This document shows positions 1 through 64,000 of a DNA stretch of 64,000 bases, in pieces. Each line of letters starts with the position of its first letter. Position 1 is the first letter of the stretch. The stretch is from a virus. Lineage: Duplodnaviria; Caudoviricetes. The notes below the pieces were generated by a model. It had not been told where the DNA came from, searched no databases, and saw nothing but the letters and a program-made list of their open reading frames with translations. A program made the position numbers and the translations under genes. Location: positions 3,306 through 67,305 of the IMG/VR virus record IMGVR_UViG_3300027863_001680. One strand, given 5' to 3'.

Positions 1-2
1 CC

Positions 3-683
3 TGGGAAGCGGATGACATTCGGTTTGGCTATGAAGTCATGCTCGATGTCTGCTACCGCCAGCTCGATGCTTCCTACTACGCATATCTCCGCCACAAGAT
101 GACTCAGGCAAAAGAGCGCCACGAGTCGGGAAAAATGAAGCCTGAACTCTTCGCGGAGCTACGAACTCGCTTCAACGCGATCCATGATTGGGCCGTAAAG
201 CACATCGGCGAGAAAGCTCTTCTCCAGACCATGCAGACCACGAACGTGAAGTCCTATATCCCTCCCTCCGAACAGACATTCACTGCCTACAGAAAGACCC
301 AGGATGATGAGTATCAGCGGCGGACAGCGCAGGGAGGTTCTCCACAGTCAGACCAGGCACACAGATTGGAACACGCGCTCGCCGCCCGGGGCTACGCTTG
401 CATCAGGTCATCGATCATCGAGGACATAGTGATATTCGTCCGTGATGACTCGGTTGTCGTCCCCGCGAAGTGGGCCGACAAGGTCCGGTTCACGATGGAC
501 GAGCTTGCTCTGATGATTGGCTCCAGCCCAGAGGCCGTAAAGCAGATTCACGAGGTCAAGCGAGTGTTTGGCGGAAAGGTTGTGTCTCAGGGTGATGACC
601 CATTTGGAGCCGCTATGACAAGACCGGTGCCGGTAGCAGTTGATCAGCAGTCGCTATTTGCAGCCGCGACAGGCACAAAATGA
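3..683 (+). CDS. Phage hypothetical protein, 5'-partial (frame is open to the window edge)
   Basis: ORF 39..683 stays open upstream (WEADDIRFGYEV-M); no family recognised. Confidence 0.6.
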   Translation, partial: WEADDIRFGYEVMLDVCYRQLDASYYAYLRHKMTQAKERHESGKMKPELFAELRTRFNAIHDWAVKHIGEKALLQTMQTTNVKSYIPPSEQTFTAYRKTQDDEYQRRTAQGGSPQSDQAHRLEHALAARGYACIRSSIIEDIVIFVRDDSVVVPAKWADKVRFTMDELALMIGSSPEAVKQIHEVKRVFGGKVVSQGDDPFGAAMTRPVPVAVDQQSLFAAATGTK

Positions 684-746
684 GGCGCGAAACGCCTCTC
701 CCGCCAAACTCCGACTTGCCGTAACAACATTGGCGACAGGAACACA

Positions 747-1262
747 TTGATGACTAATGACAAGCAGATAGAACAGACAGAAACTGAGGTCGGTGTCAGA
801 GACCGCGATGGAATTGACCGCTGGAAGAGAAATGCCGAGTCTGTGAACAAAGGCGGCGCTCCTCAGGGGAATACCAATGCGTTGAAGCACGGCATCTATG
901 CGGACCGATTCCTTACGCCGGAGGAGAAGCCCATCTTCGATGCCATTATCGAGCAGCTCTATCAGGACTTCGTGTTCAACAAAAGCTCTGACTTCATCCA
1001 GGTGGAACTGGTAGCTGTCTATTTCCTAAAGTTGGGCCGCGCTCAGGAGGCTGGCGACTGGGAAGCCGCCGAGAGGCTCGACCGGATGATCCGCTGTCAC
1101 ATGAAAGACCTGAAGACAACGAAGATAACCCGTGAGGGCACTGAGCCTTCTGAGTCACAAACGACACCGGCTGAGTGGGCCACGGCTCTGCTTGAGAAAC
1201 TGGCGGAGGCTGAGAAGGCAAAGGCTGAATCGAAGGCGGAGCCGGAGAAAACGCAGGAATGA
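747..1262 (+). CDS. Terminase small subunit (putative)
   Basis: GGAPQGNTNALKHGIYA motif typical of TerS N-termini; lies upstream of TerL. Confidence 0.75.
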   Translation: MMTNDKQIEQTETEVGVRDRDGIDRWKRNAESVNKGGAPQGNTNALKHGIYADRFLTPEEKPIFDAIIEQLYQDFVFNKSSDFIQVELVAVYFLKLGRAQEAGDWEAAERLDRMIRCHMKDLKTTKITREGTEPSESQTTPAEWATALLEKLAEAEKAKAESKAEPEKTQE

Positions 1263-1351
1263 GTTCAGATAACACCGTCGCGGTCCTGGGAGATCGACGG
1301 AATCCACGCGTGGATTTCGGGCCGGACGAGGGTCGGAGTTCAGATAATACC
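1261..1351 (+). repeat. 16-bp direct repeat GAGTTCAGATAA(C/T)ACC at 1261-1276 and 1336-1351, enclosing the perfect palindrome AATCCACGCGTGGATT (1301-1316)
   Basis: Read directly from the sequence. Confidence 0.9.
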
Positions 1352-1364
1352 TGTTATCTGCGAT
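1337..1364. other. dif-like tyrosine-recombinase site AGTTCAGATAA-TACCTG-TTATCTGCGAT (11-6-11)
   Basis: ATAA-N6-TTAT core with inverted CAGATAA/TTATCTG arms; each arm matches E. coli dif at 7/11 by eye; adjacent to a Xer-like gene. Confidence 0.55.
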
Positions 1365-1411
1365 GTAAACTGCCTGGAATGGTCCCACGCAACAATGCCT
1401 GTGGGAAATGA

Positions 1412-1448
1412 CGCTGGGGAGAGTCGACGAGTGTTCCTTTCCCCAGCG
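1412..1448 (-). terminator. GC-rich stem-loop (CGCTGGGG/CCCCAGCG) just past the recombinase stop, possible terminator
   Basis: Inverted repeat seen directly; no clear U-tract. Confidence 0.35.
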
Positions 1449-1457
1449 CCGCGAAGG

Positions 1458-2375
1458 TCATAATCGCTCTATCGCGTCTTCGAGTGCGTTGTCCGCAAGA
1501 TGCGTGTAGATTTCGGTAGTGGAGATGTCGCGGTGTATGAGGGCGCGCTTTACGAGCAGCAGATCGGAGGTCGCAGCATAGAGGTGCGTTGCGAACGTGT
1601 GTCGCAGACCGTGCGGCGTGACGTTCTTCTGGATTCCGGCCTTGCCGAGCCAGTAAGCAAGACGTTGGGCGACCTGTCGGCAGCAGAGCCTTGTTCCCCG
1701 AGATGAGATGAACAACGCGGTAACATCGGAGCTTGCCTGGCGGTGGCGCTCCTTGAGGTAGCTCCGCAGCAGTGTCCGAAGCGAAGACTTCAGGAACTTG
1801 ACCTGCGGAATATCGCCCTTGCCTGTGATACGAACATGCTTGCCGTCGAGGTCGACGTCGTCAATGTCCAGGCTCACCAGTTCGGCAATGCGGATTCCGG
1901 TACCGAGGAAGAGTTCGAAGATGATCCGGTCGCGACGGGCAAGTGGACTTGTGCGGTCGTGGACTTCCTTGAGAAGTCTGCGCTTCTCGGGTTCGGTGAG
2001 GAACCTCGGGGGCTTGCGCGGCAGGCGTTTCGTGGTCACGGAGATCGCCGGACTGGACTGGATCAGGCCAGTCTGCGTGGCCCAGGCGAAGAACGAGCGC
2101 AGCGCGGCTTTCTGGCGATACATTGTTGCAGCCGATTTCGGCGAGCCGTTCTCGGAACATGCGACCGCCGAGTCAGTGAGTGCGGCATCGATCATCGCCG
2201 GCGTGATATTAGCCAACTCGACATCCGGTAGCACTCGAGCAAAGCACCGGAGGTCGCGCAGGTATGCCGAGATGGTATGCTCCGAGCGGCCTTGCGCCCG
2301 GAGCCTTACCGCAAAATCAGCTATCGCTTGTTCGAGGTCGTTAGTCGGCTGCAGTAGTCGGATCGAGTTCGGCAC
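1458..2375 (-). CDS. XerC/XerD-like tyrosine recombinase (about 305 aa)
   Basis: GTG start at 2375 with GGAGGTG RBS; core-binding N-domain, GIR, TGKG, HGLRH, LIH, TEIYTH. The 427-aa track ORF is over-extended. Confidence 0.92.
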   Translation of the reverse strand: MPNSIRLLQPTNDLEQAIADFAVRLRAQGRSEHTISAYLRDLRCFARVLPDVELANITPAMIDAALTDSAVACSENGSPKSAATMYRQKAALRSFFAWATQTGLIQSSPAISVTTKRLPRKPPRFLTEPEKRRLLKEVHDRTSPLARRDRIIFELFLGTGIRIAELVSLDIDDVDLDGKHVRITGKGDIPQVKFLKSSLRTLLRSYLKERHRQASSDVTALFISSRGTRLCCRQVAQRLAYWLGKAGIQKNVTPHGLRHTFATHLYAATSDLLLVKRALIHRDISTTEIYTHLADNALEDAIERL

Positions 2376-2736
2376 TCTGCACCTCCGATTGTGTCTTGAG
2401 GCTGCGGCCCATAGGTGTGTCTTTCGGGAGTGGGAGCTTGGTGATGTAGCTCTGCTCCAGACACCAGACCAGGAACGCGCGAAAGACTCGGATGGTCTTC
2501 TTGATCGTGATCTCCGAGCGGTCCTTGTCGCCGTGCATCTTGAGAAGCATGTCGGACTTAAGGAATCCGGAGACGTGCGGGACGAGAATCGAGCCGAGCT
2601 TCTTATCCGGTCCGAAGTAAGCTTCGACCTGCTCAAAATCCTTGGAGTAGGTATAGATTGTGCGTTCGCTCTTGCCCTGGCTCTTGAGGTATTCGATGTG
2701 TTCCTCAATGGCCTCGTGCAGTGTCTTTTGTTCCAT
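2341..2736 (-). CDS. Stand-alone integrase SAM-like (core-binding) domain protein
   Basis: ATG at 2736 with GGAGG RBS; AIEEHIEYLKSQGKSERTIYTYSKD resembles the recombinase N-domain; no catalytic domain. Confidence 0.75.
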   Translation of the reverse strand: MEQKTLHEAIEEHIEYLKSQGKSERTIYTYSKDFEQVEAYFGPDKKLGSILVPHVSGFLKSDMLLKMHGDKDRSEITIKKTIRVFRAFLVWCLEQSYITKLPLPKDTPMGRSLKTQSEVQSAELDPTTAAD

Positions 2737-2843
2737 TTCACTACCTCCAGTGGTTGTGTTTAGCATTCACATTCACGCTCAGGTTGCGTGTGAAGTCAAG
2801 GGTTCTTGCCTCAAATGTGCGAGGAAGTGCGGAGGAAAAACGA

Positions 2844-4370
2844 TTGGTTGACGTAACGTCAGAAGAAGAGAGGCTGGGAGTATCTCTGCGGGACCCAGTG
2901 CTGTGGGGGGAAAAGTACCTGCGTAATCGGGACGGCTTCGCGCGCGGCTATTGGCCGCACCAGGTCAAAGACTTGCACTGCGGCGAAAAGAACATTGTCC
3001 ACCTCGACGGCCGCGATGTCGGCAAGAGCATTGTGCTCACAACCGATGCGCTGCACTTCGCATTCACCGTTCGCGGCGGACAGGGCCTCATCGCCGCTCC
3101 GCACCAGGGACATCTGGACACGCTCATCGAGGAGATAGAGTTTCAGCTTGATTCCAACCCCGAGCTTATGAGGAGTATCGCTCTCACGAAATATGGCAAG
3201 CCAAAGATAACCCGTAAGCCTTACTTCAGGCTGGAGTTCACCAACGGTGCTGTTCTTTACTTCCGGCCCGCCGGGGCCTACGGCGATGCATTCAGGTCAC
3301 TGCATGTCGAGCGCGTCTGGGTCGATGAGGGCGCCTGGCTTACGGAGAAGGCATGGAAGGCTCTACGGCAGTGCCTGAAGGCGGGGGGGCGCTTGCGCAT
3401 CTACTCCACACCAAACGGCCTGCGGAACACTACTTACTACCGGCTGACAATGTCGCCGCAGTTCGAGGTGTTCCGATGGCCGTCGTGGATTAACCCGGAC
3501 TGGAGCGAAGATCGTGAGAGGGAGCTTCTTGAATTTTACGGCGGGCGAGACACTGCGGGCTGGCAGCATGAGGTTGCCGGCGAACACGGCAAGCCTTCCT
3601 ACGGCGCGTTCAATATCGAGCACCTGAACCTTTGCCGGCAAGAAATGCCGGAGTATTTGAATGTCGCGATATGCGGTGAGGACATGCGCAACTGCGCGAC
3701 CGAAGAGGAATCCTACGACCGGCTGGAGATGCTTCTTAACCTGATGCCTCAGACCGGCATGTTCTGGATCGGCGGCGACCTGGGTTATACCAACGATCCT
3801 ACGGAGATCGTGGTGTTTCAGGAGATAGAAGTTGGGGAGCGCTCGATCTTGAAACTTGTCCTGCGAATCCACATGGAGCATGTCTCTTACCCGCACATCG
3901 CCCAGACGATATCCCTGCTGGAGAGATATTTCACCCCGGTCGGTATCGGCGTCGATAACGGCGGCAATGGTTTGGCGGTTGTGCAGGAGCTTTTGACCCT
4001 GGACAAATACAAGCAACTTCAGCTTGAGGGCCGACTCTACGGGTATGACTTCGGCGGTATGACAACGCTTGCCGTCCGAGATGGGCGAGAGATCAAAAAG
4101 CGAACCAAGGAATTGATGACCAGCCTCATCTCAGGATCACTGCAGCGCAGGCAGATGGTATTGCCCGCCGATGATCTGGAGATAGAAGATCAGTTCACGA
4201 CTCATACCTACACACTCTCGAACGGCAACGTGATCTACTCCAAAGGCAACGATCACATCATCGACGCCGTGCGCTGCGCGATGCTCGTGCGGGAGCAGAG
4301 AAGTCTGGATCAGCTTACCGAGGAGACGGTATGCGTCATGCCGGTGCTCACTGATCCAGTCTTCTTCTGA
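2844..4370 (+). CDS. terL: Terminase large subunit
   Basis: TTG start after GGAGG; Walker A GRDVGKS, Walker B VWVDEG, nuclease motifs GGDLG, GVDNGG, NDHIID. Confidence 0.92.
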   Translation: MVDVTSEEERLGVSLRDPVLWGEKYLRNRDGFARGYWPHQVKDLHCGEKNIVHLDGRDVGKSIVLTTDALHFAFTVRGGQGLIAAPHQGHLDTLIEEIEFQLDSNPELMRSIALTKYGKPKITRKPYFRLEFTNGAVLYFRPAGAYGDAFRSLHVERVWVDEGAWLTEKAWKALRQCLKAGGRLRIYSTPNGLRNTTYYRLTMSPQFEVFRWPSWINPDWSEDRERELLEFYGGRDTAGWQHEVAGEHGKPSYGAFNIEHLNLCRQEMPEYLNVAICGEDMRNCATEEESYDRLEMLLNLMPQTGMFWIGGDLGYTNDPTEIVVFQEIEVGERSILKLVLRIHMEHVSYPHIAQTISLLERYFTPVGIGVDNGGNGLAVVQELLTLDKYKQLQLEGRLYGYDFGGMTTLAVRDGREIKKRTKELMTSLISGSLQRRQMVLPADDLEIEDQFTTHTYTLSNGNVIYSKGNDHIIDAVRCAMLVREQRSLDQLTEETVCVMPVLTDPVFF

Positions 4371-4384
4371 GCTGATTAATGTGT

Positions 4385-4618
4385 TCAGCAGTCTGATTCC
4401 GCAAGTGCAAGAAGAGTCGAAAGCGGGAGTTGTAATACTCTGGATATGACGATCATCTCGGAAAGTCCCATATCCTTCTTACCGTCTTCCACAAGAGCCA
4501 CATAGTTGGTGGTCATGCCAATGAGCCGCGCGAGCTTATCACGTGTGTATCCCAGCTTCTCCCGCCTCGTTGTGATCACCTGCCCCAACGCTTTCTGATA
4601 TTCTGACTGGTCTTTCAT
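4385..4618 (-). CDS. XRE-family HTH regulator, divergent from the retron operon
   Basis: LGYTRDKLARLIGMTTNYVALVEDG helix-turn-helix pattern. Confidence 0.85.
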   Translation of the reverse strand: MKDQSEYQKALGQVITTRREKLGYTRDKLARLIGMTTNYVALVEDGKKDMGLSEMIVISRVLQLPLSTLLALAESDC

Positions 4619-4729
4619 TGCCTGTCATCCCCTTTGCTTGAAAGTCTTCGCCGAAGCGTGGGGTGCATTCAAACTCTGCTTGGCAGGTAAAGTCAAGTCG
4701 TTTGTGATTTCAGACAAGCGCAGCGCGGT

Positions 4730-4762
4730 TTGTTGAGCACGAGATGTTGTTGAGCACGAGAT
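4730..4762 (+). repeat. Tandem direct repeat TTGTTGAGCACGAGAT (4730-4745 and 4747-4762, period 17)
   Basis: Read directly; abuts the -35 box. Confidence 0.9.
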
Positions 4763-4790
4763 TGTCGGACTGCAAGCTCTCCTGTATAAT
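4762..4790 (+). promoter_or_regulatory. Sigma70-type promoter of the retron operon (TTGTCG-N17-TATAAT)
   Basis: Perfect -10 at 4785-4790 with 17-bp spacer. Confidence 0.7.
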
Positions 4791-4855
4791 GAAGCGAGAC
4801 GCTATTCTATACCATACAAACTCGGCGCTCTCAATGCAAGCGTGGAGAACTGACA

Positions 4856-6259
4856 ATGCCATTACAGATGAAGAGCCTATGCCCTTCGGCTATTGAGGGC
4901 TCAAAGGAGATAGGACGCTGGCTTTCTCAATTCCCTGCAGAGAGCCAGAAAGCCGCCGTGTCTCTTCTCTCTCGCTTGCGATTTGTGTCACGTGACGCCT
5001 ATTCGGATTGGCTGTTGGAAAAACTTGGATACTTGGCCAAAAATGGCAAGTGCGCAGTCTATTCGGTGCGCGAAATCAAAGATCAGAACTGTCTATGGAA
5101 TGACCGCGATGAAGTCGTAGGACGCCACGGAACTTCAGAAGGAAGTGAGGATCTTGTATATTCCCTGATTGGCAATGCCGCTAGATTGTACAAGGACATG
5201 ATACTCGATCATCCAAGCCTCCACATCTTGAGGGATGAACAGGTTCACGATGTCGTTCTCTTGGACGATTCCGTAGGCAGCGGGAACAGAGTGGCCGGAT
5301 TCATTAGATTGATGATGGCTCACAAAACGTTCAGAAGTTGGTGGAGTCTTGGACTTATTAAACTCCACATTGTTTCGCTCGCCCGTACCCGCGAGTCAAA
5401 GCGGGTGATTCTCGAAGCTCTTCCTGGAAGCGATCACGGGAAAAGGAAATACCGCAAGTCAACGAAGATCGTATTCTTGAGCGATATTGTCTATGGAATG
5501 TTTTGGCTGAAAAGGCGGTGGGGGCAGCGATATCAGGACATCATTGATTTGTGTGATGGCCAGACCGCAATACCAGAGGGTCTTCGCCAAGGCTACGGAG
5601 GTGCGATGGCGAGTATTGTATTCTACCATAGCGTTCCGAATAATACGCCCGGGGTCATCTGGCGCAAAAGACGTAATTGGAAGCCGCTATTTCCGGGAAG
5701 GGCCGTCCCGGATTGGCTTCCCGCATTGCTCGATAGCTGTGAGCAACGCACGGCAAAAGTAGGACAGACGGCAGATGCTGCGCACGGGGGCATTGCGATA
5801 TTGCCAGCTGGAATGCTGGAGTTACTTTCACTGATCAGACTTGGTGTAAGGAGAACCTCAAGCCTTGCCCTACGCATGGACCTTGACGTGGAGTTCACTA
5901 AGTCAATCTTGCAGAATGCTATACATGCTGGATTTGTCTCAGAGAATGGGCGTATCACCGAGGCTGGAATTACTGCTCTGGAACGTCAAAACGCGGGTGC
6001 TATGCGTACGTTTGACCGTTCGCTGTATATACCACAATCCTGGTGTAGTGACCAGGCTTCCATTCAGCCGCCTGCTTTCGCAGAGCAGGCAGATCCTGTT
6101 GAAGTTGATACTCCAACAGGTGGGGATGCCGGACAGGTATCTCTGGAAAGAACTGACGCTACGACGACTCCGTCGTCCAGCATGGTCAGGCCCCAAGCAC
6201 CTTCGAAGTCTCGGAAGGGCCCCGACCATGATGGCCCCTTGGGCCAAAGGGAGAGGTGA
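4856..6259 (+). CDS. Retron effector: PRTase-like domain + winged HTH, with a low-complexity tail overlapping the ncRNA
   Basis: PRPP-loop motif VLLDDSVGSG; wHTH-like LLSLIRLG...GRITEAG; stop codon abuts the RT start. Confidence 0.75.
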   Translation: MPLQMKSLCPSAIEGSKEIGRWLSQFPAESQKAAVSLLSRLRFVSRDAYSDWLLEKLGYLAKNGKCAVYSVREIKDQNCLWNDRDEVVGRHGTSEGSEDLVYSLIGNAARLYKDMILDHPSLHILRDEQVHDVVLLDDSVGSGNRVAGFIRLMMAHKTFRSWWSLGLIKLHIVSLARTRESKRVILEALPGSDHGKRKYRKSTKIVFLSDIVYGMFWLKRRWGQRYQDIIDLCDGQTAIPEGLRQGYGGAMASIVFYHSVPNNTPGVIWRKRRNWKPLFPGRAVPDWLPALLDSCEQRTAKVGQTADAAHGGIAILPAGMLELLSLIRLGVRRTSSLALRMDLDVEFTKSILQNAIHAGFVSENGRITEAGITALERQNAGAMRTFDRSLYIPQSWCSDQASIQPPAFAEQADPVEVDTPTGGDAGQVSLERTDATTTPSSSMVRPQAPSKSRKGPDHDGPLGQRER

Positions 6260-6274
6260 ATGGAAGTCTGGTCA
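6049..6274 (+). ncRNA. Retron msr-msd ncRNA (predicted), embedded in the effector 3' end and RT start
   Basis: a1/a2 repeat TGACCAGGCTTCCATTCA (6049-6066) / TGAATGGAAGTCTGGTCA (6257-6274), 17/18 plus one G-U; G6067 in AGC context opposite G6256; six internal hairpins. Confidence 0.75.
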
Positions 6275-7426
6275 GTACACCAGCTCTTCGAGCAAGCAAA
6301 AGCTGATCTCGGGGTAGACAGGTCATCAGAACTGCGAAAATACGCTCAATATCTCATCCACTCGGGACTACCGGTGATCTTCTCATTGAAGCACTTGTCC
6401 AAGATCACACGAGTGAATTACGGCGTTCTTCGCGATACCGTAGGGCGCAGGAGAGAATCAGCGAACTATCGAATGTTCCCGGTGAAGAAACGGTCTGGAG
6501 GCCGGCGGTTCATCCATGCTGTTTCCGGGCAGCTATTTTCAGTGCAGCAGTTCATCAACGCCGACATTCTGCAGAACGTGGCTCCGCACACATCGTCGTT
6601 TGCTTTCCACTGGAATGGTGGAATTCAGAAATGTGCAGCAATGCATTGTGGTGCGAAGTGGCTCTTCCAGTTCGATCTGTCGGATTTCTTCTACGACATC
6701 AATGAGATCGACGTGTTCCGTATCTTCCAGCAGCTTGGATACCGGAAGCTCCTGGCGTTCGAACTGGCACGAATCTGTACTACAATACACCTACCAGCGC
6801 ATCTAAAATGCACCTTTAAGGTACATCGGTACTTCCCAGAATGTCACCCCCCATACGGAGTGTCGTACGACGCAGGAGTTCTGCCTCAAGGTGCCCCCAC
6901 CAGCCCTATGTTAAGCAATTTAGCTGCGAGGGAACTGGACGAGCGACTTTTTGAGTTTGCAGTGGCAAACGGTTTCGTCTACACTCGATACGCCGACGAT
7001 ATCACCTTGTCGGCAAGAGAACTACCAAGTAGAGTGTCTGTTGGGGATATCCATCGGCAGTCAACGCATATCATCAGAACCTGTGGATTCAGAGAGAACA
7101 AGAAGAAGACTCGTGTAGCGGGGCCAGGTTCAAGAAAGATCGTTCTCGGGTTGCTTATAGATGGTGATCAACCACGGATATCACGAGAGACGTACAATAG
7201 GATTGACCGTCACCTATATGCTGCAACAAAGTTTGGTATTGTCGAAACAGCAAGCCACGAAGGCTTTGACTCAGCTTACGGTTTCTACAATCATCTCGCA
7301 GGTCTGATATCATTTGTAAATGATGTGGATAAGAAGAGGTGGACTGAGTTCCACGCACGATTGAGTAAAATCACCGTCCCTTGGCAGACGCCATCAGGAA
7401 CGCAATATGGGGAGTTCTCGCAATAG
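6260..7426 (+). CDS. Retron-type reverse transcriptase
   Basis: FDLSDFF, LPQGAPTSPMLSN, YTRYADD; region X variant CAAMH; region Y variant VLGL. Confidence 0.92.
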   Translation: MEVWSVHQLFEQAKADLGVDRSSELRKYAQYLIHSGLPVIFSLKHLSKITRVNYGVLRDTVGRRRESANYRMFPVKKRSGGRRFIHAVSGQLFSVQQFINADILQNVAPHTSSFAFHWNGGIQKCAAMHCGAKWLFQFDLSDFFYDINEIDVFRIFQQLGYRKLLAFELARICTTIHLPAHLKCTFKVHRYFPECHPPYGVSYDAGVLPQGAPTSPMLSNLAARELDERLFEFAVANGFVYTRYADDITLSARELPSRVSVGDIHRQSTHIIRTCGFRENKKKTRVAGPGSRKIVLGLLIDGDQPRISRETYNRIDRHLYAATKFGIVETASHEGFDSAYGFYNHLAGLISFVNDVDKKRWTEFHARLSKITVPWQTPSGTQYGEFSQ

Positions 7427-7462
7427 GAGTCTGAGCTACTGATCTGCATAGTCTGATGGGAG

Positions 7463-7726
7463 TCATCGCTGACTGGACCGATAATCAAAGTCAAAGCATG
7501 TCGAACCACATCTGGAATTATCGTCGTGTCGGCTGAAGATCAGGAAGATCACCGCAGGCGGATCGAGGAGCCTGTCACACATTCTCAGCATGCTGCTGAT
7601 GACCTCTGCTGCGATCATTACAGATAAGCACGCAAAGAGAGAGTCAGGCCATTCGATGTATCTGACGATAACCCCTGACACCAAAGCGCCTGCTGCATAG
7701 ATCAATTCGGTCTTCAGATGTCTCAT
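7463..7726 (-). CDS. Small putative membrane protein
   Basis: GGAGG RBS; two hydrophobic segments. Confidence 0.5.
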   Translation of the reverse strand: MRHLKTELIYAAGALVSGVIVRYIEWPDSLFACLSVMIAAEVISSMLRMCDRLLDPPAVIFLIFSRHDDNSRCGSTCFDFDYRSSQR

Positions 7727-7999
7727 GATTACTACCTCCGCGCTTTAGTCAGGAGCTTGTTTCGCTTCATTTTCCTGCCATGATGTTCATGCCACGCGGC
7801 GTGCTACTTATATGATTCGATAAATACCAGTATTTGAGACGGGTTTATCATCGTTTTTGCTAGCCGGGCGTGAGACCCATGGAGCGTAACACGGCGCGGA
7901 TATAGTAATGATCTTGTCGTTTGCACTGCTCTTGGCCGCTTTATATAGATAGCAGCCCCATCAACACTTCCCCAGCAGGTATCGCTCCACACAAATCAG

Positions 8000-8032
8000 T
8001 TTCAACACTTCAGTGCCGGTTCCGGTAAATAT
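8000..8032 (+). promoter_or_regulatory. Putative late promoter, copy 1 (TTTCAACACT-N11-TCCGGTAAATAT)
   Basis: Same 33-bp bipartite motif at 20297 and 35832; upstream of portal. Confidence 0.65.
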
Positions 8033-8083
8033 TGAATCGGCGGAGCTTGCTTCGCTATACCTTCAGAAGGAAACGAGGGGAAC

Positions 8084-9616
8084 GTGGAAAGCGGCACTCG
8101 AAGATCACGAACAAAGAAACCCACCAGCCAGACGACTCTTCAGGATCAGGACAGTATGCAGGCTCAGGGCATGGTCATCACACCAATGGCGACAGCCGCC
8201 ATGCTTGACTCGGCCGCGTTTGCCCGCATCAATCCCGATGATTGTGCCATTCCAAAGAACTGGGAAGAACGCGCCAAGAAAGCCTGGGAGTACTATGTCG
8301 AGGAACCGCTGGTCAAAAACTGCATCAATTCCTGGCGGACGTTCGCAGTCGGGGACGAGATAAGAATCACGAGCGACGATGATGCCGTTAAGCAGGAGGC
8401 AAATGATCTTGCCGACCGACTTGGTGTATCCGAGTTTGTGAAAGATATGGTCCTGCAACTCCTTGTAAAGGGCGATGCGGTAGGCTTCAAACGATACACC
8501 AAAGACGGCAAAGATATCGAGGAACTCACTTGTGTCAATCCGGTCTCGATCAAGGTCAAGTATGCTCAGGGGCAACTCGTCGAGGTGCAGCAGTTCCCGG
8601 AAGACAGTCCAACCGCCGGCGACGGCCTGAAGCTGCCCGTTGAACAGACACTGCATCTCAAGTGGGATGCGCCATCGTTCTCACCGCGCGGCAACTCCCT
8701 CGTTCTTCCCGCTTTCGAGTCCATTGAGCTTCTCCGGGACTATCGGCGAGCGGAGAAAGCAATCGCAAGACGCTGGGCCACGCCGTTCAGACTCATCAAG
8801 GTCGGCGGTGCGTTCGGCCAGAAAATGGTGATGCCCGACCAGAAGATGCTCGAACAGACCCGCGACACGGTTAACAAAATGGACATGAAGAGCGGGCTGG
8901 TAGTGCCCTTCTATGTCACAGTTGAGACTCATGGCACCGAGGGCCAGGTGCTTAACGTCGAGGAGAAGGTCAAAGAGGTCAAGGAAGATATAGTTGTCGC
9001 TCTCGGTCTCTCCCGGTCACTCGTTGCAGGCGACGGCCCCAACTTTGCCACGGCATCGGTGAGCATGCAGAAGATGCTCATCATGATCCGAGAGATAAAG
9101 CATGCCGCGCGCACTATCCTCGATTGGATATATGACGACTGGCTGGAGATAAGCGGACACCAGGACAAAGGCATTCAGTTTGTCTTCAACGACCTCGATC
9201 CCACGGACGCGGTAGACTTCAAGAAGCTCCTTATAGAGCTGTACGACCGCAAGCTCATAAGTCGTTCGTCTCTGCAGCTAAAGATGGATCTGGACCCAGA
9301 CACCGAGACGGCGAACCGGCAGCACGAAGGCAAGTCGGTCGATCTCCTGGATGAAAAACAGGTCAAACCAATAGTCGATATGGTAGTTGCCGGGATCATG
9401 GGCATCGAGGCGGCGCAGCAGATGCTTGGGCTAGACCCGGCGAAGAACCGACCGGGCGGTCAGGCGGCGGCAGGACTGTATTCCAGCGCGGACGTCGGCG
9501 AGATGTGCGACTCCTGTGCCTACTTCGGCGACGAGCAGAACCGGTGCGACGTCACCAAGGCCGAGACCACCTTTGACTCCCCGGCATGCCGTTTCTTTGA
9601 ACACAAGAGAGTCTGA
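8084..9616 (+). CDS. Portal protein (putative), with a C-terminal four-Cys motif
   Basis: Size (510 aa) and position between TerL and MuF; GAGGGG RBS. Confidence 0.75.
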   Translation: MESGTRRSRTKKPTSQTTLQDQDSMQAQGMVITPMATAAMLDSAAFARINPDDCAIPKNWEERAKKAWEYYVEEPLVKNCINSWRTFAVGDEIRITSDDDAVKQEANDLADRLGVSEFVKDMVLQLLVKGDAVGFKRYTKDGKDIEELTCVNPVSIKVKYAQGQLVEVQQFPEDSPTAGDGLKLPVEQTLHLKWDAPSFSPRGNSLVLPAFESIELLRDYRRAEKAIARRWATPFRLIKVGGAFGQKMVMPDQKMLEQTRDTVNKMDMKSGLVVPFYVTVETHGTEGQVLNVEEKVKEVKEDIVVALGLSRSLVAGDGPNFATASVSMQKMLIMIREIKHAARTILDWIYDDWLEISGHQDKGIQFVFNDLDPTDAVDFKKLLIELYDRKLISRSSLQLKMDLDPDTETANRQHEGKSVDLLDEKQVKPIVDMVVAGIMGIEAAQQMLGLDPAKNRPGGQAAAGLYSSADVGEMCDSCAYFGDEQNRCDVTKAETTFDSPACRFFEHKRV

Positions 9617-9625
9617 GGGCGCGCG

Positions 9626-12600
9626 ATGCAAGCATCAATATGCGCCATCGCATCGACGTCTCAGGCCCAGGCGATCCGTGAAGCCACACTAAAGAGCCTT
9701 CTTGCCCGCGATCTCTACTCCGAACAGGTCGCTCACCAACTCACGCAGTCGCTCAAGACCGCGCAGAAACAGGTCCACACGGCACTGCTTGGTTATAAGA
9801 GTCTCGGCTCGCTGCCGGATAACAAGCTCGCGGCCTTGAAGGGTCTTGAGAAGCTCGATGCCGAGATACGCGAGACAATGCGCACGCTTCGCAAGGAGCA
9901 CACATTGATGTTCCGCAATGCTTCTCGAACGGGTTTCCGCTCCGGCGTCTATCGGGGCATTGGAGAGTTCGCGGCCGCGCAGATGCCATTTTACCGCGAT
10001 CTCACGCTGGATGGGATCGACAAGCTCACCACATCGGTCTTCACTCTCATCGACACCGATGCGCTCGACTTCATGGCCAACTACAACCTGGTGCTTGTGG
10101 GTGATGTTCATCGGGAACTCTCAGACGGAATCAAGCGGACAATCCTCTCCGGTGTCGCCACGGGCAAAGGTGCGGATGACATAGTCCGTGATCTCGGCAA
10201 GGTCATCGAGGACAAGGAGTCCTTCCGGCACGCGGGAAGCAAGGTGTTTTCCAAGGCGCAGTATCGGATGGAGATGATCGCCCGCACCGAAGTCCTGCGG
10301 GCGCACAACCAAGGCCGCATCAAATTCCACCAACAAGTCGGAGTGCAGAGGCTCGAGTGGGTAGCGATGGAAGACGAGCGGATGTGCCCGGTATGCGGCG
10401 GCTTCGATGGAAAGGTCTTCGATACCGACCACTTTCCAACTCAGCCAGCACACCCAAATTGCCGCTGCACGAGTGTCGTCGCATGGCCGCTTGTGATCTG
10501 TGGCGGTGATCTCGGTGCGACCGCTGCGCCTGGTCAGAGCGCATGTATCCTGCCTCCGCAAGCGATTGAGTTCCAGGCACAGCAGAAGATCGAGGAAGAG
10601 AAGAAGCTCAAGGGCGCATTCGAGTCAGGTGAAATCTCGGACCTGGGCGCTCTTACTGTAAAGCAGCTCCAAACACTGGCAAAGCAGAATGGCGTCGCCG
10701 TTGCCCGCACCAAGTCAGACTTCATCAAACTGCTCGACCAGGCAGAGCCGGGAGTCCATCACGGTGATTTGTCGGGAGCCGCACTGCAGGCAAAGGTAAA
10801 GCAATACAACATCGCGGCGCTCAGAAGTAAGGATGAGTTGGCGACGCTTCTGGCCGAAAAGCAGGCGGCGATCAAACAGGCGAAAGCTCTGGAGGAAGCC
10901 GCGAAGAACGCCGCGCCTCAGACCGATCTGTCCGGTTTCACTATGGTCCAGCTCAAGGACATGGCCAAGCAGCATGGCGTATCACTTAACCTCACTAAAT
11001 CGGAAGTCATCGAAATGCTGGACGGTCTTGAGCCGGGTGTGAACCACTCCGGCCTTGCCGGTAAAGCCCTGATCGCCGCAAAGCAGAAGCACGGTATTCC
11101 ACCTCTGAAGAACAAAGAGCAACTCGTCAAAGCCCTCGAGAAGTCTGCTGGCCAGCAGATGGCTGAGCAGGCCAAGCAGCAGGCTCTGGATGTGGCGAAA
11201 CAAGAGGCACTCAAAAAAGCCGAGCAGACTCTCAAGGATGCTACATCGCAGATAGTAATGCCGTTTTCTCCCACGCAGTATTCCTCGTTCCTCAATTCGG
11301 TGAAAGCTGCCGAAGCGGAGCTGGCTAAAGACTCGGTTCTGCCAGCGTCGGTGCTTCAAGAGCATGCGAAAGAGATTGCGGTTAAAAAGCTCACATTCCA
11401 GCAGCAGGTTTCGGCAATGAAGTCGGGCGAGCTGAAGGACCTTGCGAAGCAGACGAAGATCAAGCATTGGCAATGGTCGTCGAAAGACGAACTGACCACG
11501 TTGTTCACGGAAACCGATCCGGCGAAGGTGTCCGCCGCGAAGGCAAGCATCGAAGCAAAGCACGCAAAGTGGGCTGAGAAGCATCTGGCGTCGCCGATCA
11601 AGACGGCACAGCCCAAGACAAAGCCAACAGCGCCACAGTCTGCTCCGCAGCCAGTCACATCGGTACCCTCAAACGCATTTACGAAGAAAGGCTTCGAGTT
11701 CGATGAGACAGACGCTGTCTGGGCGGAACACGGCAAGCCGGAGAAGTTCAAATATGTCGGCAAGGCCAATGTCGGCGGCGCACATGCAAAGGAGTTTTGG
11801 CTCGATGAAAACGGCGACAAATGGCTTTTCAAGCCGGTCGGCAAATCAGCGGACGATTTCATCGCGCACGGCGAAGAGGCCGCGTACAAGATAGGCCGTC
11901 TCATAGACCCGGATGTAATGGAGGTCAGAACGATTCGGCTCAATGGTCGAACAGGTTCCATTCAGATGTGGCGCGGTGGGCTGGCGGCAAAGTCCGACTT
12001 CTCCAGCTTCGACATTACTGAGCTTTCGGCGGATGATATTGCGCAGGTCCAGCGTGAGCATGTCATCGACTGGCTTATCTCAAATCATGACGGCCATGCC
12101 AAACAGTTTCTGCGGGCAAAAAACGGCAAAGTCTATGGTATCGACAAGGCCCAACTTTTCAAATTTCTTGGCTCTGACATGCTCTCTATCGACTACCATC
12201 CCAATGGAGCCTGCGGGGAAAGCGAGCCGTTCTACAACACGCTCTTCAGGGCAGTAAAGCAGGGCAAGATGACGGTCGACCCGTCCGTCACCCTGCGCTA
12301 TATCCGCGAGGTCGAGCGCATATCGGATGACGATTATCTGGCCATGATCCGTCCATACGTCGAGGGCAGGTTCGGACGAGACGAGATGAAGAAGAAGGCC
12401 TTTTACGATCTTGCTCTAGCCCGCAAGCACAACATGCGCAGCGACTTTGAGGGGTTCTATGCTGAAGTTCTTGGCAAGAAAGGATTCGCCTTTGAGGATG
12501 CAGCCGGGGCTCCGACAACAGGACGAATCGGGAAAGCAGAGGAACAGATCATAGAGGACGCGCGTGTCCTCGGCTGGCAGGGGAAGACTCTGCCGATAGA

Positions 12601-14203
12601 TGAGACCGACATCGAGGACCAGAATGCGCTTGTCTTCACTGAGACCATCCACGGCAAAGAGCGAACGATCATCAAGCTAAAGGTGAGGCCGGAGGCCGAG
12701 TCGAAGATGCTGCCTACGCTCAGGAAAGCCGACAGGCAGGTGGACGCGGCAAGAGTCGGGGAGCCGCTGTCGGAAGATGAGTTCGCCGACGATATCCTGC
12801 TTGCCGTGAAGACCGTGAACCACCATGCGCAGGACGGCGCTTACAACCAGTCAAAGCTGGAGAAAGCGGCAAAGCATCTCAACATGCTCAAGAAGCTCGT
12901 TGGCTCCGACGACCCGGATGTCCGCGAGATGGCGCAGGTCTACATCACATGGATAGAAAGGGTACAGCAGGCGGCCAAGGATAAGAAGCCGATCCCGGAG
13001 ATATTCGAGACCTACTTGAAGAAGTATTCACCTCCCCGGAAGCGGGTCAAAGACGCCGATTTTACCGTGCGGAAAACCAAAGCGCTCCTTACGAAGCGTA
13101 AACTCGCCGAAGGAGAACTCGCTGTAGAAGGCGAGGCGGCGAGCACTACATCGCTCTTCCGTGGAAACCCGATGCCCGATGGCGAGCAATATGAGATAGA
13201 CTTCGGAGACGGCATCCGTGCGACTTACCGACCCTGGTCGAAAAAGAACCTTTACGCCCATTCCGGTGAGCTTGAGATAACGGTCCCTGGCCGCCCGAAC
13301 GCGAAGAACTTGGAGAAAGCCCTTGAGCATATCGAGAATGTTGGACTCAAGGCAAATGTTGCCACGGCCGATGATGCTGAGATTCTTTACCTGACGAAGC
13401 AGGCTTACATTACAAAAGCGGACAGGGAAACTGGATATACCAAGATGATGACCGAACTCGACGGTCGCAATGCCGCGAAGTCTGAACGTATTCAGGCGAT
13501 GCGTTCGTTCTGGGAGAAGCAGCTTGGGGTGTCGGACATTACAAAGATGCCGGGCTATGATCCCGTGGGCGAGTATCAGCTCGGTTTCAAGGACAGCAAG
13601 ATCGCGGGAGGCTACAGGCATCAATACAGATTCGACATCTCCGACAAGGACTTGGAGAAGCAGATGGCTGGTTACAGCCTGTTTCATAACCTGACCAACA
13701 ACTCGAACATGAGCACATTCCTCGATAACGCGCTCGAGAACAACGGCGCAATGATAAGCACTGTGGAGAAGCTTCGTTCTGGAGTTACTCCGGGCGGTAT
13801 GTCGCCGGAAGCGGACATGCGAAGCGGCGGCGCGTCTTATGTGTTCACCAGAATTCGTAAGTCCCCACTTTCGGGCAGCACTGGTGAGTGCGGGCTATAT
13901 TTCAAGAAACGGCTTCTGCGTAGAATGGACAGTGTCAGCTATTCGCACGACGCTTACGGCAAGGTGACAGACGACTATGTGGCTGAGCATCGGGGTATCG
14001 GTCCATCGGACTGGAAGCAGTTCTCAAGGGGAAGCAGCAACGAGACTATCTTCAAGTATTCGATTACGCTGCTCGATAACCTGGAGGCGGTGGTCGTATC
14101 GAGTGAGTCGGAGCGGGCGAAGGTAATCGAAGTGTTCGCGAAACATGGTATATCCAGCCTGCCTGATGGTCGTAAGGTCGGGGAAGCTGTTCTGGTGAGG
14201 TGA
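9626..14203 (+). CDS. MuF (SPP1 gp7-like) head morphogenesis protein with HeH repeats, a HipA/PI4K-like kinase and a putative ART-like C-terminal domain
   Basis: MuF motifs IARTE, CPVC, HPNCRC; repeats TVKQLQTLAKQNGV / TMVQLKDMAKQHGV; kinase motifs WLFKP, GEEAAY, DWLISNHDGH, GID; C-terminal LFH, GGASYVF, NETIF. Confidence 0.8.
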   Translation: MQASICAIASTSQAQAIREATLKSLLARDLYSEQVAHQLTQSLKTAQKQVHTALLGYKSLGSLPDNKLAALKGLEKLDAEIRETMRTLRKEHTLMFRNASRTGFRSGVYRGIGEFAAAQMPFYRDLTLDGIDKLTTSVFTLIDTDALDFMANYNLVLVGDVHRELSDGIKRTILSGVATGKGADDIVRDLGKVIEDKESFRHAGSKVFSKAQYRMEMIARTEVLRAHNQGRIKFHQQVGVQRLEWVAMEDERMCPVCGGFDGKVFDTDHFPTQPAHPNCRCTSVVAWPLVICGGDLGATAAPGQSACILPPQAIEFQAQQKIEEEKKLKGAFESGEISDLGALTVKQLQTLAKQNGVAVARTKSDFIKLLDQAEPGVHHGDLSGAALQAKVKQYNIAALRSKDELATLLAEKQAAIKQAKALEEAAKNAAPQTDLSGFTMVQLKDMAKQHGVSLNLTKSEVIEMLDGLEPGVNHSGLAGKALIAAKQKHGIPPLKNKEQLVKALEKSAGQQMAEQAKQQALDVAKQEALKKAEQTLKDATSQIVMPFSPTQYSSFLNSVKAAEAELAKDSVLPASVLQEHAKEIAVKKLTFQQQVSAMKSGELKDLAKQTKIKHWQWSSKDELTTLFTETDPAKVSAAKASIEAKHAKWAEKHLASPIKTAQPKTKPTAPQSAPQPVTSVPSNAFTKKGFEFDETDAVWAEHGKPEKFKYVGKANVGGAHAKEFWLDENGDKWLFKPVGKSADDFIAHGEEAAYKIGRLIDPDVMEVRTIRLNGRTGSIQMWRGGLAAKSDFSSFDITELSADDIAQVQREHVIDWLISNHDGHAKQFLRAKNGKVYGIDKAQLFKFLGSDMLSIDYHPNGACGESEPFYNTLFRAVKQGKMTVDPSVTLRYIREVERISDDDYLAMIRPYVEGRFGRDEMKKKAFYDLALARKHNMRSDFEGFYAEVLGKKGFAFEDAAGAPTTGRIGKAEEQIIEDARVLGWQGKTLPIDETDIEDQNALVFTETIHGKERTIIKLKVRPEAESKMLPTLRKADRQVDAARVGEPLSEDEFADDILLAVKTVNHHAQDGAYNQSKLEKAAKHLNMLKKLVGSDDPDVREMAQVYITWIERVQQAAKDKKPIPEIFETYLKKYSPPRKRVKDADFTVRKTKALLTKRKLAEGELAVEGEAASTTSLFRGNPMPDGEQYEIDFGDGIRATYRPWSKKNLYAHSGELEITVPGRPNAKNLEKALEHIENVGLKANVATADDAEILYLTKQAYITKADRETGYTKMMTELDGRNAAKSERIQAMRSFWEKQLGVSDITKMPGYDPVGEYQLGFKDSKIAGGYRHQYRFDISDKDLEKQMAGYSLFHNLTNNSNMSTFLDNALENNGAMISTVEKLRSGVTPGGMSPEADMRSGGASYVFTRIRKSPLSGSTGECGLYFKKRLLRRMDSVSYSHDAYGKVTDDYVAEHRGIGPSDWKQFSRGSSNETIFKYSITLLDNLEAVVVSSESERAKVIEVFAKHGISSLPDGRKVGEAVLVR

Positions 14204-14682
14204 TGATGATAGAGTTCATAGCAGATGAAAAGGCAAAGCTGCAGGCCCTGTTCGACGAGTTCAACCGCGACGGGTCGCTCATGGTAATGCGCGAAGGACG
14301 CGATACTCCCCTGCCATTCGGCCTGATAGACAGCTACATCGTCACGCGGGTTGCGCCACACTTCGACGCAGCCGGGGCCGTCACGAAGACGGACTTCTGG
14401 CTTATGTTCAAGTCCGTAGGATACAACAACGGCTTCCAATATGCGCACACGATCAAGGCCGTGGACTGGGGCCGGGAGGACACATACGAGCTTGACCTCA
14501 TCGACGATCTGAGCCGCAGGTATCATATCGAACTTATCATGGACGCCACCGAGCACGATTATGTGATCGCCTGGGGCAAGTGGCAGCGATACAAGGCCGA
14601 AAACAGGTCCGAGTTCGATGTGATCGATGCCCAGCTTTTTGAGGAACACACAAAGATCGCGGAGGCGTGGGATGCGGCTTAG
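14200..14682 (+). CDS. Hypothetical protein, candidate immunity protein 1 for the MuF toxin
   Basis: Acidic 160 aa; start overlaps the MuF stop (GTGA). Confidence 0.55.
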   Translation: MMMIEFIADEKAKLQALFDEFNRDGSLMVMREGRDTPLPFGLIDSYIVTRVAPHFDAAGAVTKTDFWLMFKSVGYNNGFQYAHTIKAVDWGREDTYELDLIDDLSRRYHIELIMDATEHDYVIAWGKWQRYKAENRSEFDVIDAQLFEEHTKIAEAWDAA

Positions 14683-15064
14683 GTATATGATTGAGTATGC
14701 GCTCCGCAACCGTGACACCGATCCGCACTACGAACCGATAGGCGTCTGGGTGCAGGGGCTGGGTCCAGGGCTGGACATCGTGATGGAATACCTGCCGGGC
14801 AACGACGAGTTCCAGGAAGAAGCCGACTGGGTCATCAATCGGCTGGTGGAGAACGATATCAAGTCACTGCCCGATGACTTCCTCGAGTACCACCGGGCGA
14901 CGATGTCGCCATATCGCGGGATGCGGGGAGAGATAGTGGAGACAGAGGAGTGCACCTCTGCAGAGGTCTGTGCTGCCTCGGTCCTGCGGACAATTCGCCC
15001 TATTTTACCTAACCTATCTCGCAAGCCCAACGTACGTTCTATTGATCTTCAGGGCAGGACTTAA
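14672..15064 (+). CDS. Hypothetical protein, candidate immunity protein 2
   Basis: ATG at 14672 after GGAGG; overlaps the previous gene. Confidence 0.55.
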   Translation: MRLRYMIEYALRNRDTDPHYEPIGVWVQGLGPGLDIVMEYLPGNDEFQEEADWVINRLVENDIKSLPDDFLEYHRATMSPYRGMRGEIVETEECTSAEVCAASVLRTIRPILPNLSRKPNVRSIDLQGRT

Positions 15065-15305
15065 CGACCGTATACATGTTGTTGGCTGTAGCCTTGAGTT
15101 CCGTCCCAGCACGATAGTGGGCAGTTCCACTGTTGCCCACTGGTCATCGGCTCAATATGCACGCATGTTAAGACCGCTTCTGAAGATCAATAGATAGACT
15201 ACAGCCCATCAACGCTTACCTATTGTTTAGTTGCGTCCATTTGGCGTCTGTCATATCAGGATGTAACCCGTCGTTGCGAGACTGGGGCAATCAAGGTTGC
15301 AAACT

Positions 15306-15944
15306 TCAGTCCGAGTGGTGGCAGACAAGAAGAATATGGTATATCGTAATAGAGGTACCATCATTCCGCGTGTGCTCGCTTACCCACTCATGCTCTAATC
15401 CTGGATCGATAGTGATTTGAGAAAGGCTCTCGACCGTATTAAGTACGCCAGTAGTGTCTGACTGGAACCTTCTGGATAGCTCGCCATACCACCGGTCAGG
15501 CTTATGGCTCTGTACATAGCCTACCATACCAGCGACCTTGCAGTCACTGGCATACTTGCCTTGGATGAAGCAAAGCAGACCCTCTGCTCCCATATAATCC
15601 CCTATGGGGTGACCAGGTACTTTCAACCTCTTGGCCTCGAAGACAAAATGGGGACGTGGACAGCCAAAGCTGCATTCCACAAGGATGTCAATCTCTCTCC
15701 TCCGTTTCCCTAATCGCTCGCCATTCTGCACTGGCGAGGTTTCTGTTATGAAGTACCGCGGGAACTGGCCTAAGTCTTGTCGAGCCTTAATCGCTTGCAC
15801 CACAAGGCCGGTTATGTCCTCTTCCTCGTGGTTGTCGGTGATTTGCGCGCGCACATCAGCGTAGCCAAGAGCCAGAAGCTGGTGCACATCTCTCATAAAC
15901 CTTCTGTTGTAGCTTCGCCATCGGGGGGCCAGCCGCGCACTCAC
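15306..15944 (-). CDS. PD-(D/E)xK restriction-endonuclease-like protein
   Basis: EEDIT...REIDI...FEAKRL motif; 4-bp overlap with the methylase stop. Confidence 0.7.
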   Translation of the reverse strand: MSARLAPRWRSYNRRFMRDVHQLLALGYADVRAQITDNHEEEDITGLVVQAIKARQDLGQFPRYFITETSPVQNGERLGKRRREIDILVECSFGCPRPHFVFEAKRLKVPGHPIGDYMGAEGLLCFIQGKYASDCKVAGMVGYVQSHKPDRWYGELSRRFQSDTTGVLNTVESLSQITIDPGLEHEWVSEHTRNDGTSITIYHILLVCHHSD

Positions 15945-18900
15945 TCCTCACCCCCTGGTTGTGCCAGAACCTCGGCAATAACATCATCCGAGTCGAGAAG
16001 TGCTTGAGTTTCGGTCCAATCGATCAGCCGCGGCGCTTTCATTATGTGCACGGCATCACCATCGAAGAAGTACAATGACCGCTGCACGTACACCCACTGA
16101 CTCCGCTCTTGCCCCAAGGCTTCCCACAAGTCCTTATGTGAGTCGGTTATCTCGTCTCCTTCCTCCTCAACAACTAGCATACGATCATCGCTGGCATTGC
16201 CCAGACGCACGGTGCAGAGCGTGAGCTCTCGTGCCTGGTTGATCCTGGCAACGTGCCGCTCACCGGAGAACTCATCCAGCTCTTTTAACAAGCGCGCTGC
16301 GTATCGTTCGAGTTCCGCCGGTTTCGGCGGACGCACCACGGAGCCAGGCACCTTGCCTTGGTTCAGCTGGTACCTAACCTGCATGAACTCACGCGCCACG
16401 ACGCTTATCTCTTCAGGCACATCCAGCACCCTCTCGACCGCATCATCTATCGCTGCTTGCATATCCGGTGCCTCTCCCACTAGCATACCTTGTGCTGGCG
16501 CCATCTCGTCAGCCGCCATCTCGCGGTGCAGGAGCGCCAACTCATTGATCTGCTCGTCGGACATGACCGGCACTGGAATCTCCTTGGTTTCATTGAGCCC
16601 TACGGAACTAACGAATACTCCCCACGAAGAGCTGTGGAAGAAGAGCAGATACTTGGTCAGACTTGAGTTCAATACGAGCGACAAAGCCCGAAGATGATCT
16701 GCGTCTTTCTCTGGCACTGCCAATCCGATATGCGGATGACTCAAAACGAAATTTGCATCACTATACGCTGCGAACTTGATGTCAAAGAACATGTGCGGGG
16801 CCCTAGCTACGTCCAATCCTGCTCGCCGTCCTTTGCGCACATGATGCAACGCTGTTGGTATCTCCTTCAGAACCCCAGGTGGCACCGTCAGAACGTATCC
16901 CGACTGCCGCATCCCCTTTGTGTCCAAGAGCTTGAGATCCGCCAGTTCCGACACTGGCTCTGTTGTACGCTTCTTAGGATCCGGTTCAAAGTCTTCCTCA
17001 CGTAGCTGGAGTCCAAGCCGGATACGCCAATTGCGGTCTTTACATAGACCCTCCAGAGTTATCGGGAACAGCGTCCTCAGCCGGGCTATCGCCTTTCTGT
17101 CTCGGTACGTCCCCCACAGGGCAAGTTTCCAGGTTTCCGCATCTCCTGTTTCAGCATCTGAATGCTTGATCGCCTGTATCTCGTTTTCGTACACCGTGAT
17201 CAGCCATGCTCGCTTGCCCTTTGTCTGCGTGGCCAGTGTGGCCACTTGGTTCGCCGCAATTGGTCCATAATGAGTGATGGATGGCTTGTCACTGCGGCCA
17301 TCTGCAACAGAGTACACTAGAGTAGCCGCTGGCAGTCGTGCCCTCTTCTCAAACAACACTTCGAACAGGTTTGCGAAGTTCGTTACTGACGCCACCGAGT
17401 GGGCTTCAAAGAACCTCCTGCGGAACTCAGCGCAGTGATCGTTTGTTAGCGTCTTGGCGGGAATCACAAGACCTGCGCAACCATCAGGCTCCAGCACATC
17501 CGTTGCGTGCCATGCAAACGCATCGGATGTTCTATACCGGCTTATGGGGCGATTCTGATCTTTGGCATCTTCCATCCACTTCAGGATAGGCGCTTCACGG
17601 ATGGCTTCCATCTCGTTGTCGGGTTCGAGTTCCTTCCAGGGCGGGTTTCCCACGACCCAATGAAAGCGCAGCCCGCTCTGCCAAAACTCGCAGGTCGGAT
17701 CAAAGAAATCGCAGGCGAATATGTTTTTGTTATGCAGTACTGGGAACCTGAAGTCTTTGTTTGCGTGAAGATCGGGCGGTTCTACGTAGCTTAAGAGGGT
17801 AAGAAGCAAGCTTAGCTCAGCGACATAGCAGGCATCCGGGTTACGTTCTACCCCATAGATGCTCTTCTGCAGCAGGAGCTTCAGCTCATCTGCAGTCAAG
17901 TCCCTGTCCAAGCGGCACATCTCTCTAGAGATCAGCCCGCGATATGCGAGCACCAGGAACACTCCTGATCCACAGCATGGGTCTAGGACTCGCATTCCCA
18001 GCGCTAGCGGGTTGGCCCCGTTCAATTCGGAGATTAAATAGTCGGCCAGAGGTTCCGGCGTATAGTAAGCTCCCGCAGCTCTGTTCGTCTCCTCTCGGCG
18101 CAGGAACTGCTCATAGATGAGGGACAGGGTTTCCACTGGTATGTGGGAGAAGTTGTAAACCTTGAAGTCAAATGCAAGCTGTCCACCGGCTTGATCACCC
18201 TGGAATACAGACGCAACGAAAGCTATTGCTGAGTCGTCAACTGTGTCAGTCTCTTCCAACGGGAATATTTGGCCATTGAATCGGCTCTCCAGAGCTTCAA
18301 CCAAGGCTACGAGACCATCTCGGGTAGCATCCTTGCTCAGCACTAGATTGATGTCCAGGTTGTTCTCGCCCAGCCATTTGTCCGACAGAATGCCCCTATG
18401 ACGCAAGTAGCTGATGTACGTGTACTTGCCTATGAGTGCGTGAGCAACCCTCGGGGGCAGGTGTCTCTCAAAGACCAACTTGTCGCCGAGTTCGTTCAGG
18501 TTCCTCAGCAACTGGTGATCGACGCGGGTGTCTGTTCTTACATTGTGCGCCTGTGCCTGCCATATTCTGCCCGAGTCGATCTCTGCCCGGTAGAAACACG
18601 CCAGAGCCGTGCGAACCATGCTGGTGGTCACATCGTCGAGGCTCTCGATGAGCTCCGCGTTCTCGTCATCCTGGTTGTACCCAAAACCTCTATAAACCCT
18701 GACCTTGCCCGGGAGGAGCACAATGAGAAATGGGGCAGTCCCGAGGTTCCACACATTCCTGTGGATTCTGCGCGCATCGTATTCGTCGGTTGCCTCGGCA
18801 ACGTATACCACGGGTCGCGGCGACAGCTTGGGCACGCCTTCCATTGGCGGGCTGGTGCTAAGGAGGTATATCCCTTTGACGCCCGCGTTCTTGGCTGCCC

Positions 18901-19063
18901 TCAGGAGGTGATCTGTGCGTTGCTCGCCCCCCTCCAGTGCTATCCAATTGCTACCTGCTTCGGTGTAACCAAGCTGTTCTACTAATTCCCCTAGCCGCAC
19001 TTCGTTACCCTGTCCTTTTCGCCAAGTAGCCGCAAGATCCAACGCGCAGACTAGTTCTGGCAC
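15941..19063 (-). CDS. Large N6-adenine DNA methyltransferase (Eco57I/type IIG-like architecture, probable C-terminal target-recognition region)
   Basis: YYTP, motif I VLDPCCGSGVFL, motif IV VVGNPPW. Confidence 0.88.
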   Translation of the reverse strand: MPELVCALDLAATWRKGQGNEVRLGELVEQLGYTEAGSNWIALEGGEQRTDHLLRAAKNAGVKGIYLLSTSPPMEGVPKLSPRPVVYVAEATDEYDARRIHRNVWNLGTAPFLIVLLPGKVRVYRGFGYNQDDENAELIESLDDVTTSMVRTALACFYRAEIDSGRIWQAQAHNVRTDTRVDHQLLRNLNELGDKLVFERHLPPRVAHALIGKYTYISYLRHRGILSDKWLGENNLDINLVLSKDATRDGLVALVEALESRFNGQIFPLEETDTVDDSAIAFVASVFQGDQAGGQLAFDFKVYNFSHIPVETLSLIYEQFLRREETNRAAGAYYTPEPLADYLISELNGANPLALGMRVLDPCCGSGVFLVLAYRGLISREMCRLDRDLTADELKLLLQKSIYGVERNPDACYVAELSLLLTLLSYVEPPDLHANKDFRFPVLHNKNIFACDFFDPTCEFWQSGLRFHWVVGNPPWKELEPDNEMEAIREAPILKWMEDAKDQNRPISRYRTSDAFAWHATDVLEPDGCAGLVIPAKTLTNDHCAEFRRRFFEAHSVASVTNFANLFEVLFEKRARLPAATLVYSVADGRSDKPSITHYGPIAANQVATLATQTKGKRAWLITVYENEIQAIKHSDAETGDAETWKLALWGTYRDRKAIARLRTLFPITLEGLCKDRNWRIRLGLQLREEDFEPDPKKRTTEPVSELADLKLLDTKGMRQSGYVLTVPPGVLKEIPTALHHVRKGRRAGLDVARAPHMFFDIKFAAYSDANFVLSHPHIGLAVPEKDADHLRALSLVLNSSLTKYLLFFHSSSWGVFVSSVGLNETKEIPVPVMSDEQINELALLHREMAADEMAPAQGMLVGEAPDMQAAIDDAVERVLDVPEEISVVAREFMQVRYQLNQGKVPGSVVRPPKPAELERYAARLLKELDEFSGERHVARINQARELTLCTVRLGNASDDRMLVVEEEGDEITDSHKDLWEALGQERSQWVYVQRSLYFFDGDAVHIMKAPRLIDWTETQALLDSDDVIAEVLAQPGGEE

Positions 19064-19231
19064 ATCCGCAGTGCGAGATCTCCAGAACGCCCGCTCACCA
19101 AACTGTATTACAAAGGCCCTCTCGTTGTCAAGTCTGAGCTTGGGTGGTTCAATGGATGGCCTTTTCCAGCATATCGGCTCTGAACTCTGAGAGCTCAGAC
19201 CCAGCCGCCAGTCGATCTCGCGATATCCTCA

Positions 19232-20023
19232 TTACTCGTCCCAGTGCCTCTCGACTATGAAGTCCGGAACAACCAAGTTCCAGTCAGAGAGGAACTTGTT
19301 GCTGCCCTTATACGACCGCTCAAGGTAGTGAGGTGATTTCGGACACCGGGCCTTGAGGCGTTCGAGGTGTGAAGGATCGACCATTAGCTGCTCGCGATGC
19401 TGATCCAGGAAGAACCCGACCTTGGCGGCAGTCGTGGCGTTTTCCAGCAGTTCGACATATTCGACTATCTTGTCCAGGTGGTAGTAGTCGACCATCTCCA
19501 GTGATCGCCAGACCTCTTCCCAGCTACCCGAGAATTCCGGCCTCTGCAACACGTCCGCCATGGTACGCTCCAGACTGGTGACACGCAGCGTTTCCCCATG
19601 GGATTCAGCTTCCTCAACGGCGAACATTTCCTGCTTCTTGACAAGCAGCGCACGCGGAAACAGCACTGCCTTGAACACTTGTCCCTCGTACTCGAACGAG
19701 TTGACGCGCGAGCGAGAGCAGCAGACGTAGTCGTTTCGCACAGTGTAGGCTTTGCCGTGGAACTGCATCGCCGTGTGATACGCGAGAACTGCGTCGGGAG
19801 CCATCTTCGCGCATATCAGATAAGGATCGGCAACCACAGGTCGCCCGGGAGGCGCGCTTAGGTAGAGCCCTTTTCGCACCGGCTTGACCCTTCCGGTGCG
19901 AATGTAGTACTTGAGCAACGCCCTTCGACTGGCCACCTTTACCGGGTGCTCACGGGAGCAGAAATCGTCAAACTCCCGCACGTCGAATACCGTCTTCCTG
20001 TTCAGAAACGCTTGAGTCTTCAT
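19232..20023 (-). CDS. AbiEi-family (type IV TA) antitoxin / transcriptional regulator, with no adjacent toxin
   Basis: N-terminal wHTH (GRVKPVRKGLY), LAYHTAMQFHG, VTSLERTMAD. Confidence 0.82.
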   Translation of the reverse strand: MKTQAFLNRKTVFDVREFDDFCSREHPVKVASRRALLKYYIRTGRVKPVRKGLYLSAPPGRPVVADPYLICAKMAPDAVLAYHTAMQFHGKAYTVRNDYVCCSRSRVNSFEYEGQVFKAVLFPRALLVKKQEMFAVEEAESHGETLRVTSLERTMADVLQRPEFSGSWEEVWRSLEMVDYYHLDKIVEYVELLENATTAAKVGFFLDQHREQLMVDPSHLERLKARCPKSPHYLERSYKGSNKFLSDWNLVVPDFIVERHWDE

Positions 20024-20067
20024 ATCCCATCACTCACACTTGATACTGTGTATCGATAAGTATAACT

Positions 20068-20096
20068 ATACTATCCCATTTGCGGCATTGAGTCAA
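20068..20096 (-). promoter_or_regulatory. Sigma70-type promoter for the AbiEi gene (TTGACT-N17-TAGTAT)
   Basis: Read on the reverse strand. Confidence 0.6.
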
Positions 20097-20178
20097 GTAT
20101 ATCATCGGTCATCACCCGGCAAATCTTGAGGGCATGTCGCAATCAGCATAAGTATTTTACCCTGTATGCAACGTAGAT

Positions 20179-20270
20179 TCAAGACGCTGCCCGACGACTT
20201 CCTGGATGGAGTATCGCCGGGCGACGATGTCTCTGCAAGGGTCTGCGCCGCCTCTGTCCTCCAGAAGATC
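20179..20270 (+). pseudogene. Degenerate relic of the 3' half of gene 14672..15064
   Basis: TCAAGACGCTGCCCGACGACTTCCT...GGGCGACGATGTC matches 14859-14907; TCTGCAAGGGTCTGCGCCGCCTCTGTCCT matches 14957-14985. Confidence 0.8.
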
Positions 20271-20296
20271 AGCTCCAAGCAAGGCGTATAAAATAG

Positions 20297-20329
20297 TTTC
20301 ACCACTCCGCATGTGTCTCCGGTAAATAT
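20297..20329 (+). promoter_or_regulatory. Putative late promoter, copy 2 (TTTCACCACT-N11-TCCGGTAAATAT)
   Basis: Conserved 33-bp motif upstream of the head operon. Confidence 0.65.
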
Positions 20330-20385
20330 TGGAGAGGCAGTTTCCAGGCTTACCTGGACGCCTCGACACCGGACCGGAGATACGG

Positions 20386-23300
20386 ATGGAACTCTTCGCC
20401 ACAGACCTTGAGCGGCTGGCATTCCTGCTGGAAACGGATGCTTCTTGCTACCTGGAAGACCTTGTCGCCCAGGGTACGGAACTCGTTACAGAAGAACTGC
20501 CGCCGGACGAACGTCCGAAGTACATTACCAACTATATCGGCTCGAAGCAGAAGCTGGTCGACTGGATATGGAAGCACACCCCCGAGGGTGTAAGCTCGGT
20601 CCTCGACGCGTTTTCCGGCTCGGCGGTCGTTGCATACATGTACAAGAGCAAAGGTATGCGTGTTGTTGCGAACGACCGAATGCATTACTGCCACCACGCC
20701 GCGCGTGCCATTATTGAGAATTCAAGCGTTCGGATCACCCAGGAAGAACTCGATGCGCTCCTTGCCGATAACCCCAAGGCAGGCACGTTCGTCCGGGATA
20801 ATTTCAAAGGCCTGTTCTTTTCGGAAGGCGTCCACAAGATAATTGATGTTATCCGGGCGAATGTCGATGCGCTCTCTGGCTGCAAGAAAGACATCGCCCT
20901 CTTTGCACTCGGCAAGACATGCATGTCCGGCAAGGGCGGTTTTGGCCACTTCTCCTCCTCAACCGACTACGGCAAGAGGCAGGACACACCAGAGGAGTTC
21001 AAGGAACGATTTGCCGACAATGTTGCACGCATAAACGCGCTCATCTTCGATAACGGCAAGGAATGCAAGGCATATCGGAAAGATATCAATGATATGCTGG
21101 CCGAGGTCAAAGTCGATCTCGCCTACTTCGACCCGCCTTATGCGACTGAGTTCTCAACTACCAACTACGAAAAATCCTACCACTTCGTCGAGGGTCTCAT
21201 GACATACTGGGACGGCCTTACGCTTGTCGGCGACTCGAAGACTCACCACTACGAGACTGACCACAAGACCGTCACCAAGGCGAATGCCAAGGAGTTCTTC
21301 TCGACATTTCTTTCGAGCGCCAAGCACATCCCGAACTGGCTCATCTCGTACCGGGACCATGCGTATCCGAACGAAGACGAGATGAAGGAGATCATATCGG
21401 CCAGCGGCATGTCCAGCCGAATGCAGTCTCAGCAGCATCACTACCACATCTCTTCTAGGCACTCGGAGAACTCTCAGGCGATGGAGCGGCTTTTCATCTG
21501 TTCGAAAGCGGGAGAGATGAAGCAGGCTGCGAGCCTGTGCCCGATGTGTTCGAAAATGCAGACACAGGCCGAGTGGGACGAGAGCGAAAACGAGATCCGC
21601 TATCGCGTGCGCGACCCCGAACAGTTCGAGCAGGAAAGCTTCAGGCACAAAGCCCTCGACGGCGTCGACGGTGTCTCCATCATCATCGGCAGGCTCAAGA
21701 AAGAGTTCACCCCAGAGGGTCATGACCCGAAAGCGATGGTCGTGCAGGCATATCGCTTTGCCAGAAAGACTGAACAAAACCCGGACGGCTGGACTCTTGA
21801 AAAGGCTCAGAAATGGATTGAGGAACACGAGCCTCAAGCTTCCGAAGCCGAAACCCGCATAGAGGAAAACATGTGGGCTCTCGCCGATGCCCCACTCTCG
21901 GACGAGATGGATTTGCTTTCCTGCCAGGCGGGAATGGACCCGGTGCGAGTTACCGGCTTCATGGGCAACAAATACATGATGCTTGGTTGGATAGAGCGGC
22001 AGGTGCCGAAGGAGGCGAAGACCCTCGTTGACGCGTTCTCCGGCGGAGCTAATGTTGCGTACCACTTCAAGCGCAAGGGCATGAAAGTGGTCGCGAACGA
22101 CCTGCTGCTCTATCCATATCACATTGCTCGGGCCGTTGTCGAGAACTCACACGAGGTTCTGACCGACGAAGACATCGAGAGGATTCTCGCGCCGAACTCG
22201 AACGCCGGCAGCTTCATTGTCGACAATTTCCACGGTTACTACTACACCAAGAAAGTGCTCGCGTGGCTTGACCAGGTGTGGGCGAATATCCAGAAGCTGC
22301 CCGGCTATAAGAAAGACCTCGCGCTCGCCGTGCTCGGAAACACCGTCAAGGCCAAGAGTCTCTACGGTCAGTTTCATCGCTCGAAGCTGAACCTGAAAGC
22401 CGACGCAAATATCGAGACCGATGCCGGTGTGAAGGAAAACCAGCTTGTGAACCTGCCGGTCTCCAGCCTGGTCGAGAGCTTCAAACGATATGCAAGCCAG
22501 ATCAACAAGCTGGTTTTCGACAACGGCCAGGAGTGCAAAGCATTTCACGGCGATGCTGTCGAGGCGGTGCGCAAGTTCGGCGGGGATGTGCTGTACCTTG
22601 ACCCACCTTATATCACCGAGTTTTCCAACAACGACTACGAATACTCGCTGCATTTTGTCGAGGGTCTCATGAACCGCTGGGCGGACAAGACGCTCCTCGA
22701 TGATAACCGACGCAGCTATAAGTCCCGCACGCACTATGACCGCGACAGCATCCGCTCGCTCATTGAGAACCTTGCGTCCGAGGCTCGCGGTAAGTATGGG
22801 ACAGTCATTATGTCCTACCGCGACCACGCATTCCCCACTGAAAAAGAGATACGCGACATTTTCGCAGAGCGGTTAGGCAACGTGCGCGTCAGAGGAATGG
22901 ACGTAGAGTACAACATAGTCCTTGGCAAGGAAGGCGGGGGCTCGAGCGGTCGCGAGTTGCTTTTCATCTCCTCGAAGTCCGAAAGCGCGCCGAAGTCGAC
23001 AGCGGCGGCACTGCCCGGAAACTGCCACACATCCATACCGGTCGAAGTGCGCCTTGAAGCATCGGCCCAGTTGTCGGCGTCGGCTATTGATATCAACCCT
23101 AACGCCGGCGACCCACAGTTCAGCTTCATCATGTGCCGGGCCGGGACCAACAAGAACGGTGATCACTTCACACCGGAAGAGCTCTCGACACGCTGCACAA
23201 CGGCGATCAACAAGAAGATAGACCTCAAGCACTCTCAGGACCTCACCGACATCGTGGGCGGGATCATTGCCGCCGAGTTTGTCGAGGACGAGACCGGCGG

Positions 23301-24234
23301 CAGGGTCGAGTGCGCGGGCGAACTATATGTGGCGGACACACCTACAGCCGCGCTTGCCCACAAACTCATGAAGAAGGGCGTCATCTCACAGGTCTCGATG
23401 GAGTGCGACTACGAAGCCGGCGAGTGTTCCATTTGCGGCAAGATGGTGACCAACAAGAACGATTACTGCATCCATCTTCGCAAGTTCAAAGGCGCGGAAT
23501 ACCAGGGCAAGCCGGTCTTCGAGATCCTGCACGGCGTTACGTTTACCGGGTTGGGTCTTCTCGACCGCAAAGGCGCCGACGAAAATGCGCGAATAACACA
23601 AGTCGCCTCGCAAGAGGCGAGGCAAACCGATCCCACAGACAAAGGAGGCAGCTCAGTGGAAGACGACAAGAAAGAGACCGACGAGCAGCGCGAAGAGGCT
23701 GCGAAGAAAAAGGACGCCCCGGGCGGCGGCGCTGCGCCTGCGGACGACAAGGCCCGCGTAAAGGAGCTTGAGGACGAGAACAAACAGCTCAAGCAGCAGG
23801 TGTTGGACCTCCAACAGCAGGTTCAGGAGCTTGAGGCGGCAAGTAAGGCCGCCGCAAACAAAGCACGGGCCGCGAAGCTCGTCGCCAAGATCGAGAAATC
23901 CGGAATGACTTTTGCCTCCGACGAGGAGCGTGAGAAGGAACTCGGGAGGCTTGTGGAGCTTTCAGATGATGCGTTCGCTGCAACCGAAGCCGCCTACGAG
24001 CGCGCCATGCAGGCCAAGTCCGCAAACTCCAAGACTGAGACATCGACGAAAGACTCTGAGGAAAAGCCCGACACAAAGGCGGCAGAGTCGAAGAGGCAGA
24101 TGCGCACCGATGCCGGTGTGCGGCCCCTGGATGTGGATGACACGAAGACGAGCCTTGAGGACAAGCTCAAGGATGGCTTCATGATCGCCTACCGCGAGCG
24201 TGTGGGTCTTGCGGATTCAGGCAAGAGCGACTAA
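20386..24234 (+). CDS. Fusion of two D12-class (Dam/FokI-like) adenine methyltransferases, a prohead protease and a scaffold coiled coil
   Basis: ATG at 20386 after GGAGA; NYIGSK/DAFSG/DPPY, then FMGNK/DAFSG/DPPY; protease-like DLKH, VSMEC, CSICG, FTGLGL; E/K/A-rich tail directly before the capsid genes. Confidence 0.82.
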   Translation: MELFATDLERLAFLLETDASCYLEDLVAQGTELVTEELPPDERPKYITNYIGSKQKLVDWIWKHTPEGVSSVLDAFSGSAVVAYMYKSKGMRVVANDRMHYCHHAARAIIENSSVRITQEELDALLADNPKAGTFVRDNFKGLFFSEGVHKIIDVIRANVDALSGCKKDIALFALGKTCMSGKGGFGHFSSSTDYGKRQDTPEEFKERFADNVARINALIFDNGKECKAYRKDINDMLAEVKVDLAYFDPPYATEFSTTNYEKSYHFVEGLMTYWDGLTLVGDSKTHHYETDHKTVTKANAKEFFSTFLSSAKHIPNWLISYRDHAYPNEDEMKEIISASGMSSRMQSQQHHYHISSRHSENSQAMERLFICSKAGEMKQAASLCPMCSKMQTQAEWDESENEIRYRVRDPEQFEQESFRHKALDGVDGVSIIIGRLKKEFTPEGHDPKAMVVQAYRFARKTEQNPDGWTLEKAQKWIEEHEPQASEAETRIEENMWALADAPLSDEMDLLSCQAGMDPVRVTGFMGNKYMMLGWIERQVPKEAKTLVDAFSGGANVAYHFKRKGMKVVANDLLLYPYHIARAVVENSHEVLTDEDIERILAPNSNAGSFIVDNFHGYYYTKKVLAWLDQVWANIQKLPGYKKDLALAVLGNTVKAKSLYGQFHRSKLNLKADANIETDAGVKENQLVNLPVSSLVESFKRYASQINKLVFDNGQECKAFHGDAVEAVRKFGGDVLYLDPPYITEFSNNDYEYSLHFVEGLMNRWADKTLLDDNRRSYKSRTHYDRDSIRSLIENLASEARGKYGTVIMSYRDHAFPTEKEIRDIFAERLGNVRVRGMDVEYNIVLGKEGGGSSGRELLFISSKSESAPKSTAAALPGNCHTSIPVEVRLEASAQLSASAIDINPNAGDPQFSFIMCRAGTNKNGDHFTPEELSTRCTTAINKKIDLKHSQDLTDIVGGIIAAEFVEDETGGRVECAGELYVADTPTAALAHKLMKKGVISQVSMECDYEAGECSICGKMVTNKNDYCIHLRKFKGAEYQGKPVFEILHGVTFTGLGLLDRKGADENARITQVASQEARQTDPTDKGGSSVEDDKKETDEQREEAAKKKDAPGGGAAPADDKARVKELEDENKQLKQQVLDLQQQVQELEAASKAAANKARAAKLVAKIEKSGMTFASDEEREKELGRLVELSDDAFAATEAAYERAMQAKSANSKTETSTKDSEEKPDTKAAESKRQMRTDAGVRPLDVDDTKTSLEDKLKDGFMIAYRERVGLADSGKSD

Positions 24235-24245
24235 GGAGGAAACAA

Positions 24246-24608
24246 GTGCCATTTCTTAACCCCAATCATCGCGGGCTTGCCTATGGTGACGGCTACATGC
24301 AGGGCGCGGGATCGTGTGGCCAGGTTGTAAAACTGGTCGGCAACGATCTTTTCGCCGTGAACACCGATCCGACGGCCAAGTCCTTTGGAATTCTCATCAA
24401 AGACTACAAGAATGGCGAGATGCCGGGAATTTTCTGTATGGGCGGCGTATATGAGACCGACGTCTTCGAGGGCAACATCAATCCCAATGATGACCTCAAG
24501 GTCTCCGCAACCGGCAAGCTTACAGCGGGCGTGGCAGCCGGTGACCAAGTCGTGGCCCGTGCCATATCGCTTTCGGGCGGGACTCTCAAGTTCCGACTGC
24601 TTATCTAG
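24246..24608 (+). CDS. Head decoration / capsid cement protein (putative)
   Basis: Gly-rich 120 aa between protease and capsid; AGGAGG RBS. Confidence 0.6.
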   Translation: MPFLNPNHRGLAYGDGYMQGAGSCGQVVKLVGNDLFAVNTDPTAKSFGILIKDYKNGEMPGIFCMGGVYETDVFEGNINPNDDLKVSATGKLTAGVAAGDQVVARAISLSGGTLKFRLLI

Positions 24609-24622
24609 CCAAGGAGGGTCAG

Positions 24623-25486
24623 TTGAAGACAGGTCAGGTAAATATCCACAGCCAGGAATACATGGAAGCGATGGCCCGGCTTATGAGCGAGGCGCTCGAG
24701 TCCCCGGAGGGGATGCGCGCTCTTGCCGCAGCCATCGCTGAACCCATATCGCAGGAGATAGACCGTAAGGAAAAGTCGTCTCTCCTGCTTACTCAGCACA
24801 CGCTTCCCAGAGGCGAACGGCCGATCTACCAGAAAAGGCCGACCGTGAAGGCCTACTGGATAAGCAATGAGGGTGAGGCCCGAGAGCAGGAAGTCGGCCA
24901 GGAAGAAGTGGAGTTCCCCACTCACAGAATCCACTCGACTCCGATGGTGGACATATCGGTGCTCAAGCACGGCAACATCGGTACGCTCATGGACATCCAG
25001 ACATCCGCCGCCAAGGAGATAAGCAAGGAGATGGACAAACGCACCATCACCGTCATCTCCGCCGCCGTGCCCGCCGCAAACACCATCGAGGTGACTGGCG
25101 GCCAACTCACCGACGATGCGCTCAATGAAGCCATATCGATCATTGAGGACCTAGAGCTTTCGGTGAAGTATATCGTTATGCGCGGTCGGCGCTTCAACGA
25201 CATGCGCGATTGGGACCTTGACCCGGAAACACGGGCGGAATTGCGGACCAAGGGTGTCATCAAGAACTACGGCACCGGCGGGATCATGCTTACCGCGTCA
25301 GCCAGCATGGACGAGATTCTTATCATCCCGGATGAAGAGATAGGCAAGATGCCGATTCGCGAGCCGCTGAAGACAGAGGCCATCGAGCAGAAGACCCGCT
25401 TCAAGACGGGTTGGCTTGTATGGTCCGAGCTTGGTCAAGGCGTCACCCGTCCGGAGATCCTCGCGAAGATAAAGATACTGCCCTAA
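24623..25486 (+). CDS. Major capsid protein (HK97 fold, putative)
   Basis: 287 aa; position after the protease and decoration genes. Confidence 0.75.
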   Translation: MKTGQVNIHSQEYMEAMARLMSEALESPEGMRALAAAIAEPISQEIDRKEKSSLLLTQHTLPRGERPIYQKRPTVKAYWISNEGEAREQEVGQEEVEFPTHRIHSTPMVDISVLKHGNIGTLMDIQTSAAKEISKEMDKRTITVISAAVPAANTIEVTGGQLTDDALNEAISIIEDLELSVKYIVMRGRRFNDMRDWDLDPETRAELRTKGVIKNYGTGGIMLTASASMDEILIIPDEEIGKMPIREPLKTEAIEQKTRFKTGWLVWSELGQGVTRPEILAKIKILP

Positions 25487-25498
25487 GGGAGGTGCGTT

Positions 25499-25852
25499 GT
25501 GATAAAGGTCAAAAATGTAAGGCCCGGGATTCTGATTATTCCGGGCAGCAAGCTCAAGCTCTCGCCGGGTGAAACCGTGGAACTGAGTGATATCTCCGTC
25601 CAAGCCCAAAGAGCGATAGATGACGGCCTTCTAGCCAGAGTGGACAAGGAGCAGGAGGCAAAACCCAAGGCCAAGGCTGCAAGTCGTGGTCCGGAGAGCA
25701 AGGAACCGGACAAGACTCAAGCCACCGGCACGGAGGCAGAGCAGACCTCAGTTGCAGACGGCGATCCCGGTAAGGCTGGTGAGGCGTCCGAGCCTGAGAA
25801 GAAGAACACCAAGTCGAAGCAACCTGTCGAGGCTGAAAATGGCGACCAGTGA
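25499..25852 (+). CDS. Virion-associated hypothetical protein
   Basis: RBS present; follows the capsid gene. Confidence 0.55.
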   Translation: MIKVKNVRPGILIIPGSKLKLSPGETVELSDISVQAQRAIDDGLLARVDKEQEAKPKAKAASRGPESKEPDKTQATGTEAEQTSVADGDPGKAGEASEPEKKNTKSKQPVEAENGDQ

Positions 25853-26315
25853 TCTTCTGACCATGCTGCGAACCGATCTTGCCGATCCGAACGGCGAGAC
25901 GTTTAAGGACGAAGTGCTTACGCGCTGCATCCTGAAGAGCGTCTCTCCGGTCGCGCGTGACTTGGGCGTGGAAATGTCGATAGCTGGTGGAGAGGTAACA
26001 CCGGAGCCGCAGGGCGAAACACTTGAGCTATTGCTTCTGCAGGCACAAATAGAAGCATGCCGCTTCATGCGGATTGCGACCGCCAATTCGTTCTCGTTTT
26101 CATCGGGCGATAAACGGGTGGACAAAACAAGCCAGCCACAGAACTGGGCGAAGCTGGAGAACGACCTTACAGCGACTTACTCCGAACGGCTTCGTGAGAT
26201 AAAGCCGGACGCAGCAGTCGATGACGGTTACATCTTTACACCGAAGCCGCTTCGTCCGGTCATATTCGAGCAGGGGCGACATCACTGTCGCGACCATCAT
26301 GACCATACTCACTGA
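25839..26315 (+). CDS. Head-tail adaptor (putative)
   Basis: ATG at 25839 (MATSDLLTMLR); neck-module position. Confidence 0.55.
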   Translation: MATSDLLTMLRTDLADPNGETFKDEVLTRCILKSVSPVARDLGVEMSIAGGEVTPEPQGETLELLLLQAQIEACRFMRIATANSFSFSSGDKRVDKTSQPQNWAKLENDLTATYSERLREIKPDAAVDDGYIFTPKPLRPVIFEQGRHHCRDHHDHTH

Positions 26316-26661
26316 TCAGGAGAAAGCAACAGCGGCCGAGGAGGTCAGAAACCTTATCACCTCGTCAGGTCAATCGGCGGCGCTGCTGAGAAAACAGGCG
26401 GGTGAGAAGCTGTATGGCTCCGATGAGGGAACGTTCGTTGAGGTTTGCGTGTTCTCTTTGGAGCTTTCCGAGACCCCGTCGCCAGACTTGGCGAAGAGGG
26501 CTGATGCAGCCGCAAGTGTTTTACCTGAGCTTGATGTTCGCGTGGAGGACCGTGTTCGTTTCGAGGGTCGTGACTTTCGGGTGCAGACAGTTGCGCCACA
26601 ATCGCTTTTTGGCGTGGAGACTCACAAGGTTCTGGAGTTGGTGATCCTGCATGGGAGTTAG
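26299..26661 (+). CDS. Head closure / stopper protein (putative)
   Basis: ATG at 26299; DVRVEDRVRFEGRDFRV resembles head-closure proteins. Confidence 0.55.
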   Translation: MTILTDQEKATAAEEVRNLITSSGQSAALLRKQAGEKLYGSDEGTFVEVCVFSLELSETPSPDLAKRADAAASVLPELDVRVEDRVRFEGRDFRVQTVAPQSLFGVETHKVLELVILHGS

Positions 26662-27139
26662 GCGCTTCGGCGACTGGGACAAGGCTAGGAGACTGCTCTG
26701 CAATAACCCTGGCCATAGAATGGCTCTCGCGATCCGACAGGCGACTATAAAGAACGCGCTGCTGCTGGTTCGCGAGATAAAGCGCGGGATACGTGATCAG
26801 GCTCCGGGTGGCAAGCAGTTCGCGCCACTCGCGCAGGTGACAATCGACCGAAAAGGCTCAAGCAAGGCGCTCATTGACACGGGATTCTTAGTCAACAGCA
26901 TCACGCAGAAGATAATGTCCGACCGGGCATTTATTGGTCTCTTACGAACCAGCCTTTACAAAGGCGGCGAGAGCGCCGCGAACATCGGCACGATCATGGA
27001 GTATGGCTGTACGATCAACCACCCGAACGGTGCTGTGATCGTGATCCCGCCGAGGCCGTTTCTGCACCCAACCATGGAGAAATATCGGAACGAAGTGATC
27101 GGCAACTACCGCGAGGCACTGGCCTCGGTTCTTAAGTGA
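26651..27139 (+). CDS. Tail completion / virion morphogenesis protein (HK97 gp10 / Mu gpG-like)
   Basis: LIDTG.L..SI, EYG, IPPRPFL motifs. Confidence 0.7.
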   Translation: MGVRRFGDWDKARRLLCNNPGHRMALAIRQATIKNALLLVREIKRGIRDQAPGGKQFAPLAQVTIDRKGSSKALIDTGFLVNSITQKIMSDRAFIGLLRTSLYKGGESAANIGTIMEYGCTINHPNGAVIVIPPRPFLHPTMEKYRNEVIGNYREALASVLK

Positions 27140-27156
27140 AAGTGAGAAAGGAAGAT

Positions 27157-27600
27157 ATGAAGACGATCAGATCGATGCTTGTGCTTGCCTTGCTGTTTAT
27201 CGCTGTCACCCAGTGCGGTGCGCAGTCTCTGCAGGTTACAACCACTCCGACATCCGCGCAAGTGAAGCGTGGCGCAGTGGTCGCGATGAATGTGAACCTG
27301 AAGAATGTGCTCGCGCCTCGCGATCCCGTCACGATCACGGCGGAAGCTCAGTGGGAAGACGAATACGGCGTGCCCGGAACTACCACGGCAAGTGCGACCA
27401 TCAATGTGGTGCAGCCTATCAAGATCAACACATACAAGGTGGCGATCCCCGCTCTTTTTGATTTTGTGGCTGGCTCTGCGAAGATAGACGGCCAGCCCGC
27501 GACGCCTGTGCTTGAAGCAGACCGGCTTACATTCGCGCTTGAGCGCACGCTGCTTGAGGGCAAGTCGGTGTCGCTCGAATACTCGGTCAAGGCTCAATAG
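27157..27600 (+). CDS. Signal-peptide-bearing Ig/DUF11-like protein
   Basis: MKTIRSMLVLALLFIAVTQCGA signal; FDFVAGSAKIDG and VSLEYSVKA beta-sandwich pattern. Confidence 0.55.
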   Translation: MKTIRSMLVLALLFIAVTQCGAQSLQVTTTPTSAQVKRGAVVAMNVNLKNVLAPRDPVTITAEAQWEDEYGVPGTTTASATINVVQPIKINTYKVAIPALFDFVAGSAKIDGQPATPVLEADRLTFALERTLLEGKSVSLEYSVKAQ

Positions 27601-27601
27601 T

Positions 27602-28120
27602 GTGGAGCTTCTTCGAGAAGTAGTCGAGTCGTTTGTTCGGCTGGTGAAGTCAGAGGTAGACCACGGTGCTGTGCTTGTCGCGGCTGACGATGTGTTTGAA
27701 GTGACAAAGACACCGAGCGTGGTCCTACAGGGTCCGACGCTGGTTGAAGACAGCGCCCGCAGAACACCAGCGAAGCAAGTTCGGAAGGACCAGAGTGGTC
27801 TTTCCTATGAAGAGCGCAGGCATCCGAGGCTGTACCACCTGGAGTTCGACGTCATTGTCACGACAGGCAGGGAAGGCGAGCTGCTCGACCTTACGGAGCG
27901 CATAGCCCGGTTTTACCAGCTTCACCCGGGGCTTGAGGTCGGGGAGCATGGCGCGCTGAACATCACCGAGCTTACACCGCTGGGTGGGCTGAAGCGAGTG
28001 AACCTCTCTAATCTGCGGCAGGTGGCCGGTAAATGCCGGATCGAGGACTGTCCGGTCTATGATGGCCGAGTAGTGAATGGTAAGCTCGCGACCGGACTGA
28101 AACTGGAACTGAGCATGTAA
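27602..28120 (+). CDS. Tail terminator-like protein (putative)
   Basis: GTG at 27602; position just before the sheath. Confidence 0.5.
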   Translation: MELLREVVESFVRLVKSEVDHGAVLVAADDVFEVTKTPSVVLQGPTLVEDSARRTPAKQVRKDQSGLSYEERRHPRLYHLEFDVIVTTGREGELLDLTERIARFYQLHPGLEVGEHGALNITELTPLGGLKRVNLSNLRQVAGKCRIEDCPVYDGRVVNGKLATGLKLELSM

Positions 28121-28131
28121 GGAGTCAATCT

Positions 28132-28416
28132 ATGAAGATCAACATAAAGAACCTGCTCTTTCAGCCGCTTGCGCTTCACCTGGCGACGGACGGCGAAGGA
28201 CTGCATCTCTCATCTCGTGAGTGCAAAGAGATACTTGAGGAACACGTCTCCGAGGAGATTCAACTCGCCGCCGCACGCGGTCTTGTCTCGCTCATCTGTA
28301 AGGTTGGTGGCGGACTTGACCATGTCTTGGGCAGCGAGGCTGATGGATATGTGCCGCGAAACACGGCGACAGTCAGTGAGCCGCAGGTCGGGCAGAAGAA
28401 AGGAAAGGTCAAATGA
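28132..28416 (+). CDS. Small hypothetical virion protein
   Basis: AAGGAG RBS; overlaps the sheath start. Confidence 0.55.
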   Translation: MKINIKNLLFQPLALHLATDGEGLHLSSRECKEILEEHVSEEIQLAAARGLVSLICKVGGGLDHVLGSEADGYVPRNTATVSEPQVGQKKGKVK

Positions 28417-30260
28417 CAGCGTACCTCTCGCCTGGAGTCTATACTCGCGAGACTGACTTCAGCTACTACGTGAAGCAAATATCGACGTCTGCCTGCGGGA
28501 TGGTCGGGATTGCCGAGAAAGGGCCTATCAACAAGGCGGTGCTCGTGACGAGTTGGGAGCAGTTCGTCCGCAGGTTCGGGTCCTATATAGCCGACGGCTA
28601 CCTTGCGTATGCTGCCCGCGCGTTCTTCGATAACGGCGGGCAGGTGCTCTACGTGAACCGCGTGGCTCACTATGAGGATCCGGCTGACCGGGCAAGTCTT
28701 ACAGCAGAGAAGTCTTCCATTGCGCTAAAGAATCGTCGGGCAGTTGCAGCCAGCTTAAATACGGGTACCATCGGTACGGATCGGATTGTCTGGACTGCGA
28801 AAGCCGCAGGCGTGGCGGGCAATGCCATCACAGTTACCCTTCTCAAGTCAGGAAACAACACTCCGCTCTCCGCCGAGGTAGCTGGTCAGGCGATTACTGT
28901 TCATCTGGCAACTAATGCCACCGGCGATGCGACAAGCACAGCATCACAAGTGGTGGCCGCTGTCACGGGGAATGCAAGTGCCTCGGCTTTGGTCCAGGCG
29001 GCATCCACGGACGCCGGCGTGATAGCGCCTTTGGCTACAACGCCTCTCATCGGCGGGATGAATGGGCAGGATGCACTGAATGTCAGCGCGATAAACGAGG
29101 GCAAATGGGGCGATGCGCTGTCCGTACAAATCACTGACGGCACGCAGGACGCAGCGAACGAATTCGACATTATCGTCCGGCTCAAAGGCGAGACTGTAGA
29201 AGTATTCAGGAACCTCTCGATGGACGAGTCGAAGCCGAACCATGTGGAGATCGCCGTTAATGAGGTGTCCGAGTTCATCACAGTCGATGATCTATCCACT
29301 GCGTCGAATGCGGCTCAAGACAGACCTGCTGTTGGGACATTCTCGCTTACTGCCGGCGACGACGGCATCACCGGCCTGACCGATGCTGACTTTACCGGCG
29401 ACTTATCTCAACACACCGGATTTTATGCGTTCGATGAAATCGACGCCTTGAACATCCTGCTTGCGCCGGGTATCACGACCGCACAGGTCATCGCGGGCGG
29501 GATTGCTTACGTGGAAAATCGCAAAGACCTGCTCTTTATCGCCGAACCGCCGATCCACCTTGAGCCGCTTGAAGTCATTGAGTTCCGAAAGGGTCAAGGC
29601 ACCTACACCCATGCCGCGTTCAATTCGTCGTACGCGGCGCTCTACTATCCGTGGCTGGAAATATCGGACCCGCTCACCGGTAAGAGCAAGCTGGTTCCTC
29701 CCACTGGAGCGGTTGCCGGATGTATTGCCAGATCGGACCAGAAGACGGACGTGTGGTATGCTCCTGCCGGTATCGACAGGGGGCGCATCTTTAACGTGCT
29801 GTCCCTTGCCTACAAGACCAGCCGTGGTGAGCGGGATGCGCTCTATTCAGAGGGCATCAATGTCATCGCCAGCTTCCCCGACACCGGCATCAATATCTGG
29901 GGACAGAAAACTCTGCAGACTCAGTCGTCAGCGCTCGACCGAATCAACGTGCGCCGCCTGATGATGTATGTCGAGGAGGCAGTCTCGCAGTCGTCGCGTT
30001 TTGTGGTCTTTGAGCCGAACAACTCGCTGACTTGGCGGGCGCTCGTGCGGCTTATCACCCCGTTCCTTTCGAATATCAAGAGCAAGGGCGGGTTCTACGA
30101 CTTCCGCGTCCAATGTGACGATGAGACCAACACTGCGCAGATGATAGACCAGAACCAGATGGTCTGCCGGGTGTTCGTGAAGCCAACGAAGACCGCCGAG
30201 TTCGTTGAACTCAACTTCGTGCTTACCGCGACCGGCGCGGACTTTAATGAGATTTTCTAG
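28413..30260 (+). CDS. Tail sheath protein
   Basis: YLSPGVY, WYAPAG, WGQKT, INVRRL, KPTKTAEF. Confidence 0.95.
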   Translation: MTAYLSPGVYTRETDFSYYVKQISTSACGMVGIAEKGPINKAVLVTSWEQFVRRFGSYIADGYLAYAARAFFDNGGQVLYVNRVAHYEDPADRASLTAEKSSIALKNRRAVAASLNTGTIGTDRIVWTAKAAGVAGNAITVTLLKSGNNTPLSAEVAGQAITVHLATNATGDATSTASQVVAAVTGNASASALVQAASTDAGVIAPLATTPLIGGMNGQDALNVSAINEGKWGDALSVQITDGTQDAANEFDIIVRLKGETVEVFRNLSMDESKPNHVEIAVNEVSEFITVDDLSTASNAAQDRPAVGTFSLTAGDDGITGLTDADFTGDLSQHTGFYAFDEIDALNILLAPGITTAQVIAGGIAYVENRKDLLFIAEPPIHLEPLEVIEFRKGQGTYTHAAFNSSYAALYYPWLEISDPLTGKSKLVPPTGAVAGCIARSDQKTDVWYAPAGIDRGRIFNVLSLAYKTSRGERDALYSEGINVIASFPDTGINIWGQKTLQTQSSALDRINVRRLMMYVEEAVSQSSRFVVFEPNNSLTWRALVRLITPFLSNIKSKGGFYDFRVQCDDETNTAQMIDQNQMVCRVFVKPTKTAEFVELNFVLTATGADFNEIF

Positions 30261-30271
30261 GAGGTGACCGC

Positions 30272-30730
30272 ATGGAAGTGATGATGCCTCAGAGCCTGTA
30301 TCAGAACTGGCAGTTCGCCATTGAGGTGAACGGATTCGATGTGGCTCTCTTTAAGAAAGGCCAGGAACCAAAGACTGAGTTCGAGGAAGTCGCCTTTGCT
30401 CCGGCCGGATCGATGTTTGATCAGAAGGTGGCCGGGCGGATGAAGTTCGGAGATGTCACCCTTGAAAAAGGCGTGCTCGCTGATGGCTCGGATGAGGCCG
30501 CGCGGGATTGGGTCCGTATCCAGGCGGATGTAAATTACGGCGTCGGTGCGTTGCCGGAGGAGTATATGCGCGACATTGACGTCGTCCGCTATGACCGCGC
30601 GGGCAACGAGACGCGCAGATGGACGCTCGTCGGCGCGTGGGTGAAGTCACTCGAATACGATGATCTCGAAGGCGGAAGCTCTGACAACACCATCGAGAAG
30701 ATCACGATCTGCTACCAGTATTGGGTTTAG
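30272..30730 (+). CDS. Tail tube protein (T4 gp19-like)
   Basis: GRMKFGDVTLEKG, RWTLVGAW; follows the sheath. Confidence 0.92.
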   Translation: MEVMMPQSLYQNWQFAIEVNGFDVALFKKGQEPKTEFEEVAFAPAGSMFDQKVAGRMKFGDVTLEKGVLADGSDEAARDWVRIQADVNYGVGALPEEYMRDIDVVRYDRAGNETRRWTLVGAWVKSLEYDDLEGGSSDNTIEKITICYQYWV

Positions 30731-30739
30731 GAGGCACAC

Positions 30740-31417
30740 ATGTATACATTCGAACTGCCCAGCGGGCCTGAAATAGAGCTTAGAGAAATGACTGGCGCGG
30801 AGGAAGAGCTGCTCACCAACCAGCGGCTGATTCGAAACGGCGATGCTGTCAACCGGGTGCTCGCAAACTGCATCCTGCGGCTGGGCGAGAATGTTGAGCC
30901 GAGTGTAAGTGATGTGCTTAACATGCTTTCCGGCGACCGATTGTTTACGCTTGTGCGACTGCGGCAGGTCTCCCTTGGCGACGAAGTGAAACTCGATCCG
31001 GTCTGTCCGAATCAGGCTTGCCGGACAAAGAACCACATTGTCGTGAACCTAGCCGACCTGCCAGTCACGCCTTATGGCGAAGAACGTGAGTTCACATTTG
31101 TGCTGCCCGGCTCCGGCAGAAAGGTCAAGTTCGTTCACCTCGACGGCAATAAGGAGAAGCGCCTGGCTCAGATGCAGGAGCCAAACATCTCCTCTGCGAT
31201 GCTCATTCGCATTCTGGAGATAGACGGCTCGGCTCCGAGCAAGAAGGCACTTTCTGAGATGTCTATGCGGGACCGGACTGCACTGCGCTCTGAGATGCTT
31301 CGCGTCGACGCAGGAATAGACACCAATATCGAATGCGAGTGTGAGTCCTGCGGCGCGCGCATCCGCACAAAACTGGAGGCTGAACCCTCTTTTTTATTCC
31401 CCGGAGTTCGCTCCTGA
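30740..31417 (+). CDS. Tail assembly chaperone
   Basis: Between tube and tape measure; LREMTG.EEE; CxxC motifs. Confidence 0.75.
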   Translation: MYTFELPSGPEIELREMTGAEEELLTNQRLIRNGDAVNRVLANCILRLGENVEPSVSDVLNMLSGDRLFTLVRLRQVSLGDEVKLDPVCPNQACRTKNHIVVNLADLPVTPYGEEREFTFVLPGSGRKVKFVHLDGNKEKRLAQMQEPNISSAMLIRILEIDGSAPSKKALSEMSMRDRTALRSEMLRVDAGIDTNIECECESCGARIRTKLEAEPSFLFPGVRS

Positions 31418-31566
31418 AGGACGTTTTCTTTCTCGCCTACGGTGGGCTTCACTGGGAGTATGCTGAGGTTGCAAGGCTGCCAATAAGGACGCGGCATGAT
31501 TTTGTCGATGCACTTGAACGGCAGCTTGATTTCGAGCGGCAGGAACTGGACAGGCACAGGCGATGA
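31390..31566 (+). other. Programmed -1 frameshift site T_TTT_TTA (31390-31396) and gpGT-like extension frame to 31566
   Basis: In-frame X_XXY_YYZ heptamer; the -1 frame is open for 58 codons (FFLAYGGLHWEYAEV...) up to the tape-measure start. Confidence 0.8.
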
Positions 31567-34500
31567 ATGACCTCGGCCTCGGCATAATAGTTTCCCTCAA
31601 GGACGCGTTCACTCAAAACGCATCTCGCATCCAGTCATCGATGCAAACTCTGGATGCGTCGGTCGAAGCTGCTGGCGCGAATATGACCCGCAACCTCGGT
31701 CTTATCGAGAAGGGCACGATGATGATCGGCGCGGGTTTGGCGCTGCTCGCAATCCCGACGGGCCTTATAGCATCGACTGCCGCAACACAGCAAGCCCTGG
31801 GTGAGCTTGCATCGGTCGGAGTCAAGGACTTTCGGGCGATGGAAGACGCCGCTGAGTCGTTCACGAACCAGTGGGCCGGAACCAATAAGGCTGAGTTCAT
31901 CACAGCGGCCTATGATGTGAAGTCGGCACTAGCAAGCCTTTCGGACCAGGCGGTCGGCACGTTCGCGGCAATGGCTGCTCTTACAGGCAAGGCAACCAAA
32001 GCAACGACCCAGGAAATGGTCGAGACCTTCACCACGGCCTACGGCATATTCAAGCCGCTCGCAAAGGACATGTCCGATGTCGAGTGGGCGAAAATGTTCT
32101 CTGGCGCGCTCTCCCAGACGGTAGGCGTTTTCAAAACGACAGGTCCGGCGATGGCGGAGGCCATAAAGAACATCGGCGCGATTGCGGCTGCATCCAACGT
32201 GCCACTGCAGGAACAGATGGCGATTCTCGGCCAGCTTCAGACGACTATGCCCGGCTCCGAGGCAGGCACGCTTTACAAGGCATTCATGATGAAAGTAGCC
32301 GAGGCCGGTGACGAACTCGGGTTGTCGTTTGTAGATGCGAGCGGTAGACTCAAAGGCATTCTTCCTATCCTCCAGGAAGTAAAGCGCGGATTCCCGGATC
32401 TCTCCCAGGCCGCCGCACAAGTGAAGCTCAAAAAGGCATTCGGCTCGGACGAGGCAGTGCGATTCCTGCTGCAAATGTCCATGGGGATGGATCAGCTAGA
32501 AGGTAATATCAAGAGCGTTGAGCAGGCCATGAAGTCCGGCACCGTGACTACCGAGCAAATGGCAAAAGCTATGAACCAGGACATAGGCTCGCAATATGGC
32601 CTTGTGAAGCAGCAGCTTGCCAATCTATTCGAGATTCTCGGTCGAACGATGCTGCCTGTGGTGATTCCTCTCTTCCAGATGTTCTCCCGCTTCATTCTGC
32701 ATCTTCAAAGTGCGGCGAAGAGTATGCCTGGTCTGACTCGTGTCGTCCTGACTCTGTGCGCCGCATTGGGTGCCGTGCTGGTCGTCGTCGGCGCGGTAGT
32801 CTCCGCGATAGGCACGATTGGAATTATCTTGCCTGCCGTTAAGGTTGGGATTGCGGCCATGGGCCCAATGCTTGCCGGAGTCGGATCGGCAGTCTCTGCT
32901 TACTTCTGGCCGGTGATCGCAGTGATCGCCGCATTCGTAGTCGCGATAGTGCTTCTGAAGCGCGCCTGGGAGACCAACTTTGCGGGGATACGGGATGTGG
33001 TGATGGGAGCGTGGAACAAGGTCTCGCTCGCGTTTCAAGGCATTCGCGCTCTTATCGGTTCGCTCTTAGGCGGCACGGGACAGATGTCGGCCGAGCTTGC
33101 TCAGAAGCTGCAGGCTGCGGGCTTGTTGAAGTTCGTCGCTACCGTGTTCCAGGTCTACTACCGGGTGCGACAGTTTCTGTCAGGGCTGTGGCAGGCGTTC
33201 TCTTCAGTGTTCGGCAAGATACGAGCGATCCTTGAACCTGCGGTGCGCGCGCTGATGGGAGCGTTCGGCGAGTTGGGTAAGGCGCTCGGCTCGGTGTTCG
33301 CGGCTTTCGGGCTGGCAACTACCGCCGTGGACGCATCCTCGTTCAAGAGCTTCGGTCAGACTCTAGGCGCAATCCTCGGCATCATCGCGCAAGTGGCGGC
33401 CTACATCATCAAATTCATCGTCTATCCGCTCTCCTGGGTGATACGCATTGTGGCTGTGGTCGTACAGGCAGTGGTGTGGTTCGGGAAAACCATAGTCACG
33501 GCGCTAGTTGCCGTCGCTCCGTATGTCTATCGCTTCTTGCTTCCGTTGCGAATGATCGTCCAAGCGCTGCTTACCATGGGTCGCGTCGTATACGCGGTCT
33601 GGCGGATGATCACCGGCGACATCTCTGTGGTAGACGGACTGAAGACGATGGGCAATTCGATATTTGATTTTCTGGCGACTCCATTCCTCTGGGTAAGGGA
33701 TGTGGCGTCGGCGACCTGGGGATTCCTGCAGGGCGTGTTCTCCGGCATTGGTGGCTTCTTCAGGTCGGCTGCAGATGTCCTGCTTACATCATTCTTGAAC
33801 TTGCCCGTGGTGAACACCATCACTCGCGTCTTCGGCACAATCCGCTCGCTCATTGCTGGGCAGATAGATTTCACCGAGGCAGGCAAGCGGATACTCATCA
33901 CGCTCGGTCAGGGAATATGGTCGGCGGTAACATATCCATTCGATATGCTGAAGCGGGCGCTGGGTTGGCTTCGAAGACTTCTTCCGTTTTCGGACGCCCG
34001 GGAAGGTCCACTCTCAAGTCTTGCGGCTTCTGGCGCTGCGATCCTGCGAACACTCGCCCAGGGCATGTTCTCGGTGATCTCGCTTCCCGGTCAGGTCTTG
34101 AGCGCGGTGTTCAGAAGCATGCTAAGTGCCGCGAGCTGGGTCTGGGGCGAGATGCGGGGACTTGGAGTTGGTCTAGTTTCCACTGTCTCCGGCGCATTCT
34201 CGCAGATAGGAAACTTCGCCGGATCCGTTTGGTCCCGTGTTCGCGGATCGGCGGCATCTGCGTGGTCAAGCATGACCTCGATGGCATCCAATGCTGCGGG
34301 CTGGCTGCGAGCGCCATTTGCTGCCCTTGCAAGTGGAGCATCGTCTGCCTGGTCGGTCGTTCGGGGAGCAGCATCAAACGCATTCTCATACATTCTCTCA
34401 AGCTCATCCAACCTGGTGTCGGCTGCATTTCAGAGTGGTCGATCAGTGATGACTACTATTGCGAGTGGTATCCGCTCGGCCGTAGCTGCTCCTTACGAGG

Positions 34501-35039
34501 CGGCAAGATCGGCGCTGTCGCGGCTCAGAAGGCTGTTGCCGTTTTCGGATGCACAGGAAGGGCCACTCTCAACTCTCACTCGAAGCGGCGCAGCGATGCT
34601 GGAGGCATTCAGCACCGGTATCACTCGTGCCTCAGAACTTCCAGCGCGTGCGCTTCATCGCAGCTTGGGGACAGCTCGAAGTCTTATGAACGTCGGCATA
34701 CCCACAAGCGCACTTGCGGCGACTCTGGCTTTGACGCCAGTGATGGCAGGTGCCGTGCCTGGTATTGCCCCTGTGGAAACGGTTGGTCAAACTGTTGAGA
34801 GATCACGGCTGCTGGCTGTTACGCGCGGCACGCTTGCGTCTGGACCCAGTACAGGCGCTCCTGATCAAAGGCCGGACGAATTACGCTCTATTCTGGAGGC
34901 GATCCTTGCAAAGCTGGACGGCCTTGCCGAGCGGCCAATGGAAGTAACCGTCGTGACAAAGCTGGACGGTCGGCAGATCGCCAAGGCGGTCTACAAAGAC
35001 ATGCGAGAACAGAAGGTCAAGAACTATGAGACGTCCTGA
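31563..35039 (+). CDS. Tape measure protein (TP901-like)
   Basis: 1158 aa, Ala/Gly-rich with periodic aromatic residues; GSEAGT core; DGRQIA C-terminus. Confidence 0.93.
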   Translation: MNDLGLGIIVSLKDAFTQNASRIQSSMQTLDASVEAAGANMTRNLGLIEKGTMMIGAGLALLAIPTGLIASTAATQQALGELASVGVKDFRAMEDAAESFTNQWAGTNKAEFITAAYDVKSALASLSDQAVGTFAAMAALTGKATKATTQEMVETFTTAYGIFKPLAKDMSDVEWAKMFSGALSQTVGVFKTTGPAMAEAIKNIGAIAAASNVPLQEQMAILGQLQTTMPGSEAGTLYKAFMMKVAEAGDELGLSFVDASGRLKGILPILQEVKRGFPDLSQAAAQVKLKKAFGSDEAVRFLLQMSMGMDQLEGNIKSVEQAMKSGTVTTEQMAKAMNQDIGSQYGLVKQQLANLFEILGRTMLPVVIPLFQMFSRFILHLQSAAKSMPGLTRVVLTLCAALGAVLVVVGAVVSAIGTIGIILPAVKVGIAAMGPMLAGVGSAVSAYFWPVIAVIAAFVVAIVLLKRAWETNFAGIRDVVMGAWNKVSLAFQGIRALIGSLLGGTGQMSAELAQKLQAAGLLKFVATVFQVYYRVRQFLSGLWQAFSSVFGKIRAILEPAVRALMGAFGELGKALGSVFAAFGLATTAVDASSFKSFGQTLGAILGIIAQVAAYIIKFIVYPLSWVIRIVAVVVQAVVWFGKTIVTALVAVAPYVYRFLLPLRMIVQALLTMGRVVYAVWRMITGDISVVDGLKTMGNSIFDFLATPFLWVRDVASATWGFLQGVFSGIGGFFRSAADVLLTSFLNLPVVNTITRVFGTIRSLIAGQIDFTEAGKRILITLGQGIWSAVTYPFDMLKRALGWLRRLLPFSDAREGPLSSLAASGAAILRTLAQGMFSVISLPGQVLSAVFRSMLSAASWVWGEMRGLGVGLVSTVSGAFSQIGNFAGSVWSRVRGSAASAWSSMTSMASNAAGWLRAPFAALASGASSAWSVVRGAASNAFSYILSSSSNLVSAAFQSGRSVMTTIASGIRSAVAAPYEAARSALSRLRRLLPFSDAQEGPLSTLTRSGAAMLEAFSTGITRASELPARALHRSLGTARSLMNVGIPTSALAATLALTPVMAGAVPGIAPVETVGQTVERSRLLAVTRGTLASGPSTGAPDQRPDELRSILEAILAKLDGLAERPMEVTVVTKLDGRQIAKAVYKDMREQKVKNYETS

Positions 35040-35054
35040 CGCCGTGGTCGAGAT

Positions 35055-35540
35055 ATGGGAGGTGCTGCTTTGCGCCAGGATCTGAAGAAGACAATCGGAT
35101 ACCTTTTCGACGTCGTGACCCGCGAGTCGCTCGAGTTCCAGTACAACCCGGACGAGATCACTGATGAGAAGAGCACCGACTTCGCGACGATAAAGATACC
35201 AGGCATGAGCCACCCGAGGTATCAATATGTCGCTGGTGAGGCGAGGAAGATCGCGTTCAAAATAGTGTTCTTCAAAGGACCTGTGAAGCAGAAAGTGGCC
35301 TGGCTGCAGTCGCTTCTATATCCGCAACATGAGAAGACAATGCTGAAGAACGCTCCGCACAAGGTGCTGTTTTTCCTCGGCGATCTCTATCCCGGAGTTC
35401 TCTGTATTGTCCGGCAAGTGCGGACCCGCTATTTCAATATGTTCGATTCCGACAACCTTCTGCCGCAGCATGCCGAGGTCGACCTGACGCTTGAGGAGAT
35501 TGTGGCGAAGTCGGTTGACTACACAGAGGTGAGGCGATGA
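35055..35540 (+). CDS. Tail tube initiator (P2 gpU / CIS tube-like)
   Basis: FQYNPDEI, IPG...YQY; follows the tape measure. Confidence 0.75.
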   Translation: MGGAALRQDLKKTIGYLFDVVTRESLEFQYNPDEITDEKSTDFATIKIPGMSHPRYQYVAGEARKIAFKIVFFKGPVKQKVAWLQSLLYPQHEKTMLKNAPHKVLFFLGDLYPGVLCIVRQVRTRYFNMFDSDNLLPQHAEVDLTLEEIVAKSVDYTEVRR

Positions 35541-35827
35541 TAGGGCCGGATTCCAGGTACACAATATGCGTGCTATACATTGACGGCAAAGAGGAATTCC
35601 TGGGCACGCGACCGTCGATAGACACTACGCCGCAGCCGGATGATACCTTCCATACGGTGGTCGACGGCGACCGCATCGATCTCATTTCCTACCGCTACCT
35701 CGGCAGCGCCGGGCTGTGGTGGGTCATCTGTGACTATAACGACATCTTCTTTCCTCTGGAGATTGAGCTTGGTGTGACGTTGCGCATACCATCAGTTGAG
35801 CACGTGCAGATGCATCTGTTGGGATAA
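35537..35827 (+). CDS. LysM-like tail protein X
   Basis: HTVVDGDRIDLISYRYLG...WWVICDYN...G.TLRIP. Confidence 0.85.
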   Translation: MIGPDSRYTICVLYIDGKEEFLGTRPSIDTTPQPDDTFHTVVDGDRIDLISYRYLGSAGLWWVICDYNDIFFPLEIELGVTLRIPSVEHVQMHLLG

Positions 35828-35831
35828 TCAA

Positions 35832-35864
35832 TTTCACCACTTCACATGCGGTTCCGGTAAATAT
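35832..35864 (+). promoter_or_regulatory. Putative late promoter, copy 3 (TTTCACCACT-N11-TCCGGTAAATAT)
   Basis: Conserved 33-bp motif upstream of the baseplate hub. Confidence 0.65.
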
Positions 35865-35906
35865 AGGGTTGGTCGAGCTTGTTGCGGCCACACCGGAGCG
35901 CGCAAG

Positions 35907-37232
35907 ATGGAACTGGACGTATACCAGCCAGTATTCGTGATAGAGATTGAGGGCAAGAAGCTCTCTAAAGACATCACACACGAGATTACCTCGTTTGTCT
36001 TCGATGACAATGAAGAGGAACTCGACGTGATGGAACTCACTATCACAGACAGGTATCTCCAGTTCGTGGACGATCCTCTCTTTCAGGAAGGCAACGAGAT
36101 CGTCGCCCGCTTCGGCTATGTCGACAACCTCTCAGCCAAGAAGGTCGCTGTCATCAAAGAGATCGATTACGACTTCCCGGATGGCGGCGACCCAACCATA
36201 CAGCTAAAGGCTTATGACAAAGGCCATAAGCTCACCGGCAAGCAGATACAGCGTGTCTGGCAAAAGCCTGCCCCTGGCATCCTCTACTCGGAGATTGCTG
36301 AGCAGATTGCAAAAGAGCACGGGCTTACGCCGGTGGTTACGAAGACCGTGGGCCGACATCTTCGGGTGGCGCAGGGAAATAAGTCGGACGCGCAGTTTCT
36401 GAAAGAACTCGCTGGCAAGTCTCGCGACAGAGATGGAAAAGGAGTGACTGGCTATGTGTTCTATATTCAGGACGATGAACTGCACTTTCACCCCCGCGCT
36501 CTTCATGCGAGGCCCGCCCTGATCCTTGAGTATTTCACTGACCGCGAGGGTGTGCTGCGTTCGTTCAAGCCGTCCACCCAGTCACAATCGGTGAAAGGCG
36601 CGGGGACCGAAACCAAGGCAACCGGCGTCGACCCCAGGCGCAAAGCACATGTCGAGCATAAGGCAAACAATGCCACGACGCCAGATCGGACGTCTCTCGG
36701 CAAGAAGACATATCTCATCGACGGCAGCTCAGGCGAAGGCAAGTTCAGGAAGCAGGAATCTGGCAAGATTGTCCAGAGCTTTGATCGCTCTGAGGGTTTC
36801 CATGAGAAACCGCATCAAGAGCCAGTTCAGGACAAGGCAGAGAGTCACTTCAAGAACGCCGAGATGAAGCAGGTTGAAGCGACGGCCACGACAATCGGAA
36901 TCCCGACTCTTGTGGCCAAGCAGAATTTGGAGGTTCGCGGTGTCGGGACTAAGTTTTCAGGCGCTTACTACTGTACTTCCGTCCGACATATCTTTCAGGA
37001 AGGCTATTCGTGCGAACTCAAGCTCAAGAAGAATGCACTCGGCAAGGGCGCGGGAGGCAAGGCTGCCGAGGTCAAAGGGAAGCAGAACAAACAGGAAGCT
37101 CCGCGACACCCGAAGCGACAGTTAGCTAGTTCGGTGAAACGACCAGCAGTTGCAAAGCAATCGCGACCAGTGAAGCCTAAGCCGAAGATGGTCAAGATCG
37201 ACGCCAATACAGGCCGGATCATAAGCAACTAA
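35907..37232 (+). CDS. Baseplate hub (late control gpD-like)
   Basis: ATG at 35907; QGNKSDAQFL..LA, G.G.KFSG.YY...V.H. Confidence 0.85.
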   Translation: MELDVYQPVFVIEIEGKKLSKDITHEITSFVFDDNEEELDVMELTITDRYLQFVDDPLFQEGNEIVARFGYVDNLSAKKVAVIKEIDYDFPDGGDPTIQLKAYDKGHKLTGKQIQRVWQKPAPGILYSEIAEQIAKEHGLTPVVTKTVGRHLRVAQGNKSDAQFLKELAGKSRDRDGKGVTGYVFYIQDDELHFHPRALHARPALILEYFTDREGVLRSFKPSTQSQSVKGAGTETKATGVDPRRKAHVEHKANNATTPDRTSLGKKTYLIDGSSGEGKFRKQESGKIVQSFDRSEGFHEKPHQEPVQDKAESHFKNAEMKQVEATATTIGIPTLVAKQNLEVRGVGTKFSGAYYCTSVRHIFQEGYSCELKLKKNALGKGAGGKAAEVKGKQNKQEAPRHPKRQLASSVKRPAVAKQSRPVKPKPKMVKIDANTGRIISN

Positions 37233-37248
37233 CGAGGAGGCAACATAA

Positions 37249-37560
37249 GTGCATTGGGACCAGATCATCAAGATGGTTGTAGAGAACAAGGAAGTCTTTG
37301 TAGCATTCTTTGTCTCGCTCATTGCCATCGTCAAACTCACAGCTTGGGGTAAGGCCCAGGCGGCAGCGCTCGATGTCATTACCGGCATTATCGAACGCAT
37401 AGGCGCAGGCGAGATCAAGAGCAGAGTCGCGCAAGCGGAGACGAACCTGTCGTCTGCTGCCAGAGACGCGGTCCAGAACTCTGTGGCTAAAGCCGATCCG
37501 AAGAAGACCCCCAAGAGTGCCGTAATCCGGTTCCTCAAGGAAGTCTTCCGGGTGCTTTAG
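37249..37560 (+). CDS. Small membrane protein, holin candidate
   Basis: One N-terminal TM segment; basic C-terminus. Confidence 0.45.
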   Translation: MHWDQIIKMVVENKEVFVAFFVSLIAIVKLTAWGKAQAAALDVITGIIERIGAGEIKSRVAQAETNLSSAARDAVQNSVAKADPKKTPKSAVIRFLKEVFRVL

Positions 37561-37578
37561 AGCAGGGAAACGCAGGCC

Positions 37579-38664
37579 ATGCTTGAATTTCAGGACCAGC
37601 AGCACGAAGAGCGTTACAAGGATAAGTGGTATGGCAAATACCGGGCCTTCGTGCGTGATAATAACGACCCGGAACGACTGGGCAGATGTCGTCTCGAAGT
37701 GCCTGCAGTGCTCGGGATCGGAAATGAGAACTGGTCGGATTGGGCATGGCCCTGCTTTCCCTATGGCGGCAACGACGACATCGGAATGTTCCTGATTCCC
37801 GAAGAGGGGGCAAGCGTCTGGGCGGAGTTCGAAGGCGGCGACCCACAGTATCCTATCTGGACCGGCGTCTGGCTTGCGATGAGCAACCCGGGCGAGCAAC
37901 CGGAGGAATCCAAGAGGCTCTGTTCTTCGACGACCTGCCGGGACTGCGAAGATAAGGCAGAGCACGCCTCGGATGCGGCGGACAACTCCGAGCATCGCAA
38001 GTATCATGCTCACCCGCCTTACTACTGCCCACGTCGGAAGGTCCTTATCAAGACGGAGACAGGCCACACGATTGTGTTCGACGACAGAGACGAAGATGAG
38101 TTTCTCAAGATAATCGACAGGGCCGGGCAGATCCTGCACATGCATTGTCCGGTGAAAGCGGAGGTTCAAAGTGAAAATACTCGGCGGCGTGGGACGTACG
38201 ATTCTGAAGCAGGCTCGCCAAACAGCGAAGCGGGTGCTGGTCAAGGCGGCCAACAGATCGATATCGCGCGCGATATCAAAGACAGCAAAGCGTTTGTTCG
38301 GCTGACGGATGCCTGCCGCCAGTTCCTGTGTCTTGAGGCGTGGCAGGATAAGGAGAAGATTCATATCCAGTCATCGGATGCGACGCGGGCTCGTTGGCAG
38401 AAAATACTCATCGACACCACCAAAGGCCACGAGACCATCCATCTCTGGGGACTCGGCGGCACGCAGGAAGTCCAGATCTGCTCCACTGCTGGAAAAGAAC
38501 AGGTGAGGCTTACCGACAAAGCCGGTCAGGTGTTTGTTCTTTCCTCAGCATCAGGCCGAGAGCGAATTCAGGTAACGGACAAGGCCGGAAGCAAGCTCAC
38601 GATGGACGGAGCTATGGGACATGTCATCGTTCGCTCCAGCGGAAAGGTACTCATCAATCCATGA
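37579..38664 (+). CDS. Baseplate spike (gpV/VgrG OB-fold)
   Basis: YGKYRA.V.DN.DPE.LGR, WAWP, PEEG..VW.EFEGGDP.YPIW.G. Confidence 0.92.
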   Translation: MLEFQDQQHEERYKDKWYGKYRAFVRDNNDPERLGRCRLEVPAVLGIGNENWSDWAWPCFPYGGNDDIGMFLIPEEGASVWAEFEGGDPQYPIWTGVWLAMSNPGEQPEESKRLCSSTTCRDCEDKAEHASDAADNSEHRKYHAHPPYYCPRRKVLIKTETGHTIVFDDRDEDEFLKIIDRAGQILHMHCPVKAEVQSENTRRRGTYDSEAGSPNSEAGAGQGGQQIDIARDIKDSKAFVRLTDACRQFLCLEAWQDKEKIHIQSSDATRARWQKILIDTTKGHETIHLWGLGGTQEVQICSTAGKEQVRLTDKAGQVFVLSSASGRERIQVTDKAGSKLTMDGAMGHVIVRSSGKVLINP

Positions 38665-38679
38665 CGAGGAGAAACCTCT

Positions 38680-39057
38680 ATGGCTGAAAACGAATGCCAG
38701 GGACCGGGAAAGTGCGGTTGGGTCGAAAGCGAGAGATTGCTTGCCAAGACCTTTGATGCATGGCGAGCGGAGTTCCGCTCGATACTTGAGGAGCACCGGC
38801 GCGACATCCAGGGGCGGCTTGAAAAGATCGAGCGAGAGATAGAGAAGAAGTCGGATAAGGAAAATGTCGAGCTTGTTGTCCGGGGAATCAATGACGAACT
38901 CGCGCGGCACGCCGAGGAGATAAAGAGCCTGCACACAGGTCTTGATGGCAAAGTCGGAGTCGAGACCATGTGGAAAGTCGTCGGGCTTGTGGTCGCTGTC
39001 GGCGGGATCATCAGCGGTGTTATCAGCGCAATCATCAACTATTTCACGAGGCACTAA
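38680..39057 (+). CDS. Coiled-coil protein with a C-terminal TM helix
   Basis: Heptad pattern, then VVGLVVAVGGIISGVISAII. Confidence 0.55.
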   Translation: MAENECQGPGKCGWVESERLLAKTFDAWRAEFRSILEEHRRDIQGRLEKIEREIEKKSDKENVELVVRGINDELARHAEEIKSLHTGLDGKVGVETMWKVVGLVVAVGGIISGVISAIINYFTRH

Positions 39058-39060
39058 CCG

Positions 39061-39327
39061 ATGGCAAGACCGCAGGCAAGGCTCGGAGATGCATCTAGTC
39101 ATGGTGGGACGATCATTACCGGCTCGCTCACTACGATGGTGAACGGTAGACCCGCTGCTCGGATGGGTGACATGCACGTCTGCCCAATTCCTTATCACGG
39201 CGTAACCCCCATCGTTACCGGCAGCTTGAAAACAACCATTGACGGCAGGCCCAATGCAAGGCTGGGTGATGTTACTGGCTGCGGTGCTGTCATCGTGGGC
39301 GGAAGCCTGGATACTATGGTGGATTAG
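39061..39327 (+). CDS. PAAR spike-tip protein
   Basis: ARLGD, PAARMGD..CP, ARLGD..CG. Confidence 0.95.
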   Translation: MARPQARLGDASSHGGTIITGSLTTMVNGRPAARMGDMHVCPIPYHGVTPIVTGSLKTTIDGRPNARLGDVTGCGAVIVGGSLDTMVD

Positions 39328-39334
39328 GAAAACT

Positions 39335-39625
39335 ATGACTGATTTGCAGGTTCAATACTGGGATGTCTTTCCCAAGTCGATAAAGGTCTCGCACGGGTCA
39401 CTCAATATGATGGTGCCGCTCTCAGTCCGTGGCAATCCCAGAGGCAGGGTGATATTCGACTCTTCAAACTGGGCCATAGCTACTGTTAGCGAAGACGGTA
39501 TTGTATCGCTCGGCTACAATGTCGGAGCGACCGTGATCTCTGCCTACGACAGCGAGGATCGCACGAGCGTGCGTTATGTGCAGGTCGAGGTCATAAGTGT
39601 CGCGGAGGCGGTGTCAATTGCCTGA
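39335..39625 (+). CDS. Ig-like (Big_2) domain protein
   Basis: F.SSN..IATVSEDG.V...G.TVI pattern. Confidence 0.7.
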   Translation: MTDLQVQYWDVFPKSIKVSHGSLNMMVPLSVRGNPRGRVIFDSSNWAIATVSEDGIVSLGYNVGATVISAYDSEDRTSVRYVQVEVISVAEAVSIA

Positions 39626-40370
39626 GGATGGGCTGGTCGTTCCATACTGGGATGTGCGGCCCAGGCAAATAAGGTTGCCATACGATCAGGTGGTGAAATC
39701 GTTTCCGATTGATATCCTCGGTGTGCCCGGTGGCGATGTAGTATTCACATCGACGGATATGAACATCGCTTTTGTATCGGATGGGCTGCTCACATGCGGA
39801 GCAAACGCGGGCGCGGCGGTGATTATCGTGGAAGCAGTGCAAGACGGTGTTGTCGCGTCGCGTCGCTACGTGCAGATTGATATCGGAACGGAAGCGCAGC
39901 AGCCAGTGGCTCCGCCCGCAATCCGTGAGATCGTACCATCGGGCTATGTAGAGGAACTGCCGGATGGTGTCTGGCATTTCAAATACTTCACCGACTGGTT
40001 CGATCAGTGGGGCGGCAACATCCGTGTGCATGGTGAGCTTGCGATAGTCTTGGACCTTGATAAGCACTACCGGCTCTACTTCGATGTGTGGGGCGATATA
40101 GAGAGCATGGGTGTCCGCAATCACGATACGCTGGACCTGTACTTCAATAACACGTGGAAACGCAATTTCAATCCGACAACGCCTGTAATCTATCCGGCAT
40201 GGAACCAGCCGTATGTTATTCCAAGGCGTACAGAGTGGGTGGACCTGTGGGAGTTCATCGGCCGGAGTGTAACGGTGCGCTTTGTGTGGGATACGCAGGA
40301 TGCGCTTTATCAGATGTTCGATGGCTGGTACGTCGGCAACATAAGGCTTGCTCCACCCTGGGGGATTTGA
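39618..40370 (+). CDS. Ig-like (Big_2) + beta-sandwich protein, paralogous to the preceding gene
   Basis: TTG at 39618 after GGAGG; shares YWDV.P..I and RYVQ(V/I). Confidence 0.6.
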   Translation: MPEDGLVVPYWDVRPRQIRLPYDQVVKSFPIDILGVPGGDVVFTSTDMNIAFVSDGLLTCGANAGAAVIIVEAVQDGVVASRRYVQIDIGTEAQQPVAPPAIREIVPSGYVEELPDGVWHFKYFTDWFDQWGGNIRVHGELAIVLDLDKHYRLYFDVWGDIESMGVRNHDTLDLYFNNTWKRNFNPTTPVIYPAWNQPYVIPRRTEWVDLWEFIGRSVTVRFVWDTQDALYQMFDGWYVGNIRLAPPWGI

Positions 40371-40371
40371 T

Positions 40372-41292
40372 ATGGCAGACAATGAAACAACACCGCAGCC
40401 GCTTATAGAACAGACCAGCTCTTCGGAGAACCATTACGAGCTGATGGCTATCGCTCAGGCTTCCTGGGAATGGTTCGGCCTCAACAGGGAAAAGCCGTAT
40501 CTTGAGGAGATGACGGAAGATCTGCATGCGATCCGAACGCTGATGGAACAGAGCTGGGCTGCGACTGAGTTGCTCCGGCAGGAAGTGCAAAGTGTGCTTA
40601 ACGCGCATGCACAAAGCGCCCAGGAGTATATCCGGCAGGTTGAAGAACCTGTGCCGGTGGACTATCACCCGTTCACATCTATGCCAATAGGGACTACCGT
40701 GCGTGATCTGCCGGATGGCGGACGGCTCTTCGGTTTTACCGACGGAGCATTCCTGCGGGTGTTCCCTGACGGCTCAATGAGCGCCATCGGTGAGGATGGA
40801 ACACCAACGGCAGTCATGCCTGCAACGGGTGGCAAGGTTACGCTGCCAGATGGTCGGGAGCTAACGCTTGCGAGCGATGCGACGAAAGTGACGCATGAGG
40901 CAGCAGGCATAGAAGGACTGCCGGATGGTATCGAGCCGGCGCTTGCCTCGCCGGGTAGATACAGCGTCGAACTGCCGGGCGGAATACGGCTGGGCGTGTG
41001 TCACCGCGGGAGGGTCGCGTCGGTCATCAACCCGTCCGGTACGATCGTAGTGCTGGGGGTCACCAGGATCGAGGGAATCGGCGAGGAAGTTCAGGCGCGA
41101 AGTATTTCCGGCGGGGCAAAGAGCTTCCGCGCGATGGAAAGCGGGCATGCCGGGATGATCGAGTCTGGCGGCACGATACATCTTTCGCTTTCAATCGGCC
41201 TCGATCTCGTGATCCATTTCCCAGAAAACGGCGGTGGCGATGACGGTGATGTTTCCGGTGCGGTTTGCTTCAACTGCCAGGAGCCTGATTGA
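40372..41292 (+). CDS. Hypothetical protein with repeated (L/F)PDG beta-hairpins
   Basis: ATG at 40372; LPDGG, FPDGS, LPDGR, LPGG repeats. Confidence 0.6.
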   Translation: MADNETTPQPLIEQTSSSENHYELMAIAQASWEWFGLNREKPYLEEMTEDLHAIRTLMEQSWAATELLRQEVQSVLNAHAQSAQEYIRQVEEPVPVDYHPFTSMPIGTTVRDLPDGGRLFGFTDGAFLRVFPDGSMSAIGEDGTPTAVMPATGGKVTLPDGRELTLASDATKVTHEAAGIEGLPDGIEPALASPGRYSVELPGGIRLGVCHRGRVASVINPSGTIVVLGVTRIEGIGEEVQARSISGGAKSFRAMESGHAGMIESGGTIHLSLSIGLDLVIHFPENGGGDDGDVSGAVCFNCQEPD

Positions 41293-41747
41293 TGAGCACT
41301 GACTTTCTCGGTAAGGGTCTGAGGTTTCCGTTCGCATTTCAGAAGCGTTCCGGCGGTGCGCAGGTCTCGACAATCACATCAATGGACCATGCGCATATAC
41401 ATGAGAGTATCCTGCAAATCCTTGGCACGCGGCCGGGTGAGCGGTTTATGAACCCGGAGTTTGGCTCACACGTGCGCGACCTGGTCTTCGAACCGAACGG
41501 CCCGGTCCTAAGAGGACTGCTGCGCCATTACATCATCGATGATGTTGAGCGATGGGAAAAGCGGGTGGTCGTAACGGATGTGTCATTCGACGAATCAGCC
41601 GAAGCAGTCGACAGCAATACATTATATGTACGCATCTCATATCGGGTGATAGATGCTCAGGCAGAGGGCAATCTAGTGTGGCCATTCTGCCGGGAGGAAC
41701 TAATCGAGTCTTCCGATGCCGACGCGAGGAGAGTATCCATTGGGTAG
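41289..41747 (+). CDS. Baseplate wedge protein (gp25/gpW-like)
   Basis: ILGTRPGERFMNPEFG, WEKRV. Confidence 0.92.
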   Translation: MMSTDFLGKGLRFPFAFQKRSGGAQVSTITSMDHAHIHESILQILGTRPGERFMNPEFGSHVRDLVFEPNGPVLRGLLRHYIIDDVERWEKRVVVTDVSFDESAEAVDSNTLYVRISYRVIDAQAEGNLVWPFCREELIESSDADARRVSIG

Positions 41748-43152
41748 AGCGAGCATCTCATATACGAATAAGGACTACGAATCACTCAGGCAGGAACTCC
41801 TTGCCCGTGTGCCGCAGCTAACCGACCGCTGGACTGACTTCAATGAGTCGGACCTCGGCGTAGTGCTATTGGAGCTGTTCTGCGGCGTCGGCGATATGCT
41901 CGCCTACTATCTCGACGCTCAGGCTGCCGAAGCGTTCCTGCCTACCGCACGTCAGCGTCAGAACATCATCAACCTATGCAAGCTCATAAACTACAGGCTC
42001 GATACTCCAGTTGCCGCGACTACGACTCTGCGCTTCAGTTTGCCGTCCGCGTTGGATGCCGACCTGACGATTCCCGCAGGCACCGTGTGCAAAGCGAGCC
42101 TCGATGATGGCGATGTGGAGTTCGAGACTGTCGAGGGCGCTGTTATTCCCCGCAGCCAATTGTCTGTTGATGTGGATGCCTGGCAGGGTGCACGAAAGAA
42201 CGAAGAGTTCGCGGCGACTGGAGACCAGGATCAGAAGCTGGCGCTTACTTCGACTAGCATCGCTCAGGGATCGGTCCGTGTCCGTGTCGGGACGATTTAC
42301 TGGGAGGAAGCTCGATTCTTTATTGACAGCGCGGCGGACTCGAAGCATTTCCAGGTGGAGACCGACGGGCTGGATATCACCTGGATTATCTTCGGCGATG
42401 GAATCCACGGCGCGATCCCTCCAGTCGGCGAGACGATCACGGTCGAGTATCTTGAGACCCTCGGCGCAAAGGGCAACATCGGGCGCAACCTGGTGACAGA
42501 TGTTGTCAGCACGATCTACCACAGCGGAACACAGATCGACCTTGCAGTCATCAACTCCATCGCATCCACAGGTGGTTCCGACCGAGAGACTCTGGCACAT
42601 GCGAAACTGCAGGCTCCTGCCGAACTGCGCTCGCTGTGGAAAGCCGTTACCAAGGATGATTACAAGGCACTCGCCGAGGGTTTCCCCGGTGTAGCGAAGG
42701 CTCAGGTTCTCGATGCCAACGATTGTGTCAACATCCGCTACTATCAGGTCAACATGGCTGTAGCGCCGAATGGCGGAGGGTTGCCGTCACCGCTCTTAAA
42801 GCAGCAGCTTGCCGAGTTCATCGAGTCGCGCAAGGTGATCACCATCGAGGTGAACCTCTTCGATCCCTGCTATCGCCCGGTGGCTGTCGATGCCGAGGTG
42901 TTCGTGTATCCGACAGAGGATACCCAGACCGTGCGCGCCCGGATCGAGGAGGCGCTACGTGAGTTCTTCTCGTTCGAGAAGATGACGTTTGGGCAGCCGG
43001 CATACTTCTCGGATATCGTCTCGCTCATTGATGGCATCAGCGGCGTGAGTCACGTGACGATGTTTTCGCCGCAGGCTGATGTCGAGATAGAGCCGGGCCA
43101 GATCGCGGCACTTGGTGAGGTTCACCTGGACATGAGGGTCGCGGCGTTATGA
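41740..43152 (+). CDS. Baseplate J-like wedge protein
   Basis: YTNKDYES, WTDFNESD.G, AVT..DY..LA. Confidence 0.92.
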   Translation: MGRASISYTNKDYESLRQELLARVPQLTDRWTDFNESDLGVVLLELFCGVGDMLAYYLDAQAAEAFLPTARQRQNIINLCKLINYRLDTPVAATTTLRFSLPSALDADLTIPAGTVCKASLDDGDVEFETVEGAVIPRSQLSVDVDAWQGARKNEEFAATGDQDQKLALTSTSIAQGSVRVRVGTIYWEEARFFIDSAADSKHFQVETDGLDITWIIFGDGIHGAIPPVGETITVEYLETLGAKGNIGRNLVTDVVSTIYHSGTQIDLAVINSIASTGGSDRETLAHAKLQAPAELRSLWKAVTKDDYKALAEGFPGVAKAQVLDANDCVNIRYYQVNMAVAPNGGGLPSPLLKQQLAEFIESRKVITIEVNLFDPCYRPVAVDAEVFVYPTEDTQTVRARIEEALREFFSFEKMTFGQPAYFSDIVSLIDGISGVSHVTMFSPQADVEIEPGQIAALGEVHLDMRVAAL

Positions 43153-44198
43153 GCAGCTACTTCGAGGATAAGCTCATAGACCTCATGCCGCCCATCTGCC
43201 GCGAGAGCGATACCAGTGGCGATCTTCGCGCATTTCTGGCAATTCCCGCAGCAACACTCGATGAACTCAAGAGTCTCATCGACCACCTGCCGGACATCTT
43301 CGACATAGACCGCTGTGACGTCAGGTTCATTCCCTTGCTGGCTGCAATCGTCGGCTACGCTTTCGATCCCACTCGTGATCCGGACATTCAGCGGCGCGAG
43401 ATTCGCGAGGTAATCGAGTCCTACCGGCGAAAGGGAAGCGTTCCAGCCATTCACCGTTCGCTCGTGAATGTCGGATGGGAAGGCAGGATAGATGAAACAT
43501 TCCACTCTGCGCTTCGGCTCAACAAACGGTCTGTTTCCAATCACGCGAAACTGCCCGGTCGTATTCATAGTCTGGGTGTCTACCGCGTGGAGTGCGAGAA
43601 TCTGGTCTCGGGCCTACGCGACGCGCTCCAGTCTCATCATCCAGCAGGTATGAAGACCTACTTCATTCAGTGGCTCCGCACATTAGAATCCATGGAGAGC
43701 TTTGCCGCAACGCTTGCCAGGCTTGTAGAAATGGTGATGATGGGTCATCTCCACGAGACATTCGTCGTCAGACACAACAGGCTCAATTCGGGTTACAAGC
43801 TCACATATAAGGAGAAGACCTGGGGCGTTTGGGAAATCTCATGCCACTCCACGCTGCTCACGGACATCGAGCGTGCCGGAACACGAGTTCTCCGATGGCT
43901 GAGGCCAACACCTGGATTCAAGCTCAATTCCGGGACACTCAACTCAGAGAACCTCGCAAACCTCTGGATAAGCGAGGGCAGAGCCGGATTCACGTGCGAG
44001 GTCGATACCGGCTCTTACTACGGACCTGTGCGAACCATCTTGAAAACGTGCAGGCAGCATCTTAACAAAGCAAGGTTCAACCATGCGCAGTCGGCCTGCC
44101 ACGTTCTGTTCAGACAGAAAGACTTCTATGCATTTGCGCAGGCTGGTTTCACCAGAGCTGCCAATCTATACACGGTCTTGCAGTGGCCGACTGACTAG
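43149..44198 (+). CDS. Tail protein I-like (P2 gpI)
   Basis: FLPLLA..VG; YRRKGS..AI; follows gpJ. Confidence 0.8.
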   Translation: MSSYFEDKLIDLMPPICRESDTSGDLRAFLAIPAATLDELKSLIDHLPDIFDIDRCDVRFIPLLAAIVGYAFDPTRDPDIQRREIREVIESYRRKGSVPAIHRSLVNVGWEGRIDETFHSALRLNKRSVSNHAKLPGRIHSLGVYRVECENLVSGLRDALQSHHPAGMKTYFIQWLRTLESMESFAATLARLVEMVMMGHLHETFVVRHNRLNSGYKLTYKEKTWGVWEISCHSTLLTDIERAGTRVLRWLRPTPGFKLNSGTLNSENLANLWISEGRAGFTCEVDTGSYYGPVRTILKTCRQHLNKARFNHAQSACHVLFRQKDFYAFAQAGFTRAANLYTVLQWPTD

Positions 44199-44207
44199 GA
44201 GAGGATC

Positions 44208-44801
44208 ATGGCTATACATTTATATATAGACACAGACTTGACAGACCAGATATCCGAGGGCACAATGGCTAACCCCGATTCGGATATCTACAACGGCTCT
44301 GACGGTGAGTCCAAAGATCGCGAGCTGTTCGTCGCCAACGAACAGACCACGCTTGCTGCTGCCATGAACTCATCTCAAACCAGCATACAGCTCTCAGATC
44401 CCAGGTTTGTAAACGATGAAGCGATCATCATCGGCAGCGAGCAGATGAGAGTTCTTAGCGGTGGCGGCACGACGACTCTTACTGTCGAGCGTGGCTATGG
44501 CGGCACTACTCCGACCGGCCACAGTTCCGGCACAAAAGTCTACTCAGGTTATGACTACACGGGACTCGTCGTGCAGGTGCTCGATACCGCTGGCAGTGAC
44601 GAATCCACCTGGTGCAGGCTTGCTCTAGCCCAGGCCGATCTGGATTCGGCAACGCCGGGTGCGCAGCTCATTCTGGGAGACAAGGCGCACGCGATAAAGC
44701 TCTCCTTCTGGCGGCGGATAAGCGTCCCTGCCGGAACGCCTGTTCAGAACAAAACAGATGTCAAGCTGCGGATTCTCGGCACTGAATTCCCGATCTTGTA
44801 G
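44208..44801 (+). CDS. Tail-associated hypothetical protein
   Basis: GGAGAGG RBS; fibre module. Confidence 0.55.
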   Translation: MAIHLYIDTDLTDQISEGTMANPDSDIYNGSDGESKDRELFVANEQTTLAAAMNSSQTSIQLSDPRFVNDEAIIIGSEQMRVLSGGGTTTLTVERGYGGTTPTGHSSGTKVYSGYDYTGLVVQVLDTAGSDESTWCRLALAQADLDSATPGAQLILGDKAHAIKLSFWRRISVPAGTPVQNKTDVKLRILGTEFPIL

Positions 44802-44810
44802 GAGGACGAA

Positions 44811-45797
44811 ATGGCATATTACAGCACATCCGGCACAGCCAACAATACGGCCGATCTACTCGTTAAGCTCAAGGATTTTCTGGTAACGATGTGCGGCTGG
44901 ACACTGCACGACGATGGTTCCGGCCTGGCCGATCCCTACTACGTTCTGAAATCAAGCGGCGAATCGGGGATGGAAGACATCTACATTCAGTTCATAAACG
45001 ACTCCAGTTCCGACTGCATATCCGTTAAGGGTTATCTCTACTGGAATGCCGATACGCATGCCGGTATCAAGGTCGTGTTTTCCTCGGGAGCTACCGTGAT
45101 CTCTACCAAAGACTCGGCTCAGTTCCTTTACTGGCTATATGGCGATCTTGACCACGTGTTTGTTGTAACGAAGATTACTGCCACCTACTATGGCCACTAC
45201 AGCGGGATCATCAAGCGCTACTGGTCGGGAGCAGTAGCGATAACTCAAGCGGCTGTGACTGCGGGAAGCAATGTCGTGATTCAGATAAATGATGCTTCGC
45301 TGTTGACAGTGGGCAGCTACTACATTATCAAGGACGACGCGAACATAGAACGTGTGCAGGTAACAGCAAGGGACACAGAGTCGACGCCGAATACGATCAC
45401 CATCGCAACGCTGGTGGCTGGCTATGCAAGTGGAGCCAAAGTCGGGGAAGATCCGCAGCCGGTGATCATCGGTCGAAACAATATGCCAGGGAGTCTCTAT
45501 GCTCTGAACAAGTGGAACGGCTACACAAGTGCGACCGGGCAGACGGGAAGCTGCGGAGCTGCTAATGCCACTTATGCTGGATATGCCGACCCCGACGTGC
45601 GCTACGGTCTGACAATCATGTTCCCCTGGCTTGTGGCAATGACCTCGACCGGTAACGAGGAAGTGCGAGGCGAACTCATCGACGTATATTCCATAGGTTC
45701 GGGTGCAGGTGATTCGGAAGATGTTCTGGACCTGGGCACAGGCACGTATAAGATGTTCAATCTGTCCAATGGCGGCTGGTGCGCGATTAAGGAGTAA
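44811..45797 (+). CDS. Tail fibre-associated structural protein (putative)
   Basis: Ser/Thr/Gly-rich beta protein; GGAGG RBS. Confidence 0.55.
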   Translation: MAYYSTSGTANNTADLLVKLKDFLVTMCGWTLHDDGSGLADPYYVLKSSGESGMEDIYIQFINDSSSDCISVKGYLYWNADTHAGIKVVFSSGATVISTKDSAQFLYWLYGDLDHVFVVTKITATYYGHYSGIIKRYWSGAVAITQAAVTAGSNVVIQINDASLLTVGSYYIIKDDANIERVQVTARDTESTPNTITIATLVAGYASGAKVGEDPQPVIIGRNNMPGSLYALNKWNGYTSATGQTGSCGAANATYAGYADPDVRYGLTIMFPWLVAMTSTGNEEVRGELIDVYSIGSGAGDSEDVLDLGTGTYKMFNLSNGGWCAIKE

Positions 45798-45800
45798 GTT

Positions 45801-45932
45801 ATGGCAGTAAGGCCCGCAAAGAAACCCAACATACGAAACTGGATCGGAGTGGTCAGGCCCCGGTTCAAGCCGTTCAGAATTCTTGGCAAGCCGCATATTG
45901 TCAGAGGGAGGCTGAGACGTGGCCGTACATAA
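45801..45932 (+). CDS. Small basic protein (43 aa, MAVRPAKKPNIRNW...), not in the ORF track
   Basis: AAGGAG RBS; fills the gap between tightly packed genes. Confidence 0.5.
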   Translation: MAVRPAKKPNIRNWIGVVRPRFKPFRILGKPHIVRGRLRRGRT

Positions 45933-46380
45933 AGGCCGCAAGAACACTCTCAGTCCCTTAAGAGGCACGGTCATACCGACAAATCGTGTGCTGGGGCCGA
46001 TAAGCAAGGCGATCATCTTTGAACTGCCGGAGGCCACCAGCGGCATTCAGACGATTGCGCGCCCCGTCGATGTGTCTACTGTCACCATCAGAAGTGTCGT
46101 TGTGGGCGCAGACTTGCGAGCAGTTGTGATCGGCTCACTGAACGCGACGCTCGATGTCAGGATTCTGGCAGTCCGGCCGGTATTTGTCACTGGCGGTCTA
46201 CAAATGACAATCTATCACGTGCTTGATATGCGCCCGGATATCAGTGAAGCTATCTTCGGTCCGGTGGAGAGATTGTCTGACTGCGCCCAGGTGGTCTTGC
46301 ACCGGCTGATGTCAGATGCAGACATCAAACAAAGCATCTATGTGTATCTCTTCCGGGAGAGCCATGAGATACAGGTTTAG
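45919..46380 (+). CDS. Hypothetical protein
   Basis: GGGAGG RBS; in operon. Confidence 0.55.
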   Translation: MAVHKGRKNTLSPLRGTVIPTNRVLGPISKAIIFELPEATSGIQTIARPVDVSTVTIRSVVVGADLRAVVIGSLNATLDVRILAVRPVFVTGGLQMTIYHVLDMRPDISEAIFGPVERLSDCAQVVLHRLMSDADIKQSIYVYLFRESHEIQV

Positions 46381-46389
46381 GAGAACGAT

Positions 46390-46923
46390 ATGTCCCTTGG
46401 ACTAATAACAGCCAGCGGCCGCGTGCTGACCGCAAAGCTTCTGATGGGCGACTCTATCGACGGTATCACGCACTGTGCCATAGGCGACGGTGACGCGACG
46501 TTCATCGACCCGCTTAACCCGCCTGCGCCTACGATAGAGCAGAATGCGCTCAAGCATGAGTGCGCCCGGAAGAGGCACTATAAACGCAGATTTCTTACTG
46601 AAGACCCGGAAGGTGTGCTTGTCGTAAACGGCATCCACTACTCAGAAACCGGTCAGGAGACTAATATCATAGGTGTCTTCTTCCGGTTCGAGGAGGGAGA
46701 AGCAAACGGCATCACAATCCGCGAGTACGGTTTCTTTGGTGGTAACGTCGGCTATATCGACGGCCTGCAGTCTGATTACGCTGCGGGCGGCGTGTTCCAT
46801 GCCATCACCAATCCGGACGGGCAGGTGCTTGTCCCAGGCTATCTCTACGAAGTGAAGAACATCCCCGACTTCAACAAGACCTCCGACACGCGTGTCGAGC
46901 TGGTCGGGGTCATCAAGATATAG
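46390..46923 (+). CDS. Tail collar / fibre attachment protein (putative)
   Basis: ITASGR, AIGDG, IREYGFFGG resemble tail-collar proteins. Confidence 0.65.
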   Translation: MSLGLITASGRVLTAKLLMGDSIDGITHCAIGDGDATFIDPLNPPAPTIEQNALKHECARKRHYKRRFLTEDPEGVLVVNGIHYSETGQETNIIGVFFRFEEGEANGITIREYGFFGGNVGYIDGLQSDYAAGGVFHAITNPDGQVLVPGYLYEVKNIPDFNKTSDTRVELVGVIKI

Positions 46924-46932
46924 GAGAAGACT

Positions 46933-49900
46933 ATGACGATTTCCAGAGACACATTCGACCCGTCCAGGAACTACAAACGGGTGAGATATCATCAGGACCG
47001 CGACCTGCTGGACTCGGAACTCAATGAGCAGCAGGACATCGCAATCCGTGAGCAAAAGAAGATAGCCGATCTGCTGTTCAAAGAGGGTGCGATCATCTCC
47101 GGCCTACTTGTATCCGTCGCGGCCAATGTCCTAAATGTATCTGCAGGCGTCACGTACATCGATGGTCATATCGAGGCTATTCCAGGCGCGGTGCTCACTT
47201 ACGATCAGGCGAAGTCCTCCGGCTTCGACTATGTCTACGTCGAACTCCTCAAATACAACTATGGCTTCAATCAGGATGCCGGGCTCGTGAACCCCGCGAC
47301 CGGAGAACCGACAGCAGAGCGTGAGAAGTGGGTGCTTTCGCTCAAGGATCACGATACGAGCGGCGAGAACCTGCCCAACAACGTGACCGAGCGTAAGGTC
47401 GTCGCGATCTATAAGTTCGACCGTCAAACCGATGATGTGGCGGCAACGGTTCAGGAGAAGTCCAGCATATACCTTAGCGATTTTCTCGGTACCCTCCCTG
47501 GCAGCCGAATCACTGTCGCGTCTATCACTGAGGACCAACTCTCATTTGCCGCCGCCGAGGGTCTTAACTCACTTTTGAACAACTTGGCGGAAAGGACCTA
47601 TGACCAGGCAGGCAGCTATCTTGTCAAGGGTTTCGACAGTTTCCTCGGCTCAAGTGACGGCACGAATGTACGCGTCATCACCAACGCTGGCCGAGCATAC
47701 ATCCAGGGCTATCGTCTGCAGAAGGACCTGCCTACAACCACTCTGGTTCCCAAAGCAGTTGCGACGAAGAGTGTTCGTGGCGAGCAGAAGACTTATGTCA
47801 CGGGTCAGCGCAGCTACGCTTTGAACTGCACTCCGCTCAAGCAAACCACTCAGGTCGAAGCGATAGTCGAGATAGTCTCTAATATCACACGCGGGTCTGT
47901 TGGAGGCGGTGAGGACCTGCTGGTTCCGAATCCTGTGGTCGATATCATCGAGGTTAGCCAGGGCGCAACCGTCTTTGCCGAGGGCACTGACTGGATGCAA
48001 TCGGGAAACTATGTCGACTGGACAGGCACCGGCAGCGAACCAGCCATAGGAACTACATATACCGTTCGCTGGACATACGTAAAGCAGATGGTGAAAGGCA
48101 CCGATTACGTCGATGGCGGGTGGTTCGGCCAGCCCGGCTATCCTGTTGCCGGTGAATACTTCTATGTGGTCACGGCGCTCTCAGCATCGGGTGAGACCGA
48201 ATACTTGAGCGGTCGAGTAGTATCGCGCCAAACCGCCACAAGAGAGGCAAACCTCATTACCTGGAGACCGATCAGTGGCGCGACCGGCTATCGCGTCTAC
48301 CGCGCCTCTCCGAACTCAGGACGTACCAGCTTCAGAAAGCTCAAGGAAGTCGGATCGGCGGTCACGTCATATATCGACGACGGTGCAGATGACACCACAA
48401 CCGCAAACCCGCCTGCATCAAACTCAAGTGGGCTTTCTCAGCCGGTGTCGGAGATAGCTGCTGGGAACACAAGCACAATCAACTTCGGCAAGACGAGCGT
48501 AGGCAGCGATCCGGTGAATGGCTCGAACTGCAGCATCGATTACGATTACTACCTTGGCCGCAAGGACATCATCTATGCGACTGCCGGGGAAATAAAGCGG
48601 CTGGAGGGCGCGCCGTCCGACTTCCCGAAGCTTCCGGTTGTACCTGAAGGCAGTCTTGCACTCGCCAGCATAGACTGCCCCGCAAATTCCGTTGCGATAA
48701 CCGTCCATAACTTCGGACTCACGCGCATTACAATGGACCAGATCCACAGGATAATGCAGGACATCGAGGACCTGAAATACAATGACGCGCAGTACCAGAT
48801 GAACAACGACCTGCAGAACAGGGATGCCCAGACCAAGAAGGGCATCTACTCCGACGACTTCTCAAACGAGGCTCAGTCGGATACGTATCACGCCGAGTGG
48901 AGTGCGCGTATCGATGGTGTCTACAAGTTTGTTGCACCGGCCCGAGCGTCGTCGTCTCGCGTTCTGGAGGTGGATACAGCCCATAGCAATGCCCTCTACA
49001 AAGGCAGTCTCGTTCTTCTTCCGGGTACGGAGCGGATACTGGTCCAGCAACTCGACTGGTCGGAGGAGAAGAACATCAACCCTTACGCAGTGTTCGAAAA
49101 ACCGCCGGCGACAGTCGAAGTGACGCCCAATATAGGGCGCAGGGGTCAGACGGGCATTGCCGTGACCGGCTCTAATTTCACTCCCAACGCGGAGCATATC
49201 ACGATCCGCTGTGACGGCCAGATTGTAGCGAGTGATGTTCATGCTGATGCAGCGGGTCGAGTGGTCTCCTCGTTCGTGATACCAGAAAGCGCAAGCAATG
49301 GAAACCGGATTGTTGAGGTCACCGATGGCACTTACTCTGCCCAGACCAATCTGCAGATAAACGATCCACTGGTCGTGACTCGGGTCGAGCGCGTGGAAGT
49401 CACGAAAACTGTAATCCAGACGCAGACAATTATACAACAGCAGATCATCCGCGTTCCGGTATACCGGACTGTATGGCGATGGTGGTGGGGTTGGAACAGA
49501 TGGGACCCGCTCGCGCAGACGTTCAGCTTCACCGAGAGCAGGATCATCTCAGCAGTTGGATTGTTCTTTACGAAGAAGGACCTGTCTATTCCGGTGACTG
49601 TCCAAATCCGGGGCGTCACTACCGGCTTGCCAAATGACGTCATATACGCCCAGCAGGTAGTCTCTCCGAGCGAGATCAACCTCGATGCGGAAACGAAGGT
49701 CGTATTCAATGATCCGTTCAACGCCGAGGCGAACACCAGCTATGCGGTCGTTATCCTTACCGACTCCACGAACTACCGGGTGCGCGTGGCGACTCTGGGG
49801 CAACTGGGCCAGAACGGTGTCATCACAAAGCAGACCTACACGAGCGGTGTGCTGCTCGAAAGCTCCAATGCTGAGACCTGGACTCCTCTGAACGGCTCCG

Positions 49901-50517
49901 ATCTCGCGATGAAGATTTACGGCTATGAGTTTGCCTCTGCTGGTGAGGTGCGTTTCAAGGCAATAACCGGCGTGCAATTCTCCGAGCTTAACATCGATGA
50001 GTATTCGGCAATCCCACAGGGGACGGGCATGACCTGGGAATACTCAATGGACGGCGGAGTCACATGGGACGCCATGGTGCCTGAAGAAGAAGAGACTCTG
50101 CCCAACATTGCCGCGCAGGTGATCGTTCGTGCAAAGCTTTCCAGCAGCACGGTGAACGATACGCCTGCCCTAAACTACAAGGACGTGAACCTCATTGGCT
50201 ATCTCAACAACCCTAACGGCGTCTATATCAGCCGGGAGAATGAACTGACCCAGGGAGTGGAATCGAGTAAGGTATATGCACAGATGAACATCCCCAGCGG
50301 ATGCACCCTCAACTGGTTCGCCTCTAACGATGGCGGTGCGACCTGGGAGCCGATGGCGCTGGATTCAACTCGCGAGGTCGACCAGACCTGGACGGAATAC
50401 CTATACCTGCGCACATTTGCCAATCCTGCAGGCAATCGCGTCCGCTACAAGGCAGTGCTGACCGGCAATAACCTGATCTATCCGCGCATCCACTCGTTGG
50501 GCGCGACATTAAGCTAG
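46933..50517 (+). CDS. Large tail fibre / baseplate structural protein (DUF4815-like) with an FN3-like segment
   Basis: FDP..NYKRV, ELNEQQ, GRAYIQGY, GATGYRVYR, DPLAQTF. Confidence 0.72.
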   Translation: MTISRDTFDPSRNYKRVRYHQDRDLLDSELNEQQDIAIREQKKIADLLFKEGAIISGLLVSVAANVLNVSAGVTYIDGHIEAIPGAVLTYDQAKSSGFDYVYVELLKYNYGFNQDAGLVNPATGEPTAEREKWVLSLKDHDTSGENLPNNVTERKVVAIYKFDRQTDDVAATVQEKSSIYLSDFLGTLPGSRITVASITEDQLSFAAAEGLNSLLNNLAERTYDQAGSYLVKGFDSFLGSSDGTNVRVITNAGRAYIQGYRLQKDLPTTTLVPKAVATKSVRGEQKTYVTGQRSYALNCTPLKQTTQVEAIVEIVSNITRGSVGGGEDLLVPNPVVDIIEVSQGATVFAEGTDWMQSGNYVDWTGTGSEPAIGTTYTVRWTYVKQMVKGTDYVDGGWFGQPGYPVAGEYFYVVTALSASGETEYLSGRVVSRQTATREANLITWRPISGATGYRVYRASPNSGRTSFRKLKEVGSAVTSYIDDGADDTTTANPPASNSSGLSQPVSEIAAGNTSTINFGKTSVGSDPVNGSNCSIDYDYYLGRKDIIYATAGEIKRLEGAPSDFPKLPVVPEGSLALASIDCPANSVAITVHNFGLTRITMDQIHRIMQDIEDLKYNDAQYQMNNDLQNRDAQTKKGIYSDDFSNEAQSDTYHAEWSARIDGVYKFVAPARASSSRVLEVDTAHSNALYKGSLVLLPGTERILVQQLDWSEEKNINPYAVFEKPPATVEVTPNIGRRGQTGIAVTGSNFTPNAEHITIRCDGQIVASDVHADAAGRVVSSFVIPESASNGNRIVEVTDGTYSAQTNLQINDPLVVTRVERVEVTKTVIQTQTIIQQQIIRVPVYRTVWRWWWGWNRWDPLAQTFSFTESRIISAVGLFFTKKDLSIPVTVQIRGVTTGLPNDVIYAQQVVSPSEINLDAETKVVFNDPFNAEANTSYAVVILTDSTNYRVRVATLGQLGQNGVITKQTYTSGVLLESSNAETWTPLNGSDLAMKIYGYEFASAGEVRFKAITGVQFSELNIDEYSAIPQGTGMTWEYSMDGGVTWDAMVPEEEETLPNIAAQVIVRAKLSSSTVNDTPALNYKDVNLIGYLNNPNGVYISRENELTQGVESSKVYAQMNIPSGCTLNWFASNDGGATWEPMALDSTREVDQTWTEYLYLRTFANPAGNRVRYKAVLTGNNLIYPRIHSLGATLS

Positions 50518-50525
50518 GGGAACAA

Positions 50526-50801
50526 ATGGTGCTGGTTAAACGACGCGGCGGGATGACTGAGTTCATCCCGTCACCTTCTGAAAAACGGGACGGTGTTATA
50601 CGTAACCACGTGCTCGATCTGCTTACCAACATAGATGCGCGCCTGAGGAGGATAGAAGATACCGCCGACCTACCAGGCGATCTGGCTGAATCATTTGCTG
50701 ACACAATGGCCCTGATCACCCGTGAAGAGGCTCACGTGAAGCGGCTCAACGAGGCCCTAATAGAAGCTGGTGTCAATCGCGGCGAAGATATTGCCGACTG
50801 A
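50526..50801 (+). CDS. Hypothetical protein
   Basis: RBS; ends the tail operon. Confidence 0.55.
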   Translation: MVLVKRRGGMTEFIPSPSEKRDGVIRNHVLDLLTNIDARLRRIEDTADLPGDLAESFADTMALITREEAHVKRLNEALIEAGVNRGEDIAD

Positions 50802-50911
50802 TTACCAACACCACTCTACATCCACCTCGAACGCATCCAAAAAGAAACGAGAAGCTCTGCCGGACCTTTCCAAATGGACTTGATGTTCTTCAGAGTTTGA
50901 GGTAATCCCTA

Positions 50912-51331
50912 ATGATGACAATCGCTCAACCCCAGTTTCGGAGCGAGTACGGAGGAGCTATGAAGAAAGGTTTGCGAAGCAGAATACGGACGCTTCGGTG
51001 TCCCCAGTTTGAGCCTGAGCAAGAGATTTGCCAGGATAGGAAGTTTTTGCAGCGGTGTTACGTCGAAGGGTTCGATTCGGCAGTGTACCTGGTCCTTGAG
51101 TATATGGACAAGTATACTCCGCTGTCGGAGTTGCTTTTTACCTACGTGGAAGAGCTTCGAACCAAGCGCGTTGCCGACATCCACGGTGATGGTCAGCCTG
51201 GCACGGTTGTTTGCAATGCTGGATTCATTCTTGCCTGTAACGGAGTATCGAAGCTCGTCTATGAGCTTCACGGCGACGAAATAGAGTGGGCGCGATCAAT
51301 CGCTCATTCCGAGGACACTGAAATCATCTGA
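50912..51331 (+). CDS. Hypothetical protein
   Basis: 139-aa ORF; no family recognised. Confidence 0.4.
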   Translation: MMTIAQPQFRSEYGGAMKKGLRSRIRTLRCPQFEPEQEICQDRKFLQRCYVEGFDSAVYLVLEYMDKYTPLSELLFTYVEELRTKRVADIHGDGQPGTVVCNAGFILACNGVSKLVYELHGDEIEWARSIAHSEDTEII

Positions 51332-51481
51332 TCGCTTCAAGCGGGCCTCCCCACATCAGGTAAGAACACCGTTTCTGTTCACATTCCCAAGGTTCCACTT
51401 GACTTTCTGCCGCCTGTTGAGGCATTCATTGGATGTGAGCAGAACAGATGTTCTGTTTAGAATCCACGGAGGTAACGCCAT

Positions 51482-52420
51482 TTGAAACTGCAGGAGATTA
51501 AGATAGGACTCGAACTTGAAACCGTTCAAAGAGAGCGGGGCACAGTGGCCAGGGCCATTCAAAGTGTAGTGGGCGGCGAGGTTACTCACGCAGGCGGCGG
51601 GACGTATGACGCCTGGGAAGTGCGGGACAGGCTGGACCGTATGTGGCGAATCGTTGCCGATTCCTCGCTCACGAGCGCGCCCACCAACTTAAGGGCCGAA
51701 ATGGTCAGCCCGATTCTCGGCTATGACGACATACCCGAACTCCAGGAAGTGGTAAGAGCTGTTCGGAAATGCGGGTCCCAGGTTGATGAAAAATGTGGAC
51801 TTCACGTCCACGTCTCGCATCCGGATATCACTCCGAGAGCACTCGCAAACCTCGCCAAGCTGATCTACAAGCAGCAGGACATCATCTACGCCGCGCTCGG
51901 GGTGAACCAGCAACGGATGGAGAAATACTGCAAGCCCATAGACTCTGCATTTATCGAGCGTATCACGAAGAACCCGCCCAGAGATTTTAGGCATCTTAAC
52001 ACCCAGTGGTACGGGCAATACGTGGAGCATCCTCAGCGTTACGATTCGACGCGCTACTCGATTTTGAACCTGAACGGCTACTTTTTGAGATCTGCCATTG
52101 AGCTGCGAGCTTACGCCGGCAGCCTCCATGCAGGCCGAGTCAAAGCCGTGATCCTCTTCAGCATGGCACTCCTTGCAAGAGCTATGAACTGCCGTGGAGC
52201 GTCGGCGAGGAAGCGGGAGTATGATCCGGCTTCGGCAAAATACGATATGCGAGTATTCTTGATATCCGCGCTCAAAATGAACGGCCCAGCCTTTAAGACT
52301 GCTCGCGCGCACCTCTTGCATCTGATGTCTGGAGACTCCGCGTGGAAACACGGCAGGCCAAAGTCGAAAGGGAAGAAACCGGCTGCCGAGACGACGGAGG
52401 TGTGCTGTGAAGCTAACTAA
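51482..52420 (+). CDS. Amidoligase (COOH-NH2 ligase type 2)
   Basis: IGLELE, DSSL, EMVSPIL, CGLHVHV, RY..LNL, IELR. Confidence 0.9.
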   Translation: MKLQEIKIGLELETVQRERGTVARAIQSVVGGEVTHAGGGTYDAWEVRDRLDRMWRIVADSSLTSAPTNLRAEMVSPILGYDDIPELQEVVRAVRKCGSQVDEKCGLHVHVSHPDITPRALANLAKLIYKQQDIIYAALGVNQQRMEKYCKPIDSAFIERITKNPPRDFRHLNTQWYGQYVEHPQRYDSTRYSILNLNGYFLRSAIELRAYAGSLHAGRVKAVILFSMALLARAMNCRGASARKREYDPASAKYDMRVFLISALKMNGPAFKTARAHLLHLMSGDSAWKHGRPKSKGKKPAAETTEVCCEAN

Positions 52421-52679
52421 GATACCGATTCCCGCTGATGTGCTGGAGGGTTTGGAGGCAGTCCGGCTCTCCGGCAAAACCAACATGCTCGATGTTCCGA
52501 TGGTGGTGAAGCTCGCCCTCGATATGGGACATCCGCAGACGGCACTGTGGGTGCGTGAACGCCAGGCATTGTACGTGGTCGGCTTCTTCCGAGGCTTCGA
52601 GGCAGCCGATAAGCTCGATGAGAACGAACTCAGGGAGATGACCGATAGGTTCCTTGATAGTGAAGGAGGTGAGTCCTGA
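52407..52679 (+). CDS. DUF5049-like protein
   Basis: LEAVRLSGKTNMLD. Confidence 0.7.
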   Translation: MKLTKIPIPADVLEGLEAVRLSGKTNMLDVPMVVKLALDMGHPQTALWVRERQALYVVGFFRGFEAADKLDENELREMTDRFLDSEGGES

Positions 52680-53467
52680 TGTGCGGACAGGTTGGTGTGA
52701 TCTATGGCGTCAAGAAGAGGCAACCGGAAGAGCGCAGTTATCTGAAGTGGCTGTTTATGTATTTGCTTCTTCTAAGTGAGAAGCGAGGTCCCTATGCGAC
52801 CGGAATAGCGTGGATGAAGACCGACGGTACTCACAGCATATTCAAGCGCCCATTGTCCGCGACCGGATTCATCAAGGAGAAAGAGTTCGTCGAGGTAATC
52901 TCTGAGGTTGATGATAATACTACGTGGCTTGCGGGACACACACGCTGGCCTACTCGAGGTGACGTGAACCTGCTTGCCAATGCACACCCAATTCGAGCTG
53001 GGGCGATTGTCGGGACCCATAACGGTACGGTTGTCAACGTGGACGACCTGTTCAAGCACTTCGATCTGCCCCGCTTCGCTGAGGTGGACAGCGAGGTCAT
53101 CTTCAGGATGGCCGATGCCACCCTCCGCGACGGACGCATCGATATTGCAGCGTTCAAGAAGCGTCTTGCGCTCTGCCGAGGATTGATGAGCGCCGTCCTT
53201 GCATCGAAGCTCGATCCCAAAAGGGTGATCGTTGTAAAGGGCAACAAGCCTCTGGAACTGCGATATCACCCGGAGCACCGTGCGATAGTCTATGCATCAG
53301 AGGGCGCGTACCTCGATATCGCGCTGCCGTCCGAAACCGGCTGGCAAGGAGTTGCGACGAAGCCTATGAGCATAATGACATTCCACTGCGACGATCTGCC
53401 GAAGTTTTCCAGCGAGTCGTTCCGATTGGCTGGACGGGCTGGCTTTCAACGCTTTACGGGGGCTTAA
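52679..53467 (+). CDS. Class II (Ntn) glutamine amidotransferase
   Basis: N-terminal MCG, GHTR, NAHP, HNG, DSE. Confidence 0.92.
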   Translation: MCGQVGVIYGVKKRQPEERSYLKWLFMYLLLLSEKRGPYATGIAWMKTDGTHSIFKRPLSATGFIKEKEFVEVISEVDDNTTWLAGHTRWPTRGDVNLLANAHPIRAGAIVGTHNGTVVNVDDLFKHFDLPRFAEVDSEVIFRMADATLRDGRIDIAAFKKRLALCRGLMSAVLASKLDPKRVIVVKGNKPLELRYHPEHRAIVYASEGAYLDIALPSETGWQGVATKPMSIMTFHCDDLPKFSSESFRLAGRAGFQRFTGA

Positions 53468-53499
53468 CAACGAAGATTACTAGACCAGAGGAGGAAGTC

Positions 53500-54027
53500 A
53501 TGAAAGAAGCAAAGATGGAAATACTGGACCATATTCCGGCAGGAGCGCTGCTCGCCTTTGTATACGGCACGCTGAAACGAGGCTATTGGAACTACGACAG
53601 ATTTTGTAGCGACGCGATCCATATTGAGGAGGCTGCGGTTCGGGGACGTCTCTATGAGCTGCCATCCGGCATTCCGGTTCTGCAGGTGCCCGATAACTAC
53701 GTTCTGGCTGCCGGAAGCCTGGACCCTTTGACAGACGTTGCCACGCAAGAATCGTTTCGCGATAAGCTGGCGGTTGCAACTGATCATGAGAAAAATTGGC
53801 TGGCAATTCGCGGAGAGTTGATGGTCTTTCCTGATGCGCGATTGTCCCTGCCCCCAATTGATCGACTGGAGGGATTTAGACCGGGATTGCCCAGCCTGTA
53901 TAATCGCGTGCTGGTTCCAGTCATGCTCGATGATAACAGTCTGATTCCGGCGTGGTGCTATGTGGCCGGAAAAGATGTGGCAAGGAGCATGGTGCCAACC
54001 GGAAGTACGAACTGGTCCCGGAAGTGA
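53500..54027 (+). CDS. Gamma-glutamylcyclotransferase (AIG2-like)
   Basis: FVYGTLKRG, LDRLEG-like IDRLEG, Y.R..V. Confidence 0.9.
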   Translation: MKEAKMEILDHIPAGALLAFVYGTLKRGYWNYDRFCSDAIHIEEAAVRGRLYELPSGIPVLQVPDNYVLAAGSLDPLTDVATQESFRDKLAVATDHEKNWLAIRGELMVFPDARLSLPPIDRLEGFRPGLPSLYNRVLVPVMLDDNSLIPAWCYVAGKDVARSMVPTGSTNWSRK

Positions 54028-54048
54028 ATCGGTACCAGGCAGGTGCTA

Positions 54049-54071
54049 CTTATACAGTGTAGACGTATAAG
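54049..54071. promoter_or_regulatory. Inverted repeat CTTATAC-N9-GTATAAG, probable operator of the XRE gene
   Basis: Perfect 7-bp arms 6 bp upstream of the start. Confidence 0.55.
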
Positions 54072-54077
54072 ACGCAT

Positions 54078-54341
54078 GTGGATATATTCAAGATTATGGA
54101 TACGAAGCAAATGCAGCGCAGTGTAGGTAAGATCATACAGGCAAGGAGAAGCAAGCTCGGCTACAGCCAGGAGTCGTTTGCTGATGCAGTAGGTGTGCAT
54201 CGAACTTATATCGGCTCGGTCGAGCGCGGCGAGCGCAATGTCACGCTCAAGAACCTGCTACTTATCGCTGACGGCCTCAAGATGCCGCTCTCAACTCTGA
54301 TAGCCGCAGCCGAAGCGGAAGTGATGATCTCCGGTTCATAG
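54078..54341 (+). CDS. XRE-family HTH regulator (C-protein-like)
   Basis: YSQESFADAVGVHRTYIGSVERGERN. Confidence 0.92.
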   Translation: MDIFKIMDTKQMQRSVGKIIQARRSKLGYSQESFADAVGVHRTYIGSVERGERNVTLKNLLLIADGLKMPLSTLIAAAEAEVMISGS

Positions 54342-55424
54342 ATCGAGACCATCCGCGCTGTTCTCCTCAAACAGGCGACCGAGCCTGATATATCTCTTGA
54401 GCGTGGCGAGTGAGCGGTGCCCCGTCTGCTGTGCGATTATGTGCTCGACAACGCCTGCTCTGCTCGCTTGCGTGCAATGTCCGCTTCTAAGACTGTGACC
54501 GCTGTATCGTGATGGGTCTAGTCCCGCTGTTTCTGCAGCCCGCTTGATAATGTCCCCGACCGACCTTCTGGATAGCCGCTCCGACACAATGTTCCCGTGC
54601 CGGTCGAGCCCTCTAAAGATAGCGCATTCTGATATACCCGAACACTCCAGCCAGAAGCGAAGAGCGGTTACGGGGCATGTATCGGGATTCTTGCCGTGCG
54701 GGATGCCTACCCAGCGGCCCTCGCCTTTCTGGTCGGTTTTTGAGCGCCTCAAGAGAACTACCAGTCCCTCATCTCGATAGCTGATGTCTTCAACATTCAA
54801 TCCCACGATTTCCGAGCGGCGGAATGCGCCGGCGAAGCCCAGGAGGATGAGCGCTCTGTCTCGCGTGCCGATCAGGGTATCCGGCAGCGCTTCAGCCATG
54901 CACTTGATATCTTCGGATAGCAGTGCATCTACAGGCTTCGGCGGCGTGCCCAGCTTGCGTGTGATACCTCGGAGCAGTTCCCGAATCGCCGGATGGGTTG
55001 TAGGTGTCGGATAGCCCGATTCCCTGTGCGCTGCGGCTATAGCAGCGGAATGCCGGCGGATGGTGGTCACGCGAAAATCCCGCATTGCAAGGGACGTAAA
55101 GTAACAGGCAACTACCTCGGGGGAAGATGGCAAGTTCGGCAAACCAAGGTCATCACACCAGCGGCTGAAAGCCTGCCAGTCCCTGGAATAGACTTCGCGA
55201 GTGCTTTCCGCGACGGTTGTTGAGAGGAACTCCTGGGCGTTTGAGAGGATTTCAAGAAGCTCAGGAGATGCCCCCTCCATCACTTCCTGGAAGACACTAT
55301 TTCTGGAAGCCAGTGTAGCATGGCAATTAAGCATTTGCAAATATCCGTCGCATATCGGCGTCCTTGGATCCGGTTTGCGGAATACAAGGAGTCGCCGTGA
55401 CTGTGAAGCATAAACTGACATCAA
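54336..55424 (-). CDS. Cre-like tyrosine recombinase
   Basis: RDRALILLGFAGAFRRSE, SKTDQ, GHSLRSG, TGH, RY. Confidence 0.92.
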   Translation of the reverse strand: MMSVYASQSRRLLVFRKPDPRTPICDGYLQMLNCHATLASRNSVFQEVMEGASPELLEILSNAQEFLSTTVAESTREVYSRDWQAFSRWCDDLGLPNLPSSPEVVACYFTSLAMRDFRVTTIRRHSAAIAAAHRESGYPTPTTHPAIRELLRGITRKLGTPPKPVDALLSEDIKCMAEALPDTLIGTRDRALILLGFAGAFRRSEIVGLNVEDISYRDEGLVVLLRRSKTDQKGEGRWVGIPHGKNPDTCPVTALRFWLECSGISECAIFRGLDRHGNIVSERLSRRSVGDIIKRAAETAGLDPSRYSGHSLRSGHCTQASRAGVVEHIIAQQTGHRSLATLKRYIRLGRLFEENSADGLDL

Positions 55425-55591
55425 CAGTAAGTCAAGTATCTGATGAAAAAGAGTCCCCGAAAGGTTTTCTAGCTTCCACGAATAGTGTCTTATCGCACTC
55501 GAAGCCCGGCAGGCGTGACTTTCCAGAGGTGCTCAGCCAGTGAGCGGATAGGTTCCCCCTGAAGCCAGTCGGACTCTGACGTGGAGGTTCG

Positions 55592-56482
55592 TTGAAGATG
55601 AGATCGGCAAGGCTTCTCGTTCGACTGCTGGTGCTTGTTCTCGTCCTTACCGTTCAGGTCGGGGCGGCAGATCTGACAGTGAGCATCATTGATGTTGGTC
55701 AGGGTGATTCCATCCTCGTCCAGTATCCCAATGGCGCGAACATGCTCGTAGACGCGGGAACATCAAGCGCCGGTAGAGCAGTGGTAAGTTATCTAAGGTC
55801 TCGCAAAGTCGCGGCACTGGACATCCTCGTTGCTACCCATCCTCACGAGGACCATATTGGAGGCATTAAGACAGTGCTAAACGTGTTCTCCGTCGGTAAG
55901 GTCTGGGACTCCGGTTGCAACCACGGTTCGCGGACTCAGGCGAACATGCTCTCTGCGATCAAGACGAAAGGCATCCGATTCGAGACTCCCAAAGCAGGGC
56001 TTACCGAGCGGATTGAAGACGTAAACGTATCAGTGCTTGCTCCGAAGGCTGAAGTTATGGACGATGCTAATAACAGCAGTCTGGTGCTGCTCATAGTCTA
56101 TGGCAAGACGAGCTTTCTACTGACGGGAGATTTGGGGGACTGCGAGCGGCAGTCCGTAGCAGTCTGGCCCGAGAGCACGGTGCTCAAAGTCCCTCATCAC
56201 GGGAGTAACAACGGCATTGATCTGGCTTTTCTTCAACAGGTGAAGCCAAAGATAGCAGTCATCTCGTGCGGCAAGGATAATTCCTACGGGCACCCGCACA
56301 AGTCGACGCTCGATACGCTGAAATCCGTTGGGGCATCCACATACATAACAGCCGAGTCAGGAACTATTGTGCTGACATCAGATGGAACAAGTGTCACGGT
56401 GAAGACCTTTGCAGGAGGTGCAGGCAATGAGGGCGTTCGTGGACAGATTCGAGGGAGATCAGGCAGTGCTGCTTCTCGGTGA
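55592..56482 (+). CDS. Secreted ComEC-like metallo-beta-lactamase-fold hydrolase
   Basis: Signal peptide; DVGQGD, THPHEDHIGG, NNSS, TGD, PHHGS. Confidence 0.9.
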   Translation: MKMRSARLLVRLLVLVLVLTVQVGAADLTVSIIDVGQGDSILVQYPNGANMLVDAGTSSAGRAVVSYLRSRKVAALDILVATHPHEDHIGGIKTVLNVFSVGKVWDSGCNHGSRTQANMLSAIKTKGIRFETPKAGLTERIEDVNVSVLAPKAEVMDDANNSSLVLLIVYGKTSFLLTGDLGDCERQSVAVWPESTVLKVPHHGSNNGIDLAFLQQVKPKIAVISCGKDNSYGHPHKSTLDTLKSVGASTYITAESGTIVLTSDGTSVTVKTFAGGAGNEGVRGQIRGRSGSAASR

Positions 56483-56642
56483 TGATGAGGAATTCCGGAT
56501 CGCTGTTCCCATACATTGGCTTCCACAAGGCGCGAGCGAGGGCATGGTTCTCAAGGTCGACTTCACTATCGACGAGAATGCCACCTGTGAAGCAAAGGCC
56601 AAAGTAAATACGCTTTACGATGATCTGGGAGGAAGTACATAG
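56427..56642 (+). CDS. DUF3006-like protein
   Basis: ATG at 56427 after GGAGG; VDRFEGDQAVL...LPQGASEG. Confidence 0.8.
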   Translation: MRAFVDRFEGDQAVLLLGDDEEFRIAVPIHWLPQGASEGMVLKVDFTIDENATCEAKAKVNTLYDDLGGST

Positions 56643-56670
56643 GACCACGTTCTGTCTCAATTTTTCAAAC

Positions 56671-56700
56671 TTGACAAGATACTTATAAGTAGCGCATAAT
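56671..56700 (+). promoter_or_regulatory. Sigma70 promoter TTGACA-N18-CATAAT with palindrome TACTTATAAGTA (56680-56691) in the spacer
   Basis: Read directly. Confidence 0.7.
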
Positions 56701-57007
56701 GCGTCTGTCATCTAGCCGCTGTACATTAAGATGTCGTGCCTTACGCAGGGCATCAGGTGCAGACAACGTTGCAGCAAAGGCAAAAAGCCGACACTTAGTG
56801 GAACATCAGGGTCTACTATGTCTTCTCAGAATGTGGTAAACAGGCTTGAAGATATCGTCATCAGCTTGTAGCATGTCTGTGCTCGAACCCTATGCGATGC
56901 CCGATTGTTAAGGAGGGATGTCTATATAGCTAATCTACAGGTTGTAACCGAGCCGGTAGTGAGGCTCGCTGATTCTTGCACCAAAATTCTAAGCATGGAG
57001 GAAGAAG

Positions 57008-59870
57008 ATGTCCTACAAGGGCAAAGCATTGGGGATCAGCATCGTGGCGGCAGCAATCTTGCTGCTCGTCGCTTCTATCCCCGGGTGGAGCACACCAGTT
57101 ATCAGAGACGGCGATCCGGGGACGATAGGCGCATGCCTGGCGCAGCCGGACGGTACAACAGTCACGCTCACCGCCGAGCAGATTCTCCAACGCGGTAAGA
57201 GCGGCAAATCATTCGCGATAAAGGAATGGTTCGACCAACGAACCGAACAGCCCCGCCTGGTGGTTGTAAGCACTCGACCTCTACCTGTGGAAGAGTTCTG
57301 GACGGCGGATGTCACCGGAACGCTCGACACGTTTTCGGGCACGTCCCGAGATGGCATCTCCATAATACAGAGAGTCCTGATAGTCTCTCCCAGCAGCATA
57401 AATGTCTACTGTGATCCAAAGGGGCGACCGTTCATGTTCCTGCCGATCAAGGGACTTGGCATGGAGTGGGCCAACAAGCGTTCACTTGCTGAGCTGTCAG
57501 GTACAAGCACCACCCAAGCAGCAAGCGTATCAACGATGGACGAAGGCACTCTGCCTCCGATGCCTGATTCCTTGGACTCTGTGTCCGCACCTGTCTACTG
57601 CGCGACCATAGCCGATGCTGAGGCGCAGTACAGCTCTACGAGTCGCAATTTGGTTGAGCTGCAATGCCGCCCATTCAGCGGCGCAACATCAACCCAGTTC
57701 ACCCTCGGTCAAGATGACCCAGTGGACAGTATTACCGTCTACTATACCGGCTCATCTACCCTGAGCGGAAGAATCAACAAGATTGTCGGAACCATTCAAA
57801 AGGACGTGAGCAACAACTACTGGATAGAAGTCGATTCCGGCACGAACTGGACAGAAGGCGATTTTGTCGGTAGTGTTCAAGCCGTGCCCGAAGGAAAGAT
57901 AGCATGGGTCAAAACGCTGCCGGATGGTGGCAACATACCCAGCTACCAACAAGATCCATATAGCACTCCGCTTGTCGAAAAAGTTGTGTCACGCGCTTTC
58001 CCGAATCAGGGGTACTTTTACATCCAGGAGTCTGACAGAACAAACGGGATCCGGGTTGCTGATAGCGGAATGGCATCCGTGTTGAATCCCGGAGACATTG
58101 TCACGATCTACGACGGCGATATCACCACGGTGGATGGTGAACGGGTCATCAACTCCTACTACACAGAGTTCGTCTCGTCCGGAACTCCCCCGCCACTTTG
58201 GGTCTGGTCAACAAAGCATTGGGCGGCGGAAGCTACAGTGTCCTTACCTCCGGCCCTGTCGGCGGATTCGGACTCAACAATGTCGGTCTTCTCGTTCGCG
58301 CTTGGGGGAAGATAACCGATGTCAATTATGGCTACTTCTACATAGATGACGGCTCGAACGTAACGGATGGCGGCACCGCAACCGGTATTCGAGTTGTAGG
58401 GCTTGGTGGATACCAACCCTATGTCCCAGCAATCGGAGATTACGTTGCGCTCACTGGAATATCTGGACTAGCTACTTATGACGCCGGCTACGGTTTGGCA
58501 CGAACTATCCGCGTTGCCAGTTCAGACGACTTGAATGTGGTGCAATATGTTGGCCCGCCAACAGAAGTCGAGGTTCAAGCTACTGGAGTCGATGCAAACA
58601 ACTACGGAAAAATCACGATCTATTGGAAGTCTGCCCCAGGTGCGACGGGCTATAACATATATCGTGGAACAACCTCCGGTGGGAGGACTACCAGAATCCC
58701 ATCAATGGAAGCACTCCTTGGAATACTCCCAGCTACACGGGAAGCGATAAGTTTGCATTCACAGACACCGGACTGACTTTTGGCCAAGAATACTTCTACA
58801 CAGTAAAGGCAGTTCGTGCCAGCGGCGAAAGCATAGCTTCAGACGAAGATAGCGACATACCGGACGATTGGGCTATTCCCTGGGACAGTGGCGATGCTTA
58901 CGCAATAACGGGTGCTGTTGCAAACCTGTATGGTTATTATGCCGACCTGATATGTGCTGTCGGCCCGGACAACACGGTCTATAGCAACTTGCAGGGCGTT
59001 CTGCGTCCTGGAGGGTCTGTCGATCTCGGCACACTTGTACCAGGCACGAATGAACTGCGCTATGCAGATGGCTCTACATTGACACTTCCAGACGATGGAG
59101 ACACTTTATCCGACGATGATGGCGGGTCGGGTATGCAACTTATGACCGCTATTCCAACTACAGCACTTAATGCAAGTGACGGTCCGTACAGACGCGTAAG
59201 GAGCAATTCAACCTGTACAGGTTCCTATGGTGTGTTCTATCCGGGGTGGCGAAACCAGATTACCATGTCGTCTTCCAATCCAAAGGATACCTACTGGACA
59301 TATCTTGGAAGCAGGACAGCAACTGGGAATTCTGTCTTGGAAGTCGATGCCGGTCTTCAGTGGAGCAGAGTGTATTACAGGTACAATCCTCACCTCTCCC
59401 TGAAGTATAAGCGAAGCAATGGTTCGGAAGCACGTGCGCTTGCCCCCAAAACTTGGCCCATCACATTCGACACGTCATACTTCGGCGGAATAGAAATGGT
59501 CTATGCGATGCAGCGAAGTGGCAAGAGTTCGGTACCGATGATATTGTTCTACGGTGCCGACCAGAATTGGGAGGAAAAGACTGTGCTTTTGGCCGCTGCC
59601 AGTCCGGTGAAAGTCACGACCGGCATGATGAAACGGGCACACTCCATAGCGCAGGGGAAACCGAACCACTATCGGCGTACTGGCTCTCGTGTGGAGAACA
59701 CCTCATTTGCTGGTGGCCAACTACGCAATAGTGCGGGGCAGTGGGTAACATGGACAGGCGGCCTGACTTCCGAACAAGGTGCTTATCCGTGGCCGGGTTC
59801 CATCGTGACATGGACAACCCCAAGCGGGCAGGAGTATTATACTGAAAACGGCATAAGTATACGCTTGTAA
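57008..59870 (+). pseudogene. Large secreted OB-fold-repeat/FN3 protein split by two frameshifts (about 58197 and 58684); pseudogene or sequencing error
   Basis: Three overlapping frames join into one protein (GTPPP/LGLVNKALGG; GTTSGG/EDYQNP...YFYTVKAV); both shifts lie in short homopolymers. Confidence 0.75.
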
Positions 59871-59888
59871 AGCTAGGAGGGATGTAGT

Positions 59889-61106
59889 TTGCGGAGACGT
59901 AACGATAGCTTTTTGTTGATAATGCGGATGTTTGTCGTCTTCTTGCTCTCAACAATCCCCTGCTGTGGCGGCGCTGAACAAGCGCCGCCACAGGGATTAG
60001 TTGTGTCCAGTGTTCTGGTGAATCCTGAGCTGTATACCGCAGACGGCGGCCAGTACGACTTGTTCATTCAAACCGTTCCTGGGGGCAAGACTACGCGGCT
60101 AACCAACCATCAAGCCACTCCGAAACTGAAGCTTGGAGGGGCTATCAGGGATCCTCTGTTCTCTCACGATGGGAAAAGCATTGCGTTCCTTGCGGACTAC
60201 TCGGACTCAGACGAGAGAAGAACGACAATGACCGGTGCTGCACCGTATCCAAACACATTCCTGAACGTATGGGAAGTGCAGTCCGACACCCACAAGATCT
60301 CGCCGATCACGAAAGGTGATTTCGGCTGGAGCATTTTCGGATGGTCTCCAGATAATGGATTCTTGTGCGCGACATATCCCAGCAAGATGAGGACCTTAGA
60401 CCAAGACGCGCCCATACCGGATAAAGTATATGCCTGGAATATGGCGACACTCCAGGGAAGCAAACTCGCTCGTGTCCCAGATGGTGTCGACGATGCATTC
60501 TGGTCTCGTACCGGAAGCAGTATCGACTATCAAACCGGCCCTAACGCAAACCTTTACTCAGTTCCGCGTCAAGGCGGCAAATCCAAGGTACTGCTTCATG
60601 GCAAAGCCGGACGGTTTGGATATAGCTTCTCACCCGACGGAAAAAGAGTTGCGTATGTAGACACTAACACAGTCTACGTAGCCAATGCAGATGGTAGCAA
60701 GTCCAAGCCGATCATCAAGATGATTAGAGACAAGCATTCACCATTCTCACCTAAGCCGCAGTGGTCAGGAGATGGTAAGAAACTGGCGATAGCGATATAT
60801 GAGCCATCCGAGAATGCTCAGGCTTCAACCAAGCTCCATGTATATGATGAAAGCACCGGAAAGGACAGAGTCGTTGCTACGTTACAGGAGTCCGTCAGCG
60901 ATCCAACGTGGTCAAGGAATGACCTGTGGCTCATCGTAAAGATATCACGTGCAGGTGATACCGAAAAGCCCGATCCCAAGACTGGGTGGTATACCTTCAG
61001 CCGTGAAGGTCTGTTGGCAGTAGCGATAGCCGATGGCCGTGTGGTTGTCCTGAAAGAGGCGAATGAGGAAACGAAAGGATTAGATTGGTTCGAGACGGCA
61101 AAGTAA
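59889..61106 (+). CDS. Secreted TolB/PD40-like beta-propeller protein
   Basis: Signal peptide; repeats FSHDGK, WSPDN, FSPDGK, WSGDGK. Confidence 0.8.
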   Translation: MRRRNDSFLLIMRMFVVFLLSTIPCCGGAEQAPPQGLVVSSVLVNPELYTADGGQYDLFIQTVPGGKTTRLTNHQATPKLKLGGAIRDPLFSHDGKSIAFLADYSDSDERRTTMTGAAPYPNTFLNVWEVQSDTHKISPITKGDFGWSIFGWSPDNGFLCATYPSKMRTLDQDAPIPDKVYAWNMATLQGSKLARVPDGVDDAFWSRTGSSIDYQTGPNANLYSVPRQGGKSKVLLHGKAGRFGYSFSPDGKRVAYVDTNTVYVANADGSKSKPIIKMIRDKHSPFSPKPQWSGDGKKLAIAIYEPSENAQASTKLHVYDESTGKDRVVATLQESVSDPTWSRNDLWLIVKISRAGDTEKPDPKTGWYTFSREGLLAVAIADGRVVVLKEANEETKGLDWFETAK

Positions 61107-61367
61107 CTTCTGCCTCAATCGAATCGAAAGGACGCGATGGATATGCGGTTCGCGGGGGGTTTAGTGGCTGGCCCGCGAGCCGCTTTTTCCAACGGCGGCC
61201 AAGCTTGCAGGCACATTGATACTTGAATGCTAGAGATATCTCTGAGCTTGTATTTGCCGGATTCCTTAATTGCTTCGTATAATAGCATGCGGACTGGGAA
61301 GCTATATATAACTCAAGATCAATATTGTGTACATCCGCCATACTGCACATAGACTGGAAGGCCTGCA

Positions 61368-63869
61368 ATGCTGGAACCGAAAGATGTTTTCAATGACCCC
61401 GCTAGGCATTGGGCGTTTCTTACGGAAAGAACAGACGCCTTGTTTGAGGGACAGTATTTCGACCGCAAGGAAGTTCCAGGTTACGACAACACCGGGATCA
61501 GCAGGAGCCAGTTAAGTAACATAAGAGACCAGATAAAGGAATGTATATCGGCTTTTGCCAACGCCAATCATCTTGGTGGTCTGCTGGTATTAGGTGTCTC
61601 AAAAGTCGGAGAAGCGACGGGAATCAGTCACCTTACCGATGAACAGAGAACTAGCTTAATGAGCTTCGACAACATGCTCGTAAATCAAGCCGCGCAAGCC
61701 AAGGAATACGACCACGTTAAGGAGGATGGTACTACCTGCAAAATATGTCTAATCTACACCCCCTATACCGAATCGGCGGTATGTAATCTCATCGGTGCTG
61801 AGGAAAAGGCGTTCGTCAGACAGGGTGCCCAGAATATTCCGGTCACACAAGTACGGCGCGAACAACTCATTTACGAGAAGGGTATTCGCAGCTTTGAGCA
61901 AGGCGCCTGCTGCCTCTACGATCCACAGAGTTTGGAAAGAAGCGTCGTGGATGAGTTCCGCAAGGTGTTCCTTGCAGACGTTGCAGGCGATTACAGTGAT
62001 GAGGAGTTGCTGTATCAGGCAGGGGCCCTGGTCAAGCAAAATGACGATTATCATTTCACGAACGCTGGTTTCTTATTCTTCGCGGCCAATCCACAGCGGA
62101 TGTTTGCACTAGCCTATGTCAGACTTTTGAGGTATGAATCAGATTTGGAAGGCGGGCAGAGAGTTGGCTCGGATACGTTGGACAAGGAGTTCACTGGACC
62201 CCTTACTACCCAAATTCGCAATATCCGTACATTCTTTCAGCAATCTGGCTTCTTCAAGACGTACCGAAAGCGAAACCCAGAAGGAGGGTTCACAGAGGAA
62301 CCCGAATATCCTTTGGTTGCGGTAGATGAGGCAATTGTTAACGCTGTTGTCCACCGCGATTACTCAATGAACAATCCCGTGATCTGCGAACGGTTCCACA
62401 ACGCTCTAATTGTGCGCAATCCAGGTCGCTTACTGCAACAAGAACGTGATGTGCCATCAGAGTTTTCGCTGGACGCATACCTCTTGAATTCTGTTCCACG
62501 CAATCCAAGACTTATGCAATGGCTGAAACTGATGCGAGATGAGCGCGGTAATGCATTCGTCAGACAGTTAAGCGAAGGCACTAAGCGTATGTGCCAAGAG
62601 ATGGCTCAACTGGGACTACCAGCCCCAAAATACGACGTTGATGGAGTGAGCACCGCAGTAACGCTTTTCAGTAATGCTCTGCAGCGTGAGGCGCTTCTTC
62701 AGGCAGGCGCAGAATTAGAGGTTTCGGAATTTGCGAACCTGTTTCCACTAACAATAACTGCCAGTAGCGGAGCAGTCCGTAACTCAATGGATGCAAGCTT
62801 CGAGCGTCGTGCTATCATGGATTGTCTGGAGAATGCTCTGCGAAGCCACAAGTGGTTTATTCATCGGAACACTTATGGTCGGTTGGTAGCACACCCCAAA
62901 GCAAGTGAGGTGGTCCTGCCACAACCAGTTCGTCAGTTGGTGAGACTGTTCCCATCTTACGTTTTTCAGGTAAGGTCATATTTTGGGAGGCTTTTCCTTG
63001 TAGTCGACTACACACTTGAGGTGCACAATGCTGCCACTGCTCAGTACTTACAGAGCATTCCTGGGCTGGAATCATTGGTAGGAAGAACTGCTTTGGCCAG
63101 ATGCAGCGGTAAATCGGAGCGAGTCAGAATCCTATCGCTCGATTCACAATGGGCTAAAGTCTACCTGTTTGGATCTGAATCAGAAGTGCAAGTTCCTAGT
63201 TCCGAAGTGTGGCCAGACATTCCAAAGAGTTGGATTGCCCACGTATTGCGGCATGGAGGGGTTAAGTTCGATTTGGACGCTGCTATTAAGCTCAATAGTC
63301 TGGCTTCACAGCAGAATGCAGCCCGTACACGGGCAGAACGGGTTCAAGCCACTGTGGTTCGACTTGTCAGCGACGTGTTTCCTCTGACAGTTCTTGATAC
63401 ACGAGTTGGCCTGCAGTCACAACCCTTGCCACTTGCCAGGCTCGCGAATGGCGGTGGACCACTCACACTACATAGTCTACCGGAACCTGCGGTCGAGTTT
63501 AAGCAACGGCACGAGAGCGACAACATACGCAACGGTATCACCTCTTTCGGGTCCTATGACAACGAACCCAGAACAGTAGAATTGGTGCCGATCTGCCCTG
63601 ATGGAATGCGCGACGAAATGGCTGCTCTGATTGATCGGCTGAAGGTTGGCAAGTACAAGTATCGTGGAGCAGAGCGCACATTTGCAGTAAGGCTGGCATA
63701 CCAGTCTATTATCACAGCTCGTTCAGATAATGAAATACTTGCTGAGTGCCAACGTCTGCTGAAAGAACATCCAGAATGGGGCAAAGCCGAACGTTTAGAT
63801 CGCCTGTTTCTTGTATGCACGCCAGAACAAGGCCATGAAAGCGAGATAGAGTCTTGTCAAGTGGTGTAA
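61368..63869 (+). CDS. Schlafen/AlbA_2 + HATPase_c_4 (GHKL) + long Argonaute-like N/L1/PAZ/L2/partial MID fusion, truncated by an IS
   Basis: EGQYFDRKE, SAFANA..GGLLVLGV; EAIVNAVVHRDY, RNP, EGT; then NLFPL, LPEPAVEF, GITSFGSY, LFLVCTP; last codons come from the IS end. Confidence 0.7.
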   Translation: MLEPKDVFNDPARHWAFLTERTDALFEGQYFDRKEVPGYDNTGISRSQLSNIRDQIKECISAFANANHLGGLLVLGVSKVGEATGISHLTDEQRTSLMSFDNMLVNQAAQAKEYDHVKEDGTTCKICLIYTPYTESAVCNLIGAEEKAFVRQGAQNIPVTQVRREQLIYEKGIRSFEQGACCLYDPQSLERSVVDEFRKVFLADVAGDYSDEELLYQAGALVKQNDDYHFTNAGFLFFAANPQRMFALAYVRLLRYESDLEGGQRVGSDTLDKEFTGPLTTQIRNIRTFFQQSGFFKTYRKRNPEGGFTEEPEYPLVAVDEAIVNAVVHRDYSMNNPVICERFHNALIVRNPGRLLQQERDVPSEFSLDAYLLNSVPRNPRLMQWLKLMRDERGNAFVRQLSEGTKRMCQEMAQLGLPAPKYDVDGVSTAVTLFSNALQREALLQAGAELEVSEFANLFPLTITASSGAVRNSMDASFERRAIMDCLENALRSHKWFIHRNTYGRLVAHPKASEVVLPQPVRQLVRLFPSYVFQVRSYFGRLFLVVDYTLEVHNAATAQYLQSIPGLESLVGRTALARCSGKSERVRILSLDSQWAKVYLFGSESEVQVPSSEVWPDIPKSWIAHVLRHGGVKFDLDAAIKLNSLASQQNAARTRAERVQATVVRLVSDVFPLTVLDTRVGLQSQPLPLARLANGGGPLTLHSLPEPAVEFKQRHESDNIRNGITSFGSYDNEPRTVELVPICPDGMRDEMAALIDRLKVGKYKYRGAERTFAVRLAYQSIITARSDNEILAECQRLLKEHPEWGKAERLDRLFLVCTPEQGHESEIESCQVV

Positions 63870-64000
63870 AATCCCGCGGACTCCTGTTGGTCTTCTACGC
63901 TATGAACTTACCGCTGACCGGCGCCAGAGCATCCGTGGCGACTTCGCTAAGGCTGCCCAACGACATATAGCGCCGTTCAGTAAGCCATTCCTCGTCCTGC
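63849..64000 (-). mobile_element. IS256-family insertion sequence (terminal repeat and transposase 3' end), partial
   Basis: End GAGTCTTGTCAAGTGGTGTAAAAT; minus-strand frame QDEEWLTERRYMS to stop at 63895 matches the mutator-family C-terminus. Confidence 0.8.

Follow-up and report, generated by a model that had tools for sequence, protein, structure and literature searches.

A predicted msr-msd RNA lying wholly within the effector and reverse transcriptase reading frames of a type III-A retron in a phage-like locus

The window (the whole 64,000-nucleotide stretch of viral DNA analysed here) contains a retron cassette that is flanked by a large terminase gene (2721-4370) and a portal gene (8084-9616) in a region that is phage-like. 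The cassette consists of an effector ORF of 467 amino acids (4856-6259, plus strand) that directly abuts an ORF of 388 amino acids encoding a retron reverse transcriptase (RT; 6260-7426, plus strand). As claimed in an earlier interpretation made without database searches (the 'sequence-only reading'), the ORF coordinates leave no intergenic gap between the two genes, the effector stop codon TGA (6257-6259) being followed immediately by the RT start codon ATG at 6260. The GC content of the cassette is 0.48-0.54, compared to 0.53-0.59 for the terminase and portal genes. A gene for a 77-amino acid HTH regulator (4385-4618, minus strand) lies just upstream of the retron on the opposite strand, an integrase gene (1458-2741, minus strand) overlaps the start of the terminase gene, and an 87-amino acid ORF between the RT and portal genes (7463-7726, minus strand) had no match in PHROG. 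A consensus scan detected a weak candidate sigma-70-like promoter at 4762-4790 on the plus strand (TTGTCG, 17 nt spacer, TATAAT; 10/12 consensus positions), from which an effector-ncRNA-RT transcript could originate, and detected no promoter-like site directly before the ncRNA.

The effector comprises a PRTase-CE domain (residues 20-280) and a winged helix (residues 322-397), followed by a tail of 68 residues that is encoded by the predicted ncRNA. It matched PF24390 (6.4e-24) and PF24409 (3.2e-13) in Pfam and the PRTase_III-A model in PADLOC (3e-86, covering residues 11-398 only); the tail (residues 398-467, about 70 codons) was covered by neither Pfam nor PADLOC. The sequence HSVPNNTPG, which includes a PNNxP motif, forms a conserved block in which the H, S, V and both prolines are invariant among homologues. 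A protein search returned more than 100 homologues with 43-50% identity, nearly all of which are ~466 amino acids long and cover the query from end to end, and their tails align well at the amino acid level. The effector start is ambiguous within 4856-4870: an identical database protein is 463 amino acids long and begins at the second ATG, so the true start may be the ATG at 4868. The RT matched the PADLOC model RT_III-A (2.4e-156) and Pfam RVT_1, and its closest solved relative is the RT of Retron-Eco1 (Ec86; type II-A3; 2e-37). It contains the YADD motif expected of retron RTs, and its region X (CAAMH) and region Y (VLG) sequences are variants of the consensus; their departure from the canonical NAxxH and VTG we counted against the explanation that we prefer. 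The Ec86 effector likewise carries a winged helix, and its C-terminal peptide contacts the msDNA. It is, however, an NDT-like enzyme and not a PRTase, and the Ec86 msr-msd is found in non-coding DNA ahead of the genes. A PRTase-like effector with a PNNxP motif and a winged-helix DNA-binding domain, adjoining an RT, is what defines type III-A, and this is the arrangement found in the window.

Retron RNAs are normally looked for in intergenic DNA upstream of the RT. The sequence-only reading had placed a complete msr-msd RNA inside coding sequence, closed by a stem between 6049-6066 and 6257-6274. We found this stem to be longer than claimed: the inverted repeat pairs 6040-6066 with 6257-6283 (27 nt, 93% complementary) and ranks first among the inverted repeats in 3 kb. 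The segment 6045-6280 folds with -120.1 kcal/mol (z = -7.24), and none of 200 shuffled sequences was as stable. From arm to arm, the predicted msr-msd ncRNA occupies 6040-6283 on the plus strand, and every one of its bases lies inside either the effector ORF (4856-6259) or the RT ORF (6260-7426), so that the claim of an RNA contained wholly in protein-coding frames holds in the window. Its 5' arm (a1; 6040-6066) doubles as the codons for effector residues S-W-C-S-D-Q-A-S-I. Its 3' arm (a2; 6257-6283) holds the effector stop codon, the RT start codon (6260-6262) and RT codons 2-8. Directly after the 5' arm, in the AGC context described earlier, stands G6067, the predicted branching G that would provide the primer 2'-OH; it is nucleotide 28 of the RNA and the third base of a CAG codon. 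Three msr stem-loops (6070-6090, 6095-6120 and 6122-6144) are followed by the strongly conserved unpaired block GGAAAGAACTGACGC (6145-6159) and by the predicted msd template (6160-6256), the extent of which is set by analogy and which contains a short hairpin (6163-6177), a long hairpin (6180-6231) and a small hairpin (6234-6246). The template ends with GGGAGAGG (6249-6256, plus strand), an unpaired Shine-Dalgarno-like site for the RT, in which AAAGGAG is conserved ahead of the RT ATG. An Rfam scan of 4000-8500 at a permissive threshold returned no retron family, just a chance match to a snoRNA.

We collected 25 related loci from genomes of many phyla (Gammaproteobacteria, Verrucomicrobiota, Planctomycetota, Spirochaetota, Acidobacteriota and Bacteroidota) and 80 further loci from metagenomes; since the search patterns lie in the N-terminal domain of the effector, this sample is unbiased with respect to tail length. 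The regions from the YIP motif to the 3' arm were aligned for 67 non-redundant loci (alignment A2). In the RNAalifold consensus for A2, a two-segment closing helix encloses three hairpins, an unpaired block that is conserved, and then one short and one long hairpin; 50 of the 65 predicted pairs carry compensatory changes. When we considered the 63 pairs of the named structure across the 67 sequences, 93.6% of cells were paired, compared to 35-43% when the partners were slid by 1-3 columns, and 50 of the 63 pairs showed compensatory changes; cells with changes on both sides numbered 741, compared to 97-176 in the slid controls, and none of 500 shuffles matched the observed values. The covariation among homologue tails by which the sequence-only reading proposed that its stem be judged is present. 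Pairing reaches 98.3% in both the outer and the inner closing helix. A6066 and G6067 do not vary in any of the 67 sequences, and conservation of C6068 and C6069 is 90% or higher, which is the signature of a branching G, and the columns of the 6145-6159 block are nearly invariant. The three msr stem-loops changed on both sides at 6/6, 11/11 and 6/9 pairs, respectively, and msd helices 7-9 showed compensatory changes at 5/6, 2/2 and 12/12 pairs. Hence, of the hairpins described earlier, those at 6070-6090, 6095-6120, ~6122-6144, 6163-6177 and 6180-6231 stand as covarying helices, and the one at 6232-6246 stands as a single-sequence fold only, its covariation having been judged by eye only. A structured RNA adjoining an RT, with a1/a2 inverted repeats and a conserved G 3' of a1, is characteristic of retrons in general; on this strong comparative support we consider the stretch to be a retron msr-msd RNA, from which the synthesis of msDNA is predicted.

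The closest described system is Retron-Eco11, a type III-A3 retron of E. coli EC2608 (Garcia-Rodriguez et al., NAR 2025; PMC12746101). In Eco11 the ncRNA overlaps the 3' end of the effector gene and the 5' end of the RT gene, with the RT start codon in the 3' arm; the closing helix has segments of 14 and 11 bp, between which two A's of the effector stop codon bulge out; the branching G is rG28; and three msr stem-loops precede a 101-nt msDNA with two stem-loops (PMC12746101). The Eco11 effector ends in a tail of 24 amino acids, the last nine residues of which are YYPxxLRxx, and defence is lost when the branching G, the RT active site, the PRPP motif or the two tyrosines of YYPxxLRxx are mutated (PMC12746101). 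Similarly, the extreme C-terminal peptide of the Ec86 effector is essential for defence and contacts both the msr RNA and the msd DNA (PMC12746101). Compared by its published description, Eco11 resembles the window retron in the order of its parts (an effector with PRTase and winged helix, an ncRNA and a clade-9-like RT), in its two-segment closing helix of ~25 bp, in the G at nucleotide 28, in its three msr hairpins and its short and long msd hairpins, in the Y-x-P-x-x motif of the effector just ahead of the arm, and in the RT start codon within the 3' arm. The two differ, again by published description, in where the effector ends: the Eco11 effector stops nine residues past the first Tyr, with its stop codon between the arm segments, whereas in the window the corresponding motif YIPQSWCSD (residues 391-399; 6026-6052) is internal and the frame continues for 68 codons to the RT start. 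The window effector therefore does not end in the nine-residue peptide that is terminal in type III-A3, LYIPQSWCSD being followed by 68 further residues; early-stop relatives of the window retron do end nine residues past the Tyr. The published Eco11 primer core had no match in the collected loci or viral contigs, and the E. coli genomes searched yielded related retrons whose effector frame stops within the RNA, and not Eco11.

Types III-A4 and III-A5 also have a PRTase fused to a winged helix, and their ncRNAs are listed as not determined (Mestre et al. 2020; PMC7736814), with an ncRNA model still lacking in 2026 (PMC13712802). The window's family shares its broad taxonomic spread with III-A5; III-A4 is reported from Bacteroidota only, which misfits it. 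NCBIfam and Pfam searches at E = 10 gave no subtype signal for A3 or A5, and the PADLOC and Pfam models that we used bear no retron subtype labels. An RNA concealed in an annotated coding sequence would explain why the III-A4 and III-A5 ncRNAs have escaped determination.

To describe how far the effector frame runs in relatives, the 67 loci were read from the Tyr codon and sorted into four classes. In class A (37/67, ~55%), to which the window's arrangement corresponds, the effector frame ends at the RT start or a few codons earlier, mostly as TGA directly followed by ATGGAA. In class B (17/67) it ends, as in Eco11, in the 5' arm or at the codon of the branching G, with TAG in place of the window's CAG, and in class C (12/67) it ends deeper within the RNA; thus, ~45% of the relatives end the effector inside the RNA. 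The single class F locus (1/67) has TGT in place of TGA, which fuses effector and RT in frame: in L035 (3156-3432 of metagenome contig Ga0315276_10002633) effector, tail and RT form one ORF, and the first stop lies 1380 nt past the Tyr codon. Read-through of the TGA would likewise be expected to yield an effector-RT fusion in most class A loci, because TGA and ATG share a frame there. A profile of A2 brought in fifteen loci that our motif filter had passed over, and these were again mostly class A. The class A stop codon is dictated by the helix, because TGA (6257-6259) pairs with TCA (6064-6066); an ORF in the effector frame has no choice but to end one base ahead of the RT ATG. The pair 6065-6258 illustrates this relationship: it is C-G in 55 sequences and U-A in 12, so that in class B the paired base changes from G to A and TGA becomes TAA with the pair kept, a compensatory change. 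In those 12 relatives the codon of G6067 reads TAG, which in some of them is the effector stop codon. Full embedding of the RNA in reading frames is, on this comparative evidence, common in the family yet dispensable to it and not obligatory. A sub-clade of five loci (L006, e.g. 3650-3925, L008, L057, L069 and L073) has TGGATGG instead of TGAATGG in the 3' arm together with a compensating C in the 5' arm. In the first four of these the effector stop has shifted to a TAG or TAA located 4 nt upstream of the RT ATG, with a length of 1 mod 3, so that the stop lost from the helix is re-created beside the RT start; L073 has the TGGATGG arm too, and its effector stops earlier, inside the RNA.

The distribution of classes also bears on whether the open frame is real. 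One explanation would be an assembly or sequencing error, such as an indel that masks a stop codon, and the -1 frame of the window does hold a TAG and a TGA at 6046-6051, the very place at which relatives stop; a related explanation would be that the folded region is an element other than a retron RNA. The TAG-TGA pair is not conserved, and we take it to be a chance feature specific to the window; its absence from relatives also led us to reject a programmed -1 frameshift onto these codons. The same open frame recurs in more than 40 independent contigs and in more than 100 database proteins, and the fold, the invariant G6067 and the retron genes on either side are all consistent with a retron, with no competing Rfam family. 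We regard both explanations as effectively refuted by the comparative data and give them almost no weight.

Since the tail is conserved among homologues, we considered whether it is the peptide or the RNA that is conserved. For 23 class A tails that all measure 249 nt between the Tyr codon and the RT start, and so align without gaps, the Nei-Gojobori pN/pS was 0.84 in frame compared to 0.82 and 0.90 in the two wrong frames, although this result represents absence of evidence for selection on the peptide and not proof of its absence, the test being low in power because RNA constraints dominate. Past the branching G, variability was flat by codon position and no three-base periodicity was detected. 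AlphaFold2, run with the family alignment, modelled the two domains confidently and gave residues 380-467 a pLDDT of ~30 with no secondary structure. Conserved pieces of the tail coincide with RNA features: SLERSDAKAA corresponds to the conserved unpaired block and hairpin 4, and GSKER to the Shine-Dalgarno region of the RT. Given equal pN/pS across frames, flat codon positions and predicted disorder, what looks like protein conservation in the tail is best read as conservation of RNA, with no selection seen at the amino acid level; this agrees with the earlier suggestion that RNA structure shapes these ~70 codons. The 68 residues could nevertheless form a functional disordered extension that contacts the msDNA or the RT, or masks the C-terminal peptide, and that is selected for its composition or for a few residues. 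The C-terminal peptide is essential in both Eco11 and Ec86, so that the internal position of the motif here should matter, and the frame is open in all deep clades. Against this stand the equality of in-frame and out-of-frame pN/pS with no periodicity, the lack of any predicted structure or family match, and the frequency of tail-less relatives, and we therefore judge a functional tail to be improbable.

If the peptide is not under selection, the question arises of whether the frame itself is kept open. In class A the other two frames contain on average 1.8 and 4.2 stops and each is open in just 5 of the 67 sequences; a +1 frame ORF across this region (5865-6317) was rejected as a gene for this reason, and a minus-strand ORF (5939-6247) was set aside as an improbable gene. 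The spacing between the motif and the RT ATG is divisible by three in 33 of 37 class A loci and is evenly distributed over the three remainders in classes B and C. On a tree of effector bodies, class A occurs in every deep clade, and classes B and C have at least 10 origins, most of them close to the tips; as early-stop states arose so often, reading through the RNA is dispensable. The retron itself is a further member of type III-A. Our search of the literature for effector ORFs spanning a retron ncRNA, or for translational coupling in retrons, returned just the statement on overlapping ends in Eco11 (PMC12746101), and no account of complete embedding of the msr-msd as a deep and common state of a large family.

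It is possible that the ncRNA is a normal one and that the open frame is a tolerated accident that followed ancestral loss of a stop in the 5' arm, with neither ribosome passage nor the tail having any role. RNA constraints would have frozen most positions, so that the frame has merely not decayed so far in many lineages; amino acid-level selection is absent and the tail is predicted to be disordered; early stops are repeated and are carried by whole clades, such as a five-member clade with the Haemophilus locus L013; and the validated Eco11 functions with its stop in the arm. Moreover, in-frame and out-of-frame length changes stand at ~11 to 9, which is only mildly above the neutral expectation of 1:2 and thus a weak excess. 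However, class A partners that are up to 2.6 substitutions per site apart share only 57-64% identity in the RNA interior, meaning that the variable hairpins have been essentially randomised between deep lineages with the frame still open. In addition, in class B the former frame 0 holds ~5 stops, equal to the other frames, which indicates that stops build up in old early-stop lineages where the frame is no longer read, and the other two frames are seldom open in any class. Finally, we resampled every column and base pair from the family-wide distributions, a null that respects the RNA constraints and is biased towards openness: the probability of an open frame was 0.17, compared to 30 of 67 sequences (45%) observed to be fully open and ~55% in class A, although the null presumes lineages near equilibrium and shared descent inflates the excess. 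This excess suggests selection for the passage of ribosomes and not for the peptide. On balance, an accident is a minority possibility, and openness of the effector frame is probably selected, by a modest preponderance of the comparative evidence, while being dispensable.

The explanation that we consider quite likely overall is that of a type III-A retron in which the effector frame runs through an entire Eco11-like RNA, the tail is a by-product and the passage of ribosomes may matter. A single transcript would carry the effector, the msr-msd RNA and the RT. By analogy with Eco11, the 2'-OH of G6067 would prime cDNA synthesis by the RT on approximately 6160-6256, and the 6145-6159 block may represent the end point of reverse transcription and the site of an RNA-DNA duplex, as judged from the 101-nt msDNA of Eco11. 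Abortive-infection phage protection that requires the RT, the branching G and the effector active site was shown for Eco11 (PMC12746101), and by the same analogy the msDNA would bridge the RT and effector, and the complex would stay inactive until a phage infects. The ~68 extra effector residues would be a by-product of the RNA sequence. A ribosome reading the tail would melt the closing helix in which the RT start is buried and would then terminate one base before the RT ATG. In class A the helix would be opened by reading through to the TGA and in class B by termination on the 5' arm; in either class the RT start would be exposed and RT synthesis coupled to effector synthesis. The RNA would refold as a template only while untranslated, so that any one RNA would switch between being translated and being reverse transcribed. 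The RT ATG takes part in the arm helix, and the Shine-Dalgarno-like site, which is conserved, stays unpaired; this geometry is the one ground on which we infer the coupling mechanism. A bolder proposal, to which we attach a distinctly lower probability than to the explanation as a whole, is that this phylum-spanning branch of type III-A actively keeps the frame open, that ribosome transit is a control step and that translation and reverse transcription are mutually exclusive. If true, concealment within annotated coding sequences would account for retron subtypes for which no ncRNA is known.

These findings bear on how retrons and proteins are annotated. A complete msr-msd can disappear from annotation by being taken for a protein C-terminus, and hundreds of 466-amino acid 'PRTase-like' proteins are present in public databases; for the discovery of retrons this is relevant to III-A4 and III-A5, and for protein family models it means that a conserved 'tail' may reflect conserved RNA and be no domain. 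In retron-based genome editing, changing the msd of such a retron would also rewrite the effector. The system offers a natural case of one RNA that would be translated, folded as a template and reverse transcribed, and its natural variants (three kinds of stop position and an effector-RT fusion) provide ready controls. Two complete E. coli genomes carry relatives of this retron in which the stop lies 60 nt inside the RNA, DETEC-S792 (L106; NZ_CP116067.1) and PapRG-04-4 (L107; NZ_CP049201.1); their effectors are annotated as 431 and 406 amino acids, respectively, each is separated from the RT by a 188-nt 'intergenic' gap and has a relaxase gene adjoining it, and the two represent handy natural early-stop versions for experiments.

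Follow-up and report, generated by a model that had tools for sequence, protein, structure and literature searches.

The window analysed here, a stretch of 64,000 nucleotides of viral DNA, contains a giant gene (9626..14203, + strand) whose 1,525-aa product, P0001, begins as a phage head protein and ends in two enzyme-like domains, which raises the question of what such enzymes would do in a head protein and on what they would act. The gene is a single uninterrupted ORF in which MuF, HeH, kinase and ADP-ribosyltransferase (ART) parts are joined between the portal and capsid genes. Its ATG, with GAGGG upstream, lies 9 nt past the stop codon of the portal gene (8084..9616, + strand; phrog_2739 portal, E 3.6e-64, with weak matches to Pfam Portal_Mu and Phage_portal), and this adjacency was kept in all complete related loci. 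P0001 matched phrog_6577, a PHROG without functional label, over aa 47-1372 (E 2.7e-219). The MuF/SPP1 gp7 domain was assigned to aa 168-282 (10127..10471, + strand), where Phage_Mu_F (PF04233) scored 61.6 bits against a cut-off of 29.6 and TIGR01641 scored 66.1 bits against 39.65; Cys254, Cys257, Cys279 and Cys281 were invariant columns in the orthologue alignment (A1). With a profile above the curated cut-off and a gene located right after the portal gene, P0001 is a member of the MuF/SPP1 gp7 family. As at least two effector-type domains occur in one polypeptide encoded among virion genes, it is also a polyvalent protein. The preliminary description, in which the MuF core extended to about 10490, agreed with these and the following coordinates within about 40 nt.

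The MuF domain is followed by two HeH-type repeats, at aa 337-414 (10634..10867, + strand) and aa 432-508 (10919..11149, + strand), and by a third, single HeH-like motif at aa 599-633 (11420..11524, + strand). The two repeats aligned to each other with a local score of 155, compared with 27 +/- 5 (maximum 55) in 500 shuffles, and the third motif scored 57 against repeat 1, compared with 24 +/- 5 (maximum 47). Each repeat of about 75 aa consists of two helix-extended-helix-like halves (score 44, shuffles 19 +/- 4). Repeat 1 generated matches to phrog_3281 and, weakly, to Pfam SAP at aa 331-374, and repeat 2 generated matches to phrog_2250, phrog_2724 and Rho_N, the last at aa 434-463 and below cut-off (E 2.9e-4). 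Thus, the repeat scores bear out the two repeats and the third HeH/SAP-like motif proposed previously.

An atypical protein-kinase-like domain was delimited at aa 686-965 (11681..12520, + strand) from an AlphaFold2 model, Foldseek, VIA-align and conserved residues. The model of aa 685-1140 (pLDDT 80.9) showed a protein-kinase-like fold, and all 500 of the 500 Foldseek matches listed were kinases. In VIA-align, PI4K-II alpha (4hnd) was closest (Z 15.5, rmsd 3.7, 234 aa), followed by CtkA (3akj, Z 13.8), Fam20 (13.5), MavQ (12.1) and HipA (4pu3, 10.6), so that the kinase fold of HipA/PI4K type read earlier from the sequence was recovered by structure prediction. The model places the domain in the bilobal, atypical PI3/4K-HipA-CtkA group of the protein-kinase-like superfamily. 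Membership in the HipA (PF07804) or PI3_PI4_kinase (PF00454) sequence families was considered and rejected: HipA_C scored 17.2 bits (cut-off 30.5) and covered only 29 residues, and the domain was therefore filed under the same fold class and not as a member of either family. The putative catalytic set comprises K736, E751, D822 and D840 (in GID), whose roles as ATP-binding Lys, helix-C Glu, catalytic-loop Asp and metal-binding Asp were assigned from motif order rather than superposition. K736, E751, D815, W816, N820, H821, D822, H824, G838 and D840 were invariant in 27 orthologues with 49-84% identity, and the motifs WLFKP, GEEAAY, DWLISNHDGH and GID noted previously were all present with their key residues. 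The catalytic loop, NHDGHAKQ, adds Q827 to this putative set, at a position where HipA-type loops carry N and where N occurred in only two divergent members, a point that counts against the effector reading proposed below. With its key residues invariant, the kinase is probably active.

The C-terminal end (aa 1336-1525; 13631..14200, + strand) was predicted to adopt a DarT-like ART fold (AlphaFold2 model of aa 1141-1525, pLDDT 86.2, pTM 0.82). The seven best solved matches in VIA-align were all DarT (8baq DarT1, Z 8.4, rmsd 3.2, 158 aa; 7omw, 8.3; 7omu, 7.8-7.9; 7yk3, 7.4), with Z 7.4-8.4, rmsd 3.0-3.5 and 144-158 aa aligned, values around 8 being ones that, as the tool warns, can reflect merely a common arrangement. 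The next ARTs were SopF (Z 5.3) and Tpt1 (Z 4.9), and DarT also gave the top Foldseek matches (E 5e-3). With a kinase and an ART fold both predicted, the two fold calls withstood the refuting condition that the preliminary description had set for them. The conserved residues were H1354, R1384, S1393, D1397, Y1405, R1409, D1435, D1442 and E1473; among 142 module representatives with 32-73% identity, H1354 was kept in 95%, R1384 in 95-99%, and Y1405 and E1473 each in 99%, and the previously noted motifs LFH, GGASYVFT and NETIF were found with these key residues. The order H1354...R1384...Y1405...E1473 would correspond to that of the DarT catalytic residues H, R (R51/R52), Y (in DarT2) and E, E1473 being placed by alignment and the other residues by order and predicted secondary structure; the R1384-Y1405 spacing is 21, compared with 20 for R51-Y71 in DarT2 (PMC11543638). 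As judged from its conserved residues, the transferase is probably active.

Membership in the DarT family at the sequence level was rejected. A search of the whole record with the DarT profile PF14487 (E up to 10) yielded no match, as did one of 21 diverse module sequences, and hhalign against 13 DarT sequences, which set E1473 on the DarT catalytic Glu, was marginal (score 20.7, P 0.025, 47 columns; maximum of 40 column shuffles 18.1). Neither a Macro or NADAR partner (at E up to 1) nor an ADP-ribosyl hydrolase was found in the 67-kb record. Thus the earlier likening to DarT stands for the fold and the motif order, and falls for the sequence family and the partner; by modelled structure and motif order only, DarT is the nearest solved relative. 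DarT, the toxin of DarTG toxin-antitoxin systems, is the best structural match, but this ART shows no significant sequence similarity to it and has no DarG or NADAR neighbour; it closes a phage head protein of 1,525 aa, in which a helical bundle comes before it.

Three further domains link the two putative enzymes: a conserved mid domain with a long beta-hairpin and helices in the model (aa 966-1140; 12521..13045, + strand), a beta-rich domain with structural matches only at Z 4 or lower (aa 1141-1245; 13046..13360, + strand), and the modelled helical bundle (aa 1246-1335; 13361..13630, + strand). Of 113 long carriers of the ART module, 83 had the mid domain, in each case located between the kinase and the ART, and 56 had the beta-rich domain (phmmer); the helical bundle likewise accompanied the ART part in 83 of the 113. 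Orthologues align end to end, and the domain order kinase-mid-beta-helical-ART is fixed. The C-terminal approximately 840 aa, comprising the kinase, the three domains and the ART, are therefore one conserved cassette. The C-terminal module was constant across 991 protein clusters, in which no part of the family varied less than the last 300 aa, and variation is located upstream of the module, between MuF and the cassette. Because of this, the polymorphic C-terminal toxin frame in which the protein had been placed does not fit.

Two small genes are coupled to the giant gene. The first (14203..14682, + strand; about 159 aa), whose start overlaps the MuF gene stop, is a candidate partner or immunity protein; it was kept after the MuF gene in nearly all related loci (36-84% identity) and generated no match in Pfam, PHROG, PDB or Atlas. 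The second (14672..15064, + strand; 130 aa), a candidate second partner, starts at MRLRYM, a start fixed from orthologues, and overlaps the stop of the first; it was kept in related loci with 38-87% identity. Neither gene matched a known family. Both accompany the cassette into unrelated phage backbones: the first gene's family directly follows the giant gene in the distant phages L097 (E 4e-14), L098 (8e-26) and L182 (3e-45), and the second was found in L098 (4e-26) and L182 (3e-34), which carry the kinase, but not after P0157, which lacks it. Three distant phages are the basis for assigning partner genes to particular domains; five others had a coupled small ORF without detectable homology to the partner genes.

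Taken together, we consider it fairly probable that P0001 is a "polyvalent" effector located inside the head of a temperate tailed phage, and that it is packaged, held on DNA, injected, active on the host and silenced by its partner genes. Packaging, tethering, delivery at injection and toxicity are proposed by analogy with SPP1 gp7, Bxa, Apk2 and T4 Alt. As for SPP1 gp7, the MuF/gp7 domain would position a small number of copies at the portal on the capsid interior, and the five HeH motifs would tether them to the packaged DNA; at infection, the protein would leave the capsid along with the DNA. The kinase and the ART would then phosphorylate and ADP-ribosylate host targets, either protein or nucleic acid, so that the cell is taken over or its defences are blunted. 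In the producing cell, the two coupled genes would most likely silence the cassette enzymes, as Bsi and BAH do for Bxa.

As a general idea, effectors that are MuF-fused or polyvalent are already known. Phage polyvalent proteins (Iyer, Burroughs, Anand, de Souza, Aravind 2017, PMC5512222; Iyer et al. 2022, PMC9503650) share with P0001 a large multi-domain protein encoded in the head-gene cluster, with MuF as the capsid-targeting part, and their ART and kinase domains were, as here, proposed to be injected effectors. Their ARTs, however, are of the Tox-ART-HYD2/N4-ART (H-Y-D) or Alt/VIP2 (R-S-E) types, whereas that of P0001 is H-Y-E and closest to DarT, and their kinase is an S/T/Y kinase without C-lobe, whereas that of P0001 is PI4K-II/HipA-like with a helical C-lobe. 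In P0001, moreover, kinase and ART are joined in a cassette of fixed order that is accompanied by partner genes. Precedents also exist for MuF-fused enzymes next to two immunity genes and for injected head ARTs (PMC11699363, PMC5576092, PMC5512222).

The MuF polymorphic toxins Bxa (an ART, with immunity proteins Bsi and BAH) and Apk2 (a (p)ppApp synthetase) (Jamet et al. 2017, PMC5576092; Alexei et al. 2024, PMC11699363) suggest another reading, in which P0001 serves inter-bacterial competition, is released at lysis or delivered by virions, and kills non-lysogens while the downstream immunity genes protect lysogens. The N-terminal MuF domain, the temperate phage and the two small coupled ORFs directly downstream are traits of such systems, and the orthologues are prophages in complete chromosomes. 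We nevertheless regard this reading as unlikely. Polymorphic toxins, including Bxa and Apk2, vary C-terminally between close relatives, whereas in this family the C-terminal module stays constant and proteins from different phyla share 47-87% identity over their whole length; one immunity protein of those systems is a recognisable hydrolase, unlike either partner here. With only a few molecules per virion, the weapon would be weak, and lysogens would be immune only if the partner genes, which lie in the late operon, were expressed in the prophage.

It is quite improbable, in our estimation, that the enzymes serve the phage's own particle or genome, for example by ADP-ribosylating or phosphorylating phage DNA ends or head proteins at assembly or entry for anti-restriction or end protection. 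The structural neighbours of the ART also include Tpt1, an enzyme that attaches ADP-ribose to nucleic-acid phosphate groups, and the HeH motifs point to contact with DNA. P0001 could act alongside another product of this head operon (20329-24234), a giant double DNA methyltransferase with a scaffold-like part that is conserved in relatives, and DarT enzymes modify DNA bases (PMC11543638). However, the DarT substrate is single-stranded DNA, NAD+ and ATP are not expected inside the capsid, the kinase resembles protein and lipid kinases rather than polynucleotide kinases, and the inhibitor-like partner genes suggest an activity harmful to the producer.

That both folds are catalytically dead scaffolds of an internal head or ejection protein, providing bulk, portal plugging or channel formation, would agree with the lack of a sequence-level match to any characterised enzyme family and with the large internal proteins without enzymatic roles of other phages, but is very improbable, since the kinase K, E, D and D and the ART H-Y-E, R1384, S1393, D1397, D1435 and D1442 are 95-100% conserved across sequences about 35% identical overall, a pattern typical of active sites rather than scaffolds.

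The reading of P0001 as an injected effector concerns a large family: more than 100 full-length relatives showed 47-87% identity, and full-length orthologues (47-84% identity) were located in prophages of at least 11 bacterial phyla; Desulfosarcina widdelii PP31 and Ectothiorhodospira shaposhnikovii DSM 243 are among the carriers of orthologues. The kinase-ART pair is therefore widespread, and our literature search found no published study of it, nor a study on Pan1 or virion proteomics for any carrier of the cassette. Among 50,697 records, Pseudanabaena phage Pan1 was the only isolated phage with the ART module. Its gp15 ("head morphogenesis protein") combines MuF with the same C-terminal module (31-32% identity over about 300 aa, E 3e-37), including the helical bundle and, weakly, the mid domain; it differs in its length of 927 aa, the absence of the kinase and an unrelated downstream gene.

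The same kinase was joined to a different, R-S-E type ART in 12 mycobacteriophage records. In McProf gp54 and Onyinye gp16, a homologous kinase (27-33% identity, E to 2e-35) belongs to a large protein of the head region with an ART at its end as well, but there the ART is ADPrib_exo_Tox (PF03496), VG15 takes the place of PF04233 at the N-terminus, HeH repeats are absent and the downstream gene is unrelated. These fusions are a second, independent kinase-ART pairing. Viral structural neighbours of the P0001 ART included IIV6 422L and betabaculovirus ORF30/ORF32, which may belong to the arthropod-virus ORF28 family called DarT-related previously (PMC9503650).

The gene for the MuF protein occupies positions 9626-14203 of the window on the plus strand as an uninterrupted ORF of 1,525 aa, starting 9 nt beyond the end of the portal gene (phrog_2739, E = 3.6e-64). 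It is followed by two small coupled genes and a giant methyltransferase-scaffold-like gene, beyond which a 120-aa ORF precedes the major head gene. The record in IMG/VR is linear and 67,305 bp long, and CheckV estimated its completeness at 47% even though it includes terminase, portal and head genes along with other late genes. The elements that the preliminary description had listed in this gene, namely a MuF core, HeH/SAP-like repeats, a kinase and a C-terminal domain recalling DarT, were all found, each where it had been placed. Phage_Mu_F in Pfam matched aa 168-282 with 61.6 bits (cut-off 29.6), TIGR01641 (SPP1 gp7) scored 66.1 bits (cut-off 39.65), and the ortholog alignment revealed four invariant cysteines within the MuF domain. 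The repeats at aa 337-414 and aa 432-508 scored 155 against each other (27 +/- 5 in 500 shuffles); each is built of two HeH-like halves, so that the further HeH motif at aa 599-633 is the fifth. The same stretches generated weak Rho_N and SAP matches and several PHROG matches, and precomputed matches to Rho_N or SAP exist for some of the orthologues. From the known behaviour of HeH, SAP and Rho_N domains, the HeH motifs are expected to bind DNA.

The kinase was modelled with AlphaFold2 (aa 685-1140, built on 27 orthologues, mean pLDDT 80.9). All 500 of the matches listed by Foldseek in the PDB were kinases. In VIA-align comparison with representatives, PI4K-II alpha ranked first (4hnd, Z 15.5, rmsd 3.7 A, 234 residues), followed by CtkA (Z 13.8), Fam20 (Z 13.5) and MavQ (Z 12.1), and then by PI3K/PIKK enzymes, actin-fragmin kinase and HipA at Z 10-11. 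K736 (WLFKP), E751 (GEEAAY), N820, H821, D822 and H824 (NHDGH) and D840 (GID) are invariant, and Q827 is replaced by N in two divergent members. In P0113 and P0116, which diverge most among the aligned full-length members, the catalytic loop at aa 826-827 changes from HAKQ to HAEN, so that Lys-Gln becomes Glu-Asn with both residues swapping together. Curated kinase profiles stayed below their cut-offs (HipA_C, 17.2 bits against 30.5), which excludes membership of the HipA family; for the same reason the domain was assigned to a fold class rather than to the PI4K-II or HipA family. It was therefore classed as an atypical kinase, probably active, with a fold in the PI4K-II/HipA class. No named family in Pfam, NCBIfam or PHROGs covered the kinase or the ART part, PDB sequence searches with the single protein and with a 27-sequence profile returned no match, and aa 966-1335 yielded no credible fold among the Foldseek and VIA-align matches listed.

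The model of the C-terminal part (aa 1141-1525; pLDDT 86.2, pTM 0.82) had DarT as its best PDB matches in Foldseek (E = 5e-3, probability 1.0). Two VIA-align runs agreed on the ranking, with all matches spanning aa 1336-1525: DarT1 was best (8baq, Z 8.4, rmsd 3.2, 158 residues), followed by 7omw (Z 8.3), 7omu (Z 7.8-7.9) and 7yk3 (Z 7.4), with SopF (Z 5.3), Tpt1 (Z 4.9) and OspC3 (Z 4.6) lower. Among predicted viral structures, the neighbours were giant-virus ORFans, iridovirus 422L and betabaculovirus ORF30/32; 422L and ORF30/32 are possible members of the arthropod-virus ORF28 family, which has been termed DarT-related (PMC9503650). Across 142 representatives with 32-73% identity, H1354, R1384, Y1405 and E1473 are kept in 95-99%, and S1393, D1397, G1401, R1409, D1435 and D1442 in 98-100%. 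The residues used by DarT2 are an H-Y-E set together with R51, and those of DarT1 are R52, D54 and E152 (PMC11543638). The candidate counterparts in the ART module stand in the same order, with an R-to-Y spacing of 21 (20 in DarT2); E1473 is placed by an alignment, and H1354, R1384 and Y1405 are matched by order and predicted secondary structure. The Pfam DarT model PF14487 matched nowhere in the 67-kb record and none of 21 diverse module sequences, and global hhalign failed to align the module with DarT. A local hhalign against 13 DarT sequences drawn from 400 genomes gave a marginal score of 20.7 (P = 0.025; maximum of 40 column shuffles, 18.1) that sets E1473 on the catalytic Glu of DarT. 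At the sequence level the link to DarT is not significant, and membership of the DarT family was rejected because the curated profile of the family did not match. Judged from the model, the module is an H-Y-E ART, probably active, whose nearest solved relative is DarT. Neither a Macro nor a NADAR gene is present in the 67-kb record.

When aa 1229-1525 served as the query of an exhaustive search, representatives of 991 clusters were obtained at E up to 1e-3 (250 at 1e-30), and in almost all of them the module sits at the extreme C-terminus of a protein of 900-3,200 aa. Sampled carriers have an N-terminal MuF and differing middles (HipA-like, Zeta-toxin kinase, DUF3626). Of 113 long carriers, 53 contained the kinase and 83 the mid domain by single-sequence phmmer, and the order was invariably kinase, mid, beta, helical, ART. 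The preliminary description had noted that MuF proteins can carry polymorphic C-terminal toxins; for this protein that reading was rejected because of the constant C-terminus, as a family constant at both ends is the reverse of a polymorphic toxin. The two ends are thus the constant parts, and the cassette (kinase through ART) behaves as a unit. In a set of 50,697 phage records, gp15 of Pseudanabaena phage Pan1, on which we found no paper, was the sole carrier of the ART module, and the kinase occurred only in 12 mycobacteriophage records. The mycobacteriophage proteins also combine kinase and ART in one polypeptide, but their ART is of the unrelated ADPrib_exo_Tox type; these two independent pairings suggest that kinase and ART act together. 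A profile scan of viral contigs with a diverse module alignment recovered the close lineage only (55-83% identity). In P0145, a 1,783-aa protein of a marine phage (L098:4001-9352), the cassette lies mid-protein, with the ART at aa 990-1178 followed by 600 residues.

The MuF stop codon is overlapped by the start of orf160 (14203..14682, +), whose own stop is overlapped by the true start of orf130 at 14672 (MRLRYM...; 14672..15064, +). Nearly all of the 77 related loci have these two genes after MuF. The orf160 family also directly follows the giant gene in three distant phages with other capsid types, L097 (E = 4e-14), L098 (8e-26) and L182 (3e-45). The orf130 family is present in L098 and L182, whose giant proteins carry the kinase, and was not found after P0157, a kinase-less giant protein. 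In another five carriers, a small ORF is coupled to the giant gene but no homology was detected for it; the genes downstream of Pan1 gp15, McProf gp54 and Onyinye gp16 are not homologous to orf160 or orf130. In this small sample, the pattern fits dedicated partners of the cassette, perhaps one per enzyme; Bxa with Bsi/BAH and the partner pair of Apk2 are precedents (PMC11699363). Neither orf160 nor orf130 matched a known family in Pfam or PHROGs or any entry in the ESM Atlas, and the PDB profile search with orf160 gave only noise. At the P0145 locus, the orf160 homologue forms the C-terminal half of a 283-aa protein. McProf gp55 (L002:5138-5506) and Onyinye gp17 (L094:7511-7909), which follow kinase-ART genes, share an HPVGRLW motif with each other but show no resemblance to orf160 or orf130, and may form a distinct family of partners for the mycobacteriophage cassette.

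The best-supported reading is a MuF-anchored, DNA-associated two-enzyme effector that would be packed in the head, released into the host together with the phage DNA, and held inactive in the producing cell by its two partners. We infer packaging and delivery from SPP1 gp7 and from proposals of packaged or injected MuF-type effectors (PMC5576092, PMC5512222). The idea of such an effector is already known; no paper was found on the kinase-ART cassette, none joining MuF with DarT or HipA, and no virion proteomics for any carrier of the module.

DarT is known as a weapon of bacteria against phages. A more specific and rather unlikely proposal is that the phage turns a DarT-like enzyme to offence, the head-packaged, HeH-tethered protein ADP-ribosylating host ssDNA or another nucleic acid on entry, for example at replication forks or on the DNA or RNA of defence systems. 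The kinase, obligatorily linked to the transferase, would share its substrate or prime that substrate, for instance if phosphorylation came first and the phosphate was then ADP-ribosylated in the manner of Tpt1; if true, this would amount to a hitherto undescribed pathway of nucleic-acid modification. Here, a DarT-like fold is joined to an atypical kinase in a head protein of a phage, conserved across about a thousand protein clusters and among prophages from at least 11 phyla. Should the effector be delivered with the DNA, it would rank among the most widespread enzyme pairs that tailed phages inject.

When one genome per species was scanned, 171 loci were found. Orthologues of full length (47-84% identity) occur in prophages of at least 11 phyla: Armatimonadota, Desulfobacterota, Acidobacteriota, Chloroflexota, Planctomycetota, Nitrospirota, Verrucomicrobiota, Pseudomonadota, Zixibacteria, Hydrogenedentota and Sumerlaeota. 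One Bryobacterales chromosome (Acidobacteriota) carries four copies. Complete chromosomes and cultured strains are among the carriers; since cultured lysogens exist, packaging and activity, as well as targets and immunity, can be tested directly. Related loci share the order TerL, portal, MuF, orf160, orf130, a variable segment, methyltransferase/scaffold, orf120 and capsid. The head module (window 2721-25486) is highly alike in loci L003-L079 across prophages of at least 11 phyla, with identities of 67-92% (mostly 78-92%) for the major head protein, 64-84% for TerL and mostly 56-85% for the portal, which is unusual in a temperate phage lineage. Its carriers with complete chromosomes include Desulfosarcina, Armatimonadota, Terriglobia, Bryobacterales (four copies), Zixibacteria and Gammaproteobacteria.

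Just upstream of the head gene, the 1,301-aa methyltransferase-scaffold gene (window 20329-24234), kept in relatives at 46-80% identity, has two stretches matched by the D12-class adenine methyltransferase model of Pfam (best at aa 69-285) and phrog_27806 over aa 538-1293; a DNA methyltransferase joined into a head-assembly gene suggests a second packaged enzyme. Between TerL and portal, a retron-like pair (window 4856-7426), consisting of a PRTase-CE/wHTH gene and a reverse transcriptase, had no counterpart among the 77 related loci and is an insertion specific to the window. A minus-strand methylase cassette (window 15306-20023), comprising a 212-aa ORF, a 1,040-aa N6_Mtase/Eco57I/MmeI-like gene and a 263-aa ORF, is missing from all relatives, save four weak matches to the 263-aa ORF at other places. 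The slot that it occupies, from orf130 to the methyltransferase-scaffold gene, differs widely in length among relatives and looks like a cargo hot spot.

Follow-up and report, generated by a model that had tools for sequence, protein, structure and literature searches.

An SLFN-pAgo gene split by an insertion sequence

The window analyzed here, a stretch of 64,000 nucleotides of viral DNA, very probably contains the first 825 codons of an SLFN-pAgo gene, encoding a single-chain anti-phage protein that combines a Schlafen RNase, a GHKL ATPase, and an inactive Argonaute core of the long-B type. This gene is split at 63844/63845 by an element of the IS256 family. The open reading frame (ORF) that drew attention to the locus (61368..63869, + strand, 833 aa) exists exactly as the original prediction had it. 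Of the original gene, the window holds roughly the front three-quarters, up to 63844. Codon 826 is finished by the first base of the insertion sequence (IS), and the frame then continues through I-E-S-C-Q-V-V to a TAA stop; these last seven codons and the stop are IS inverted-repeat sequence. PADLOC pAgo model PDLC02394 matched the ORF with 1046 bits, residues 1-826 corresponding to model positions 1-826 of 1121. In members of this family, the ATPase is followed by an Argonaute core within a single chain of 1071-1187 aa. The 833-aa ORF stops inside MID and contains no complete core, which is present only in the pre-insertion gene, 1122 aa when the window part is combined with the remainder on contig L019 (see below). 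We concluded that the ORF is a disrupted member of the SLFN-pAgo family. The features are listed in Table 1.

Table 1. Positions of the gene, its domains, the insertion sequence, and a neighboring integrase in the window
Feature	Position	Strand	Evidence
SLFN-pAgo gene, 5′ part, codons 1-825 plus 2 nt	61368..63844	+	ORF, PADLOC, RzAgo colinearity
Schlafen (AlbA_2) nuclease domain	61368..61844	+	Pfam PF04326, motifs
Linker and GHKL (Bergerat-fold) ATPase	61845..62687	+	Pfam PF13749, RzAgo alignment
Argonaute N-lobe, residues 450-700	62715..63467	+	AlphaFold model, Foldseek, VIA-align
N-terminal half of MID, residues 701-825 (beta1-alpha1-beta2-alpha2-beta3)	63468..63844	+	PDLC02436 match, modelled secondary structure
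8-bp target-site duplication GAAAGCGA, left copy	63837..63844		Also at the other IS tip in L019
IS-encoded ORF tail, not Argonaute	63845..63869	+	Relatives' homology ends at residue 825/826
IS256-family IS, right end	63845..64000	-	Transposase C-terminus, L008 identity
IS terminal inverted repeat	63845-63876		Inverted-repeat comparison
Transposase, last 34 codons and stop	63999-63895	-	Equals C-terminus of P0125 and P0126
Right-end tyrosine integrase of a myovirus-type prophage (context)	54336..55424	-	Pfam Phage_integrase

The Schlafen and GHKL ATPase domains

Both domains predicted for the first part of the protein scored above their Pfam cutoffs: SLFN_AlbA_2 (PF04326) at residues 49-159 (34.2 bits; cutoff, 25.3) and HATPase_c_4 (PF13749) at residues 339-433 (32.3 bits; cutoff, 26). 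The nuclease motif E(x)4(D/E)xK is present as E27-x4-D32-x-K34 (61446-61469) and the SAFAN box as residues 61-65 (61548-61562); E27, D32, K34, and S61-A-F-A-N65 are invariant in our alignment of the family. D32 and K34 align with D32 and K34 of RzAgo, an SLFN-pAgo in which the D32A substitution abolishes tRNA cleavage (Kuzmenko et al., bioRxiv 10.64898/2026.05.29.728809). At the position of RzAgo D72, the third acidic residue of the pocket, this protein has K79 and close relatives have K or T, so details of the active site may differ from those of RzAgo. D72A is hyperactivating rather than inactivating in RzAgo (bioRxiv 10.64898/2026.05.29.728809), and the clade described here naturally has K at this position. 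The predicted Mg/gamma-phosphate residues of the ATPase, E321 (62328-62330) and N325 (62340-62342), align with E314 and N318 of RzAgo. A sequence search of the PDB with the 833-aa ORF returned only a weak match, 3lmm, in the GHKL region, and no Argonaute was found by that search; at the level of sequence, solved Argonautes were matched only by the part of the protein that the ORF lacks.

The Argonaute N-lobe and the truncated MID domain

Structure-based comparison placed residues ~450-825 among the Argonautes far beyond chance. An AlphaFold model of residues 440-829 had a pLDDT of 80.9, and all of the best 50 Foldseek matches listed for it were Argonautes (E values down to 5e-10). The model maps to residues 19-455 of RsAgo with a Z score of 12.4 over 345 aligned residues, model residue 385 corresponding to RsAgo residue 455. 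The motifs quoted in the original prediction are all present: NLFPL (457-461), LFLVVDY (542-548), LPEPAVEF (704-711), GITSFGSY (723-730), VELVPICP (737-744), and LFLVCTP (813-819). The domain order proposed from them, N-L1-PAZ-L2-MID, held in part. The Argonaute fold is borne out by PADLOC, Foldseek, and the mapping to RsAgo, but the canonical N domain is missing from RzAgo, whose cryo-EM structure was described as L1-PAZ-L2-MID-PIWI (bioRxiv 10.64898/2026.05.29.728809). The labels L1-PAZ-L2 are borrowed here by analogy from that description. Within the N-lobe, which is 250 residues long, the fold search does not separate PAZ from N.

We considered whether the Argonaute part might instead be of the short type and fused to an APAZ (N-L1-L2) domain, as in SIR2-APAZ-pAgo proteins, and not a long pAgo containing PAZ. 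This reading was suggested by a short-pAgo PADLOC model of 460 aa, PDLC02436, which aligns from residue 701 (positions 7-131 match residues 701-820) and is also the second-best model on the L019 remainder (208.8 bits). The distance from the GHKL domain to MID is just ~250 residues. In addition, AfAgo-N, SiAga1, and the APAZ domains of SPARTA and SPARDA superpose on model residues 11-255 with Z scores of 11-12 and rmsd values of 3-4 Å. VIA-align of the N-lobe recovered long Argonautes together with N-L1-L2/APAZ proteins (Z, 11-13; rmsd, 3-4 Å; 140-211 residues), and the two groups superpose on residues 450-700 at similar Z. However, over the same range the long Argonautes align more residues (about 190-211) than the APAZ proteins (141-176), and among solved structures the MID-PIWI half is closest in sequence to a long-B protein, RsAgo. 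[quoted passage not shown] We therefore set aside the fusion of APAZ to a short pAgo as very unlikely and retained the long-B-type assignment.

An IS256-family element interrupts the MID coding region

The original prediction held that an IS cuts the gene, and this was confirmed by the end of a transposase gene, identity to another IS contig, a step in sequence depth, and both junctions. The element, ~1.36 kb in length, is inserted in the MID coding region, and the window and its contig both end inside it, 156 nt in. The 34-aa fragment encoded there, in which no Pfam domain was found, matches exactly the C-terminus of two 403-aa transposases, P0125 and P0126 (PF00872 and PF10551). The window's IS sequence is 100% identical to IS contig L008. 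The left and right inverted repeats (IRL and IRR) agree in 23 of 32 positions, and both begin GATAGAGT. The element thus resembles other members of the IS256 family in having one Mutator-type DDE transposase of about 400 aa (PF00872), imperfect inverted repeats starting GATAGAGT, an 8-bp target-site duplication (8-9 bp for the family), a length of ~1.36 kb, and many copies; what is particular to it is that it is an environmental member.

The behavior of this sequence across assemblies is that of a mobile multicopy element. We counted 17 copies of the IS at contig ends in metagenomes, with differing flanks and from at least four data sets (judged by contig-name prefix), and one copy sits within an IS3-type transposase gene. 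Alternative flanks join the IS at 63843-63845, and k-mer depth rises at 63845 from 11.6 to ~350-800, a step of about 30- to 50-fold. Six independent assemblies each end 4-131 nt past the stop codon of the ORF. Searches for the IS tail in the window's own record, in IMG/VR (exact 40-mer), and in plasmids (blastn) found nothing.

The probable MID-PIWI half lies on a second contig

Recovery of the sequence beyond the IS was one of the checks named in the original prediction, and an intact MID-PIWI half was found on the metagenome contig L019, which comes from the hot-spring sample that also yielded L004. L019 carries the other IS junction. There, GAAAGCGA directly follows the other IS tip (12375-12368, minus strand), and after it come 296 uninterrupted in-frame codons of MID-PIWI, open to a terminal TPWFI and stop. 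This sequence abuts the IRL tip, covers family residues 825-1121 (69.6% identity; E value, 3e-134), matches PDLC02394 at model positions 825-1120 of 1121, and passes Pfam Piwi. The two halves are on different contigs; from the matching duplication, the exact continuity of frame, and the shared sample, we infer that they are joined through one IS copy. The joined gene, made up of window positions 61368-63844 and L019 positions 12367-11479 (minus strand), follows the same order as RzAgo and as PDLC02394 over model positions 1-1121.

The break in MID falls just ahead of the helix bearing the Y-K residues that bind the guide 5′ end. Accordingly, the Y-K-Q pocket, which aligns with that of RsAgo, is absent from the window ORF and present in the L019 half (Y832, K836, and Q847, with Y1097, in reconstructed numbering). 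The L019 PIWI domain has no DEDX tetrad, as is characteristic of long-B proteins: S/S/H occupy the catalytic D/D/D(-or-H) positions of CpAgo (FVGLS versus FVGLD, HYSA at the H-R-(D/A)-G position, and FAHD versus YADK). The tetrad that the original prediction proposed to check is therefore missing, and the PIWI domain would act as a sensor, not a nuclease. Neither of the findings that would have spoken against an Argonaute was made, as the C-terminal part has an Argonaute fold and MID-PIWI sequence follows the IS. RsAgo was the best solved sequence relative of this half (E value, 2e-11). RsAgo (Rhodobacter sphaeroides; PDB 5awh and 6d8a) shares the Y-K-Q 5′-phosphate pocket and the lack of a catalytic tetrad. 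In contrast to the protein described here, it has a canonical N domain and no Schlafen or GHKL domain, and it acts via separate effectors or target binding, without a fused RNase.

Comparison with RzAgo and proposed mechanism

Fusions of Schlafen, ATPase, and Argonaute domains had been noted bioinformatically, as the original prediction said, in 2018 (Ryazansky et al., PMC6299218). Its statement that none had been functionally characterized has been overtaken by a May 2026 preprint on the SLFN-pAgo RzAgo, in which RNA guides and DNA targets unleash tRNA cleavage by the Schlafen domain; this cleavage is ATP dependent, follows RNA-guided DNA recognition, and protects against phage (bioRxiv 10.64898/2026.05.29.728809). 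Such behavior is known for RzAgo alone. The RzAgo gene (Runella zeae DSM 19591) matched residues 1-823 with 35% identity (tblastn; E value, 2e-157), and the joined halves are 39.7% identical to RzAgo across 1094 aligned positions. The order of domains is the same (SLFN/AlbA_2, GHKL ATPase, Argonaute N-lobe, MID, inactive PIWI), as is the size (1111 aa for RzAgo, WP_028663822.1, versus 1122 aa reconstructed). RzAgo residues D32, K34, E314, N318, Y828, and Y1086 each have an identical counterpart in the reconstructed protein, Y828 and Y1086 being Y832 and Y1097 here. Besides the modest overall identity (~40%), RzAgo differs in having H at position 27 (E here) and D72 (K79 here), and only the gene described here is split by an IS256-family element, which leaves the window ORF without guide pocket and PIWI.

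The type of guide and target, tRNA cleavage, and oligomeric control can be proposed for the intact protein by homology to RzAgo. The 1122-aa protein would load a small RNA guide in its MID pocket and polymerize into inactive filaments. Pairing with complementary invader DNA would then cause a switch to ATP-dependent tetramers, in which paired Schlafen domains would cut tRNA and so abort the infection. Activation of a Schlafen nuclease by guide-target recognition within a single chain, the central proposal of the original prediction, is thus already published for a colinear homologue and probably applied to this protein before the insertion. Short pAgo systems (SPARTA, SPARSA, SPARDA, and SPARHA) likewise use an inactive PIWI domain as a guide-dependent sensor that triggers an unrelated effector and aborts infection, and the N-lobe described here can be superposed on their APAZ domains. 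However, their effectors are TIR, SIR2, DREN, or HNH domains in place of a Schlafen RNase, and a GHKL ATPase is missing. On activation they assemble into oligomers or filaments; in RzAgo, by contrast, filaments are the inactive form.

Fate of the split gene

The 833-aa ORF retains the nuclease, the ATPase, and the Argonaute N-lobe. Without the guide 5′-end pocket and the entire PIWI domain it would be unable to sense a target, and with the gene split by the IS, guide binding by the encoded system would be lost as well. The gene in the window is most likely a recently inactivated defense gene, and its truncated product has presumably lost function.

That the split gene still works is extremely unlikely. 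It would do so as a Schlatpase-N-lobe RNase of 833 aa, guide independent or differently regulated, by reassembly with the MID-PIWI piece, or as a reversible on/off switch. Both pieces retain open frames without further lesions, and a 288-aa ORF starting with GTG (L019:12342-11476), which would be expressed from the IS end, is a candidate C-terminal piece. Natural split Argonautes exist (AfAgo-N with AfAgo, PDB 8ok9), and stand-alone Schlatpase proteins are common, with partial matches spanning residues 1-442 only. However, the break lies inside the Rossmann-like fold of MID, between beta3 and the Y-K helix, and not at a domain border, and activation of RzAgo requires binding of both guide and target (bioRxiv 10.64898/2026.05.29.728809). 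An uninterrupted allele was missing from the assemblies of every sample: the closest protein other than the gene's own is just 50% identical, and no contig diverges past 63844 into pAgo sequence. The contigs searched for such an allele came from four runs; contigs lose rare variants, so its absence from them does not exclude one. IS256 is capable of precise excision and drives phase variation in staphylococci. We regard it as a long shot that the insertion here is such a reversible switch, with a subpopulation regaining an abortive-infection SLFN-pAgo once the IS has excised precisely between the 8-bp duplications, or that the truncated protein, freed from filament inhibition, would be a guide-independent RNase.

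Distribution of the family and genomic context

The gene, inactivated by the insertion, is a real but ordinary member of the known SLFN-pAgo family. Its importance beyond annotation is limited, the architecture having been known since 2018 and the RzAgo mechanism since 2026. It provides a fully resolved natural case of an SLFN-pAgo knocked out by an IS256-type element, and, with both IS junctions defined, reconstruction of the gene would give a divergent representative from a hot spring (40% identity) to set beside RzAgo. Kuzmenko et al. analyzed 78 proteins (bioRxiv 10.64898/2026.05.29.728809), but the family is far larger: at least 957 clusters (90% identity) contain homologues of ~1120 aa, and in species-representative genomes tblastn located 92 loci. 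In the same set of genomes, no match was found to an exact 35-mer taken from the 5′ part of the pAgo gene. Family members adjoin an integrase and other defense genes according to Kuzmenko et al., and the setting here is the same. No tRNA gene was found within the window, most of which is occupied by a myovirus-type prophage with tail sheath, tape measure, and baseplate genes to the left of its integrase.

Structure prediction places an Argonaute fold in a truncated ORF

An ORF matching the original prediction of a Schlafen-GHKL ATPase-Argonaute (pAgo) fusion lies exactly where it had been placed (P0001 [see table]). Residues 49-159 match Pfam SLFN_AlbA_2 and residues 339-433 match HATPase_c_4; both matches exceed the curated cut-offs and lie within the first ~440 residues, as had been read from the sequence. 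The PADLOC pAgo model PDLC02394 (1121 positions) aligns over positions 1-826 to residues 1-826 (1046 bits), and a PADLOC short-type pAgo model (460 aa) aligns over positions 7-131 to residues 701-820. Since the PDLC02394 alignment stops at position 826 of 1121, P0001 lacks the last ~295 positions of its family. In the 67,305-bp IMG/VR record, the window takes up the 64 kb on the right; window and contig end together, 131 nt beyond the P0001 stop codon.

A sequence search of solved structures with the 833-aa ORF alone gave no Argonaute match; solved Argonautes (RsAgo, CpAgo, and SPARTA pAgos) were matched at the sequence level only by profile positions 822-1121, which are absent from P0001. Hence, we predicted the structure of residues 440-829 from a 38-sequence alignment (mean pLDDT, 80.9). 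All of the 50 best listed Foldseek matches of this model were Argonautes (E value down to 5e-10; probability, 1.00), including KmAgo, RsAgo, PIWI-clade proteins, MpAgo, CbAgo, and hAgo2. A second aligner superposed model residues 11-385 (protein residues 450-824) on RsAgo residues 19-455 (Z score, 12.4; 345 residues aligned), a stretch comprising everything up to just before the RsAgo 5′-phosphate pocket. We concluded that the C-terminal half has an Argonaute fold. Long Agos and N-L1-L2/APAZ proteins both superpose on residues 450-700 (rmsd, 3 to 4 Å); on these numbers, the 250-residue N-lobe may have either an N-L1-L2 or an L1-PAZ-L2 layout.

Features of the window and of contig L019, which carries the other half of the split gene
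Feature	Sequence	Position	Strand	Product
1301-aa ORF	window	20329-24234	+	1301 aa; PHROG DNA-methyltransferase phrog_27806
Tyrosine integrase	window	54336-55424	minus	
Metallo-beta-lactamase-fold gene	window	55592-56482	+	
SLFN-pAgo ORF (P0001)	window	61368-63869	+	833 aa
GmrSD-type gene	L019	9300-11276	minus	658 aa

A multi-copy IS256-family element interrupts the gene

The identical 833-aa protein is encoded on six independently assembled contigs (ENA, JGI, and Logan; up to 206 kb), all of which stop 4 to 131 nt past the stop codon, the signature of a multi-copy repeat. On the minus strand at the window end, a C-terminal fragment of 34 codons is open and ends at 63895. An exhaustive search with these 34 residues returned P0122 (55 aa), whose C-terminus is Transposase_mut-like, and a profile of the two returned proteins of 403 aa that carry PF00872 (Transposase, Mutator family) and PF10551; several of these proteins bear the name IS256-family transposase. 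The C-termini of two 403-aa transposases, P0125 and P0126, are exactly the 34 residues of the window, and L008, the contig encoding P0125, matches 153 nt of the window tail at 100% identity. Read from L008, the opposite end of the insertion sequence (IS) has the left inverted repeat (IRL) GATAGAGTATCAGAGTGTGGTGTAAATTACCG; the right repeat (IRR) begins at 63845 in the window and reads GATAGAGTCTTGTCAAGTGGTGTAAAATCCCG, and the two match at 23 of 32 positions. The last seven codons of the ORF (IESCQVV) and its stop codon come from the IS inverted repeat.

In public hot-spring runs, k-mer depth steps at 63845 from 11.6 to ~350-800 (run X1) and from 6 to ~290-590 (run X3), contigs with other flanks join at 63843/63844, and a 1359-nt contig begins exactly at 63845. 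These data indicate that the element at the window end is a mobile, multi-copy IS256-family IS of ~1.36 kb. At L008:1-199, the same element lies within an IS3-type (rve) transposase gene, making a nested IS.

The other half of the gene completes a pAgo of 1122 aa

The IRL tip had 17 matches in a single metagenome scan, nearly all ~90 to 125 nt from a contig end. One is L019 (Ga0123519_10004058; 23.9 kb), which shares its sample of origin with the pAgo contig L004. Directly against the IS tip, it encodes family residues 825-1121 (69.6% identity; E value, 3e-134). The window junction reads ...CAT GAAAGCGA followed by the IS, and the L019 junction reads IS followed by GAAAGCGA TGACGAG...; the repeated sequence is an 8-bp target-site duplication. 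Once the IS and one duplication copy are taken out, the reading frame continues as ...GHES-DDENSPYFTVKRLLLENGMPCQ... and stays open to the family C-terminus, ...TPWFI (stop), giving a pre-insertion gene of 1122 aa. The L019 half aligns to PDLC02394 positions 825-1120 (564 bits) and scores above the Pfam threshold for Piwi. The interruption by an IS, with MID-PIWI sequence beyond it, is thereby confirmed in full by the transposase C-terminus, inverted repeats, depth jump, and both junctions. Judged from the sequence, the insertion looks recent, since neither half has another lesion. An uninterrupted allele was not found in the protein collection (best non-self match, 50% identical) or among contigs of public hot-spring runs covering the junction. 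This IS is present at each end of contig Ga0123519_10004058 (L012 and L019).

The best alignment of the L019 half is to the long-B pAgo RsAgo (E value, 2e-11), and the Y-K-Q of the 5′-phosphate pocket is conserved. The DEDX tetrad is absent: relative to the nuclease-type CpAgo, FVGLS replaces FVGLD, HYSA occupies the H-R-(D/A)-G position, and FAHD replaces YADK. Because both catalytic aspartates are serines, PIWI is predicted to be inactive. The 833-aa product cannot be a guide-dependent sensor, because both the guide pocket and PIWI are absent from it; we infer that it is inert.

The protein is a divergent member of the SLFN-pAgo family

A search of 5.8 billion proteins found at least 957 relatives of P0001, nearly all of 1115 to 1130 aa and ~45 to 50% identical across the whole query length. 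Many are from Cyanobacteria, and some have a Pfam Piwi match and are named "Protein argonaute" in UniRef. When P0001 is aligned with eight full-length relatives, homology stops at ...TPEQGHES (residue 825/826), past which the relatives continue with DDExSPYYxIKR...CQ... and roughly 290 residues.

The original prediction held that such fusions had been noted bioinformatically, which is correct for Schlafen domain-long-B pAgo fusions (Ryazansky et al. 2018, PMC6299218), and that no functional characterization was known, which no longer stands. Kuzmenko et al. (May 2026, bioRxiv 10.64898/2026.05.29.728809) defined "SLFN-pAgos" as long-B-clade proteins of 1071 to 1187 aa, enriched in Cyanobacteria and Bacteroidota and often found near integrases and defence genes, without a conserved partner; only one archaeal member, from Heimdallarchaeota, was reported. 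In that study, RzAgo of Runella zeae was found to bind both RNA guides and DNA targets, and its core has no canonical N domain. Once loaded with guide, RzAgo assembles into helical filaments that are inactive; target DNA licenses its paired Schlafen domains to cleave tRNA in a D32-dependent manner. RzAgo gives Flavobacterium johnsoniae protection against phages; the mutants D32A and E314A are defective, and D72A is hyperactive. Guide-target activation of a Schlafen nuclease in a single chain, as originally proposed, has thus already been demonstrated for a homologue. What is new is a divergent, IS-inactivated member of this known family.

The family alignment found 92 loci in species-representative genomes, including that of R. 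zeae DSM 19591 (L081). P0001 residues 1-823 are 35% identical to this locus (E value, 2e-157), and its 1111-aa ORF is 39.7% identical to the joined halves over 1094 positions. RzAgo D32, K34, E314, N318, Y828, and Y1086 correspond to identical residues D32, K34, E321, N325, Y832, and Y1097 of the joined protein. In contrast, position 27 is E rather than the H of RzAgo, and RzAgo D72 corresponds to K79 (61602-61604), a position that is naturally K or T in the close relatives, a mainly cyanobacterial subclade.

A full-length relative (44% identity, residues 3-828) lies on a 4.7-kb contig labelled as a Nitrososphaera sp. MAG (L041; DATLXY010000317.1), binned to an ammonia-oxidising archaeon; the contig is short and the binning may be wrong. 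Many genomes match only residues 1 to ~440 (43 to 53% identity), a Schlafen-GHKL module without Argonaute (L083, L088-L092, L096, L099, L101, L104, and L107), especially in Poribacteria and Thermodesulfobacteriota. These matches are in line with the module exchange described by Kuzmenko et al. (bioRxiv 10.64898/2026.05.29.728809).

The gene most likely lies in a host defence islet beside a prophage

A myovirus-type prophage takes up most of the window; its genes include those for tail sheath, tape measure, baseplate J, and a methyltransferase of 1301 aa. Right of the integrase follow, in order, genes for a metallo-beta-lactamase-fold protein, DUF3006, two family-less proteins, a PD40 beta-propeller protein, and the pAgo. 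On L019, the GmrSD-type gene (Pfam GmrSD_N, 104.5 bits; PADLOC HEC-05, 165 bits) lies directly downstream of the pAgo remainder on the same strand, followed by ordinary host genes for a periplasmic binding protein and a B12/radical-SAM enzyme. From these neighbours, the pAgo gene most likely belongs to the host chromosome, in a small defence islet adjoining the prophage; att sites were not found. The window DNA is almost completely contained in two hot-spring metagenome runs.

The 1301-aa ORF, just upstream of the prophage tail gene cluster, matches its PHROG family very strongly (1331 bits). The product of the metallo-beta-lactamase-fold gene, which adjoins the integrase, has PADLOC matches to metallo-beta-lactamase components of defence systems (LmuA, 3e-20; RTasMBL; PDC-M48B) and a faint precomputed match to Anti-Pycsar Apyc1; the gene could act in defence or in anti-defence.
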